Shown: positions 1-64,000 of the stretch, piece by piece
Numbering within the stretch: the first letter of the stretch is position 1
Layout of the letters: every line of letters starts with the position of its first letter
Assembly (NCBI GenBank): GCA_963514005.1
Contig: OY740791.1
Coordinates: 60,760,001-60,824,000, forward strand
Direction of reading: 5' to 3'
DNA length: 64,000 nt
Origin: Raja brachyura
Lineage: Eukaryota
Program-made: the position numbers and the translations under genes
Notes under the pieces: generated by a model
What the model was told of the DNA's origin: nothing
What the model saw: only the letters and a program-made list of their open reading frames with translations
Databases searched by the model: none

Positions 1-300
1 CGGCACAGTGGCGCAGCGGTAGAGTTGCTACCTTACAGCGCTTGCAGTGCCAGAGATACAAGTTCGATCTACGGGTGTTGTGTGTACGGAGTTTGTACGT
101 TCTCCCCGTGGAATTTGTCTGAAATCTTCAGTTTCCACCCACACTCCAAAGACTTATTGGTTTGTAGGTTCATTGGCTTGGTTTAAATGTAAATTGTTCC
201 TAGCATGTGTAGGATAGTGTTAGTGCATGGGGATCGCTGGTCAGTGCAGACTGTGGACTAAAGGGCCTGTTTCTGCACTGTATCTCTAAACTAAACTAAA
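1..300 (+). mobile_element. tRNA-derived SINE (HE1/V-SINE-like)
   Basis: tRNA-like head (GGCACAGTGGCGCAGCGGTAGA, GTTCGATC), conserved core TTTGTACGTTCTCCCCGTG, CR1-like 3' end and (AAACT)n tail; many other copies in the window. Confidence 0.85.
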
Positions 301-589
301 ATAAACAAAAATAATAAGTGTAAAACAACTTTCCCACACATCTCCTTCAAACATCCCCCCCTTCACTTTAAACTGTGCCCTCCAGTATGGCCATTTCCAT
401 CCTGGGAAAACAATTTGATCAGCAATTCTATCTATGCATTTCATCATGTTATAAACTTCTATTGCGATGCCCTCTAATCCAAACAGCATCCTGGTAATTC
501 ACCTCTGCACCCTCTCGAAAACTTTCACCACATAGAATGACCAGAACTGTACAAAATACTGACAATGTGGCCTAACCAAAGTCTTAGAC

Positions 590-797
590 GGTTCTTGGGG
601 GCGACTACAGGCGACTGCCGCATATTTTTCAACATGTTGAAAATTTTTCGGCGGCAGTGGCGACAAATTTTGCTGTCGTAGGATGTCCTAGGTTGACATG
701 GGTGCTGTCGTAGGTTGTCACCAGGTGTCGTAGGTGAATTCCATTAAAACTAGTCCCTGGCAGTCACCTAAAGAGTCCGTTAAGTGGGACAGGCCCA
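590..797. mobile_element. Truncated PIF/Harbinger-type MITE (right TIR only)
   Basis: Ends in GTGGGACAGGCCCA; internal palindrome TTTTCAACATGTTGAAAA at 626-643; interrupts a minus-strand CR1 fragment (~345-1025). Confidence 0.7.
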
Positions 798-1034
798 TTT
801 TAAAGCTGCAACATGACTTCCTGAATTTTGTACTCAATGCCCTAGCCAATGAAGACCAGCATACTAAACACCTTTGTATACATTTCCAGGGAGCAATTGA
901 CTTGTATCTCAAGATGTCTTTGAACGTTAATGCTGTTACGAGTCTTGCCATGAACTGTAGATTTGATCCTCACATTTGACCTCCCAAAGTGCAATACCTC
1001 ACACTTGCCCAGGTTAAACTCCATCTGCTATTGG

Positions 1035-1900
1035 CATTGGTTTCTTATTGTCACATGTATTGATATACAGTGAAAAGCCTTTTGTGTGCCATTCAGGTAA
1101 AACATACAGACGTTAGTACAATCAAGCTATGCAGAATATAGTGTTACAGCTACAGAGAAAGAACAGATAAAATAAATAGTGTAAGGCTGCAATGCGGTAG
1201 AATGGGGTTTGAGGAATACCTCCTAGGTATATAAGAGGTCCGGGCAAAAGTCTGATATCAGCAGGGATTAACTGTTCTTGAACCTGGTGCACATGCTTTC
1301 AACCTTTTGTACCTTTTGCCCGATGGGAGATGAAAGAGGAAATGCTCTTTGAATTTGGTGGCTGCTCTCTAGTAAGCTCTCTATCTCATTCCTGTATTCC
1401 ATCTCGTCATTGTTCAAGATCCAGCCCACCATTGTGGTATCATCTGCCAACTTATAAATGGAGTTAGAGTAAGAATTTGGCTTCATAGTCGCATGGGTAT
1501 TGGGAGTGTCGTAAAGGGCTGATAATGAAGTCCAGCAGGGCGTCAATGTTGGCAATTCTTGTGGAGGATGTTTATTTTCACAGATTGTGGTCTTTTGGTC
1601 AGGAAGTCAAGGATCCAGTTGCAGAGTAGGGTGCTGAGTCCTAGGTTTAGGAGATGGGAGATGAGTTTGCTTAAATTTATGGTGTTGAAGGCAGAACTGT
1701 CATCCATGAAGTTGATGTAGTCAACGCAACATAGGTGTTCGTGTTATCCAGATGTTCCAGGGATGTGTGTTGCGCCTGAGACATGCCATCTGCAGTGGTT
1801 CAAGGTTGGCCTGGAGGCTGGAATTGATATGAGCCATGACTTGCATCTAAAAGCATTTCACGATGGTAGAATGTCAGAGACACCAGAAGGTGGTCATCTA
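1035..1900 (-). mobile_element. Degenerate Rex1/Babar-type LINE 3' part
   Basis: ORF 1268..1555 has IYKLADDTTMVGWILNNDEMEYRNEI (RT motif) and LPSG..R..NS remnants. Confidence 0.75.
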
Positions 1901-2309
1901 GGCATGAAACTTGCTCTTGCTTGAGGCAAGTTAATGCAACTTTAAGGCAACTTTAAGGCAAGTTAAGACATCTTACTCTTGCTTAAGGATGATATTAACT
2001 GACCTCTCTGTATTATCTTCAATGTCATCTATATATATCGTAAACAACAGAGGTCCCAGCACTGATCGCTGCAGAACACTACTGGTCATAGACCTCTAGT
2101 CAGAACGACACTGTTCCATCATTACCCTCTGTCTTCTATGGGTAAGGCAGTACTCAATCCAAATGACTAAGTCATTCACAGATGTGGAAACAATGGCAAT
2201 ATTTGGAAACAAGAGTTGAAGTGTTAAATTCAAAGTGTCCTGAGACTCAGAACCGAGGTAGCATTAAGTAAAGACAATTGACTTAAGAAAAAGACCATTG
2301 CAATTATCA

Positions 2310-3150
2310 AGAGTTCAAGAGACATTTATTCTCACATGCACCAATTGGTACAGTGAGATTTGAATTACCATACAGACATACGAATAAAAAGAAGATAACA
2401 CACAATAGAATTTAACATGAACATCCCCACACAACACCACCAACGTTTCCCACTGTGAGGGAAGGCAACAAACTTCAGTCATCTTTCTCTTTGTTATCCC
2501 ATGTTTGGGGCCTTTGGGCCCTCCACAGTCGTCACTATAGGCAGCCCGATTTTTCAGACCCTCTCGCCGGGATGATCGGATCTCCGGCGTCGGAACGGAG
2601 AACACTCTCAGCGGCTTGGAGTTTCTTCCTACCGGAGACCACGGCTCCCGAAGCCCACAGGCCAAGCTGGGCGGAGCTCCAACACTGGCGACCCGCGGCA
2701 AAGATCTCAGGCTCCGCGATGTTAAAAGTCAGCGCCGCCCGCGGCAGGAAGCTCCGCAAACCACAGCTCCACGATGTTCAAGTCAGCTGGCTCAACACTC
2801 CGGAGCCTTAACACGGCGATCCCCGGAAAGGCATCGCCCGCTCCGCGATGGTAATTCAGCGCTGCGCCGCCGCTGAAGCTCTGACCGGTCTCCGGCAGGA
2901 AAGGCCGCGCCAATCAAGATGGTAGGCCGCGAGGTGGGGGGCGAAGATGAGATTCGGAGAATAGACATATCCCGACCAGGAGGTGATTGGGAAACGGTCA
3001 CCACCCCCCCCCCCCCCCCCCCACCCCCCACATAAAAAACTACGAAACAGCAAGGAAAATACTAAATACTTTTAAACAGACTAAAAATAACAAAAAGGGT
3101 GAAAGGACAAACAGACTGTTGGCGAGGCTGCCGCATGTGGCATCACCCAA
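2310..3150 (-). mobile_element. Non-autonomous GC-rich retroelement with Rex1-like 3' tail
   Basis: 3' tail (TCTCACTGTACCAATTGGT...AATAAA..CTTGAA) resembles Rex1 ends; CpG-rich body; related segments at ~3680-4130 and ~49970-50090. Confidence 0.55.
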
Positions 3151-6100
3151 GAGGTTATGATTAAGAGAGTACAATAATATATGGTTCTCTGAGCAAACTG
3201 ACTTCATAACAGAATTATTGTGAATGCTCTGAATTTGGAAGCCAATCTATTTCTTCACATACATCGTGGAGAAAGGAAGAAATAAAAGGCTTGAACTGAA
3301 AGATTATGCTGCGTACATGAAAGATTAAGCAATAGATTTAGGTTCTGAAGATTTCACACTCTTGGGAATGGAATAGACAAAGAAGCTCAGTTTTTGAAGG
3401 GCAGAGCTGGCTTGAGGAGTCTTGTGGATTATTGCTGCTGTTACATTCTCGTGAAACTGAGATTGGAGGACCTAGATTTGTGGTTATACCAGGCTGTTGG
3501 AGAATTGATATGCTTCAGGAGTGGGCAGTCAGAAACAGGGCAACTGTATTCCTCTCCTAATTGCCTGACTCGTTAATGTGAGAGGATTGCTAGCACACTG
3601 TGGTCATCCTGACTGGGTTGCTGAGTTGCAGAATTAACTGTCAGGAATTTAAGTTCAGGGTATAAAAACATGAATCAATCAATCAATCAGATTTATCCAT
3701 CACAGACACAATAAAGTGCAGTGGAGTGAATTTGCCAGCAGCGGTACAATCATAAAGAACACACAATACACAAATTTAACACAAACGTCCACCACAGCAT
3801 TCTTCACTGTGGTCGGGGCCATGGACCTCCGCAGTCGCTGCTGCGGGCGGCCAGATGTACAGGCCCTCTCTTCTGGAAGGTAAGTCCTGAATCGGTGTTT
3901 CCCTACCGGGAATGATGCTTCAAGATGATGTGAGCTGCAGGCCGGCGGTCGGAGTTCTTCTCCGGGGGTCCCCAGCGAGGGATCCCAGGCTCCAGATGCC
4001 ACACCCACGGCTAGAAGCTCCGCAGTCCCCGGCTTCAAGATGTTGTAGGCCCCGGGCCAGCGGGTCAGAGCTCTTCTTCTCTGGGGATCCCCAATGAGGG
4101 ATCCCAGGCACTGGACGCCGTGACCGGATTGGGAATGTATCAAGAAGGGTATATTCACAGGCTCAGGTTTTGCAAGGTGGTTGCTACTGAATCTATAGGA
4201 AGACTCCTATGTCTGGCCTCTTTTGGAGATGAATGTCACTCAACTTCCTCACTACAATCTCTTTCCAAGTGGCTTCAGCTGATATGTGCTATCTCCTGAT
4301 TTGCTACTCACTGCTGCATCAAAGCTGCTTCAAAGATCATGCACATATATTCCATCATGTTGAGCTGCTTGTAACCTCTATCTCTAGGTTACCTCTCCTG
4401 TGACCTTTGGGTTCAAGAACAGCATCTGCATAGCAACCATCAGGCTTTTGAAGCAGACTGCACAACCTAACTGCAGTCCTACCTCAGCAACAAGCTACCA
4501 TGGAGTTTTTGTAAGAGTCGCACTGGGTACTTCAGCTAGCACTGTTATGGTCCAGTTCACAAGTATAACCAAAAATGTATTATTATTATTATTATTGTTT
4601 ATTTTATATTTATTTGTGGTGTTGTTGCAGTAATGTGCTTGAGAGAGCTGCAGCAAGTAAGAATGCCATTGTTCTGTTCCTGGTGCATTGGACAGGACAC
4701 AGTCTTGATCACGGACTCACTTGCGGTAACATCACAGTCAACACCCTTGCCTTGACACAGTCAATCACACAGGCTGGCCTGGAATCACATGTGGGCTGGA
4801 CTGGGTAAAGAGGCAGCTTCCTCATCTAAATGATATTGGTGAAACCAGATGTCTTTTTACACCATCCAGTAGGTTTTAGATTGCCAAAGATTGAGTTAGT
4901 TTTTCTCTCGCACATTCCTGATTATGATGGGGAATTTTAATTCCAGAACTAGCTTGGTTTGGGGACAGTACATTGACACAGCTCATAGATCTGCAACCTC
5001 GCAGCTCCTTCTGGTGCTGTTTGTACAGTGTTTGCATGCTCACCCTGTGATTGCATGTATTTCTTCCAGTTTTCTTTGATGTCCCAAAAGCACGCGGTTT
5101 GGTAGCTGAATTGGCTATTGTAAACGGTTCCTAGTTTATAAATAACCTATTCAGTCGCAGAGGGGCTGATTGATAATTGGCATGGACTTGATGGGCTGAA
5201 GAGCCTATGGCCAAGTTGCATCTCTTTGATCTACGACAGGTCTCTGGATTACTGGCCCAGTAGTTTCACTGCTATGCCGACAACATAATCTGTAGTGTTA
5301 AAGGGTTGTACGGAGGAACCAAGTAATCTCAACAATGCAATATTGACCAGGATGTACGTTCTTATCAAATTGTTTAGGAAATAAATATTGTCCAGAACAT
5401 CTGCTCTTTAAGTAATAGCAAGGAACATCGTGCATCTTTCTGAAAGGACAGAAAAGATTTGGCTGAAATGCCATGGGCAAAGCAGTATCTGGCAATGCTG
5501 CACTCCTTCCTAGCTGCACAGGCACATTGGGCTGAAATATGTGTCCTCAAAGCATGGGACTGATTTTGAAACACTCAGTTTCCAGAGTCACACAGAACGC
5601 CACGGGGATCATTCCCTGACCCTCTGAGAATCAACATTGGACCTGATGTTGAGAGTTTATTATGTAAAGCTAACTATCCTTGATCGGATTTTGTTGGCTT
5701 TACCTTGTACTAAACATTATTCCCTTACTATGTATCTAAAATGGATCGAGTGTAATCATGTATTGTGTTTCTGCTAACTGGATAGCACACACCAAAACTT
5801 CTCACTGTACCTCAGTACACATGACAGTAAACTAAACTAAACTGAAAATTCAACCAACTTAACTGAACTTCATTAAAAACATCTGTCTTGTTATTTAGTG
5901 CATTTCAACAGAGTGGTGAGGGGGAAGGTTAACAGACTAGCATGAGCTTTCCTTTCCAGGATTTTCTCTGTCTCACTGAAGTTACAGACTCTTAGTCAGT
6001 GCTACCCTCCAGGATTCATCCTTCTTCAGTATATATCTAGATAAGCATCTTCCACTTCCTTACTGTGCTGCTGAACCTTAGCCCATCCAGCCACAAGAGT

Positions 6101-7009
6101 GCATTCATGGAGAATTTAGGTGAGGAAATACTGGGCTAATTTCCAGTTGTCCTACCCAAAGACCACAGCTGACGTTTTGGTCAAGCGTAGACTTCAGTGT
6201 GATTGGAGAGGAAGGAGATTCTGGAGCTATCCTTGACCTTCAGGTTAAAGGACCAACATTGACCCTTGGAGCTGGTAATATGATAGGGGTTGGGTTGAAA
6301 ATAAACAAAAGAGACAATTCCAACAACACACAGGAACTTTTGAAAAAAACCCATTACAAAGTAGAGAGCAAATTCACTTGTTTAGATTCAATACCTAAGA
6401 GTGATTACAAGGCAGTAATCTAATTGAAAGGTTCCAATTACATTATAAACCATGGCAGCAAAACTCCAATATGTTCCACCTGAGTGCAAGAATTAGATTA
6501 TGGTCTTTGTACAGCGATCTTATTGATGACTAATATACACAGCTTCAACTCCACGTGGGAGTTTAATTTTAGTTTGGGCTGAGGCAGACTCCAACAGTTA
6601 GCTACCCATCCCCATGCAAATGTTACTTCCGGAATCTGTCACAGAATGTGCTGGTAGCAGCTGAAGGGAAAATGACTTAGGCAGGTGGGACACAATGCAT
6701 TCATTCATCCAGACTGCACCACAGAGTTGCAGTATCTGGTATCACAATATGGACTTTCTCTAATGTGGCTAATAGTAGATCATAACTGTTGCAGAATTCA
6801 GAGATGGTGGATATGCAAATCAAAAATAGAGATTGCTGGAAGCACTCAATGGGTCGGACAGCACCAATAGGTCAAGGATCCAATGTTTCAGGTCAAGGAT
6901 CCTTCATCTGAATTGGGAAAGTGAGAAAGCAAGTGTTATGTTGCAGGGTAGGTGGATGAAGAAATTAGGAGGCTTACCTCTGATGGGGAGCAGATCAAAG
7001 TTGTCCATA

Positions 7010-8400
7010 AGACCATAAAACCATAATGCATAGGAACAGAATGAGGTCATTTGGTTCATCATGTCTACCCCATCATGGCTGATATATTTTCTCCTCTCAA
7101 CCCCATTCTCCTGCTTTCTCCCCATAACCTTTCACGCCCTTAATAATCAAGAACCTCTCAATCTCCGCTTTAAAAATACCCAATGACTTTGCCTTCACAG
7201 CCGTCTGTGGCAATGAATTCCACAGATTCATCACCCTGCAGCTGAAGAGGTTCCTCCTCATCTGCATTGTAAAGGTATGTCCATTTACTCTGAGGCTGTG
7301 CCCTTTGGTTCTAGAGCATGAGACGATGAGACATACAAGGAGAATTAGGCCATTTAGCCCATCGAGTCGACTCTCCCATCCAATTATGTCTGATTAATTT
7401 TTCCCTCTCAACCACATTTCCCTGGCTATTCCCCATAACTTTAAATTCCCTTATTAATTAAGAACATGCAAATCTCTGCTTTAAAAAAACCCAGTGACTT
7501 GGTCTCCACAGTTGCCTGTGGCAATTAATTTTACAGATTCACCACCCTCTCACTAAAGAAATTCCTCCTTATCTCCATTTAAAAGGTGCATCCTTTTATT
7601 CTGAGTGTGCCCTCTGGTTCTGGACTCTCCCATTAGTGGAAACATCCTTTCTACGTCCACTATTTAGGCCTTTTATTATCCAGTGGGGTTCATTGAGATC
7701 ATAGAAACATAGACAATAGGTGCAGGAGTAGGCCGTTCGGCCCTTCGAGCCAGTAGCGCCATTCAATATTATCATGGCTGATCATCTAAAATCAGTGCCC
7801 CTTTCCTGCTTTCTCCCCATATCCCTTGATTCCGTTAGCTCTGAGAGCGATATCTAACTTTCTCTTGAAAACATCCAGTAAAGTGGCCTCCACTGCCTTC
7901 TGTGGCAGAGAATTACACAGATTCACAACTCTCTGGGTGAAAAAAGATTTCCTCATCTCAGTCCTAAATGGCCTACCACTTATTCTTATGGGGGTACCCC
8001 CAATTCTGAGGGATCCCCCTCATCCTTCTAAACTCCAGTGAGTATAGGCCCAGAGCCTTCAAACGCTCCACGTACATTAACCCGAATCATCCCCAGGATC
8101 ATCCTCATAACCCTTCTCTGAGCCCACTCCAAAGCCAATACATCCTTCCTAGGATATGGATCCTAAAACTGCTCACAATATTCCAAATGTGGTTAAACCA
8201 GCACCTGATAAAGCTTCAGCATTACAATTATGCATTTTATATTCTAGTCCCATTGAAATGAATGCGAACATTGCATTTGCATTGCTTTGCCAACCAGCAA
8301 ATTGAACTTTTGGGAATCCTGTACTAACACTCTCCAGTCTCTTTGCACTTCCAATGCACCAAACTCTCCCCAAACTGGAAACATCCTTTCCATGTCCGCT
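7010..8400 (-). mobile_element. Cluster of several nested CR1/HER1 LINE 3' ends
   Basis: Repeated reverse-strand RVVNLWNSLP-type coding remnants and GGCCATTCGGCCC 3' stem-loop tails. Confidence 0.8.
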
Positions 8401-8408
8401 CTGTCTAA

Positions 8409-8729
8409 AAGCCCTGACCCACTGTACGAGTTCATTCAAAAGTTCTCCTGAGTTTGCCCTGATTCGAACTCTGAGATTTACAGTAATGGCCGATCGTAGG
8501 TACTCGGGGCTCTCGTGGACATTTTTCAACATGTTGAAAAATCTTCACGAGTCTTCCCGAGCTTACTGCGTTTCCCGAGTACATGCTGTTAGCGTTACGA
8601 GCCGCTAAGAGACGTCCCCGAGCTCCGACGTACCCGCTACGTACATTCTACGTGCTTACCACGAGTTTATTTTTTGTTTTTTTAACTCGGGAGAGCTCTT
8701 GAATGAACTCATATAGTGGGACAGGGCTT
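8409..8729. mobile_element. PIF/Harbinger-type MITE (family A)
   Basis: TIRs AAGCCCTG[A/T]CCCACT; TAA TSD at 8406-8408 and 8730-8732; same family as 49524-49853 and 51993-52321. Confidence 0.85.
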
Positions 8730-8958
8730 TAAGTCTTTCATTATCCAATAGATTTCAATGTGATTCCCCCGCCAAAGAGATTAGTACATTAAAAACTGAT
8801 AAGTAGTGACAGAAAACAGAGCGAGAAAAAAAGCAAATGATAACAGGAGAGTTCAACTGTCTCTGTAGAGAGGAAAGCAAACGTTGTTACCTGAAATTGT
8901 CAAATTTGTCCCAGGGGATGGCTCTTCCCAGAGAGATGAGGTGTTGTTTCTCAAGCTC

Positions 8959-9452
8959 AAGGTTCACCAGACTAATTCCTGGGATGGCAGGACTTTCATA
9001 TGAAGAAAGATTGGATAAACTCGGCTTGTACTCGCTGGAATTTAGGAGATTGAGGGGGGGATCTTATAGAGACTTACAAAATTCTTAAGGGGTTGGACAG
9101 GCTAGATGCAGGAAGATTGTTCCCGATGTTGGGGAACTCCAGAACCAGGGGTCACAGTTTAAGGATAATGGGGAAGTCTTTTAGGACCGAGATGAGAAGA
9201 TCATTTTTCACACAGAGAGTGGTGAGTCTGTGGAATTCTCTGCCACAGAAAGTAGTTGAGGCCAGTTCATTGGCTATATTTAAGAGGGAGTTAGATGTGA
9301 CCCTTGTGGCTAAAGGGATCAGGGGGTATGGAGAGAAGGCAGGTACAGAATACTGATTTGGATGATCAGCCATGATCATATTGAATGGCGGTGCAGGCTC
9401 GAAGGACTGAATGGCCTACTCCTGCACCTATTTTCTATGATTCTATGATTCT
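8959..9452 (+). mobile_element. Young CR1/HER1 LINE 3' end inserted into a Penelope remnant
   Basis: RFTRLIPGMAGLSYEERLDKLGLYSLEFRRLRG...RVVSLWNSLP; (TTCTATG)n tail. Confidence 0.9.
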
Positions 9453-9751
9453 AAGCTGATGTCGGGCTTTTATTGGAATAGTGCAGGAGGCGAAAGATAG
9501 AGAAGTCATGGTGTGAATGAAATGGAGAATATGACAGGGGTCTGAAGTAGGGACCTGACCCAACATGTCATCTATCCATGTTCTCCAAAGATGTTGCCTG
9601 ATTCGTTGAGTTACTCAAGCACTCTGTGTCTTTACTAGAAACTCAGGGTTACCCTCAGAACATTTCTACAAAGTGTTGACCCAACCCAGGTTATGTTTCT
9701 CCACTGTTGAGGGGATCGCATCAAAACAAAGTGCAATTCATTTACTGCTTC

Positions 9752-10412
9752 AATAGACAATAGACAATAGGTGCAGGAGTAGGCCATTTGGCCCTTCGAC
9801 CCAGCACCACCATTCAATGTGAACATGGCTGATCATCCCCAATCAGTACCCCGTTCCTGCCTTCTCCCCATATCCCCTGACTCCGCTATTTTTAAGTGCC
9901 CTATCTAGCTCTCTCTTGAAAGCATCCGGGGAACTTGCCTCCACCGCCCTCTTAGGCAGCGAATTCCACAGACTCACCACCTGTGAGAAAAAGTGTTTCC
10001 TCGTCTCCATTCTAAATGACTTACTCCTTACTCCAGGTTCTGGACTCACCAACATCGGGAACACATTTCCTGCCTCTAGTGTGTCCAAGCCCTTAACAAT
10101 CTTATATGTTTCAATGAGATCCCCTCTCATCCTTCTAAACTCCAGAATGTACAAGCCCAGCCGCTCCATTCTCTCAGCATATGACAGTCCCGCTATCCCG
10201 GGAATTAACATTGTAAACCTACGCTGCACTCCCTCAATAGCAAGAATGTCCTTCCTCAAATTAGGGGACCAAAACTGCACACAATACTCAAGGTGTGGTC
10301 TCACGAGGGCTCTGTACAACTGCAGAAGGACCTCTTTGCTCCTATATTCGATTCCTCTTGTTATGAAGGCCAACATGCCATTCGCTTTCTTCTCTACCTG
10401 CTGTACTTGCAT
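9752..10412 (-). mobile_element. CR1/HER1 LINE 3' end
   Basis: ORF 9843..10598: LYRALVRPHLEYCVQFWSP...RMRGDLIETYKI; (CTATTGT)n tail. Confidence 0.9.
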
Positions 10413-10900
10413 CTCCATCACGTGCATGGGAAACTGTCCTGAACCGACCATATCGAAGCTATGGCCACAAAAGCACACCAACACCTTTACTTCCTTTGGA
10501 AGTTTGGCATATCCCCAACACCCGTCAACAACCTCTACAGCTGCATGTGGAAAGCATCTTTCAGGATGCATCACAGCCTGGTATTGGAACAGCTCCATCC
10601 AAGAGCACGAGATATTACAGAGTTGTGGATGTAGTACAAACTATTAGACAAACCAGCCTCCCTTCCATTGGCTCCATCTACACTTCACGCTGCCTCCGCA
10701 AGGCCACCAGTAAAATCAAGGTTCAGTCCCACCCCGGTCACTCCCTCTTCTCCCCTCTCCTATTCGGGGAGAGGTACAAAAGTTTGAAAACCCATACCTC
10801 CAGATTCAGAAACAGTTTCTTCCCAGTTGTTATCAGGCAACTGAATGATCCTCTCATCAGCTAGAGTGCGGACCTGAACTCCCATCTACCTCATTGCAGA
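10413..10900 (+). mobile_element. Rex1-type LINE 3' fragment
   Basis: VESIFQ, SRCLRKATSKIK...HPGHSLFSPL...TSRFRNSFFP. Confidence 0.8.
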
Positions 10901-11554
10901 CCTTTGAATGATCTTGAAGGGCCTATTTCCGTGCTGTATCTGTAAACGAAACTAATACTCAGGTGCTGTGAGGCAGCAGCTCTTCCAGTTGTGCCACTGT
11001 GCCGCCCCAATGCTGGAATATGATAAAACATGGCGGTTATAAAACTGAATGGGTCATAAAGTTCATGGAACAGCAAAGGGTCAATCATGCTGATGTGACA
11101 CTGAAGTCCCTTGTCGATAAGACAGTTAAAAACTTCTCTTTCAGTAACCCGCCAATAAGATTCAGCTTCACTTCTACTGGAACCATTTCAATTTTATTTT
11201 TCTAAACCACGCTCGCAGAATTGTTCCAGTGCGATTAGAGTTCATCTTCTTGGAATATTACTCCGGTAACATAACTATGACAACCACAGTCATGTGATCA
11301 CAAGCTACTTTTGAAGTTTGTCATCATCTTCCTGACCCCAACGTTTTTTCTCATTGCCACAGCAACGCTGTGATGCAGCAGATCGTGCAGCTGTTTCGCA
11401 GCTTCAAAGATTCAGGTTCAATCCTGACCTCGGGTCCTGTCTGTACAGAGTTTGCTCGTTTACCCTGTGACTGTATGAGTTCCCTGCGGGTGCTCTGTTT
11501 TCCTCACACATCCCTAAGATGTAGGGGTTAGTAGGTTAATTGGCTGGTGTAAAG

Positions 11555-12071
11555 TGTAGTGGCCATTTGGCCAGTTTTGCATGTCATTGATGATGGCACG
11601 TACCTTTAAATTTTAGACTGCCCGTTATATTGTGGGTGGGATTTATGACGTGTTTTTGGGCATGTTTGGAGCTAAGGCGCTTGCGCAGAAGTTTAATTTT
11701 TAGTGTCGTTTGGAGTGAGTCGGGAGAAGAATAATCCTTCGACTATGCGAGGCTTAAAGGAGATCATGCAAAGTGTAATTGAGACACGAGGAGTTTTCTA
11801 ATGTTTGAAGCAATAAGCTGGAGTTCAATGAAGATTGTAGTAATGTCAGGAGAAACGTGGATGTATCTCACTGTTTTATATCAACAATAATGCATTTATT
11901 CAACAAAAGACATTTATTTATTCATCAAAATAATAAAGCCTTTATTCATCAGAACCCATATCTGAGAAGAAGCTCTGAAGGTCTCTGTGAGTGAGCTTGC
12001 ATACGTATCGAAGATATTACCCTTATCCATGCTCATCCATTTAGCGGTTAGAGAGTTAATTTCTCAAACGA
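11555..12071 (+). mobile_element. Probable solo LTR inserted into a SINE
   Basis: Interrupts the SINE at ~11365-12220; flanked by the direct repeat TGTAAAG (11548-11554, 12072-12078); starts TGTAG; AATAAA at 11932; no clear 3' CA. Confidence 0.5.
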
Positions 12072-12905
12072 TGTAAAGTTCTGCCGCTATATAAAGTTCT
12101 CCTAATGTGTTAGTGCGTGGTAGAATCTGGGGGGAATTGATGAGAACATGGGATTGGTGTAAATGGGTAGGTTCACAGTGAGTGCACAGTGGGCTGAAGG
12201 GCCTGTTTCCATGCTATGACTGTCTGTTGTAAAGATACTTGCTATGACTGTCTGTTGTAAAGAAATATGAAAGTCACATCTATTTATCAAGCTAGACATT
12301 CAGTATTGCTCTTGACTGTTTAAGGTATTCTACCATGTCCATGCATGGATCTTCCAGAGGTGCCGAGACTGAATGGGAAATCAATTATTCTGTTCCGTTC
12401 CTCCCGGTTGTTGAAATCAATGATCAAGTGTTTGGTAGTTTTAAAAATGCCTTATATACTGACCTGAATCTCATCACGTCATCAGTCTAGGTTCAGAGTA
12501 AGCACTGTGAAGATTGTGAACACATATTGCACTGATCCCACGAAGCTCCAGAGGCTGAGAAAAGCTACTTGCAGATAACGCATTTCAATGGATTGAGCAA
12601 GGACTATAAGCTATGTTTCTGATTCAATCACAGTCTGAAAGGACGCAATGAGACCTAAATGACCCTGTTATTAGCTAAGGTTTATGTTTGTCTTCAGTCC
12701 TGTTTGCTTCCTCTCAATTACCCAACATTTCATTTTGGGCCCAATGTTTTATTTAAAATAATGTGCAGCTCCTGAACAGCAAATATTTACTCTTCATTTT
12801 ACCTCAGTAAGAAGAATGAAATATACCTCAAGCGAAATATGACTCTGCAGCACTGACCTGTGGTGTAGATCACACAGAATTGACTAAATGTTATTGCCCA
12901 CGTAC

Positions 12906-12946
12906 CTTATGTACATCTCTTCTCGATTAATATCTTTGTAGAAATT
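12906..12946 (-). CDS. DOCK2: DOCK2 coding exon (41 nt): NFYKDINREEMYI(R), start of the DHR-2 region
   Basis: ccacag|AAT TTC TAC AAA...ATA AG|gtacgt; phase 0 start continues VNLL-NFYK. Confidence 0.94.
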
Positions 12947-13709
12947 CTGTGGAGATAAATAATAACATCTCATTATTTAAATAACACAGACAAAATTAAG
13001 TTGCATTAAAATGTAGTGTAGATGTGTGTGGGTGATGGTCAGAGCAAACTGGGCTAAAGGTCCTGCTTCCATGTGATTGACCCAAAACTCCAGAGTCATT
13101 CAGTCAGACAGCTTGGAGACGGGTCCATTGGTCTAACTTATCCACGATGACCAAGATGCTCATCTAAGTTCATCATATTTGCCAGTGTTTAACCCAAATT
13201 CCACAAAATAGTTATCCAAATGTATTTTAAATGTTGGTATGGAGCCTGCCTCAACCTCTTTCTCTGGCCGCTCGTGATCATATATGTACTAATCTCTGTG
13301 CAAAAGATTAAATTAAAGAGGGTGATGGTTGCTGGAATGTGCTGCCAGAGGTGGTGGTGGAGGCAGATGTGATGGTGCCATTTTAGACAGGCACGTGTTA
13401 TATAAGGAATAGAGGGATGTGGATCATGCTTGGACTGATGGGAATTAGTTTATCTCATATCATGTTCCTCTGCTGTACTGTTCGATGTTCTATTAAACAG
13501 TACTACTCTAACCATTAGTGAACAGTAGCTGAATAACCCTCTAGATAGTTCATTTATTGTTTTTAGAATACTTTGACAGCGTATTTCCCCAAGTTCCCCA
13601 TGATATTTCCAAAGCTGAAAATCATGACATTTTGGCAAATTATGCTACAAATGACAGTACTTAACACATGTGGTCATTTGTTGCATGTTCTGCATGGTAG
13701 GTATTGTAG

Positions 13710-13832
13710 ATAGACACAAAATGCTGGAGTAAGTTAGCGGGACGGGCAGCATTTCTGGGGAGAATGAATGGGTGACGTTTCGGGTCGAGATCTATCTTCA
13801 GCGTAAACCAGCATCTGCAGTCCCTTTCTACA
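13710..13832. mobile_element. Collapsed Penelope-associated fold-back element
   Basis: One arm plus the tail; degenerate TSD CATGGTAGGTATTGTA / CATGCTAGGCATTGCA. Confidence 0.65.
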
Positions 13833-14224
13833 CATGCTAGGCATTGCACATGGGTTAGCTGATCGTATTCCATCGGGGACAGCACTGAGCTTTAAACATT
13901 AAAAAGCAGCCATTCTAAAACACATGGTTTGTTGCTAAAGCCCACCTCTTTGTTATACACATCAACAATCAGATGACGGTGTAGTTAAGATTGTTAGTAA
14001 AATTGCAGATGACACGAAAATTAGCAATATATTAGACAGTGAGGAAGGTTATCTAACTTTACAATACTTAGATAAGATGTAGATCATTTGGGAAAGTGGG
14101 CCATGGAATGGCAAGTAGAATTCAACTAACAAGAGTGAGGTGTGAGGTGTTGCACTATGGTATGTCAAACCAAGGCGGGACTTGAACAGCAAATGATAGT
14201 CCTGAAGTGCTGCAGAACAGAGAG

Positions 14225-16425
14225 ATACATAGATACATAGACATATAGACAATAGGTGCAGGTGTAGGCCATTTGGCCCTTCGGACGCACCGAGCCTTGC
14301 GGCACCCCACTAGTCACTGCCTGCCATTCTGAAAGAGACACATTAATCGCTACTCTTTGTTTCCTGTCTGCCAACCAATATTCTATCCATGTCAATACCC
14401 TACCCCCAATACCATGAGCTCTAATTTTGCCCACTAATCTCCTGTGTAGGACCTTATCAAAGGCTTTCTGAAAATCCAGGTACACTATATCCACTGGCTC
14501 GACTTGTCCATATTACTTGTTACATCCTCAAAAAATTCCAGAAGATTTCTCAAGTATGATTTCCCCTTAGTAAATCCATGCTGACTTGGACCAATCACTT
14601 GTTACTGCTATCCTAATGCACCACTATTACATCTTTGATAATTGACTCCAGCATCTTCCCCACCACTGATGTCAGGCTTTCCGTGCTTTCCCTCTCCCTT
14701 CCTTCTTGAAAAGTGGGATAACATTAGCTACCTTCCAATCCACAGGACTGATTCACAATCAATAGAACATTGGAAAATGATCCCCAATGCATCCACGATT
14801 TCTAGAGCCACCTCCTTGAGTATCCTGGGATGCAGACAATCAGGCCCTGGGGATTTATCAGCCTTCAGTCCAATCAGTCTACCCAACACCATTTCCTGAC
14901 TAATGTGAATTTACTTCAGTTCCTCCATCACCCTCCATCTGTCCTCTAGTACATCTGGGAGATTGTTTGTGTCTTCCTTAGTGAAGACAGAACCAAAGTA
15001 CTTGTTCAACTTGTCTGCCATTTCCTTATTCCCCATAATAAATTCACCTTTTTCTGTCTTCAAGAGACCCACATTTGTCTTAACTAATGTTTGCCCCTTC
15101 GCATACCTGAAGACGCTTATACTATCCTCCTTTATATTCTTGACTAGCTTATCTTCATACTTCTTATTTTCTCCCCATATTGCCTTTTTAGTTACTTTCT
15201 GTTGTTCTTTAAATGTTGCCCAATCCTCTGGCTTCCCACTCATCTTTGCTATGTTATACGTCTTCCCTTGTCAGCCGTGGTCACCTCTTACTCCCCTTAG
15301 AATCTTTCTTCCTCTTTGGAATTAATTGATCCTGCATTTTCTGAATTATTCCCAGAAATACCTGCCATTGTTGTTCCACTGTGATCCCTGCTCGAATCCC
15401 TTTCCAGACAACTTTGCCCAGCTCCTCCCTCATGCCTCTATAGTCCCCTTTGTTCCACTGCAATACTGACACTTCCGATTTTACATCCTCCCTCTCAAAT
15501 TGCAGATTAAAACGTATCATATTATGGTCACTACCTCTGAATGGTTCCTTTCCCTTGCATTCCCTTATCAAATCTGGTTCATTTCATTACACTAAATCAA
15601 GGATTGCCTGCTCCCTGGGAGGCTCCAGTTAAAGCTGCTCTAAGAATCCATCTCGGAGGCACTCCTTTTCTTGGGGTCCAGTACCAACCTGATTTTCCCA
15701 GTCCACCTGCATGTTGAAATCCCCCATAACCACAGCAGCATTACTTTTGTTACACGCCAATTTTAACTCCTGATGCAACTTGCACCCGATCTCCAGGCTA
15801 CTGTTTGGAGCCCTGTAGATATTTCCCATTAGGGTATTTTTACCCTTACAATTTCTCAGTTCTATCCACAATGACTCTACATCTTCTGATTCTATGTCAC
15901 CCCTTGCAGGGAACTGATTTCATTCCTTACCAACAGAGCCACCCCACCCCTTCTGCCCACCTGTCGGCCTTTTCGATAGGACGTATACACCTGAATATTC
16001 AGTTCCCAGCACTTGACACACTTGCAGCCATGTCTCTGTAATTCCCACAACATCATACTCACCAATTCCTAACTGAGCCTCAAGCACATCCACTTTATTT
16101 CTTATACTTCGCGCATTCATATATAACACTTTTAATTTGGTATTCACATCCCGTCTCACATCGTTTCCTCTTTCACCTCTCTTTACTCTCTTGTCCCTTC
16201 TTGAACTTTCCGTCCCATTAATTTGGGTGCAATTCGTAACTTTTCCTGTACTCACTTCCCCTTTAACTCCATCCTTATACTCCCAATTTGTCACCCCCTC
16301 CTCTCTGCTATTTAGTTTAAACTCACCTGTGCAGCACTAGCAAACCTGGCTGTCAGAATGTCGGTCCCATTCCAGTTAAGGTGTAACCCATCCCTTTTGT
16401 ACAGGTCACCCTTACCCCAGAAGAT
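14225..16425 (-). mobile_element. Decayed CR1 LINE ORF2 (APE endonuclease plus N-terminal RT) with internal deletions
   Basis: LKVLYMNARSIRNK..VGITETWL, GNIYRAPN, VMGDFN, SDHN, DIVYLDFQKAFDKV and VPQGSV across frameshifted ORFs. Confidence 0.92.
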
Positions 16426-16429
16426 CTGG

Positions 16430-17070
16430 CTACACAGTTCCCTCAAAGGTGGACAGTGAGATGAAGTGGATATTTGGTCAGGTGGACGGTGAGGTGATGA
16501 AGATATTTGGCATGCTTGTCTTCATTGGGAAGGGTATTGAGTACAGAAGTTGAGACTTCATAATGCAGCAATATAAGTCATTGGATCACACGTGGAGGAC
16601 TGTGTGCAGTTCTGGTCACCTAGCTATAGGAAGGATGTCATTAAGTTGGAAAGAGTGCAAAAGAGATCAATCAAGATGTTAACTGGGCTTGCAGGCTTGA
16701 ATTATAAGGAAAGGTTGGATAGGCTGGGACAGTTTTCTTTGGGGTGTAGGGGGCTGAGGGCTGACCTCATTGGGATGTACAAGATCATGAGGGACATCGA
16801 TAAGGTAAACATTCACAGTCTTTTTTCACCAGGGAAGAGAATTCAAGAACTGGAGGGCATAGGCTTAAGGTGAGAGCAATGAGATTTAAGAGGGACGTCA
16901 GGGCAGCTTTGTCATGCAGAGGGCAATCTGTATCTGGAATGAGCTGTCAGAGGATGTTAAAGAAGCAAATACAATTACACGTTTTAAAATAGATGTGGAC
17001 ACATATATAGATGGGAAGGGTTTAGAGGGATGTGGGTCAAATGCAAGCAAATGGGACTAGTTTAGTTTAG
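16430..17070 (+). mobile_element. Older CR1 LINE 3' part
   Basis: ORF 16592..16873 CVQFWSPSYRKDVIKLERVQKR. Confidence 0.85.
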
Positions 17071-18924
17071 TTACTTCTCTAACTTCAGATAGGCCTGGCC
17101 TCTCTCTCCATCCTCTCCACTTCCCAATTCTCCCACCAGTCTTACTGTCTCCATCTACATTCTATCTTTGTCCCGCCTCCTCCCTTGACATCAGTCTGAA
17201 CAAAGGGTCTCGACCCGAAACGTCATCCATTCCTTCTCTCCAGAGATGCTGCCTGACCCGCTGAGTTACTCCAGCATTTTGCGTCTACCACTAGTTTAGT
17301 TTAGTTTATCATCATTGTCGCGTGAACCAAGGTACTGTGAAAAGCTTTTGTTGCTTGCTATCCAGTCAAAGAAAAGGCTAGACCTGATTACAATCAAGCC
17401 GTCCACAGTGTACAGATAAAGGATAAAGTGTATCACATTAAACATCAGCCCAAATGCCAACTTGGTTGGCATGGACAAGGTGACCTATAGGGCCTGTTTC
17501 TGAGTTACACTGCTGGATGACACCATCTATACCGAGTCCAAGTGAGACCAAGTGAGTTTATTGTCTTGTGTCCCTGATAGGACAAGGAAATTCGTGCTTT
17601 GCTTCGACACACTGAACTTAGAAAAATAACCATATTTTTGTGATTGACCCAAAAAACATGACATTCATCAGCCCAAACTACTGAACTTTGTAGATGACGT
17701 TCTCAAGCAACAGCTTATTTCCCAAAAGAATATAGGTTAGGTTTTTGACATTCAAATAACATAGATATTGCTTTCACCGCAGTCGGGCTATTATATCCAT
17801 GCTACTTACAACTGAATTCAAATTCTCAATATGTGGGATTGCAATCATCTTTAAATCCTTGGCTCAGGGACATATCCTTCAGCACTCCAATCACTTTTAA
17901 GTGGCAAAGTGCACAGCTTAAAAAAGGGACAGTTTTGTTGTGCATTTCTGCGTGTTCTTGTGCAGCTGTTCATGACTCCTCGGTGCTCTGTTCTTCTCCC
18001 ACATCACAAAGATATGCGGCACTGTAGATTACCATGTCTATTGTAGATCATCAGTCCAAAGAAGGGTCTCGAACCGAAACATCACCCATTCCTTCTCTCC
18101 AGTGATGCTGCCTGACCCGCTGAGTTACTCCAGCATTTTGTGTCTACCTTTGATTTAAACCAGCATCCGCAGGACTTTCCTGGTGAAGTTACATAGCAGG
18201 AGAATTGGGGGAAGTTGATGGGATGTGGGCGAGACGAGATTGCAGGGAAAATAAGTGGGAGGAATGGCACTGATGGGAGTGCTCCAAGAGCCAGCAGAGA
18301 TTCGATGGGACAAATATAATCCCTTTTGCAACACAAGTTTAATATAAAATATGAAAGTAGGAGCAAAGGTGAATGAGTGAAACATTACACTGTGACATAA
18401 TGGATTTAATTACCTCCTAAGCTATTCCAAACACTCCTTCAATTATGTAATTCAAGTAGTTTGTTGCTTCTCAAGATTAAATTAAACAAACCAGCTCCCT
18501 GTTGTCAGATAAAACACGCAGCTAGGTAATTAAGATCAGGTATTTCATTGTGTTAATTCACTGATTGCCAGTTGGAACTTCAACAGAATAATAATATGCT
18601 AAGTTATGCAGATAGCAAGAATAAACACACTGCACAATCCTGGTTTATTAGGTCTAGAAACATTCTGTCAATTCACATGAAGGTTAGTTAGGGATGATTT
18701 GTCTCCATTGTAAGCATGGAAAGTCTGTCAGCCACGAATAGATCAAAGCTCTAAGGGACTAAATATTTTTTCCCTACCATTGCTGGCTCTTTCTCAGACT
18801 GGCGTCAATTAACCTCAGCTACTTTCAAATGCCTCAATCAAGTGGCCTCCTCCTTCCACCACATCGCCAGCCTGCAGATTGGTTGGATTGATCTCATACG
18901 AGAACTCTTTCTCCACGATAGAAT

Positions 18925-19430
18925 TCATAGAAACATAGAAATTAGGTGCAGGAGTAGGCCATTCGGCCCTTCGAGCCTGCACTGCCATTCAATATGATCA
19001 TGGCTGATCATCCAACTCAGTATCCCGTACCTGCCTTCTCTCCATACCTTCTGATCCCCTTAGCCACAAGGGCCACATCTAACTCCCTCTTAAATATGGC
19101 CAATGAACTGGCCTCAACTAGCCTCTGTGGCAGAGAGTTCCAGAGACCCACCACTCTCTGTGTGAAAAAAGTCCTTCTCATCTCGGTCCTAAAGGATTTC
19201 CCCCTTATCCTTAAGCTGTGACCCCTTGTCCTGGACCTCCCCAACATCGGGAACAATCTTCCTGCATCTAGCCTGTCCAACCACTTAAGAATTTTGTAAG
19301 TTTCTATAAGATCCCCTCTCAATCTCCTAAATTCTAGAGAGTATACACCGAGTCTATGCAGTCTTTGTTCATAAGACAGTCCTGTCATCCCAGGAATCAG
19401 TCTGGTGAACCTTCTCTGCACTTCCTCTTA
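18925..19430 (-). mobile_element. Young CR1/HER1 LINE 3' end
   Basis: ORF 19017..19421; same subfamily as 8959-9452 and 40795-41090. Confidence 0.9.
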
Positions 19431-20615
19431 ATTTGTTAGGGACAGCCTGGCAATGAGGGAAATTAGTTTAGTTTACAAATAAGAGGAGTAGAATGAGGCC
19501 ATTCGGCCCATTAAGTCCACTCCGCCATTCAATCATGGCTGATCTCTGCCTGCTAATCCCATTTTCCTGCCTTCTCCCCATAATCCTTGACCCCCGTTTA
19601 GTTTAGAGATATTGCAAAGAAAGAGGCCCCTTGGCCCACCGAGTCCACACTAACCATTAATCACCTTACATAGTTACATAATTCACACGAATTCTATGTC
19701 AACCCACTTTCACAAACATTATTTACACATTAGTGCCATTTTGTTTTAAAGAGGCCAATTAATCGATCAACCTGCACGTCTTTGGGATTTGGGAGAAAAC
19801 TGGTAGAGTGCTTGGTAGAAATCCACCAGGTCACAGGGAATACTCGCTAACTCCATGCAGACAGCACCCTGGGGCAGGATCGAACCCGGGCCACTCCAGC
19901 TCTCCCAGCAGGGCCACTGTGCCACCTAATGTATGCCTCCGTGTTGCCCCCTACCTAACTGAGGGTGTATTGGTTTGGCTGATCAGCACCATCACATTCT
20001 GGATGATGCCGACACATCATAAGCTCACCAGGACAGCAATGGGCTTTGATAATTAGGAAAAAGTCACTCCTAAACTTACAGGTTCCCAGCCACATCCTAA
20101 AGCAGAAACCTTGCAATTGAATACAAGTTCGCAAATGATGAATACCTTGGTTTTGATTATGAACTTTACCCTCTTTTGAAGAGCGGTGCAAGGTGATCCT
20201 GACCTCTTCTATCCCTGTCCAAGTAGGATATTGGAAACCCAACCATATATTCTCAACAGGATAATAACTCTTAAAAATAGCGGAGTCAGGGGATATGGGG
20301 AGAAGGCAGGAACGGGGTACTGATTGGGGATGATCAGCCATGATCACATTGAATGGCGGTGCTGGCTCGAAGGGCTGAATGGCCTACCACTGCACTTATT
20401 GTCTATTATCTATTGATAATAAAGGGTATTTACTAGAACTTATGTTTAAGGTGAGGGGGCGAAAAATGGAATAGGAACCTGAGGGGTAACTTTTTCACAC
20501 AGAGGGTGGTGTGTGTATGAAATGAGCTGCCGGAGGACATAGTTGAGGCAGGTAGTATTGCAATGTTTAAGAAACATTTGGACAGGTACATAGACAGGAC
20601 AGGTTTAGAATGATA

Positions 20616-21766
20616 ATTGACTAAATGGGACCTGTTGGGCCCCAGTCACACGGGAGTCTTGGTCCCCCCAACTCAACCCGTTCCTCAATGCAATATTCCA
20701 CCACTCACCCGTTCCCCCAATGCAATATTCCACCACTCACCCATAGCCCCTAACTGCGCAGGTGTGCCTCATTTCCCCTCATCCCCGAGCACTCCCTCCC
20801 CCTCCTCTTCATGTGTGGGAGGGGAGGAGGGGAGGGGGAGGGAATTGGGGTGTGTGGCGGTAGGGAGGGGTGGGGGTGTGCGCTGGGGAGGGGGGTGTGG
20901 GCGGGGGGGCAGAGTGTCTGTGGATGGGGGGGTTGTGGGGGAAGGGGTGGTGTGGGCGGATGGGGGGAGTTGTAGGGGGAGGGGGAGTATGGGCGGGGGG
21001 GAGTTGTGGCAGTAGAGGGGTGTGTAGGCAGGGGGAGTTATGGGGGGGAGGGGTGTGAGGGCGGGGGTGGGGGGAAGTGAGCTTGGAAAAAAGACAGGGA
21101 AGAGCCATGGATCAGAGGGGGGTATCACGGGGGAGGGGGGGAGGAGCCAGTGAGGGGAACCAGAGGGGTAGTGGCTGGAATTAGCGATGCGATGGGGATT
21201 CACAGTGGGCGCTGGTCCTTCACCTCCACCGGGATCAGTCTCCACTTTCCGTTTGACGACATTGGCGACATCTCCGACTCCGGGCTGGGCTGGGTCTCCG
21301 ACACTGGACTGGGCTGGGTCTCCCACACTGGGCTGGGCTTGCTTGGGGCTGGGCTGCTTGGGTCTGGGCTGCTTGGGGCTGGGCTGCTTGGGGCTGGGCT
21401 GCTTGGGTTTGGGCAGCTTGGGGCTGGGCTGCTTGGGGCTGGGCTGCTCCAGTAAAGACGCGATGGCGCAGGAAGGGGCAGACCGTCCCGTTGAGTGACA
21501 GGGGAAGAGACTAATCCGTACGGCCCTGAACGGCAGAAGAGATCGATCTGCGCATGTGCAGTTTTTAAGATTTTTTAAACCTCGCTAACTTTTAAGCCAT
21601 TCAACCGATCTGAACGAAACTTTGTGAGATCATGCAGCACAGGAGAACGGTGAGTGAACTGGCGAATAATCGTAGCGCTATCGCGAACCGTTTTTGCGCA
21701 AATAGAAAGACCGCACAAACCGGAAGATAACAAGATCAGAGTTTTAGTAATGCATAGATAGATAGA
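20616..21766 (-). mobile_element. Non-autonomous Helitron-like element with G-rich interior
   Basis: Splits a CR1 tail exactly at GATA|TGGG with no TSD; minus-strand 5' TC; GC hairpin ~11 nt from the 3' end; ends shared with 56191-57172; 3' CTRR degenerate. Confidence 0.72.
21283..21450. repeat. Minisatellite, 15-bp unit GGGCTGCTTGGGGCT (~7 copies) preceded by ~21-bp units
   Basis: Direct reading; produces the spurious LGLGC/LLGAG repeats in the ORF track. Confidence 0.9.
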
Positions 21767-23470
21767 TGGGGCAAACACAGGCAGGCGGGACTAGTGTAGA
21801 TGGGACATGTTTGTTGGTGTGGGCAAGTAAGGCCTGTTTCCATACTGTATGACTCTATAATGTGGGGAGCTGACAGGTGAAAAGTTGGATTGCACCTGTC
21901 TAGGATTGGTATGGATTTGATGGGCTGAAATGCCCTCTGTCTGAACTAAAATCATTTGGTGACTTCTACTCCCTACTGCATTGAAGTATCAGAAAGATAC
22001 ATTTAGGAGCAGTGTGATAAAATATCACCTTAGGACAACTTGCAGAATGTTTCAATGCTAGTATGTGTTAGCCAGCAAGAGTATTGATACAAAGCCATGT
22101 GTACATTGCAGTTTTGACTGTCAACTCTCATTAACATGAGGATTTGTCGTTTGGTCTCAGGTGTTCAATTATTCCATCAATGATCATCTGGCAAGTCCTC
22201 ACCAAACCTTCCCACACAAATGGAAAGCAAATGGTATTTTTCCAATGTAATTATATTTCTGTTACTAAACACTAATTTCCCCATGTGTCACATTTTTATG
22301 ATTAATGTACAAAACTTTCAAATAAAATGAATTTTAAAAAAAACATGAGTGATATTTTTTCCGTTTTATTTACAGTGGTAACTTTACATTTCCTTACAAC
22401 ATTAGAGGAGGCCATTCAGCCATTTGAGTCTATGTCAGCTTTCAGAGCAATCCCATCAGTACCATTCTCCACTGCAACCTATCCCCTTTCCAATTCCCCT
22501 TGCCAACCCCCCTCTACCCCCCCCATCACCACCAATTATTTTACCACTCACGTACACCAGGTGAAATCTACCTTGGCCAAGCCACACACCTTTGGGATGT
22601 GGATGCAAGCTAGAGCACTGGGAGGTAAACAGCTGATCACAGTGAGACTGTACAAAGCCCACAAAGATAGCACCCAAGGTCAGTATTGAACCTGGGTCGC
22701 TGGAGTTAAGTGACCCCATATAAATCCTTAAAGATTCAAGTCAATCCTGAAGCATTCACATCTCCAATGGGCCCCCCACCCTCTCCATGTCACTGAATAC
22801 CATGTCAGAATTAATATTGAGTAATAATAATAATAATAATAGTCATAGAGCTGTACATCATGGAAACAGGCTATTCGGCCCAACCAGTCCATACTGAAAA
22901 AGTTACCAATCAGAGCTACTCGCATTTTGCCATGTTTGGCCCATTAGTCTAAACCTTTTCTATCTGTGCATCTGTCCATTTGCCTTTTCAATATTGTAAT
23001 TGAACCCACGTCTGCCTTTTCCTCAGCTCACTCCACATACCCACCTCAGATTGCTCCTCAGATTCTCTTTAAATCATTCCCCTCGCACTAATGTATGACT
23101 TCTAATGTTAGATACATGCCATTGAGTTTCAGAAAAATGCTCTCCACTTTTACATCTGCCAGGCCCGACTGCCGGCAATGTGAACTCGATTAATGAGTTG
23201 CAGGTGTCAATAAACGTCAAAGTGGCTGCGCGTTCACAAAGGCAGATTGAGGGTTGGGCGGACGGTAGTGAGGGTTGAAACAGCAAATAGGCAATAGTGA
23301 TAGAGGTTATGGCCAGCTGGTTGCAGTCTGGACGCTGAGGTGCACTGTCTTAGTGAGGACCAGCATTGCCCAGTTTACAGACAAAAACTGTCTGCTCATA
23401 CTTTAACCGTCCATCTTGTGAGTCTAAAGATAACAACTAATGAACCAATGAAACAACTTTCTTTTCCAAA

Positions 23471-23706
23471 CGATAGACACAAAGTTGTGGAGTAACTAAC
23501 TCAGCAGGACAGGCTGTATCTCTGGAGAGAAGGCATGGGTGACCATTCAGATTGGGACCCTTCTTCTAACACCACCCATTCCTTCTCTCTCTAGATGCTG
23601 CCTGTCCTGCTGAGTTACTCCAGCATTTTGTGTTTATCTTTAGGAAAAGAAGGTTGTTTCATTTGTTGGTTCTTCACTTTAAACCAGCTCTGCAGTTCCT
23701 TCCAAT
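23471..23706. mobile_element. Penelope-associated fold-back element
   Basis: Inverted arms plus tail; TSD ACAAC[T/C]TTCTTTTCC at ~23453-23467 and 23707-23721. Confidence 0.75.
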
Positions 23707-24753
23707 ACAACCTTCTTTTCCTGTTGAGAAAGCCGCTGTAATTAGATCCCTTCCTATCAGTGGAACATACTTTTGGATATGTTTGCCATTAAACTCAATA
23801 TATATCTTCTGAATTGAGTTCTTATGGAGGGCTACTAATTACAACAAAGAGCATTCCCCTTCTTTAAAGAAGTTATGCAAATTAACCTGGTCAATCTGAC
23901 AATCCCAATTAATGTTCTCACTCTCTACCAAACAGAACCTAATAAGCGGCCCAAATCTTTCCAGTAGGATATTGAATCTTTTATAGGGCTGCTCTTTGAT
24001 ATCCCTTCCCCTCCCCTCTTCTCCTGGCACATTACTTCTCCTTCGCCCATAGTCATACAGCATAGAAATTGGCCTTTAGCCCACTAAGTATACACTGACC
24101 ATGTCTGTAGCTTCAGTTTACCAGTTTATCAGTGGATATCTTTAAGGCAGAGGTAGATAGATTTTTGATTAGTATGGGTGTCAGGGGTTAATGGGAGAAG
24201 GCAGGAGAATGGGGTTAGGAGGGAGAGATAGATCACCCAAGATTGAAAGGCAGAGTAGACATGATGGGCCGAACGGCCTAATTCTGCTTCGATCACATGA
24301 ATTATGACCTTATGATCTTATCTCCGCTTTTCAAAATCAAAATACTCTTGTACCATATGAATGGCAGATAATACTTTCTGTGTATAATATCTGATTCAGG
24401 TGTCACAGCAAACCCTATAGAACTTGCAACATGCATTATACATTAACACTCTATTCTGTTCTGAAGCAAAACACCCATTTTGATTTTGCATTGTGCCTCA
24501 AATATAAAATGTCCTGACACGCTGCACAGGAGTAATCAGACAAAGAGCATCACTGAACAAAAGAAGGAGAAATTGGGGCAGCTTGTGATCTCAAGGTCGA
24601 TCACAGAGACAGAACAAGGAAGCATTGTAAAGAAGCAAAGCTTCTGGAGGAAATTGCAGCTCCAGCAGAGCTGCCAAGGGTAGTACAAAGAGAGGGAATT
24701 GGCAGAGTGAAGGTACCATGCAGAGAAGCTGCCGATTTGCTCAGTGAACGTAC

Positions 24754-24910
24754 CAGCAGGTTGACAGTGCAGCTCATGCGGTTTCCTCTGCTCTCGTCAC
24801 TCAACACCAGTCTGTAGTCCAATAGTTTCTCCAAGAGGCCCTTGACCAGGTTGACAAAGTGTTGCACTGACTTTTCAATGTTCGGATGTTTTGAAGCATG
24901 GTCTAGAAGG
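24754..24910 (-). CDS. DOCK2: DOCK2 coding exon (157 nt): [52 protein letters not shown]
   Basis: ccag|C CTT CTA...CTG CTG|gtacgt; overlaps track ORF 24601..24867; [16 protein letters not shown] fits DOCK2 better than DOCK1/5. Confidence 0.96.
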
Positions 24911-25439
24911 CTGGATCAGAGATTATAAAGTCAAAAAATATAAAAACAGGCACTTCAGACCACCGAGTATGCTCTGATCATTCAACACCTCTTTCAACCA
25001 AAACCCATGCTCATGACATTTTGTCCTTCTCCACATTCCCATCAACTCCCTCCAGATTCCATCACTCACCTACATACTGAACGGGGTACTGTTTGGGGAT
25101 GATCAGCCATGGTCACATTGAATGGCGGTGCTGGCTCGAAGGGCCGAATGGCCCACTCCTGCGCCTATTGTCTCTTGTCTATACTAACACTGATTCACAA
25201 TGAACCAATTAATCCACCAACATGCACATCTTTGGTTAGACACAAAAAGCTGGAGTAACTCAGGACAGGACAGGCAGCATCTCTGAAGAGAAGAATGGCT
25301 GACGTTTTGAGTCGAGACCCTTCTTTTATCTTTGGGACAGTGGAAGGCAAACAGAGCACCCACAGGAAACCCACATGACGAATTATAAAGCCACACAGAA
25401 AGCACCAGTGGTCAGGAATGAACCTTAAGTTACTGAGGT

Positions 25440-27234
25440 TCTCTAATATTTTACTTAAGAAATTAAATAACTTAATTAAATTCTGGAAAAAGCTTCCGAT
25501 GTATTTAATAGGTCGAATAAATGCTATAAAAATGATTTTTCTACCACAAATGGTATACCTATTCCAATCAATTCCCATATACCTACCAAAAAAGTGTTTT
25601 TTTAAATTGGATTCAGACATTAAAAATTTTATATGGGATTATAAATCCCATAGAATACAAAGAACAAAGCAGTAGGTGGATTAGCACTCCCTAACTTTAT
25701 GTACTATTATTAGTCAGTAAATATTAAAAATATGATTCAACTGCTGGACGATTCTGCCTAGCAGGTGGATTGGATTATTATGGAAAGAGAGGACTGCTCC
25801 CCTTGTAATATTGGAGCGATCCTCCACTCACCAATGCAGTTAATTAACACAAACTATAACAAAAACCCAATTATACATAGTACAATTAGAACTTGGAAAC
25901 AAATAAAACATAATTAAAAATTAAGAAATCTATCTCTCTTATCTCCAATAGTTAATAACCCTTCGTTTAAACCATTATAGACAAATAATTTATACAATGG
26001 GAAAGAATAAGAATTAAAACGCTCGGAGACTTGTATGAAACTGGAAAATTACTATAATTCAAACAATTACAATTAAAATATAATCTGGGAAACAATCATA
26101 TTTTAAATATTTTCAAATATGTGATTATCTGAAAAAATATACACAAGATTATTACAACATGCCATTAGATTTACTGGATGAAGCAATGAAGACAAAGGCC
26201 GAATCAGCAAATTTAATATCATACTTATATAATATTATTTAAAATGTAGAAATACCAACAACCAAAGGTATTAGAGGAGACTGGGAACAAGAATTAGCTA
26301 TTAAAATTTGAAAGAGAGTTGGGATGAACATTTATTAAATGTGCACAAATGTTCAATTAATGTAAGACACACTTTAATCCAATTTAAAATTTTACACAGA
26401 TTATACTATTCAAAAACCAAAATAAGTAAACTTTTTCCCAATGTATCACCTATCTGTGATAGATGCCAGTCTCAAGAAGCTACTATAGCGCATTCATTTG
26501 TTTTTTGTATAAAAATTCAAAGATTTTGGGCTGAAATCTTTGAAATCTTTACAAAATTATTTAAAATAAAACTGATACCAAAAACAGAATGGATTATCTT
26601 TGGAACAATGGAAGGTCGCCCTGAACTAAATGTGTTTCAAAAGAACCTATTTGAATATGGGTTAATAACTGGAAAAAAGCTTATTTTAAAATTTTGGTAA
26701 AACGCTCCTATACCAACAATAAACATGTGGACTTCAACTATGTTTGAAACACTACACCTGGAAGATATGAGACTCCACCTGGCAGGAAAATCAGATCGCT
26801 TTTATAGGACGTGGTCTTCATTCATAGAATTACTACAAGGATAAGGTGCAATAGCACTTTAAAAAGGCACCGGTGTCAGGTCTTGGTAAAGGGGGATGAA
26901 AAGTGTCAAGTTGGTATATCCCTTTTGTGTGATGTTTATAATAGAGCAACTGTCTTTCCTTTTTTCTTCTTTCTCTTTCTTCTTTTCTAGGGTCTATCTC
27001 TTAATTTCTTTTCTCTAATTCCTCGACTAAGGGGTCTTTCTTCTTTCCTTTTGTCACGCTTCTACACTTTCACTATTCTCTCTCACTTTCTCTATTTTCT
27101 CAATTTCTATCCTTTTTTAATAGCTTTAAAAAATGAAGGGGTACAATAAATGTAATAATATATACGGGACGTGTATTAATGTAATTTACTGTACTAATAA
27201 ATAAAAATGTAATTTAAAAAAAAAGAAAAAAAAA
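25440..27234 (+). mobile_element. 5'-truncated, decayed L1-clade LINE (ORF2 C-terminus, 3' UTR, poly-A)
   Basis: GRINAIKMIFLPQMVYLFQSIPI, NFIW, GGLALPNF, QFKILHRLY, CDRC..H...C knuckle; AATAAA at 27196; A-tail 27216-27234. Confidence 0.9.
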
Positions 27235-27745
27235 GAGGGATAAGTCTGGATACCACCCAAGAACTATAAACAATTGTCCAAGAACCAAATGTGCAAAGCC
27301 TGCATCTGAATGAGAAACCCAGGAAGTTATTGCAAGGCTAGCTCTTCATCACTATTGACTTTGCCATGGAGTATGACTGGTTAATAAAGTCAAAATAAGT
27401 TGATAAACCGCCATAACAAATAACTGATAATTGCCCCAATTCCTAATATGTGCACCATTGAAGCCTGGCGTTTGCCTGGACAGTAAACATAACAATGTTT
27501 TTCACTGTATCTTGGTACTCATGGCAATAATAAACCATTTGCTGGATCAGCTTTACAATTTAAATTAAGAACCATTCTGAACCAGAGAAGCAGAGCGTGA
27601 AGCAAAGGTTCCTGGATTGTGACAAGCTCAGCATTGTTAGCTGCTGAACCATTATTTCTCAGCCCCTTGCCATTAAGTTTGATACACGTGTATGTGTCTT
27701 TCTCTATGCTAGTTAGGTGAAATTTCTAAATGAATAAAATCTTAC

Positions 27746-27831
27746 ATTGTCTGGAAGAGCTGCATGTATTGCTCATCACCACAACCACCTTCCACCGCAT
27801 GGTCCAACTTCAAGATAATCTCATCTTCAAA
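27746..27831 (-). CDS. DOCK2: DOCK2 coding exon (86 nt): [28 protein letters not shown](I)
   Basis: ttttaacag|TTT GAA GAT...ACA AT|gtaag; matches recalled DOCK2 [25 protein letters not shown]. Confidence 0.95.
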
Positions 27832-28699
27832 CTGTTAAAATAATCATTCATTATTTGGGATATCTGAGATAACAATGAATAAAGGAGCAGTACAGTATTT
27901 GTGTAAATATTATTTTGGAACAAGGAGTGGTAAACATTTCAATGGTACTAAAATAATTTCTCATTAACTCACTTATGTTTCATTGGTCTCAAAAAGACTT
28001 TAGCATTATTTTTCCAGCACTTCACAGCTGCTACTTTTGGATTTGTTCCCAGAGTTCATCAATTCAAGACCCTTTCTGCCTCTCTCAGGGAGCCTTAGCA
28101 AGATATCCCTGAGCTTCTGTCATGTTGATTAGCAGAAAACCCTTCAACGTCAAACACACATAACAGACCATATGTCCATACAGGCCTCATCCATTCAACA
28201 CCAACCTCTGTTCTCTTCTAGGCCCATTTCCAATTGATTCAAGCTTCCCCTTCCTCCCTGAGACCCAGATGCTGATTTGGCAGTAGAATGTTTACTTGGG
28301 TTCTTTAAATAATTTTTTTTGGATGTGGCCAGTGTTTATTGCTGATAACTGCCCCTGAGAAGGTGATGGGGAGTTGCTTTTCTGAACCAATTCAGAGAAT
28401 CTTCCTGAGTTGCTCTTGAGGAGAGATTTCTAGGATTTAGTACCAGTGAAGCTGAAGGATCGTCAACATATTTTCAAGGCCGGATGGTCTGCAAGTTGGA
28501 TAAATCGTGTAAGTGGAGTTTTTCCCACGTGGATATTTATCTAAAAAATTGAAAAGATCGGTCTGTGAAATATGACTAATTGCTGAGCTATTGCTGAAAA
28601 TAAAAAGGCCACTTCGTTCTTTCCATATTTTAGGATTTGTTGACCAATATATACATGGTCTAGTGGTTGTTACATTAAGTTGCCAGCAGCCACTGTCAT

Positions 28700-29160
28700 T
28701 TTAGTTTTAGCTTATATAGAGATACAGCACGGAGACAGGCCTGTTGGCTCTCTTAGTCTGGGCCAACCAGTGATTCTCATACACTAAAGGGCTTGTCCCA
28801 CTTGGGCGTCATTTGCACGACATAGTTTATGCGTCACGACGCACGATGTACGCATTACGCGCGCATGGTGCGTGGTGACGTAGGCAGTGATGGGCGGTCG
28901 CGCAAATGACGACCGAGTGGGACAGGCCCTTAACACTATCTGACACACTAGGGACAATTTACAATCTTTACTCAAGTCAATTGACCTACAAGTCTGTACG
29001 TCTTGGGAACATGGGAGGAAACTGGAGCGACCGAGGGAAACCCGAGCAGTCCCGGGGAGAATGTATAAACTCAGTACAGACTGCACCCGTAGTCTAGATC
29101 GAACTTGGCTCTCTGGTATTGCAAGACAGCAACTCTACCGCTGTGCCACCGTGCCGCCCC
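28700..29160 (-). mobile_element. HE1/V-SINE-like SINE carrying a MITE
   Basis: Reverse complement of the 1-300 SINE type; head GGGCGGCACGGTGGCACAGCGGTAGAG. Confidence 0.85.
28788..28930. mobile_element. 143-bp PIF/Harbinger-type MITE
   Basis: TIRs AGGGC[T/C]TGTCCCACT; TAA TSD; removing it restores the SINE sequence CACTAACACTATC. Confidence 0.88.
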
Positions 29161-29444
29161 ATCTGTATCATTGATACAGAATCATAAATTCAAATGGCAA
29201 TTGGAGAATTTAAAATTCAAGTAATTAAATAAATCTGTGGTGGGTGAGTGGGTGGTCTGGAATGTGGTGAAGACCCCTGCTATTTACACTAGGATTCTGT
29301 AAGTTCCTGAACTGGTGCCAAAGCCACTGTAAATGCACCTTCTCTATTTATGTACCCTTGTGCCAGCGATTCCCAGGCCAGTGAGAATCTTGCATCCTTT
29401 CAAAGGGGTTTTGAAAACATCCTTAAACCTTTTTCTCAGTTTCA

Positions 29445-29865
29445 CATGATGAGCGTTTGATGGCACTGGGCACTGTACTCGCTGAAGTTTAGAAGAATTA
29501 GGGGGGGACCTCATTGAAACGTACACATAGTGCGGATGTGGAGAGGATGTTTCCACAGGTGGGAGAGTCCAGGACTAGAGGACATAGCATCAGAATTAAA
29601 GGATGTTCTTTTAGGGAGGAATTGAGGAGGAATTTCTTTAGTAAGACGGTGGTGAATCTGTGGAATTCTTTGCCACATAAGTCTGTGGAGGCCAAGTCAA
29701 TGGATATTTTTAGGCAGAGATAGATAGATTCTTGATTAGTACGGGTGTCAGGGGTTATAGGGAGAAGGCAGGAGAATGGGGTTAGGAGGGAGAGATAGAT
29801 CAGCCATGAATGAATGGCGGAGACTTGATGGGCCAAATGGCCTAATTCTTCTCCTATCACTTATC
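29445..29865 (+). mobile_element. CR1 LINE 3' end
   Basis: ORF 29514..29723 ESRTRGHSIRIKG...VVNLWNSLP. Confidence 0.85.
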
Positions 29866-30454
29866 ACTCTGATCTTTCACCTGCTAGTCTCTTGTCATGA
29901 TAGAGATCAGAATGAGTTTTGTGCCTTAATCTTTGATGTATTAATCTTTGAACAGTTTCTTCTTCAGGGTGCCAGAAATCTTGCTGGAGCGCAGAAAATA
30001 ATGGTGAATTTCATCATCAAAGTCCACCATCATTAAGAGGCGACTCCAGACACGTGGGAGTAGTCCAGGTCCCCATTGCAAACTATTTTTGTTGAAAGTG
30101 GTGTTGTCACAGGTACACATGGTAAAGGACCTTTGTTTGCAGAAAAGTCATGCAAGGCTAATCCTCCACCAAACATCAGTGAACAAGCTGGCAATGCTGA
30201 GCACATGGAAGTGCAGGTGCTATTGGCCGCACTCTTCTTCTTTGGCAGTCCCTCAGTATCAAGGGAGACTTGAGTAAGATGGGTTCTGAAGTGACAGATG
30301 AGGCCAATGCGGGAGTGACGATCCCTTCTATACAGATAAATCAAGAAGTACCTGATGAGACACTGTGCGGAAAATAGAGTGCAGCTCAAAAATTGGCCAT
30401 GGTTCAGGAGTGGGGATGATGCAAGGTAAACAATTCTCCATTAGTCCTTTTATC

Positions 30455-30750
30455 AGTTTAGTTTAGACATGCATCGCAGAAACAGGCCCTTCTGCCCAGA
30501 GTCCACACCGACCAGCAATTCCAGCACATTAACACTATCCTACACACATTTACATTTATACGAAGCCAATTAACCTGTATGTCTTTAGAGTGTGGGAGGA
30601 AACCGAAGATCTCGGAGAAAACCAACGTGATCAGGAGGAGAACGTACAAACTCAGACAGACAGCACCCAAATTCGGGATCAAACCCGGTTCTCTGGCACT
30701 GGAAGCGCTGTAAGGCAGCAACTCTACCATTGTGCTGCCGTGCCACCCGT
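30455..30750 (-). mobile_element. HE1/V-SINE-like SINE
   Basis: Full head, core and tail on the minus strand. Confidence 0.85.
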
Positions 30751-31922
30751 TAGAGGGTATAAATTGCTTTGCTCCAGCAAGAAACTGGTTGGAGGGGAGG
30801 TGCAAATTTGTAGGGAGAAAGATTGAGAAACATGTTGGTGGGATTGCACTGTTTTTACAATGGGAGCACTCCTCAACTGACAGGACACCTTTTAATATTG
30901 AAACACCTGTGGCTGGGCCATAGGGTTCTGAGCAGAACAATCCAGGCACACAAATATACCTCTTTTATTAAGCTTTTTGAGAAATGACACCCTGGATAAA
31001 CAAACATTCCAAATATTGATTGACAGAACAAATATGTTAAGTGACATGATGACTATTTAATTCCATCCCTGATCCGAACCTGGCAGTTTCAATATTGGAT
31101 GATTCAAATAAATATCCGTCAATTGTTTTGCCGTGTAGGATTTGTAATCGTGCAAGACCAAAATGCCCCAAGCCCTATGGTTGTTTTTCAAAGTCCTTAC
31201 AGTATCAAGTTTGTTTGAAGACTCATTCCTGTTTGATTTAACTGTCTGCTATCCCAATCCCATAACTTCTGAAAGATGCCCCATTCCCAACAGTCCCTAA
31301 TATCCTACATGTGACTTTAGGCCAGATTCCTAACTGGTTGCTTATTTCAGGAGCAGTTCATTCATTCATTCATTCATTCATTCATGCATTCATTCATTCA
31401 GTTAATGATGGACAATAAGTGTTAGCATTGCTCACATCCATCAAGTAAATAAATACAAAATACATCCCCACTCAGTCCCTTTAAGTAAGATAATCGCATT
31501 AGTGCATTGAACTCTCCCTCCAAACTTCCATCCATTGATTGCAGCAAAATGAATCTCAGAGATAGAAGATAATGCATCAATATCACCGTGCAACATGTTT
31601 TTTTTAGGCTAGCAATTATGCAACTTCCTCTGTTCAAACAAAACTCATTCAATAAGTGTTCAATAGAGTGCAGTAACATCCATCATTATATCTAACGTCC
31701 ATGAGCACCAGCAATTTTGAGCTCATCCCATTCGAATTGTGATCACCATCCTTACTGGGCAATTATCACGCAACATTGCTCCATCTATTTCCCCAAACAC
31801 CACCCCCACCTCCGTCTCACAGATTCTGTTTCACAGGCAGAACTGTCTTGTGAGTTTTAAATCCCCCTGGGCTTGCCGTCATGAAAAGATTTGTGCACGA
31901 TTGATCATCTTCCCCTACATAC

Positions 31923-32071
31923 CTTTCTGAAGTTATTGAACACAGTGCACTCGCACAGCATCATGTCAAAGAAGATCGGAATAGTAGCCTTGCGAAGTTC
32001 CACCTCTGGAATCAGGGTCATTTCTAGGATTGGGCCGACCATCTCTGGGATGAAGTGGATTTTGTTCTGTG
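31923..32071 (-). CDS. DOCK2: DOCK2 coding exon (149 nt): (A)[49 protein letters not shown]
   Basis: aagcag|CA CAG AAC...AGA AAG|gtatgt; contains the DOCK-A motif [27 protein letters not shown]. Confidence 0.96.
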
Positions 32072-32392
32072 CTGCTTTTCAACATGAACATGAAAACTGA
32101 TTAGTGAAGTGGGTGTCTGGAAATATTCCTTGCTGCAAACCTGACTTTAGAGAGCAAAGGAGGGCAGATGCAGGAAATTTGAAATGATGAACAAACAGCA
32201 AGCACTAAACACTTTCACAGGTCAAGCAGTATTCGTGGAGAGAAACACACCCTGAATATTTGCTGATTTTTTTATTCTTAACTGTTTTCCTCGTGTACTA
32301 TTGGAACAAATTTGAATTGCTTTGTCTATTATCTTTACTCATAATTTCCTACCCTCCTCTACTATATACTACCCGCCTCATCCTCTGGGTGT

Positions 32393-32685
32393 TTAGTTTA
32401 AGATACAGCATGGAAACAGGCGCTTCAGCCCATCGAGTCCTTGCTGATCAGCACACTAGCACCATCCTACACACTAGGGACAATTTACAATATTACTGAA
32501 GCCAATTAACCTACAAACCTGTACGTCTTTGGAGCATGGGAGGAAACTGGAACACATGGAGAGAACCCACGCAGTCACAGGGAAAACATACAAACTCTGT
32601 ACAGACGGCACCCACAATCAGGTTCAAACCCTGGACTCAGGCACTGAAAGGCAGCAACTCTACCACTGTGCCACTGTGCTGCCAG
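32393..32685 (-). mobile_element. HE1/V-SINE-like SINE
   Basis: Same consensus; lies between two copies of a ~95-bp duplicated segment. Confidence 0.85.
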
Positions 32686-33896
32686 TGTGTGCAGTGTTTT
32701 TTTGTTTTTTAATCAGTGTACTATTGGAACTAATGTGAATTGTTGCTTCTATAATCATTATTCCTAATTTCCTACCCTCCTCTCCTAGAGCCTCATTGCT
32801 TGGGTGTTATTGATTAATGTTACCTAGCCTTGAAGACAAAGTTTCAAGTATGATTTGACTCATATTCATTGAGGGAAGCCTACAGCAAACATTCCTATCC
32901 TCCTGACATCCGCTCAAGGATGCTTCCTGGAACGATAACTAGCTCGCAGATGGAACAGAAAATGGCCAGGCTGGTGAGGAGTGCTAAGTACCTCAGCCCC
33001 AAACGTTCAGAGATAAGGATTCTAATTGAGTTTTTATTCCTTTCTTGCTCAATGGCCGTCTGGCCATATTGAACGTGCCCTGGCTCAGAATAATGTGCGT
33101 GGGACCGAAGCAGGCACCTGAATGGTAATTATAAACACTGTGACACGCTGGATAAAGCACTCCTGCGGATGGACCTACAAACTACAATCAATGTGCGTTA
33201 ACAATGAATGACCACTAAAAAGCCACAGGACATCTCGCTAGGAAATTATGTCAATCCTTCCGAGCACAGAAATGCAGAAACCCAATGAATATTTAATTTA
33301 GGGGTCTCATGCATAGGAACATGACATGATTTGAGAATTAAGGGACAGAAGTTTTGGGGTAACATGAGGGGGAACTTCTTCACTCAGAGAATGGTAGCTG
33401 TGTGGAATGAGCTTCCAGTGGAAGCAGTGGAGGTAGGTTTGATTTTATCATTTAAAAATAAATTGGATAGGTATATGGACGGGAAAGGAATGGAGGGTTA
33501 TGGTCTGAGTGCAGGTAGATGGGACTAGGTGAGAGTAAGAGTTCGGCATGGACTAGAAGGGCCGAGATGGCCTGTTTCCGTGCTGTAATTGTTATATGGT
33601 TATATGCTGCTCAATCATATAGCAGAGGGGAGTCATGTGTCGTAGATCAGATCAGACCCATGTTGCCATGAGTTGTAAATCAGACTTTCCCAGACTTTGT
33701 GCACAGATCGGACTTCTAGAAAGTGCAGAGGAAAGGAGGAACAACTTGGAATTTGTATCGAAGTGCAGGGGTGAAGTGCGATGATATTCGTACCAAGTTC
33801 TTCATTTTGCTGAACAATTGTTTACTGATTGAAGATGTATTGGGAGTTGAACAGGGCCACTGCATTAGAATTTCTGGGCTACAACATTTCACTCAC

Positions 33897-33955
33897 CAAG
33901 CTTGTACCACATATCACGAATATCAAACCCAATCTGACGCCTCATGTCTCCGTAC
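33897..33955 (-). CDS. DOCK2: DOCK2 coding exon (59 nt): YGDMRRQIGFDIRDMWYKL
   Basis: ttttcag|G TAC GGA GAC ATG...AAG CTT G|gtgagt; phase 2 in, phase 1 out, consistent with both neighbours. Confidence 0.95.
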
Positions 33956-34467
33956 CTGAAAAAAAAAGAGCATTATTGCAAAACAGACAAAATGTGTAAA
34001 TAATCTGTATTTCTCCACTTTGTCTTGTAATCATTAATGTTTCCCTGACATGTCTTTGACTCAAATATGGTGCCAAAACCTGGAGACGTGTATATTGCCT
34101 CAATGGACTATTTCTATATACTGCGGACTTAATCTAGGATTATGCTTATGTATAATAATAATTGACTGAAATGTTTGCAGAAAAATAATTTCACTGTACC
34201 TCGATACAAGCAATAATAAAGAACCATTGAACATTGGGAGGAAATGCTACAGAACAACTCATGGGAAAAGTTAGCCAGTTACCCGATAGTGCCACTGATT
34301 TATTTTCCATTATCCATAGATAAATGTGAAAGAAACCGACTGATTTTCAAGATAAAGGATCATCCATTTAGATCTGAGAGAAAGTGAATTGGTGTTTGTC
34401 CTTAGAATTTTCTGTTCTAGATATCTAATCAATGCAGAGCATTTGAGTAAATTCCAGATTAGACTGA

Positions 34468-34689
34468 AGGTAGGCACAAGATGCTGGAGTAACTCAGCGG
34501 GTGAGGCAGCATCTCTGGAGAGAAGCAATGGGCGACGTTTCGGGTCAATACCCTTCTTGAGACTCAAAGAGGGTCTCGACGCGAATCGTCGCCCATTCCT
34601 TCTCTCCAGAGATGCTGCCTCACCTGCTGAGTTACTGCAGCATCTTGTGTCTACCTTCGATTTAAACCAGCATCTGCAGTTCTTTCTTA
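34468..34689. mobile_element. Penelope-associated fold-back element
   Basis: ~90-bp imperfect inverted arms plus ~31-nt tail; perfect 14-bp TSD CCAGATTAGACTGA (34454-34467, 34690-34703). Confidence 0.85.
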
Positions 34690-34734
34690 CCAGATTAGAC
34701 TGACATATTTTTGAACAAATAGGGTCAGAAGATT

Positions 34735-35030
34735 TAGTTGTTTAGATACGGCACGGAAACAGGCCCTTCGGCCCATCGAGTCCTTACCAACCAGCGATCC
34801 CCGCACACTTACAATGCTCTACATACACTAGGGACAATTTTACATTTATACCAAGCCAATTAACCCGCAAACCAGTAGGTCTTTGTAGTGTGAGAGGAAA
34901 CTGAAGATCTCGGATAAAGCCCAAGCAGGTCACGGGGAGAACGTCCATACAGACAGCACCTGTAGTCAGGATCGAACCCGGGTCTCTGGCGCCGTAAAGC
35001 GTTAGCTCTACCGCTACGCCACCACGCCAT
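34735..35030 (-). mobile_element. HE1/V-SINE-like SINE
   Basis: Close to the window's SINE consensus. Confidence 0.85.
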
Positions 35031-36149
35031 CCAAGATGGAGGATTCAGATGGAAAAGTAGATGCAAAGTTCATGTCCACTCCTGCTCCTATTTCACATCC
35101 TTCTCATACATAATTGCCTTCACCTCAGCTAGTAGAGGTCCTCAATTTACCAGTAGAAATGATGTTCCAAATAAGGTCACTGCTGGGGTTTGAAAAGTGA
35201 ACGCAACAGCCCTTGAAAGAGATGCAAAGATTGAGATGCCCCAATAGCCTAGGGCCACAGAGGCACTAGCATAGAAAATGGCCATTCAGCCCACCATGTC
35301 CATGTTGACCATCAAGTACCTAACTGCACTATTCACATTTACCTGGACCTGGCTCTGTTGCCTTTAATTTAGCATCTCGGTGCTCTTTCAGGTGGTTGCG
35401 AATCATAGCATCATGCAGCATAAAACAAGCCTATATCACCCATGATCCCAATCTTTGCGATCCCATTTGCTTACATTATGTTCATATCATATTTTTTGCC
35501 TGTCTAAATATCTGTCCATTTGTCTATTAAATGTTGTCATTGGATCTGCTCCTACCATTTTCTCTGGCAGATAATCACCTGCCTCTGAGTGTAACTTACC
35601 CCTTAGAGCTTCTTTACATTCCTCCTCCCTCACCTCTAGATCTGGAGTCCCTGCCCTGGGAAAAGCTTCCGACTATCTATAACATCATGTGAATTGAGGC
35701 AGGTGTAATAACAACATTTAGGATACATTTGGACAGGTACATGGAGAGGAGATATTTTTCAATGGATATGGGCCAAATGCAGGCAAATGGATCAGTTTAG
35801 CTGAAGCATCTTGGTTGGTATGGACGAGCTGAGCCCAAGGGCCTGTTTCTGTGCTGTCTGCCTCTATGACTATCTATCCTTGTGAGAGTACATGCCTCCA
35901 CCACCCCCTAAGGCAGTGTTTCAGGTATTAATCACCCAGTGGATGAAAACTTGCATCCTCTGATCCCCTCTAAACCTCCTCTCTCTACTGTACACTCATG
36001 CTGTCTGATACCGTTGCCACGTGAAGACCTTTCAACTATCTTCCCTATTAAAACTCCTCACCGTGTTGTATATATCTATCAGGTTGCCTCTCAGCCACCT
36101 CTGCTGTGTGGTAAATGAATACTCGGTCAGACTCAGACTCAGTCAGCCT

Positions 36150-37000
36150 ACCACAATAAAATTTGCCGACGACACCACGGTGGTAGGACTGATCAGCGAC
36201 AACGACGAGTCAGCCTACAGGGAGGAGGTCCAGCACCTGACAACCTGGTGTGGCAACAATAACCTCGTTCTCAACTCCCAGAAGACGAAGGAAATCATTG
36301 TTGACTTTAGAAAGAACAGAGGGGGCAGACACACCCCCATCCATATAAACGGGACTGAGGTGGAGCGGGTCTCCAACTACAAATTCCTCGGGGTACACAT
36401 CTCGGAGGATCTGCCCTGGTCCCTCAACGCCTCCAAGCTGATCAAAAAGGCGCAGCGTCTTTACTTCCTGAGGAGGCTCAAAAAAGCCCACCTGTCCCCC
36501 CAGATCCTGACCAACTTTTACCGCTGTACCATCGAAAGCATCCTGACCACCTGCTTTTCGGTACGGTACAGCAGTTGCACCGTGGCAGACAGGAAGGCAC
36601 TACAACGGGTGGTGAAAACCGCCCAGTACATCATCGGTGCCCCGCTCCCTGCCATGGATGCCCTCCACCGAAAACAGTGTCTGAGACGGGCCGGGAAGAT
36701 CATCAAAGACCCCTCCCACCCTAACCATGGACTGTTTGCCCTCCTACCATCAGGGAGGTGGTACAGGAGCCTCAGGTCCCGCACTAGTAGGATGAGGAAC
36801 AGCTTCTACAATAACACCATCACACTGCTGAACTCGGAGTCCCGCCGATAGATTTCTCCAGTCTCTCTCCGTCCACATTGTCTGCATTCTGTACTTATTT
36901 CTATATTGCTATTACTACGAACTGACGCTAAACTGCATTTCGTTGTACCCATACTTGTATCTGTGCAATTACATTAAAGTTGAATTGAATTGAATTGAAC
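36150..37000 (+). mobile_element. Young 5'-truncated Rex1/Babar LINE (RT C-terminus)
   Basis: Open frame IKFADDTTVVGLISDNDESAYREEV...KTKEIIVDFRK...LLPSGRWYRS; CpG-rich; (TTGAA)n tail. Confidence 0.92.
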
Positions 37001-37069
37001 TCTCTTCCTACCAAAAACACACCATCCCCGGCAACATCTGTTGAATCTTCTCGGCACCCTCTCCAGTGT

Positions 37070-37430
37070 TGTCATAAGGTCATAAGTGATAGGAATAGAC
37101 TTAGTCCATTCGGCCCATCAAGTGTACTCTGACATTCAATCATGGCTGATCCATCTCTCCCTCCTAACCCAATTCTCCTGCCTTCACCCCATAACCCCTG
37201 GCACCCGTACTAATCAAGAATCTATCTATCTCTGCCTTACAAATATCCACTGACTTTGCCGCCACAGCCTTATGTGGAAAATAATTCCACAGATTAACCA
37301 CCCTCTGACTAAAGAAATTCCTCCTCATCTCCTTCCTCAAAGAACATCTTCTAATTCTGAAGTTATGACCTCTAGTCCTAGACTCTCCCACTAGTGGAAA
37401 CATCCTCTCTACATCCACTCCATCCAATGT
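37070..37430 (-). mobile_element. CR1 LINE 3' end
   Basis: ORF 37164..37433. Confidence 0.85.
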
Positions 37431-37600
37431 CACATCCTTCCTACAGTGTGGTGATCCGAACTGTACTCATTACAGCAGCTGTGGGAAAACCAATGTTTTA
37501 TAAAGTGGTACCATAAACTCCCTGATGTTATTCTCTATTCATCACGCTAATGAAATAACAACTTTGTGGGTGGCACGGTAATGATAAAGCTACTGCCATA

Positions 37601-37815
37601 AGGGCCTGTCCCATTTTCATGACCTAATTCACGACCTCTGCCGAGTTTGCCCTTGACTCATAGGTAGGTAGGTAGGTAGGTAGGTCATAGCGGGCCGTGA
37701 TGCTAGTCGTAGGTACTCGTGGCATCAAGTAGGTCGGGGCATTTTTCTAGCGTGATGAAAAATGTCCATGAGTAAAAAAGGTCGTGAATTAGGTCATGAA
37801 AATGGGACAGGCCCT
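37601..37815. mobile_element. PIF/Harbinger-type MITE inside the head of a SINE (~37570-38095, +)
   Basis: Perfect 37-bp TIRs AGGGCCTGTCCCATTTTCATGACCTAATTCACGACCT; internal (TAGG)n. Confidence 0.88.
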
Positions 37816-38562
37816 CTACAGGGCCAGAAATCCGGGTTTGATCCTGACTATGGATGCTGTCTGTACCCGTCTGTACGTTCTTCCAATGACCTGTATGGGC
37901 TTTCTCAGAGATCTTCGGTTTCCTCCCACGCTCCAAAGATGTACAGGTTTTTGGTTTAACAGGCTTGGTATAAAAAAGGTTAAATTGTCCCTAGTGTATG
38001 TAGGGCAGTGTTAATGTGCGGGGATCGCAGTTGGTGCGGACTCGATGGGCCGAAGGGTCTGTTTCTATATTGTATCTTTAAACTAAACTAAACAAAAACT
38101 ATCCCATATGATTTTTTCAACGTCTTATCTACCCATGCTGCCACCTTCAAGCATGAACTTGTACACTGCGGTCCCCCTGTTCTTCCACACTAACTGACAC
38201 CCTATGATTCCTTTTGTAACCTGTTCTAAACATTCTGCATCAGCAAGCTGGCCGCGGAAACCAGTGGCATGCTGAACTAAACTGCAGCACTCCCAAAGAT
38301 GGTAACTGTGGCCAGACCAAAGTGCCAACGTTCATGTGAAAGATTAATTTGACATTGTGGAACTGCATGACATGGGGTAGAATAGATGCCAAGGTTTCAG
38401 ATATCTCACTGGAGATCTCCTGGTTCTGCATAGGCCAGGAAATCCTGCAAGGCAGCTACAGATAATCATGGAGGTTAATGCCAGAATCAAGTCTTGTGGC
38501 TTGATCTTCAGAAGTTCAATGAATATACAGGAGTGATTAAGGGCAGTCTATGAACTATTAAA

Positions 38563-38780
38563 GGGTTACACAAAAAGCTGGAGAAACTCAGCGGGTGCAG
38601 CAGCATCTAAGGAGCGAAGGAGATAGGCGACGTTTCGGGTCGAGACCCTTCTTCTGAAGAAGGGTCTCGACCCGAAACGTCGCCTATCTCCTTCGCTCCT
38701 TAGATGCTGCTGCACCCGCTGAGTTTCTCCAGCTTTTTGTGTAACCCTCGATTCTCCAGCATCTGCAGTTCCTTCTTTAA
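38563..38780. mobile_element. Penelope-associated perfect fold-back element
   Basis: 93-bp perfect inverted arms (38562-38654, 38656-38748), 1-nt spacer, 32-nt tail; TSD CTATGAACTATTAAA (38548-38562, 38781-38795). Confidence 0.9.
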
Positions 38781-40794
38781 CTATGAACTATTAAATCCCA
38801 TTTACTATCTGTTGCATCACTAGTCTTGGTCAATGCTGAATGCACCATGCCCCCATCACTCAACCACCAACATTCACAATCACAACATGCTAAGTGAATT
38901 AGTACAATGCAAATTTACAGAAAACTCTACTTTAAGTGTTGGATATGTCAGGAGGACACATTTGTATGTTGTTTTGCATCCTTTACACATTATTTCTCCA
39001 GACCTCACATAGGTTCTTTGGAGATCCCAAACACTGGCAAATATTAATCCCTGACCAGCACTGCTCCCTCTAAGATGTCACTTGCTTCCATGGGACATAG
39101 CCTCGCTTTGCAATAGCAAGAGAAAGCAGAAACTAACAAGAGGGGTGGATTAGTCCCCATGGAAGAAAAATGCAGGCCATTACTGAGGTGTTCAGGGATG
39201 AGGTTGCAACAAGGCTGAAAGTATTGAACATGACTGTATCCCCATACATATTCCATATAACCTATCATCACTCAATCCACATTTACAACCAGGCTAGGGT
39301 TCAAGAAGACCGTAAAACTCCCACCCGGGCCTGGAGGGGTGAAGTCACATGTTTGGCTGATGTGGACTTCACTAAGTACTTGCAGCTTGTAATCTATCAA
39401 GGTGCCATCAAGCCGGTGTCAAACATCAGAGGAGGTGGTTAGCCATCTCCATCCTTATTCAGGATGGAGCCCAACTTTACCACAAAGGAATTGATGGCCA
39501 ACTGTTCGCCTGCCCATAGTTGCCGCCACAGTGAAGCAAGGCATTGCCAATGTTGCAGCATCCACTGCACATGTCGTGTTCATCCATCGACTGAGTTCTG
39601 CACTGCAGCTCAGACTGTTACCATGGTTACTGTGACTTACAATGAGCCAAGGGGCTTGCGAGGTCCCACAGCAGGTTGCCAGGATCTCCGACGAGTTGCC
39701 CCAAGTGAGTGGCATTTCTACTGTGAGTAGAAGCAGCCACCTTTCCCACGACTACCGAGACAACTGCTTTGCACAAGCCATCTCTGGCTGCCGGGGAAAC
39801 AATTACTAACATAAGAAAAGATACATGGACCCAGGGCAGTGATTAGGACTGATTATCATGTGGTGTATAGTATATGGATGAAATGTATTAATTTGGCATG
39901 CAATGTTTATTCTGCAGTATATTTTATTCTAAAATGTGCCCTAGCTGTTGCTATGATGGTCATTTAAGAGGAAGTCAGGTGTAAGAATGTTTAAGGTATA
40001 AGAATAAGAATTTTGAAATAATAGTTTATCTAAGATTATAATCGTTTGAATTCTTCAGACGGTCGGGTTAGAAAGAAGGGTTTGGGCCCGAAACGTTGCC
40101 TATTTCCTTTGCTCCATAGATGCTGCTGCACCCGCTGAGTTTCTCCAGCACTTTTATCTACCTTAGAAATATGTTTTCTCCTTCCACCCATTTCTAGTTT
40201 GCCTCCTTTCACCCATTTCTTCTTCTTCATCCTATTCTTTCTCCTCAATGGTAAGCTGATTCTGAGCTCTGGCCCCACAGTGGTCAGTAAGTGCAAGACA
40301 CAACAGACCTCCAAGGGTCTTGGCACCTTTAATTCCAATCACTTCCAGTCTGGTCCAGGCAGCGGGAGTATAGGCCATGAAATAACTCCTCCAGGCTTCG
40401 TGTCATCGATATGTTCAGTGCATCTCTCCCACATAGGTTGCTTGCTGATACGTAGATTAGAAGGTACCATTTGGTTTACAGAGGTGAGATGTATACAAGT
40501 GTAGATGGCACAGCGCACTGACCAACAGGAACTCTTGCTATAATCCCACACTTCAGCTTGACATTGATGATGTGGATCGACCTGAGGTGCCATGGTCAAG
40601 GTACCTGCCCAGATGTTTCATCGGTCAACGGGGAAGGGAACCTGCCCATAAGCTCGGCAGTCGATGGGACCTCACCCGAAGGCTCATTGGACAGTGGGAC
40701 CGGGAATCTGCCCAAAGGCTCCTCTGTTGGCGGGATTGGGAACGCGCGCAAAGGCTCATTGGTCGGCATAATCGGGGGGGAGCTGGAGACATCT

Positions 40795-41090
40795 AAGGAT
40801 AAGGGGGAATTCCTTTAGGACCGAGATGAGGAAAACATTCTTTACACAGAGTGGTGAGTCTGTGGAATTCTCTGCCACAGAAGGTAGTTGAGGCCAGTTC
40901 ATTGGCTATATTTAAGAGGGAGTTAGATGTGGCACTTGTGGCTAAAGGGATCAGGGGGTAGGGAGAGAAGGCAGGTACGGGATACTGAGTTGGATGATCA
41001 GCCATGATCATATTGAATGGCGGTGCAGGCTCGAAGGGCCAAATGGCCTACACCTGCACCTATTTTTCTATGTTTCTATGTTTCTATGCA
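40795..41090 (+). mobile_element. Young CR1/HER1 3' end
   Basis: Nearly identical to 9160-9452; (TTTCTATG)n tail. Confidence 0.88.
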
Positions 41091-41669
41091 AGGAGCATAG
41101 GTCGGTAGGAGGGTGAACCAGAGTAAAGCCTCCAACACCTGGGAGATAGGCTGTAGGAGGCAGCCCCCGGGACACAAAGAAGTGGAGAGAGATGTCAGAT
41201 CACGGGAACTGCTCCAGTACATCTACCGGACCTTGGACTCTGAATAATGGCACCAAAAATGGCGGGATTTGTAATGTATGCAAAAATAATTTGACTGTGA
41301 AATTGCACATGTGACAAATGACTATTGAACTATCTTGGTTCTGGTGTACACAGCATTGGCACCGAGCGCCCACAGGGTGATGATAGTTCAGTCACTTGTT
41401 TCCGTAACATGGGACGCCTGCTTTCATCATCCATTGATATCAAAGCAATTACACTAGTAGATCATATCAGCAGGAACGTCCCTGCCTGAACAGCATTGCC
41501 TCGCACGTATTCTCATGCTGCTCGGGTAGCTGGTTTACTCCTTGAACTCTCTGTGTGGTTATCATGTGCTGCTGAGAGTAAACTAAACAGACTGCCAGAA
41601 GAACTCGACGGGGCATGCAGCACCTGTGGTGGGAAATAGATAGACAATGTTGCGGAGTCAGGACCCTTA

Positions 41670-42143
41670 AGGGCCTGTCCCACTAGCGCGCGATTAGACG
41701 CGACAAGCGCGACAAATTCGGACGCGGGGGTCGCGTGGGGGTCAGGCGATCCCGGTGCGAGTGAAGGGCCTGTCCCACTAGCGCGCGATTACACGCGCGA
41801 CGTCCGAAGGAAGGACGTTATTTTTCATCACGTGACGATGCGCATGAGCATGCGCGTTGCACGACGTCGGGCAGTGACGTCATCACGCAACGCCACGCTG
41901 AAGACGCACAACGTCAAAACGTCATCACGTTAATCACGTTCTGCGCGACAGGATTTTGCCGCGCGTAATTTTTTAAGCAGTGTCGGTTTTTGGACACTAC
42001 GCGCGATGTCGACACCAGCTACACACAACTCGACGAGACTCCGGCGATCGCAGTGGGACAGGGTCACGCGAGGCCGGGCGACTAAAGCGACCACGGTAGG
42101 TCGCGCTTGTCGCGTCTAATCGCGCGCTAGTGGGACAGGCCCT
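41670..42143. mobile_element. CpG-rich PIF/Harbinger-type MITE
   Basis: Perfect 44-bp TIRs, TTA TSD, and a third internal TIR copy at 41765-41791. Confidence 0.9.
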
Positions 42144-42739
42144 TTAGTCTCTCTGCTGGAGTAGAAGGGAAATGGAGAGACAATCAGAGAAGAGGTGGGG
42201 AGAGCTGGCAAGTGATATGTGGAAGGTGGACACAAAATGCTGGAGTAAGTCAGCGGGACAGGCAGCATCTCTGGAGAGAAGGAATGGGTGACGTTTTGGG
42301 TCGAGACCCTTCTTCGGTGATATGTGGATCCAAGTAAGGAGGGGTTGATTGGCAGATACGTTGGGGGATGGAGGAAGAGATAGACCCTGTAACTTCTGCC
42401 TGTACGTCATCTTGTTAGCAAAAATAACCAACAATAAGACAGAAATGATTAAAGCTGATTTTAAATAGTATTGACAGGGAGTTACTCCCTGCTCTTGAAC
42501 ATATTGATCCATTCAAAGGTAAGAGAAGGATTGGTTGGAGTATTAAAGTATAAAATGAACGGAACACAGTGATGATCTGCAGCCTATGTGCACTTCCATA
42601 TGTAAAAGTCAACGTCAATATAAGGTGTGAAGCAACTAGCAACACAAATCGCCACACACGGCATAGGTGCTGTTTTGGGGATCCACAGTCAGTCATGACT
42701 TTCATTAAAGGATTTACTGCCCTGAATTTCATACTCTAA

Positions 42740-43019
42740 TGCCCATGTCCCACTTAGGAAACCTGAATGGAGACTTTGCGCCCCACCCAAGGTTTCTGTG
42801 AGGTTCCCGGAGGTTTTTGTCCTCCGGCAACCACCTTCAACTAGCATCGCAACCGGCTTCGACTGAAAAATTACCGATTTTTAAAACGGAAACCACTTTC
42901 GATCATTAGGGAGACTGACAAAAACCTCCGGGAACCTCCGGGAAACGCACGGAAACCTTGGGTGGGGAGCAAAATCTCCAGAAGTTTCCGTTCAGGTTTC
43001 TTAAGTGGGACAGGGGGCA
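42740..43019. mobile_element. PIF/Harbinger-type MITE
   Basis: TIR TGCCC.TGTCCCACTTA.GAAACCTGAA; long internal inverted symmetry; TAA/TTA flanks. Confidence 0.85.
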
Positions 43020-43084
43020 TTAGGCTCAAGCTCCCACGCAACAAATCTTGCGTGCTTAATCTTCACCAGATCAGGGAAAGCCAA

Positions 43085-43562
43085 ACACTTTAAGTCCGCA
43101 TCCAATTCCTACACTGCCCTTTCTGTCCTGGGCCTCCTCCATTTTCAGAGTGAGGCCAAACATACATTTGAGGAACAGCACCTCATATTTCACTTGAGAA
43201 GCTTACAACCCAGCGGTATGAATATTGTTTCCTCGAACTTCAAGTAACTCTTACATCCCCTCTCTCTCTGTCTCTCCCTCATCCTAGTTGTCGTACTAGT
43301 TTCACTGTCGTCCTGCTGAGTTTCACTGCTTGTATCACTCACCACAGCCAACAATGGACCATTGTGGGCTCCACTTTTCCATGATCATCGTTGCTGGCTT
43401 TGATTTGACTTTTTGCATATCTTTCACACATTTGTTCGATGTACCTCTTGCTTCCCTCTCCCCTGACTCTGTCTGAAGAAGGGTCTGGACATGAAACGTC
43501 ACCTATTCCTTATCTCCAGAGATGCTGCCTGACCCAATGAGTTACTCCAGCTTTTTGTGTCT
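43085..43562 (+). mobile_element. Penelope-like element 3' fragment (GIY-YIG C-terminus, UTR, terminal unit)
   Basis: LSVLGLLHFQSEAKHTFEEQHLIFHLRSLQPSGMNI; CTGAAGA...GAAACGTC at ~43473-43500. Confidence 0.85.
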
Positions 43563-43822
43563 GACGAAAGTACTAAAGGCATCTTTAGAATGCCATTGAA
43601 ACAAGTCGGCAAGGTGGTCATAGTCATAGAGTCATAGAGTGCTACAGTGTGGAAACAGGCCCTTCGGCCCAACTCGCCCACACCGGCCAACAATGTCCCA
43701 GCTACCCAAGTCCCACTTGCCTGCACTTGGTCCATATCCCTCCAAACCTCTCCTATCCATGGACCTGTCTAATTGTTTCTTAAACGACGGGATAGTCCCA
43801 GCCTCAACTACCTCCTCTGGCA

Positions 43823-43917
43823 CGTCTGAAGAAGGGTTTCGGACCGAAACGTCGCCTATCTCCTTCGCTGCTTAGATGCTGCTGCACCCGTTGAGTTTCT
43901 CCAGCCTTTTGTGTACC
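43823..43917 (+). mobile_element. Solo 95-bp Penelope terminal unit with hammerhead-like core
   Basis: Perfect 15-bp TSD CTACCTCCTCTGGCA (43808-43822, 43918-43932). Confidence 0.85.
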
Positions 43918-44245
43918 CTACCTCCTCTGGCAGCTTGTTCCATACACCAACAAAAAGTTACCCCTCAGATTCCTATTAAATCTTTTCCCCTTTACCTTGA
44001 ACCTATGTTCTCTGGTCCTCGATTCTCCTACGCTGGGTAAAAGACTCTGTGTATCTACCTGATCTATTCCTCATGATTTTGTACACCTCTATAAGATCTC
44101 ATTCTCCTGCGCTCCATGGAATAGAGACCCAGCCTACTCACCCTTTAGTCCTGGCAACATCCTCGTAAATCTTTTCTGAACCCTTTCAAGCTTGACAATA
44201 TCTTTCCTACACCATGGTGCCTAGAACTGAACACAATATTCTAAA

Positions 44246-44799
44246 GGGTACCCAAAAGGCTGGAGAAACTCAGCGGGTGCAGCAGCATCTAAGGAGCGAA
44301 GGAGATAGGGGACGTTTCGGGTCGAGACCCTTCTTCAGACTGGTTAGAGATCAGGGAAACGAGAGATATAGACGGTGATGTGGAGAGATAAAGAACAATG
44401 AATGAAAGATATGCAAAAAAGTATCGATGATACAGGAAACAGGCCATTGTAAGCTGTTTGTAGTGTGAAAATGAGAAGCTAGTGCGACTTGGGTGGGGGA
44501 GAGATAGAGAGAGAGGGAATGCCAGGGCCCGAGGGCTGAGGGAGAGGTGGGAAGGGGAGGAGGCAGCCAGGGTTAACAGAATTGAGAAAATTCAATGTTT
44601 AAGCCCCGAGGATGCAGATTCCCCAAGCGGAATATGAAGTGCTGTTCCTCCAACTTGCGGTGTTGCTCACTCTGACCGTGGAGGAGGCCCAGGACCGAGA
44701 GGGGGAGTTGAAGTGCTGAGCCACCGGGAGGTCGGGTTGGTTATTGCGGACCGAGCGGAGGTGTTCGGCGAAACGATCGCCAAGCCTCCGCTTGGCCTA
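44246..44799 (-). mobile_element. 5'-truncated Penelope-like element
   Basis: Minus strand encodes KRRLGDRFAEHLRSVRNNQPDLPVAQHFNSP...EEQHFIFRLG; TSD AATATTCTAAA (44235-44245, 44800-44810). Confidence 0.88.
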
Positions 44800-45129
44800 A
44801 ATATTCTAAATATGGTCTCACCAATGTCTTATACAACTGCAACATGACCTCCCAACATCTATACTTAAAACGCTGACTGATGAAGGCCAAAATGTCAAAA
44901 GCCTTTTTGACCACCTTATCTACCTGCGACTCGACCTTCAAGGAACCATGCACCTGTAATCCTGGATCTCTCTGCTCTACTACACTTCCTAGAGGCCTAC
45001 CATTTACTGTGTAGGTGCTGCTCTTGTTCAACATCCCAAAATGCAAAACTTCACACTTCTCTGTATTAAATTCCATCAATCATTCCTCCGCCCACCGGGC
45101 CAATCTATCCAGATATCTGCTGCAATCGT

Positions 45130-45440
45130 TCAGTAGTGGTGTAGCAGTAAGGTTGCTACCTGACAGTGCTTGCAGTGACAGAGACCCGGGTTCGATCATG
45201 ACTATGGGTGCTGCCTATGGGAGTTTGTACGTTCACTCCATGACTGCATGGGTTTCCCCCGCGATCTTCGGTTTCCTCCCACATTCTAAAGACATACAGG
45301 CTTGTAGGTTAATTAACTTGGTATCAATGTAAATTGTCCCAAGTGTGTGTAGGATAGTGTTAATGTATGGGTGATCGCTGGTCGGTGCAGACTCGGTGGG
45401 CTGAAGGGCCTGTTTCCGCACTGCATCTCTAAAACTAAAC
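45130..45440 (+). mobile_element. HE1/V-SINE-like SINE
   Basis: GGGTTCGATC B-box, core and AAACT tail. Confidence 0.85.
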
Positions 45441-46189
45441 AAATTCTAAGTTTAGAATTGTAAAATCATGACTTGTGTCAGCTTTGCTTTGGTGATGATA
45501 CTGTTGCCTCACCATTAGAATTTCATAATCCTACCCTGGATTCATGACCCAGCCCAGTTGGGGATTTAGAGAGTGCCGCGCTGTACGAGGTGTGGTCCGT
45601 GGATGTGATACGTACTCTCTCAGGTTGCACTCTCTTGCAATGGAGTTGGATCTGGTGTCAGGCTCAGTACTTTCTGCTCATACATTGGCTTTGAAACAGA
45701 TCATCTGATTATCATTGCATTGGTGTTTACGAGACCTTATTTTTTTACAAATTGGTTGCCACTTTTATTATCTTACTGAAGTGATTGCACTTCAAGTTAA
45801 ACACGTAATTAATACTGAAATGGTTCAGGATACCCAGAGATGAGGAAAGGCAAAGAATAAATTCAAGGCTTTCTTTTTTTCTTTCAAATACTCTTAAATA
45901 AACCAGGAGTCAGGTCAGAGATTCCTGCTCTCTGGGAAATACTCTGTCGAACGAATGAACCAAATGAAACCAGGCAAAACTATCAGAGCTCTGTGGCCCA
46001 GGGGAAAGCGCCCACCTCTCTACTTTTTGGACTGATTATTGACCCTCTATCAATAGCCTATTTGTTATGTTGCTTAGTCCCTGCCTATCTTTAGCAAGTG
46101 CAAGTTTACAAATGCATCAAGATGCTAAAACTAATGTTTCCATGAAACAAAGGTCAATTTGTCGTATGAAACATAGCTCAATTCCCCAC

Positions 46190-46980
46190 CATTTACATGG
46201 TAAGTGGTAGGGAATTGAGGAATGCTGTGCAACAGAGGGATCTAGGAATAACTGTGCAACTGTGCATAACTGTGCAACTGTTCCACCTGAAGGTGGAATC
46301 ACATGTAGATAGGGTGGTAAAGAAAGCTTTTGGTGTGCTGGCCTTTATAAATCAGAGCATTGAATATAGGAGTAGGGAAGTAATGTTAAAATTGTGCAAG
46401 GCATTGGTAAGACCAATTCTGGAGTATGGTGTACAATTTTGGTCGCCTAATTATAGGAAGGATGTCAACAAAATAGAGAGAGTACAGAGGAGATTTACTA
46501 GAATGTTGCCTGGGTTCCAGCAACTAAGTTACAGAGAAAGGTTGAACAAGTTAGGTCTTTATTCTTTGGAGCGCAGAAGGTTAAGGGGGGACTTGATTGA
46601 GGTCTTTAAAATGATGAAAGGGATAGATAGAATTGACGTGGATGAGCTTTTCCCATTGAGGGTAGGGAAGATTCAAACAAGAGGGCATGACATGAGAATT
46701 AAGGGACAGAAGTTTAGGGGTAACATGAGGGGGAACATCTTTACTCAGAAAGTGGTGGCTGTGTGGAATGATCTTCCTGCAGAAGTGGTGGAGGCAGGAT
46801 CGATTTTAACATTTAAAAGTAAAGTGGATAGGTATATGGACGGGAAGGGAATGGAGGGGTATGGTCTAAGTGCACGTAGATGGGACATGGGGAAAATGAA
46901 TGGTTGGCACGGACTGGAAGGGCCGAGAAGGCCTGTTTCCGTGCTGTAATTGTTATAAGGTTATATGTTATATGGTTATT
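46190..46980 (+). mobile_element. CR1 LINE 3' part, open frame
   Basis: ORF 46197..46949 ALVRPILEYGVQFWSP...RRLRGDLIEVFKMM; same subfamily as 33315-33605; 18-bp tandem duplication near 46248. Confidence 0.9.
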
Positions 46981-47049
46981 TAAGTCTAGATGAAGAATCT
47001 TGTCCCGAAACATAGACTGTCCATCTCCCTCAAGCTACCTGAACACTTA

Positions 47050-47609
47050 AGGGGCTGTCCCACTGCGACCTAATTGGCGAGATTAGAAGAGTTTAGGAGA
47101 GTTTGAAGAAGTGTCATGTTGAAGACCTCCTTCAACCATGTAGAAGACCACTTTCGACTATGTTGAAGACTAGCTACAACTAGCTCCGACTAGCTTTGGG
47201 AAAATTGGAAACCAACAGTGGAGAGTCAAGACGACCTCCTTCGATCTCCTTCGACCTCCCTTCGACTATGTTGAAGACTATCTACGACTACCTTCAATTA
47301 CCTTTGACTACCCTCGATTACCTACGTGTAACATGCAAACCTACAACAACCTACTTCGACTAAACCTATGAGTAAAAAAATATTGATTTTTTCCATGGCA
47401 ACCTTTTTTTAAAACTCGCGGGCATTTTTCAGCATGTTGAAAATTACTCCACAACCTAGCTGAGGCCTCGAGTACGCGGGGACTACTCTCGAGCATAAAA
47501 CTGAGTACAAAGACCTCCTAGGACCTCATGTCGACCATGCTGCGAGTATGAGTCGAGGGCAAACTCTTCTAAACTCCCCAATTAGGTCGCCGCAGTGGGA
47601 CAGGCCCCT
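47050..47609. mobile_element. PIF/Harbinger-type MITE with internal CGAC[T/C]-rich short repeats
   Basis: AGGGGCTGTCCCACTGCG...CGCAGTGGGACAGGCCCCT. Confidence 0.82.
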
Positions 47610-49167
47610 TTTGTTCTTCCAACTGCTTTCCACTTTTTTTTAACCATATTAAATACCCAACTGGCATGAGAGTTCTTACACTGCCAAGCAGTAGAATGAG
47701 TACTGTCATAATGTGAGCAGGAAAGAACAATGTGATTGTTAATTAGCTTGACCATCTAATGAGAGCGGATGCTTGCAAAACTACGCCAGCAGAAAATAAA
47801 CAGACTGGGGAGCATTAGCACCAAGCAAAGCACCTTCCAGGTATAGGTTAGAATATCCTGGTCATTGCTAGTTCATGTATAATTTTCAGATTCAAGCCCC
47901 CTGTGACTCATAATGAAGACGAGAATATTAGCAGGAACAGGCCACTTTGCCTTCTCAGCTGTTCAATATGACCATGGCTGATCTGCCCCAGGCTTCATCT
48001 CCCCTTGTGTGTCAATTCCCCATGGCTGTTAATTCCACGATTTTTCAAAAATGAATCTATATTTGCTTTAAATAGCCCAAGTGATCGAGCCTCCGTGATC
48101 ATCCAGAGATTCACCACCCTTCACACAGCTCATCAGCTCATTCACCTTCAGTGTTGCAATGTTTCGATTCTGCTGCAAATGAGAGCTCTTGGTATTCCGA
48201 CTTAGATTTGAACAAGAAAATGTATGAAAACCAACCCGAAGCATCTCAAAAGGAAGGAAGGAATTAAGAGGGTGTGATTAAAAGCTCTGTGGAAGTGACT
48301 AGCTTTATAGAAGATTATTATAATAGGAACAACAATTTAAAAGATAGCATGGTTTAGTAAGTGAAAGCAAAGTGTGGGCCCACGCATCTGAGAACAGTAC
48401 GAGCAAAGGGTGATGTGTCGGAGTGAAGGATATATGGCATCAACGTAGGAAAAAGAGAGTGAGCTTGTGGATCATGCAGGAATGGAAGAGATAACCATGA
48501 TAACAAGGTTTAGGCTATGATTTAAATAAGAGAATGACAATGTTAAATTGGAAGTGTAGTCGAACTGAAGTGGAATCAAGGGATATGGGGAGAAGGCAGG
48601 CATGGGTTATTGATTGGGGACGATCTGCCATGATCACAATGAATGGCGGTGCTGGCTCGAAGGGCCAAATGACATCCTCCTACTTTCCTATTTTTTATTT
48701 TTCTATGTTTTTATATAACTCACCAAAGGCAGGAGAGATGAGCAATCAGTGGAAGATTACGAACAGAGATGCGGAGGAGGTGAGATCACAGTGGGTGGGG
48801 GATTGGGATGGGTTGGGTGGGTGGTGATCTGTCAACTGGGCATTATGATGGGCCACCAGGGAGAAGACAATGCATTTTACCCACTAATGAGGAAAAATGC
48901 TGCAAGAAATATTTTATCAAAGCACCCTTAATTTTAAAATATGATAAATCAGCAAACTGAGGACCAGATGAGCAGATGGAGTTAGGTTTCTGAGGCAATG
49001 CTTGTCAAAAGCCCCATATATTCCACAGAGTAGCTTTTATGCACATAGTGAGACTATTGTATAAAGTCAGAAGGGAGATTTGAGATTAAATGATTATTCA
49101 GGAAAGTTTCTTTTCTGACTATTAAAGATCATATCCAAGCCCGAATCACACACAGTACAACACTTAC

Positions 49168-49268
49168 TTGTTCAAGATCTTGGTGCCTTTAGCTTGAGAA
49201 AAGTGTTCCAACTGCAATGAATCTTGTGTAATGAAGACCACAGCCAGAAGAAAGTAGTTATTCCACAG
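49168..49268 (-). CDS. DOCK2: DOCK2 coding exon (101 nt): [33 protein letters not shown](K)
   Basis: tcttcag|CTG TGG AAT...AAC AA|gtaagt; LWNNYF and QDSLQLE motifs of DOCK1/2/5. Confidence 0.95.
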
Positions 49269-49523
49269 CTGAAGAGAATAAAAACATTTTAACTCACACA
49301 AAACCAAAATATAAATGTCACTACATGTCGTACCCATCACTACTTAAGTGTAATGGCTTAGCCTGGCATTTTAATTATTTGGAAGAAATTGGCATTTTTA
49401 AACATAATTATAAACAATATTTCTAAATAATATATGCAAGGTCCTATCAACCTAATGGTGCTAATATTTCTAGTTTACATGTTTTATATGAGATCTTTGT
49501 ATTTTGAACCATTCTCTGCATAA

Positions 49524-49853
49524 TGGCCCTGTCCCACGGTACGAGTTCATTCCAAGAGCTCTCCCGAGTTAAAAAAAAATCAAACTCGTGATAAGCACGG
49601 AGAATGAACGTAGCGGGTACGTCGGAGCTCGGGGACGTCTCTTAGCGGCTCGTAACGCTAACGGCAGGTACTGGGGAAGACTCGCTAACTGCAGGTAAGC
49701 TCCGGAAGACTCGTGAAGATTTTTCAACATGTTGAAAAACGTCCACGAGAGCCCCGAGTACCGATGAGCGGCCATTACCGTAAATCTCCGAGTTCGAATC
49801 AGGGCAAACTGGGGAGAGCTCTTGGAATGAACTCGTACCGTGGGACAGGGCCA
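49524..49853. mobile_element. PIF/Harbinger-type MITE (family A)
   Basis: Long TIRs TGGCCCTGTCCCACGGTACGAGTTCATTCCAAGAGCTCTCCC; TAA/TTA flanks. Confidence 0.9.
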
Positions 49854-50999
49854 TTATCCTTTTATAATGAGACCAAATAGGGCAGTAGAAATGTCAAATG
49901 CAAAGATGGAGCATAGCAATAGTGATGAGTCATTCCATCCTTCCAGCCTGATGTACCCTTCAATCATAATCATCATAAAACAAACCAAAGAACGATAACA
50001 CAAACTTTTAAAGCACACTAAAAATAACAACAAAAAAAAGACAAAAGAACAGACAGACTGATGCGAGGCTGCCATCGAGGCACCACCCGGTTGTAAATCA
50101 GACTCCTATCTCCATAATTATAGTAAACACTGTGGTGCTCATCCACTACACATTGAGTGCTTGTATCTCAACTATTTCTGTGCCTTGGATCTTTACTATT
50201 ATTACCTGGGCAATATTTGTCTTGGTTATGGAGTCATAGAGTCATACAGCACAGAAACAGGCCCTTCGGCCCAGCCTGCCCATGCTGACCAATGTGCCAC
50301 ATCAATTTCAGTCCCACCTGCCTGCCTTTGGCCCATATCCCTCTAAACCTTTCATATCCGTGAACCTGTTCAGATTTATTTTAAGTGTTGTTATAGTACC
50401 AATAAATGTGTTAAAGTAGCAATGTGTTCCGATCTTTTTAATTGACTCGGCTTTTTGTGTGGGAATTTCGGATGTGTGCACACCTCCATATTAAATAGTA
50501 ATTGAGTCAGGAAGCACAGAAGAATGACCACTAATCCATGCTGCACTTATTGTCCATCTACACTGATCCCATTTGCTTGCATTAGCCTCTATCTTTTTAT
50601 ACTTTGCCTATGCAATCCGAAGGTCTCTTAAACATAGTGATTGTATTTGGTTTTCCCACCTCTCTAGCAATGTGTTCTAGATGTCAACCAATTTTGGTCA
50701 AAAAACACTTTCCCTGTGGATTCTCTCTACAATTCCTTCTTCTCACTTTTATATACCACTCTCAGGTCACCCCCTAAAATCCCTTCTACTCCAGCAAAAT
50801 ACAAGCCCAGCCTATACAATCTCACCCCACGCAAAGGGTGGTGGGTGCATGGAACAAGCTGGCAGTGGAAGTAGTTGTAGGCAGGGACCATCCCTAAATT
50901 TAAGAAACAGTTAGACAAGTACATGGAAAGGACAGTTTGGGAGCGATATGGACCAAATGCAGGCAGGTAGTACTAGTGTAGCTGGGACATGTTGGCCAG

Positions 51000-51384
51000 G
51001 GAGGACTTCTCCCCTCCACCATGTAATCCCGTGCTACCTGCTCCATGGCTGGATAGTCGGCGACTAAACCGTCTCCCCCACCTGGTTTGCCAGGTGAGGA
51101 GGGGGCTGTGGACCCCCAGCAGGACCAAAAACAAGACCTGTCAAAGGGTGGATGAGCTTCTAGCGAGCCAACGGCCATCCACACTTCAGTCGAAGTTGCG
51201 ATCGCTGTCGTGCATAGCACTGTTAGGAATGATGATAAAGCACACTCCTATACATCCAGCGGCGGAAGTCTGCAGGAACTGGAGGACAGAGATGTGTGAT
51301 GGGTCCATCACCCGTTCCCATTGAAAACCAGTACCACTGCGCCGCTAATGTTTTCAATGATGATGAATGAATTAATTAATTAAT
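51000..51384 (+). mobile_element. Short non-autonomous retroposon, probably RTE-derived
   Basis: Perfect 14-bp TSD GACATGTTGGCCAG (50986-50999, 51385-51398) inside a CR1 tail; (TGA)/(TTAA) microsatellite tail. Confidence 0.7.
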
Positions 51385-51992
51385 GACATGTTGGCCAGTG
51401 TGAACAAATTGGGCTGATGAGCCTGTTTCCACACTGTATCACTCTAGGACTCGATGACTATGCTTGAAGTCCCCGTCCATTCCTGCATAATCTCTATTGC
51501 ACTCTTTCCAATACCATCACATTCTACCTAAAACATGGCAACAAGAATTGCACACCGTACTTGTCTCACAATGTTTTATACAACTGCAACGTACACCTCT
51601 ATGTTTATATTGTATATCCCAATTTACAAGGGCAAGCCGACCAGGTGTCTTCTTCAAAACCCTGTCGACTTGTGTTGTTACTTCCAGGAAAGTAAGGATT
51701 TTACCCTCGGTTCTGTTTGTTCATTAACATTTCTTTGCCTTAGTAATTACTGGACGTGTTCTATCATTATTAAACTTTGCAAAATGCATCAGGTTTACTG
51801 TCCTCTGGGCAGGTACAGTGAGGTGCAGACACAGCACAAATTAAAATCTTACTTGCAGCAGCATCACAGCCACTTGGACAGGCACCAGAGAAAACATAAA
51901 CTGTACATACATTATGAAGGCCGTGTAGAAACAAGGCATTCATACAAAATCAAAAGACAAGTCAGGGTTGAGCAAGGGATGGCACTTCCTTA

Positions 51993-52321
51993 AAGCCCTT
52001 TCCCAGGGTACGGGTTCATTCCAAGAGCTCTCCCGAGTTTAAAAAAATAAAACTTGTGGTAAGCACGGAGAATGAATGTAGTGGGTATATTGGAGCTCGG
52101 GGACGTCTCTTAGCGGCTCGTAACGCTAACGGTAGGTACTCGGGAAGACTCGCTAATGGCATGTAAGCACAGGAAGACTCGTGAAAATATTTCAACGTGT
52201 TGAAAAATGTCCACGAGAGCCCCGAGTACCGACGAGTGGCCATTACCATAAATCTCCAAGTTTGAATCAGGGAAAACTCGGGAGAGCTCTTGGAATGAAC
52301 TCGTACCATGAGACAGGACTT
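51993..52321. mobile_element. PIF/Harbinger-type MITE (family A, older copy)
   Basis: Collinear with 49524-49853; TTA TSD. Confidence 0.85.
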
Positions 52322-52434
52322 TTACTGAGGTAGGATTAGGGTCGCGCAAGTTGGTTCAAGACCCTCATGGTTATAAGAATGTTACGTTTCCTGAACCTGA
52401 TGGTGTGGATTTCAGGCTTCGGTACCGCTTGCTG

Positions 52435-52750
52435 TAAGGTCATAAGGTCATGAGTGATAGGAGCAGAATTAGGCCATTCGGCCCATCAAGTCTGCGCAGC
52501 CATTCAATCATGGCTGATCTATCTCTCCCTCCCAACCCCATTGTCCTGCCTTCTCCCCATTAACCCTGACACCCGTACTAATCAAGAATCTATCTATCTC
52601 TGCCTTAAAAATATTCATTGACTTGGGCTCCACAGCCTTCTGCAGCAAAGAATTCCACAGATTCACCACCCTCTGACCAAATAAATTCCGCCTCATCTCC
52701 TTCTTAAAGGACCATCCTTTAATTCTGAGGCTGTGACCTCTAGTCTGAGA
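52435..52750 (-). mobile_element. CR1 LINE 3' end
   Basis: ORF 52508..52771. Confidence 0.85.
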
Positions 52751-53720
52751 CATTATCTGACAGACGGCCAACTTTCTATCTGATCTATAATCCTACAGAT
52801 TCCTTGTTATCCAAAACACAATTAATTTTCACATTAATTGCAAACCTACCAACTGTACTTCCTACATCCACATCCAAGTCATTGATATATATAAGAAACA
52901 ACAAGGGTCACTTTACTGATCTCGCTCGTCACAGACTTCCAATCTCAAAGCATCTTTCCACCACTACGCTTTGCACCTTTCATCAGGCCAGCTCATCTTG
53001 AATCCCATCTGCCTTAACCTTCTGGACCAGCCTACTGCACAGGACTTTGTAAAATGCCTTATTAACACACCAGCATCCTGTTTCCATCAATCTTCTTAAT
53101 TACCTCCTTGAAACAGCTCATTCGCGTCTTGTGAAGAAGTGGTTCTTGACATCATCCTTCCCTGATCTTGAGCGAATAGCACACAACACCCTTTTCTCCC
53201 CAAACTCAAACATTTTAGCTCCATCAATATAGCAAAATATTTCTTCACGCAACCCTAGTAAATACTTCAATCATCTTAAACAGCTTGATTGAGCCATCAA
53301 TTAATCTTTGGGAAATACAAAGGAATCTGTCATAATAATTTAATATTTTTAGCCTATGATTATTTTCCTTCCCGTCAGCATATCCTTCCTGTCCAGAAAC
53401 AAACAATTATTCCATGTGGGATCGAGTAGATTTCCATACAACTATGGCATAATTCCCTGCCCTTTGGAATCTAGCTAATTCAAGTAATGGACAAAATTCC
53501 ATTCATTATTGTAATGCTGTCAATAATTTTCCAACTATTTTTTTGTGTTTCCTGTACAAGTATTCTGGATTCACTTTGTCTGTTACTTTGAAATGTGGAA
53601 ATCACGTAATAATCAGATATTACGTGATTCTAAAGATCAATGGGGGAAGAGTGGTGGTGATGATTTGGAACATGTTGCCAGTGGAAAAAGTATGGGAACT
53701 ATTATTGTTTGTTTGTTTTT

Positions 53721-53763
53721 TGTGTGTGTGTGTGTGTGTGTGCGTGCCCGTGTGCGTGTGCGT
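53721..53763. repeat. (GT)n microsatellite
   Basis: Direct reading. Confidence 0.9.
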
Positions 53764-54119
53764 ATATAGACACTAAACTTTTTATTTTTCATTTATTATA
53801 TTGCTCACAGTGTACTATGTTTACATATTTTGTGTGCTACTGCAAGTAAGAATTTCATCATTCTATCTAGGATAAATTACAATATCCTTAAAATCCACTT
53901 TCCTCATCATGCTTTAGAATATGCAAATAATTTTCATTAATTTAATCATTTTATTATGCGCTGAAGGGCAATTGCTTCTACATTAAGTCCACCGCATTGT
54001 AATCCAACTACTTTATACCTAGTCAGCGTTAAATGAAAGATGGCCCTGGATATTGTGAATATGTTTGTCAGTGTCAATTTGGACTGCTTTCCTGCATCTG
54101 CACTTGGCTACCACAGATG

Positions 54120-54330
54120 GATAGACTCAAAATGCTGGAGTAACTCAGCGGGACAAGCAGCATATCTGGAATGAAGGAATGGGCGACGTTTCAGGTCGAC
54201 TGAAGATGGGTCTCGACCCGAAATGTCACCCATTCCTTCTCTCAAGAGATGCTGCTTGTCCCGCCGAGTTACTCCAGCATTTTGTGTCTGTCTTCGGTTT
54301 AAACCAGCATCTGCAGTTCCTTCCTACACT
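54120..54330. mobile_element. Penelope-associated fold-back element
   Basis: Inverted arms plus tail, ending ~65 nt into the intron from the donor of the 79-nt exon. Confidence 0.8.
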
Positions 54331-54395
54331 TCTTGGCTACAGGGGTTCTGGTCATTTAAGTGATGCATCTGATGCTGAGTTCCGTAATCTCTTAC

Positions 54396-54474
54396 CTGTT
54401 GCTCAAAATTCATGTTCTCTAAGAATCTTTGGTTCATTGTTTCTGCAAACTTCTTAATGGCTCCTAAAAACACC
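54396..54474 (-). CDS. DOCK2: DOCK2 coding exon (79 nt): (R)VFLGAIKKFAETMNQRFLENMNFEQQ
   Basis: Minus strand reads cgcag|G GTG TTT TTA...CAA CAG|gtaag; the peptide matches DOCK2 VFLRAINKFAETMNQKFL as I recall it; ends in phase 0, matching the next exon. Confidence 0.93.
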
Positions 54475-54701
54475 CTGCGAAAAACAAATGCAATCCATTA
54501 ATCCACATTTATTAACTTGCCAGTTTGAAGGTTAAAGGGAAGTCTTCTTTACATTCTGTAAAAGGGAGTTAATTGTGGCCCAGGCAGATAACATAAAAGT
54601 CATCTTTTCAATCTATCGTAGATGAAAAGGGAAATGGTTCCTCTCTTAGGTAGAATATTGCATCCTGGGCTCTTGTTTCTTTCTTGCCTATTGATGTATA
54701 C

Positions 54702-55200
54702 CAGGGGTCGGCAACCTATGGCGCCCGGCCCAAATCCGGCAAGTACCCAAAAATCATCCGTCCCATAGGCATATATATTTTTTCCTCAATCATCCGGCCC
54801 GCAGACTTTCGTCATCACCGGTACCTGGAATGTTTCAGAAAGAACTGCAGGTGCTGGAAAAATCAAAGGCAGAAAAAAATGCTGGAGTGAGTTTCTCCAG
54901 CATTTTTTTCTACCTCCAGTGCCCAGAAGGTGATTTGGCAGTACTGCATCTTGCGCAAAGCCGCCGGCGGCACGGCCACGCGCCTTCTGTGTCTGGGCTT
55001 CACTGTCGAAATTGGGGTTGTCAGTAGGTCGGGGACGAGTGAGTGTGAGTATTTCAGCTCAGTGCTCCAGGTGGCATCCTCGAAGGGACGGGATCTATGT
55101 GAACACGTGATTTGATGCCTGCCATCCGGAGCGGGATCCATGTGTACACGTGATATATGCGTGGCCCGCCATCCGCTCACACAGACATATGGCCTGGCCT
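54702..55200 (+). mobile_element. hAT-type non-autonomous DNA transposon, right end lost
   Basis: Starts CAGGGGTCGGCAACC; collinear with 62539-63028; holds a collapsed Penelope hairpin at ~54835-54915. Confidence 0.75.
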
Positions 55201-56190
55201 CCTCATCTTTATATTTACACTCTGTAAATTAGTTGGGTTTGGACAATGCATTTTGTCAGTATGCCAGCACACTTTGTATAACGATAGGGTTTCCCAAAGA
55301 GGGCACTATGGTACAAAGCTGCTCATAATTTGGCATTGTCATTCAGAGAATATATGGCACAGCAGGTAGTGCCGCTGCCCCACGGATCCAAAGGTGCGGG
55401 TTCGATTCCGACCTCTGCTGCCGTTGGTGTGAAATGTGTTAATTCTCCCCATGACTGCGAGGGCTTTCCCTTGGTGCCTTGGTTCTCTCTCACATGTTAA
55501 ATAAGTGCTGTGAGGTTAATTGGCCACTGTTAATTACCATGGCATGGATGATAGCAATAAAGGTTCAAGGGGGAGTTGACACACATGCGTACGACAAAAT
55601 TAACTATAGGGATATTGGGAAATCAGGAGTGGGATAATCAGACAAAGGGATTGATATTTGGCCCAATGAATCATGTGGCTTTCTTCATTATAATTGTAAC
55701 AACCAAAAGAATGACTTGTGTACAGACAGAAGAAAGCATAAGCGGGTGACCATGTATTACGAGGTGGAAGGAGCTGCATTCCCCAAAAATGGTAGCAGTT
55801 TTCTGTAATGCAAGACTATGCCATTTGTGCAGGTGTCAAGAAGTATAAGTTAAAACATTAAAAAATTGTGCTTATTCATTTACTATTTCCACTATGTTGC
55901 CTACCATCCCAGGAAGGCTGGCTCCTCCTGGGGGCGGAGTTGGATTCATGGGAATTGGTCCTGGAGGGGAGGATGACTCCCCTCCCCCCCCCCCCCCCCC
56001 CCCCAACTCAACCTGTTCACATCCCCAATCCTTTCCACTCATTACTTTAAGTTCTTGTTTCATGTATTTGGCGTTTTATGACTGTTGACAGACCAATTTC
56101 TCTCCTGAGATAAATAAAATTCTGTTGTATCATATCGTATTTCAATCCCCATGGTCAATGTAAAAAGTTAATACCTGCTAATATTAATTT

Positions 56191-57172
56191 GTGGACTAAG
56201 TGGGACCCGTTGGTCACACGGGAGTTCTGGTTCCCCAACGCAACCCATTCCCCGATGCAATATTCCACCATTCACCTGTTCCCCAAACGCAACAGCAGGA
56301 ACATTCTGTAGCCGGGGGATACGGACGGCTTCAGGCGGGGCCTTTTGGGGACTGGTGGGTGGGGTGTGGTGGAAGGGGGGGGTGTGGAGGAGGGGGCGTG
56401 TAGGGGAGGAGGGGCATGTTGGGGAGGGGCGAGGGGTGGGGGCAGTGTTTGTGGGGGAGAGGGGGTGTGGTGGAGGAGGAGGGGGGTGTAGGGGAGGAGG
56501 GTGTGGTGGAGAAGGGGGGCTGTAGGGGAGGAGGGGGGTGTGGGGGAGGGTGTGTGTGGGGGAGGGTGTGTGTGGTGGAGGAGGGTGGTGTGGGGGAGGA
56601 AGGGGGTGTGGGGTTGGAGGAGGTGTGTGGGGGAGGAGGGGGGTGTGGGGGAGGAGGGGGTGTGGGGAGGGTGTGTGTGGTGATGGAGTGTGTGTGGGGG
56701 AGGGGTCTGTGTGTGGGGGAGGGGTCCGTGTGTGTCGAGGAGGGGTGTGTGTGTGGGTGATAGGGGAGTATGTTGTGGGCGTTGGTGTGGGGGGGGGGTT
56801 GTGGTTGCGGGGGGGTGGGGGTGTAGTGGGGGGGGGGTTGTGGTGGCGGGGGGGGCGGGGATTGTGGTCGCCACTCTGCTCACTCCGCTCTCGCTGCACT
56901 CTGCACTCTGCTCACTCCGCTCCTTCAGCTTTATTCTCCTCGCCGCCGGTGATTAACAGCGGGTGCCGGAAGGGGCGGTTTTTATGATTTTTGCACCTTC
57001 ATAACTTTTGTAATATTCCACCGATCGGAACAAAACTTGGTGCACTTGCAGCACAAGAGAACAGTGAGTAAGGTGGTGAAAAAATGTAGCGCTATTGTAT
57101 TACGTTTTTGCGCAAATGTAAAAACAACACAAATCGTAAGAGGACAAGATGAGAGTTTTAGTTATGTCTAGA
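56191..57172 (-). mobile_element. Non-autonomous Helitron-like element, second copy
   Basis: Shares GACTAAGTGGGACCCGTTGG..TCACACGGGAG and ..GAGTTTTAG.TAT...TAGA|T ends with 20616-21766; G-rich interior. Confidence 0.68.
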
Positions 57173-57364
57173 TTTAATGTTAGCTTATTGATTTATTTTA
57201 CTGTTATGATATGAATTTAAAAAAATCCCAGCGAGCGTTTAATTGCTGCTCCATCAAACGCTGACAATAATGTGTAATATTTCTATGTACAATCTGATTA
57301 ACAATTATTACGCCAAATTCTGTGAGTTGCAACATATGCAGTGTTTGACCTAGTACCTCTAATT

Positions 57365-57551
57365 TATGTGTAGGAGGGAACAGCAGATGTTGGTTTACGC
57401 CAAAGATAGACAAAAAGCTGGAGTAACTCAGCGAGACAGGCAGCATCTCGGGAGAGAAGGAATGGGTGACATTTTGGGTCCTGAAACGTCACCCATTCCT
57501 TCTCTGCAGAGATGCTGACTGTCCTGCTGAGTTACTCCAACATTTTGCGTC
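57365..57551. mobile_element. Penelope-associated fold-back element (tail on the left)
   Basis: TSD TACCTCTAATT (57354-57364, 57552-57562). Confidence 0.8.
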
Positions 57552-57851
57552 TACCTCTAATTCATCACTCTTTTCAGAAAAAACAAAATGTGTAAATAAT
57601 CAGATATTTTGTTTTCAAGTATGTTATGGGCGGGGGTTAAATACAGGGTTAAATATTGAACCTTAGAAAAAAACATCTCCTTCTACTCATGTGGATTCAA
57701 AGCTGTCTACATCGAGGAGCAGAAATGGCTTCAGATGAATGTGTCATCCCCACCAATTAGCACACACTCTGTATCACAGTAAGTGCCTAGATTCTGCACT
57801 CAATTCTTGATTACAACTTCCCGAACCTTCTGATGCCAGAGACAACACTTA

Positions 57852-58089
57852 AGGGCCTGTCTCACTTTGCGATTTTTTCGTCGACTGCCGACATCGTTGA
57901 CTGACGCAACAGGTCACTGAAAGATTCACGGCGTGACACGGCGTGATGACGTATGACGCACAGTGTTTTTTCAAGTGTCGCAAAACATTTTTTTTGTCGC
58001 CGCTGGATTTTGAAATGTTCAAAATCTTTTGGCGACACTGGTATGACGCCGGCAGTCGCCGAAAAAAATCGCCAAGTGGGACAGGCCCT
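57852..58089. mobile_element. PIF/Harbinger-type MITE
   Basis: AGGGCCTGTC.CACTT.GCGATTTTTT TIRs; TTA TSD. Confidence 0.88.
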
Positions 58090-58776
58090 TTACCCGTCAA
58101 CCAAATCAATTGGCTTTACCTTTCTTTAATGGCCCCTACATTATAATCCCTAGTGAGGTTCCAAAGTGCTTCATTAGTTAAAGGTTTGCAAGAATGTATG
58201 ACATTATAAGTGAATATGTGTTGCTGCTACACTTGGTGATATTAACATGTAATTGCATTGGTTTCTTTTTGCAGCAACATCACACATATCCGTTTCAGCA
58301 GACTGGACTAATCAAGTAACCATTATCCTTCAACTAAATAAACAATGATAAAGAACGGTTGCCTGTATATTATCTTTTGTCCTTCTGGCAAAATTGAACC
58401 CCCTGCTCTCAACATTCTCATGTATGTATAGCAGAAATTAATACCACCATTCTTGCTCTATCAGCGTGTAAGCAAATCAGTTTGGTGATACGAAGTACAT
58501 AGCAGTCGGCCTTCAAACGCTGTGAATGCATATTTGCAACTTGAGCTCCTAAATTATTTACTGCCCATTAAAGTTAATGTGGATACCGTTGTATTGCAAC
58601 ACTAAATTGCAATTAAGGGATTTGTTGTTACTTGTTACAAGGGATCTTAATCAGCTTCCGGCATTACCAAACCCCCCCCGCCTTGTCTGATACACCAAGT
58701 TAGTCGGCCAAGATGAGATAATATAACCATGGCCATTTCCGTAAAAGGTAGCAAGGTATCTTAAATGGATACCAAG

Positions 58777-59180
58777 TGTGTAAGAAGGAACTGCAGATGC
58801 TGGTTTAAACCGAAGATAGACACAAAAAGCTGGAGTAACTCAGCGGACAGGCAGCATCTCTGCAGAGAAGGAATGGGTGATGTTTTTGGCCGAGACCCTT
58901 CTTCAGACTGGTTAGGGATAAGGGAAACGAGAGATATAGATGGTGATGTGGAGTGATAAAGAACAATGAATGAATGATATGCAAAAAAGTAACGATGATG
59001 AAGGAACAGGCCATTGTAAGCTGTTTGTAGGGTGAAAATGAGAAGGTAGTGAGACTTGGTTGGGGGAGGGATAGAGGGAGAGGGAATGCCGGGCTTCCTG
59101 AAGTGAGATAAATCAATATTGATATCACTGGGCTGTAAGATTCTCAAGCAAAATATGAGGTGCTGTTCCTCCAATTTGCA
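58777..59180 (-). mobile_element. Penelope-like element 3' fragment
   Basis: LEEQHLIFCLRILQPSDINID, then UTR, terminal unit and tail. Confidence 0.85.
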
Positions 59181-60207
59181 AGGTGTGTGAAATATTCACT
59201 TTGAGCAATCTATTATCACGGACACTAAACCCTGCTAGGAAAATACATGGAAATGGGCAATCACACATTTCCCCTTGCCAGGGGGTGATGCATAAGACTT
59301 GCAGAGGCCAGAACCTGGATCAAACAGCAAACAACTGGAGGAACAGCAACATCTGTGGAGGCAGATGGATGGTCGACATTTCGGGTCAACATTGCATCAG
59401 AACCCCACGGAGGGACTCATGCTCTACACCCCAATCAGTGTGTACCTCGATTCTCCATTCAGCTCTTGATCATAACTTGAAAATTCCAGGACCTTCATAT
59501 CCAAGCGGTCCTGGCGTTGAACTAACAAGGCAAATGTTGTGAACCCAAATTGCATTTTTGGTGGGAAGGAACTGCAGATGCTGGTTCAGACCAAAGATAG
59601 ACACAAAAATCTGGAGTAACTCAACGGGTCAGACAGCATGTCTGGAGTAAAGGAAAAGGTGACGTTTCGGGTCGAGAACCTTCTTCAGATTTGGTAAGTT
59701 GGAAAATTTTAGTGACAAAAATCTGTGATTTTGAACTAAATAAATTAACATTGAAGATGATCAATGCAAAACCCAATGGTTTCACTCACAGGATCATTAC
59801 ACACTACCTAGTTACATGTAGCTGTGCTACAGGTTCACAGTGACCCATAGTAATGGTAGTTCTCTCAGGGAAACCAGGGGTAAAAAATAAATTTTGATCA
59901 TATTATCAGTATCTATATCTTATAGACAAAAAAGAAGTATATGCCTCTTCCAGGCATATTAATACTGAATAATATACCACATTGTTCTAAGAAGTGGTTA
60001 CCACTGCAATACATTTGCATCCAGCAGGACAGTAGTGGGGAAGTTTTTGGCCTTTAAGCAGAGGGGAAAATTTAGACTGTTTATCAACTGCACCAGACAG
60101 TTGGCTCCTGATTCAAGTGCGATAAGAGAATTGAAAATACATTTAAAAACTAAACCTGCAAACACAACCCTAATGGACCTCTCTGGTTCATGCAAAGATT
60201 AAAATTA

Positions 60208-60545
60208 TGGGCCTGTCCCACTTAAGCAACTTTTTCGGCATCTGCAGGCACCCGTCATAGGTCATTGCAGGTCGCCGAAAATTTTCAACATGTTGAAAAT
60301 CCAGCGGCGACCAGAACAAGGTACGACTCTTTGGGCGACTAGTCACGTCCATACAGGCTTCACCCCGCGACACGTCGCCAGGTTGTCCCCTGTATGGTCG
60401 CAGGTAGTCTCCTCAGTCACCCAAAGAGTCGTAACGTCTTTCTGGTGGCCGCTGAATTTTTAACATGCTGAAAATTTTCAGCGACCTGCAACGACCTATT
60501 ATGGGTGCCGGCAGTCGTTGAAAAAGTGTAAGTGGGGCAGGCCCA
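60208..60545. mobile_element. PIF/Harbinger-type MITE
   Basis: TGGGCCTG.CCCACTTA TIRs; TTA TSD; two AACATG[T/C]T-centred palindromes. Confidence 0.88.
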
Positions 60546-60562
60546 TTAGCATCTCTTTCATG

Positions 60563-61274
60563 GAGATAGACACAAAAAGCTGGAGTAACTCAGCTGGTCA
60601 GACAGCATCCCTGGAGAAAAGAAATAGGTGACATTTAGGTTCAGACCCTTCTTCAGTCTCGACCCGAAACATCGCCTGTACCTTTTCTCCTGAGATGCTC
60701 ACCCGCTGATCTATTCCTGCTTTATGTCTCTATCTTCGGCTTAAACTAACATCTGCGATACCTTCCTACACCTACCTCATCTACTGCATCTGCTGCTCTA
60801 GATATCAGTTGATCTATATCGGTGAGACCGAGCGTAGGCTTGGCGATCGTTTCACCGAACACCTCTGCTCGGTCCGCAATAACCAACCCGACCTCCCGGT
60901 GGCTCAGCACTTCAACTCCCCCTCCCATTCCGTATCTGACCTCTCTGCCCTGGGCCTCCTCCAAGGCCAGAGTGAGCAACACCGGAAATTAGAGGAACAG
61001 CACCTCATATTCCACTTGGGGAGCCTGCATCCTGGTGGCATGAACATCGATTTCTCACAATTCTGTTAACCCTTGCTGTCTCCTCCCCTTCCTACCTCTC
61101 CCTCAGCCCTTGTGGTCCTCCTCCCCGTTTTTTCTTTCTTCTCCCCGACTCCCCCCACTCCCTATCAGTCTGAAGAAGGGTTTCGGCCCGAAACGTTGCC
61201 TATTTCCTTCGCTCCATAGATGCTGCTGCACCTGCTGAGTTTCTCCAGCATTTTTGTGTACCTTCCTTCCTACA
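60563..61274. mobile_element. Nested Penelope composite: fold-back unit plus an inserted GIY-YIG-bearing fragment
   Basis: Outer TSD CATCTCTTTCATG; inner TSD CCTTCCTACAC; ORF 60809..61069 YIGETERRLGDRFTEH...HFNSPSH...EEQHLIFHLGSLHPGGMNID. Confidence 0.88.
61170..61197 (+). ncRNA. Minimal hammerhead-ribozyme-like motif (representative copy)
   Basis: CTGAAGA-A-GGG-TTTCGG-CCC-GAAACGTT in a Penelope terminal repeat; stem I is weak and activity is untested. Confidence 0.55.
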
Positions 61275-61959
61275 CATCTCTTTCATGAACATGTACATAA
61301 CCATAAGCCCATAGTAAAATGGTGCAGTAAACCTCGTTATGCTAACATGTCCCACATACATAATTTGATCATCCCAAGCCTGAAAAGGGGAGAATAGGAC
61401 CTTAAATACTATAACTACGAGGGGCAGTCCCCATCAAATTGATAAGCAGAGCTGGAAGTCTTTTTTGAAAAGAATCAGATCATCAGGGACTCTTTGACTG
61501 AGTCCTATATATGATGCCCAAGTCAAAAAGCAGGCTGTCTCACTCAGAGCTAATACTTTCATCAACTCAACGAACCAGAGAATTCGCATCCCAGGTACTC
61601 TTCTGGTTCAGAATGTACACTCAGTTTTTGCTCATTAAAGTTAGGTTTATTTCAAAGAAGAAGAAATGAATAAAGCAGAATGACTCCAGGCCAATTAGTC
61701 TAGCACCAGTCGTGGGGAAAATTGCTAGAATTCATCACTGGGATCAGAGTAAGTGAGCACTTAGCAAAGTATAAGCTGATTAGGAAGATTCAACGCGGTT
61801 TTGTGAAAGGTTGATTATGTCTAACAAACCTATTAGAGTTTTTCTTTGATGGTGGCACTGAGGTGCTTAGAAATGGATTGATGGAGGTCGCACCATGGAA
61901 TCTGAAAAGATATTTGAACAAGTTCTGCGTGAAGACCACAGTCATCTTCCGACATTGTC

Positions 61960-62538
61960 ATGTGATAGAAATAGAATTAGGCCATTCAGCCCATCAAGTC
62001 TAATCCACTATTCAATCATGGCTGATCTATCTCTCCCTCCTAACCCCATTCTCCTGCCTTCTCCCCATAACCTCCGACACCCGTACTAATAAAGAATCTA
62101 TCTATCTCTGCCTTAAATATATACACTGACTTTGCTTCCACAGCCTTCTGCGGCAAAGAATTCCACAGATTCACCACCCTCTGACTAAAGAAATTCCTCC
62201 CCATCTCTTTCTGAAAAGAACGTCCCTTAATTCTGAGGCTATGACCTCTAGTACTAGACTCTCCTGTTAGTGGAAACATCTTCTCCACATCCACTCTATC
62301 CAAGACTTTCACTATTCTGTATGTTTCAATGAGGTCCTCCCTCATTCTTTTAAACTCCAGCAAGTGCAGGCCTAGTGTGACAAACGCTCATCATAGGTTA
62401 ACCCACTCATTCCTGGGAGCATCCTTGTAAACCTCCTCTGGACCCTCTCCAGAGCCAGCACATCCTTCCTCAGATTTGACTTCTTCCCCAAAATTGCTCA
62501 CAATGTTCCAAATGCGGCCTTACCGGCATCTTATAGAG
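61960..62538 (-). mobile_element. CR1 LINE 3' part (resumes at 63029)
   Basis: ORF 62040..62363. Confidence 0.88.
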
Positions 62539-63028
62539 CAGGGGTCTTATAGAGCTACGGCAACCCAAAATCATCCGGCCCGCAGACTTCCTTCATCTCC
62601 GGTACTGCCTGGGCCTGAGACCGCGGCGCCCAGGCACGGTGACGCAAGAAGGCCCGTGCTGGCGGCCGTAATTGCGGAGCCACTGACGCCCTAGCGGGGC
62701 CGAGCGCCGAGCTCTGGCTGTACCACATCCTGCGCAAAGCCACCGGCATGGGCGCGCACCTTCTGTGTCTGGGCTTTACTATCGGAACGGGGTTGTCAAT
62801 AGGCCGGGGATGAACGAGTATGAGTATTTGAGCCACTGCCTCCAGGACAGAGCCAAGGCAATGGTCTGTAGGTACGCCATGTTTGTGAGCGCACGTAACT
62901 ATGGGCCAGTGCTCTGGGTGGTGTCCTCGACGGGGCGGGATCTACGTGATAGATGTGATAGATGTGGCTCGCCCTCTACTCACAGACATGCGTCCTGGAC
63001 CCTATGCTGAACAAGGCACCAACCCCTG
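62539..63028 (+). mobile_element. hAT-type non-autonomous DNA transposon
   Basis: CAGGGGT...ACCCCTG termini; 8-bp TSD TTATAGAG / TTATGGAG. Confidence 0.82.
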
Positions 63029-63794
63029 TTATGGAGCCTCACCATGACATTCTTCTTTTTCTATACAAGCCCTCTGGAAATAAATGCTAGCAGTGATTTT
63101 GCATTCTTTGTGAAGTTGCCAGAGCTGTTTCATAATTCAGCAAAGTAGCACAGTGGCAGAGCGGTTTGTCTTCTTGCATCAGTGCTCCAGTGCTCCAGGT
63201 TCAATCCTGAGATGTGCACAGTTTGCACACTCCAACTTTGGCCGCATGGATTTCCACATCCCAAGGATGTGCTCATAGTTTATCTGACTACTGTGAGTGT
63301 TGGCTAGTGCAGGCAGAGGAGTCAAAGGGAAGGATGGGCATGTTAGAGAGAATAAGTTGCAGGGCTACAGAGAAAACAGAGGCTTGTAACATCCAAGGAT
63401 AATTGGGGAAAAGGTGAGCACGCATAAGGAGTATTCTCTCACAAATGGTCAGTGACTTCAGGAAGCAAGGCATACCATTGCCTCTACTTCCTCAGAAGGT
63501 TTAGGAAGTTTGGTATGCCCCCACCAACTCTCACCAACTTTGACAGATGGGCCATAGGAAGCACTTGATCGGGATGCATCACAGCATGGTTTGGGAACAG
63601 CACCATCCAAGACCGCAAGAAATTGCAGGAAACTGTTGGCACAGCCCAGACTATCACACAAACCAACCTCCCTTCCATTGACTCAGTTCCTCCAGCACTT
63701 TGTGTCTACCTTGGACTGTGTAGCTGCTTGCAGTGTAGCTGCTGCTGCTTGCTGCTGTACACGATGGCGGCCACTGTGGACTGCTCCTTGTTGT

Positions 63795-64000
63795 TAAAGA
63801 AGGAACTGCAGATGCTGGAGAATCGAGGGTACACAAAAGGCTGGAGAAACTCAGTGGGTGCAGCAGCATCTGAGGAGCGAAGGAGATAGGTGACGTTTTG
63901 GGTCGAGACCCTTCTTCAGACTGGTCAGGGATCAGGGAAACGAGAGATATAGACGGTGATGTGGAGAGATAAAGAACAATGAATGAAAGATGTCCAAAAA
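63795..64000 (-). mobile_element. Penelope-like element 3' end, runs off the window
   Basis: Tail, terminal unit and UTR nearly identical to 44246-44420. Confidence 0.85.

Follow-up and report, generated by a model that had tools for sequence, protein, structure and literature searches.

The hairpin at 38548–38795 (38.6k) is the heavily truncated 3′ end of an endonuclease-bearing Penelope-like element (PLE), present twice and head-to-head. It is an ORF-less minimum of the published PLE anatomy, in which an inverted pLTR is combined with a tail and a TSD. The window, i.e. the whole 64-kb stretch of DNA analyzed here, contains 20 loci of the family, eight of them inverted. Hairpins of this kind were very likely formed at insertion, and a two-primer route is the likely one: the two nicked target strands probably each prime RT at fixed RNA sites, and the cDNA ends join by microhomology. 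This mechanism is drawn from the 20 loci of a single window.

Anatomy of the hairpin

The inverted arm (38562..38654, minus strand) is a PLE pLTR 3′ end without the tail, and its outer end is site 1, an end also used by non-inverted copies. The sense arm (38653..38748, plus strand) begins with TCTGAAG at family position −2, where +1 corresponds to 38656, and is followed by a 32-nt tail (38749..38780, plus strand) that runs to site 2, the long end point. The same tail is found on a non-inverted copy at 63794. The two arms overlap by 2 nt (38653–38654); the sense arm proper starts at 38653, and the last base of the left TSD is also the first base of the left arm. The perfect 15-bp TSD, CTATGAACTATTAAA, lies at 38548..38562 and 38781..38795. 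This 15-mer is present just twice in the 64-kb window, and in a control with 300 randomly chosen pairs of positions no duplication reached a score of 15. The segments 38562–38654 and 38656–38748, 93 nt each, are 100% complementary around T38655, and folding of the hairpin gives z = −29.6, with none of 200 shuffles equally stable. Coordinates and controls thus verify the 93-bp perfect palindrome, the 32-nt tail on one arm and the 15-bp TSD of the preliminary description. Its 1-nt spacer does fall in the hammerhead core, but it is not a foreign spacer, as T38655 is U4 of the CUGA core. Lacking an ORF and folding into a 93-bp duplex, the product is unlikely to propagate; if read through, it could be a candidate source of dsRNA.

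A Penelope-like family linked to a GIY-YIG endonuclease

A PLE origin of the 38.6k hairpin, already proposed from its appearance, is virtually certain: sister copies continue into a GIY-YIG ORF, and a hammerhead pLTR, tail and TSD are present. A nested, 5′-truncated PLE of subfamily B (60772..61264, plus strand) has the pyrimidine tract, the hammerhead, a site-1 end and an 11-bp TSD, and its GIY-YIG coding end (60773–61066) matches PF01541 with an E-value of 3.3e-5, above the cut-off. The nearest non-inverted relative (44245..44799, minus strand; 87/91 columns) consists of a GIY-YIG fragment plus pLTR with a site-1 end and an 11-bp TSD, inside a LINE ORF fragment. GIY-YIG forms the 3′ end of the ORF and lies upstream of the pLTR in the sister copies 61.2k, 44.3k, 43.5k and 58.9k, and the hairpin is without it by truncation. 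Two further non-inverted copies of subfamily B are a stub with a 15-bp TSD (43823..43919, plus strand) and a tailed copy (63794..64000, minus strand; 95% over 125 nt) that is cut off by the window end. An inverted pair at 43815–44349 was rejected as a hairpin, since its two members have a TSD each and were inserted separately.

The GIY-YIG fragment has 17 homologues among 156 candidates, and its best matches are skate and ray proteins (82% and 72% in Leucoraja, 69% in Mobula). RT remnants occur in homologues P0003, P0006 and P0014; no PLE RT was seen by eye among the 53 window ORFs of at least 110 aa. Among the homologues that extend upstream of the endonuclease, the two that align best, P0002 and P0003 (72% and 69% identical over EN), contain a CxxxxCxxC linker, a zinc-finger-like motif given for Neptune and Nematis (PMC8557442). 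Judging from this linker, the family probably belongs to the Neptune clade; the motif is that of these two homologues, as the window fragments lack RT and start only after the linker. A PDB sequence search with the EN fragment gave two matches, judged to be due to chance. The window contains no full-length PLE copy, and the 60.6k and 61.2k loci together resemble a tandem but have their own inner TSD.

Terminal inverted repeats with a TSD could suggest a MITE, and miRNA models in the E-value mode of Rfam reach E ~1e-6, which could suggest a miRNA precursor. All of these scores fall well short of the gathering threshold and occur on both strands, and we rejected them as generic hairpin scores; at the gathering score Rfam gives no match in the whole window. 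The MITE reading is refuted by the variable TSD, which differs in sequence and length (9–15 bp at hairpins, 6–17 bp over 15 loci), and by the ORF-linked relatives, with which the sequence is continuous. The termini are also asymmetric with a one-sided tail, and in place of one fixed centre with a fixed short TSD the window shows eight different centres. An assembly fold-back artefact would have neither a TSD nor seven decayed counterparts. A MITE, miRNA precursor or artefact is thus extremely unlikely, and we share the warning that such hairpins could be mislabelled as MITEs.

Inverted copies in the window

The five further copies named in the preliminary description (34468, 23471, 54120, 57365 and 60563) are all inverted family members. 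Four of them have their own TSD of 13–15 bp with 0–1 mismatch, within the range of 11–15 bp claimed for most copies; the exception is 54120, with 9 bp. The copy at 34454..34703 (plus strand, subfamily A) is older, with a perfect 14-bp TSD and an odd palindrome, AG-T-CT, at its centre. Three others are also older. At 23453..23721 (plus strand) the 15-bp TSD has one mismatch, an insertion lies within the tail, and the tail-less arm extends ~20 nt farther 5′ than the tailed arm. At 54103..54340 (plus strand) a perfect 9-bp duplication lies 8 nt off the left arm, and the tailed arm extends 13 nt farther 5′. At 57354..57565 (minus strand) the tail is at the left, the 14-bp TSD has one mismatch and the centre is G-A-C. 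The copy at 60550..61287 (plus strand) has its hairpin at 60564–60771 and a perfect 13-bp TSD, the right copy of which is displaced to 61275–61287 because the second, nested PLE fragment lies within the end of the tail. Two inverted copies had gone unnoticed. One (13693..13846, plus strand) has a tailed arm of ~43 nt, a tail-less arm of ~83 nt and a weak 14-bp duplication with two mismatches, equalled in score by 8 of 300 random pairs. The other (54832..54915, minus strand) is very short, with a T-run variant in both arms.

TSDs of 9–15 bp with differing sequences are thus found at seven hairpins. The shortest of the duplications at 15 loci are within the chance range; TSD composition is modestly AT-rich (65% vs 56%), and the TSD search found none for 18.1k, 43.5k, 58.9k and the 54.9k hairpin. 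Empty paralogous sites were sought for 14 loci, including seven hairpins, and one was found, at 50860–50874. This sole empty paralogue belongs to the non-inverted stub at 43823..43919. Six of the eight inverted copies are old, with arms that are 77–93% identical or too short to score. ORF-less hairpin stubs reach a density of eight in 64 kb.

End points, 5′ stops and centres

Two 3′ end points account for nearly all copies. Among 28 arms, 16 are short, 11 tailed and one intermediate, and site 2 lies ~32–36 nt downstream of site 1. All eight inverted loci pair one short-ended with one tailed arm, which has a chance of 0.0006–0.004 if ends are picked independently, and 11 of 12 non-inverted copies use the same two end points (8 short, 3 tailed). 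Unexpectedly, 12 of 27 5′ ends lie in a 7-nt interval at the hammerhead's 5′ edge rather than at its cut site. The perfect arms of 38.6k may reflect recent homogenisation, which would suit a later origin of the inversion, in which replication template switching or conversion acted on a single inserted copy with a tail. Such an event would not recreate the site-1 end of the inverted arm, seen at 8/8 loci, and the perfect TSD abuts the inverted arm with a 1-nt overlap. We therefore consider it highly improbable.

The centres of the eight inverted copies all differ, and six fall between −4 and +21. Junction limits were read by eye, as automatic extension failed for four of the eight copies. The centres bear directly on self-priming, the published guess (Arkhipova et al. 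2013, PMC3846280), in which a cDNA or an antisense RNA serves as its own primer and template by folding back from its 3′ end, and a staggered endonuclease cut then leaves the tail on one side; a remark on “EN-mediated resolution” was made by Craig et al. 2021 (PMC8557442). This model accounts for identical arms with shared private variants, and staggered cutting of a hairpin intermediate likewise gives one short and one tailed end. It needs a foldable stem-loop, but fold-back at 38.6k, 34.5k and 57.4k would require a 1–2 bp stem with a 1-nt loop, and three or four centres are without microhomology. Without extra trimming it also demands a longer tailed arm. The tailed arm does reach farther at 54.2k, as it nominally does at two other loci, 38.6k and 57.4k, but it is the shorter one at 13.7k, 23.5k, 60.6k and 54.9k. 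The tailed arm of 13.7k starts at +85 and could not have templated the tail-less arm, which reaches +10. In addition, the limits of the tail correspond to RT start sites seen in vitro for an anole PLE (PMC11167929). Of the two routes in the preliminary description, two priming events or self-priming, the former is favoured, and the 1-nt loops and the short tailed arm of 13.7k make self-priming rather unlikely.

Relationships between arms

The identity test and the tree used 25 of 28 rows, with three short arms omitted. In just two of six testable copies (38.6k, 72/72; 34.5k, 68/73) is an arm most closely related to its partner. In the other four the arms are 77–86% identical and the partner ranks 2–16 of 24. 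The five older pairs nevertheless share 11 derived variants vs a mean of 0.74 per non-partner pair (P = 0.003), and the 38.6k arms share two private variants absent from five other B copies. The earlier statement that arms match within a copy while centres differ between copies is thus right for the centres (8/8 differ); for the arms it is clear in 2/6 only.

One or a few master hairpins, retro-amplified as a mini-element with centres diversified afterwards by deletion, could be suggested by the clustering of centres between −4 and +21. Palindrome centres are unstable and prone to later deletion, which in old copies could mimic varied centres and arm asymmetries. A shared centre is also too blunt a test, because centres cluster at a common stop and may recur independently. 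The tree alone leaves an A-type master possible, because 11 of 13 hairpin arms form an unresolved star in subfamily A. A single clade of all hairpin arms is rejected, however (p-AU 3.2e-5): the 38.6k arms cluster with five non-inverted B copies (support 100/99), and subfamilies A and B each include inverted as well as non-inverted copies. An RNA duplex of 93 bp (−196 kcal/mol) would moreover be a poor template. A master hairpin is thus improbable, and the eight centres, the rejected clade and the TSD abutting the inverted arm uphold the original view that the hairpins were built at insertion and not copied from a master.

Hammerhead and RNA structure

A minimal type I hammerhead motif is recognizable at 38654..38681 (plus strand) by comparison with the features in PMC4209133, i.e. 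core boxes, an unpaired base before helix II, a G-C closing pair and a palindromic 15.2–16.2. These are present as the CUGAAGA core (38654–38660), an unpaired A, stem II (38662–38673), GAAA and a palindromic ACGU, with a helix I of just 2 bp; the predicted cut is after 38681. The hammerhead is probably inactive in the 38.6k copy, since it no longer has the upstream strand of helix I and is trapped within the duplex. Over the alignment helix II is 90% paired with no compensatory changes, which is not above shuffles. An 8-bp helix, AGAUGCUG/CAGCAUCU, is predicted around site 1 and conserved. It counts as just a lead, because it shows no compensatory changes and no excess over shuffles. Hammerhead cleavage was rejected as the origin of the 5′ ends, since at most one of 27 lies near the cut at +26 (the 23.5k tailed arm, +21 to +26). 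A spliced-RNA template gained no support: no copy clearly fuses ORF-end sequence to TCTGAAG, and 18.1k and six long copies retain the tract upstream of it.

Proposed mechanism and comparison with known systems

We propose that the 38.6k hairpin arose from an endonuclease-bearing PLE as a dead-end insertion, with the last 93–128 nt alone copied, twice. The GIY-YIG endonuclease would nick both strands 15 nt apart, as the TSD and the behaviour of the anole PLE suggest. Each free 3′ end would then prime RT within the RNA of the element, with site 1 used by one and site 2 by the other, if the end points seen in the window are equated with RT start sites by analogy with the anole PLE. As every inverted copy combines a site-1 with a site-2 end, the two primings would be coupled: a single RNA may be read two times, with strand displacement, or two RNAs may be present in a dimer. 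Both cDNAs would proceed 5′-ward, often halting at the 5′ edge of the hammerhead, where the ends cluster. The cDNA 3′ ends, being of the same polarity, would be joined via 0–4 nt of microhomology. At 38.6k the ends may have been joined at TC-T-GA, a quasi-palindrome in the hammerhead core, the central mismatch of which would give the apparent 1-nt spacer. Fill-in would yield TSD, inverted arm, sense arm, tail and TSD. Since copies running into the endonuclease ORF show the same ends, the hairpins may be no more than doubly truncated products of the autonomous element, rather than a distinct mini-retroelement from a short RNA.

LINE-1 twin priming, in which the 3′ end of the second strand primes internally, gives a similar order of TSD, inverted piece, sense piece and TSD, with junction microhomology. 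In LINE-1, most products have pieces without overlap, an internal site that varies and a 3′ primer that uses poly(A), whereas here the sites are fixed, ~32–36 nt apart, and the pieces overlap almost fully. The 13.7k copy looks near-identical to a twin priming product. A closer parallel is PAc, a Poseidon element of Anolis carolinensis. According to Frangieh et al. 2024 (PMC11167929), both strands are nicked and extended in vitro, which we infer for the window family as well, two internal RT start sites bound the tail, as the two end points do here, and the RNP is predicted to be a dimer. Hammerhead cleavage is dispensable, and in neither family is the cut used as an insertion end; a further point of likeness is the modest AT-richness of the TSDs here. 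Unlike PAc, the window family is probably Neptune, its start-site loop is not AC-rich and its priming ends overlap the TSD by 0–5 nt; the main text of that paper, as far as used here, does not describe inverted products.

The hairpin layout has already been published (PMC3846280, PMC8557442), and the anatomy is no surprise to a PLE specialist. Endonuclease-bearing PLE insertions with an inverted pLTR and a tail are described in the Fig. 2 legend of Craig et al. 2021 (PMC8557442), and the optional tail of such elements measures 30–40 bp. An example, Pen2a_Av of Adineta vaga (PMC3846280), likewise has an inverted, shorter pLTR at its 5′ end, a 31-bp tail on one inverted pLTR (32 nt here), a short overlap at the inverted junction, as in 38.6k, and a TSD around the whole (9 bp, vs 15 bp at 38.6k). 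It retains an 842-aa ORF between direct pLTRs, whereas 38.6k has no ORF and no tandem, just two ends of 93–128 nt. Non-LTR retrozymes, short non-coding derivatives of PLE pLTRs with a type I hammerhead, are reported in the one chondrichthyan sampled (bioRxiv 10.64898/2026.07.22.740005). They form head-to-tail tandem repeats, in contrast to the single, head-to-head hairpin insertions of the window, where no family locus is covered by any of the 32 tandem-repeat rows.

Implications

The origin of tandem and inverted PLE structures has been called unresolved (PMC8557442), and the two RT start sites (PMC11167929) are the one biochemical clue. The many copies in the window offer clues to how PLE insertions arise. 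The stubs are the smallest form of the inverted structure, short enough for clean assembly and dense enough for counting, so that a public batoid genome could settle two-primer versus fold-back formation computationally. In repeat annotation they could easily be mistaken for MITEs or miRNA precursors. A more specific version of the two-primer route is tentative: a single RNP would read one RNA twice, and each of the two nicked strands would of necessity use a different one of the two RT start sites. Both cDNAs would be stopped by a programmed barrier where the hammerhead begins on its 5′ side, at a candidate 3′ splice site (CAG|TCTGA, preceded by a pyrimidine tract), and their ends would anneal via the quasi-palindrome UC-U-GA of the ribozyme core. 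If this is true, the size of insertions would be fixed by the hammerhead region without any cleavage, and a very large record of frozen intermediates would be kept in batoid genomes, ~100 per Mb by extrapolation if the window is typical, some of them able to yield silencing double-stranded RNA.

The 38.6k hairpin and its family

The hairpin at 38548-38795 (38.6k; other loci are likewise named by kb) has the perfect palindromic arms claimed in the preliminary description: 38562-38654 is the exact reverse complement of 38656-38748, with T38655 between the two, and an unpaired 32-nt tail, also as described, follows the second arm. The 1-nt spacer does lie within the hammerhead core, T38655 being U4 of CUGA and family position 0 (+1 is G38656). 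The 15-bp target-site duplication (TSD) proposed there is perfect, is present at just these two places in the window and outscores 300 of 300 random position pairs; its left copy has one base in common with the arm. The family match of the sense arm reaches back to -2 (38653) and that of the inverted arm to +1, an overlap of 2 nt. The duplex, with a folding energy of -196 kcal/mol, buries the hammerhead, and the insertion product, which has no ORF, is probably a dead end.

BLAST with the arm and tail as query gave 27 window matches, resolved into 20 loci and 28 arms. Four loci (43.5k, 44.3k, 58.9k and 61.2k) extend upstream into a pyrimidine tract and then into the end of a GIY-YIG endonuclease coding sequence, from which a 98-aa fragment (60773-61066) matches Pfam GIY-YIG above the cut-off. 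This fragment is matched by 17 longer proteins among 156 candidates, the best matches coming from Leucoraja erinacea (82% and 72%) and Mobula hypostoma (69%), as a batoid genome would lead one to expect. The homologues contain reverse transcriptase (RT) remnants and a CxxxxCxxC linker, a type given as a trait of Neptune and Nematis in Craig et al. 2021 (PMC8557442). The Penelope-like element (PLE) in the window is therefore a putative member of the Neptune clade. Three database skate gene models (P0001, P0002 and P0015) join this endonuclease fragment to coding sequence that has nothing to do with the PLE, one under the name neuromedin-U receptor 1; these are probably annotation chimeras. The motif at 38654-38681 shows the minimal PLE hammerhead features given in Cervera and De la Pena 2014 (PMC4209133), with a helix I of at most 2 bp; it gave zero Rfam matches at the gathering score and no covariation above shuffles.

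Two subfamilies, A and B, split at 100/99 support, and the 38.6k arms sit in B beside five non-inverted copies, the nearest identical at 87 of 91 columns. Forcing the 13 hairpin arms into one clade (25 of 28 arms included in the test) cost 52.8 log-likelihood units (p-AU 3.2e-5), which sustains the earlier claim that the hairpins were not copied from one master, though 11 of the 13 belong to a subfamily A star that the tree leaves unresolved. The claim that arms match within a copy stood only in part: the partner was the best match in two of six copies and ranked 2-16 of 24 in the remaining four. The two arms of a copy have 5, 1, 0, 4 and 1 derived variants in common, more than a mean of 0.74 over 148 non-partner pairs (P = 0.003, the pairs not being independent); the 38.6k arms share 2 that are missing from 5 other B copies. 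Most hairpins were described as carrying their own TSD, and 7 of 8 do have flanking duplications of 9-15 bp, one of these being weak. Among 14 loci tested in the window, one empty paralogous site (50860-50874) was found, for a non-inverted copy, and none for the hairpins (0/7).

Two 3′ end points and a probable route of insertion

Family arms end at two fixed points. The short end, site 1, lies near +87 to +93 (16/28 arms), and the tail end, site 2, about 32-36 nt further on (11/28, with 59.6k ending a few bases before it); one arm is intermediate. The same points recur at the 12 non-inverted loci, of which 8 end short, 3 are tailed and 1 is intermediate, and all eight inverted loci, in which a tail-less arm stands head-to-head with a tailed one, pair one short with one tailed arm, an outcome with a probability of 0.0006-0.004 if ends were chosen independently. 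In Frangieh et al. 2024 (PMC11167929), an anole PLE nicks and extends both target strands, begins reverse transcription inside the RNA at two sites between which the genomic tail lies, encodes a predicted dimer and can dispense with hammerhead cleavage. The pattern in the window is the one expected from two coupled primings, with one at each site.

The centres vary among copies, as had been claimed: all eight differ. The 5′ reaches of the tail-less/tailed arms, read by eye, are +1/-2 (38.6k), -4/-1 (34.5k), +12/-1 (54.2k), +16/+14 (57.4k), -1/+9 (60.6k), +1/about +21 (23.5k), +10/+85 (13.7k) and +65/+72 (54.9k), with exact overlaps of 0-2 nt. Odd palindromes form three of the centres (TC-T-GA, AG-T-CT and G-A-C); the central base comes from the tailed arm at 38.6k and from the tail-less arm at 34.5k. 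Self-priming with staggered resolution, proposed for PLEs by Arkhipova et al. 2013 (PMC3846280), is the main rival, but we consider it unlikely: at these three centres, single-strand fold-back would require a stem of 1-2 bp closed by a loop of 1 nt, whereas two cDNA ends extended to one and the same position would pair with a single mismatch in the middle. Moreover, the 13.7k tailed arm reaches only ~7 nt beyond site 1 and therefore could not have templated its tail-less partner, for which a reach of -1, by way of a 7-nt microhomology, is an alternative reading. Most hairpin copies are old, and deletions that struck the palindrome centres afterwards could give the look of varied junctions. Within subfamily A, the hammerhead core (-1 to +5) is nearly complementary to site-1 sequence (+89 to +95; for example 13791-13801), which may reflect RNA pairing or junction microhomology.

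We therefore favour, as the most likely reading and with fair confidence, a two-primer route. The target would receive staggered nicks, reverse transcription would be primed once at site 1 and once at site 2, both cDNAs would stop early, their ends would be joined through microhomology, and fill-in would give TSD, inverted arm, sense arm, tail and TSD. LINE-1 twin priming is analogous. Observed here are the two classes of end, the junctions, the TSDs and the link to the family; two-strand extension and two start sites are shown for the anole element; coupling of the primings, joining of the ends and the use of one or two RNA molecules are presumed.

The stop at the hammerhead edge

Unexpectedly, hand-curated 5′ ends cluster between -4 and +2 (12/27, or 10/19 with one end per locus), a 7-nt cluster whose tightness no run matched among 20,000 uniform simulations spanning -130 to +85, a range that we chose. 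The cluster lies at the 5′ edge of the hammerhead and away from the +26 cut site. The stop point directly follows a CAG ending a 72-88% pyrimidine tract in 5/6 long copies, and the preceding 55 nt lack another AG in 5/6. PMC4209133 places the intron end of Drosophila virilis Penelope at the 5′ end of helix I, and PMC2377424 describes that intron. The stop could mark a 3′ splice site, the start of a transcript or an RT barrier; family copies in the window contain no clear spliced junction, and the short RNA template proposed in the preliminary description is therefore hypothetical. The segment from the endonuclease stop codon to the hammerhead varies strongly in length (~100-250 nt) and sequence, while both flanks are conserved (17056-17306, 43050-43562, 44245-44799, 58778-59200 and 60772-61264), and some copies have a GT-like signal at the stop codon, as expected of an intron.

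Neighbouring elements

A subfamily B PLE fragment (60772-61264) lies at the extreme tail end of an older subfamily A hairpin (60550-61287), with its own 11-bp duplication of tail sequence; this nesting fits the targeting of terminal repeat (pLTR) DNA by PLE endonucleases reported in PMC11167929. At 43815-44349, two tail-to-tail subfamily B copies lie 325 nt apart and are 90% complementary; we rejected one long inverted repeat here, as each is an independent insertion with a separate TSD. Short elements at 37601-37815, 41666-42147, 49520-49857, 51992-52322 and 8405-8733 have 37-51 nt terminal inverted repeats starting with a GGGCCTGTCCCA-type motif (13 motif matches) and, in contrast to the hairpins, look like true MITEs. 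Decayed LINE-type ORF fragments are numerous (9843-10640, 14165-16336, 19017-19427, 36009-36851, 46170-46949, 62040-62387 and 26305-26700); from their motifs we take them to be CR1-like, L2/Rex-like and, in one case, L1-like. No host exons were recognised among window ORFs of at least 110 aa. Two tracts of G-rich low-complexity sequence, 20671-21448 and 56168-56920, are related to each other; they contain short tandem units and have a strong GC skew.

Relation to known elements

That Penelope insertions carry an inverted partial repeat and a short extension agrees with published accounts. In Pen2a_Av a shorter pLTR stands inverted, one of the inverted pLTRs bears a tail of 31 bp, and the TSD is 9 bp long (PMC3846280); this element has the inverted arm, one-sided tail and TSD in common with the 38.6k hairpin, whose tail is 32 nt and TSD 15 bp. 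Craig et al. (PMC8557442) give inverted 5′-truncated copies and 30-40 bp tails as typical of PLEs, and a curation guide (PMC8969392) lists the same traits of inverted 5′-truncated copies and tails. The layout is therefore known, and the 38.6k hairpin is its ORF-less minimum. Animal retrozymes (bioRxiv 10.64898/2026.07.22.740005) are likewise pLTR derivatives but tandem. Among the literature matches listed, drawn from outside Repbase and Dfam and with few subscription papers, these batoid stubs, the one-short-one-tailed rule and a two-primer model for PLE inversions are undescribed, a weak sign of novelty. The anatomy itself is familiar; the hairpin set offers a cheap and decisive test of one question in PLE integration.
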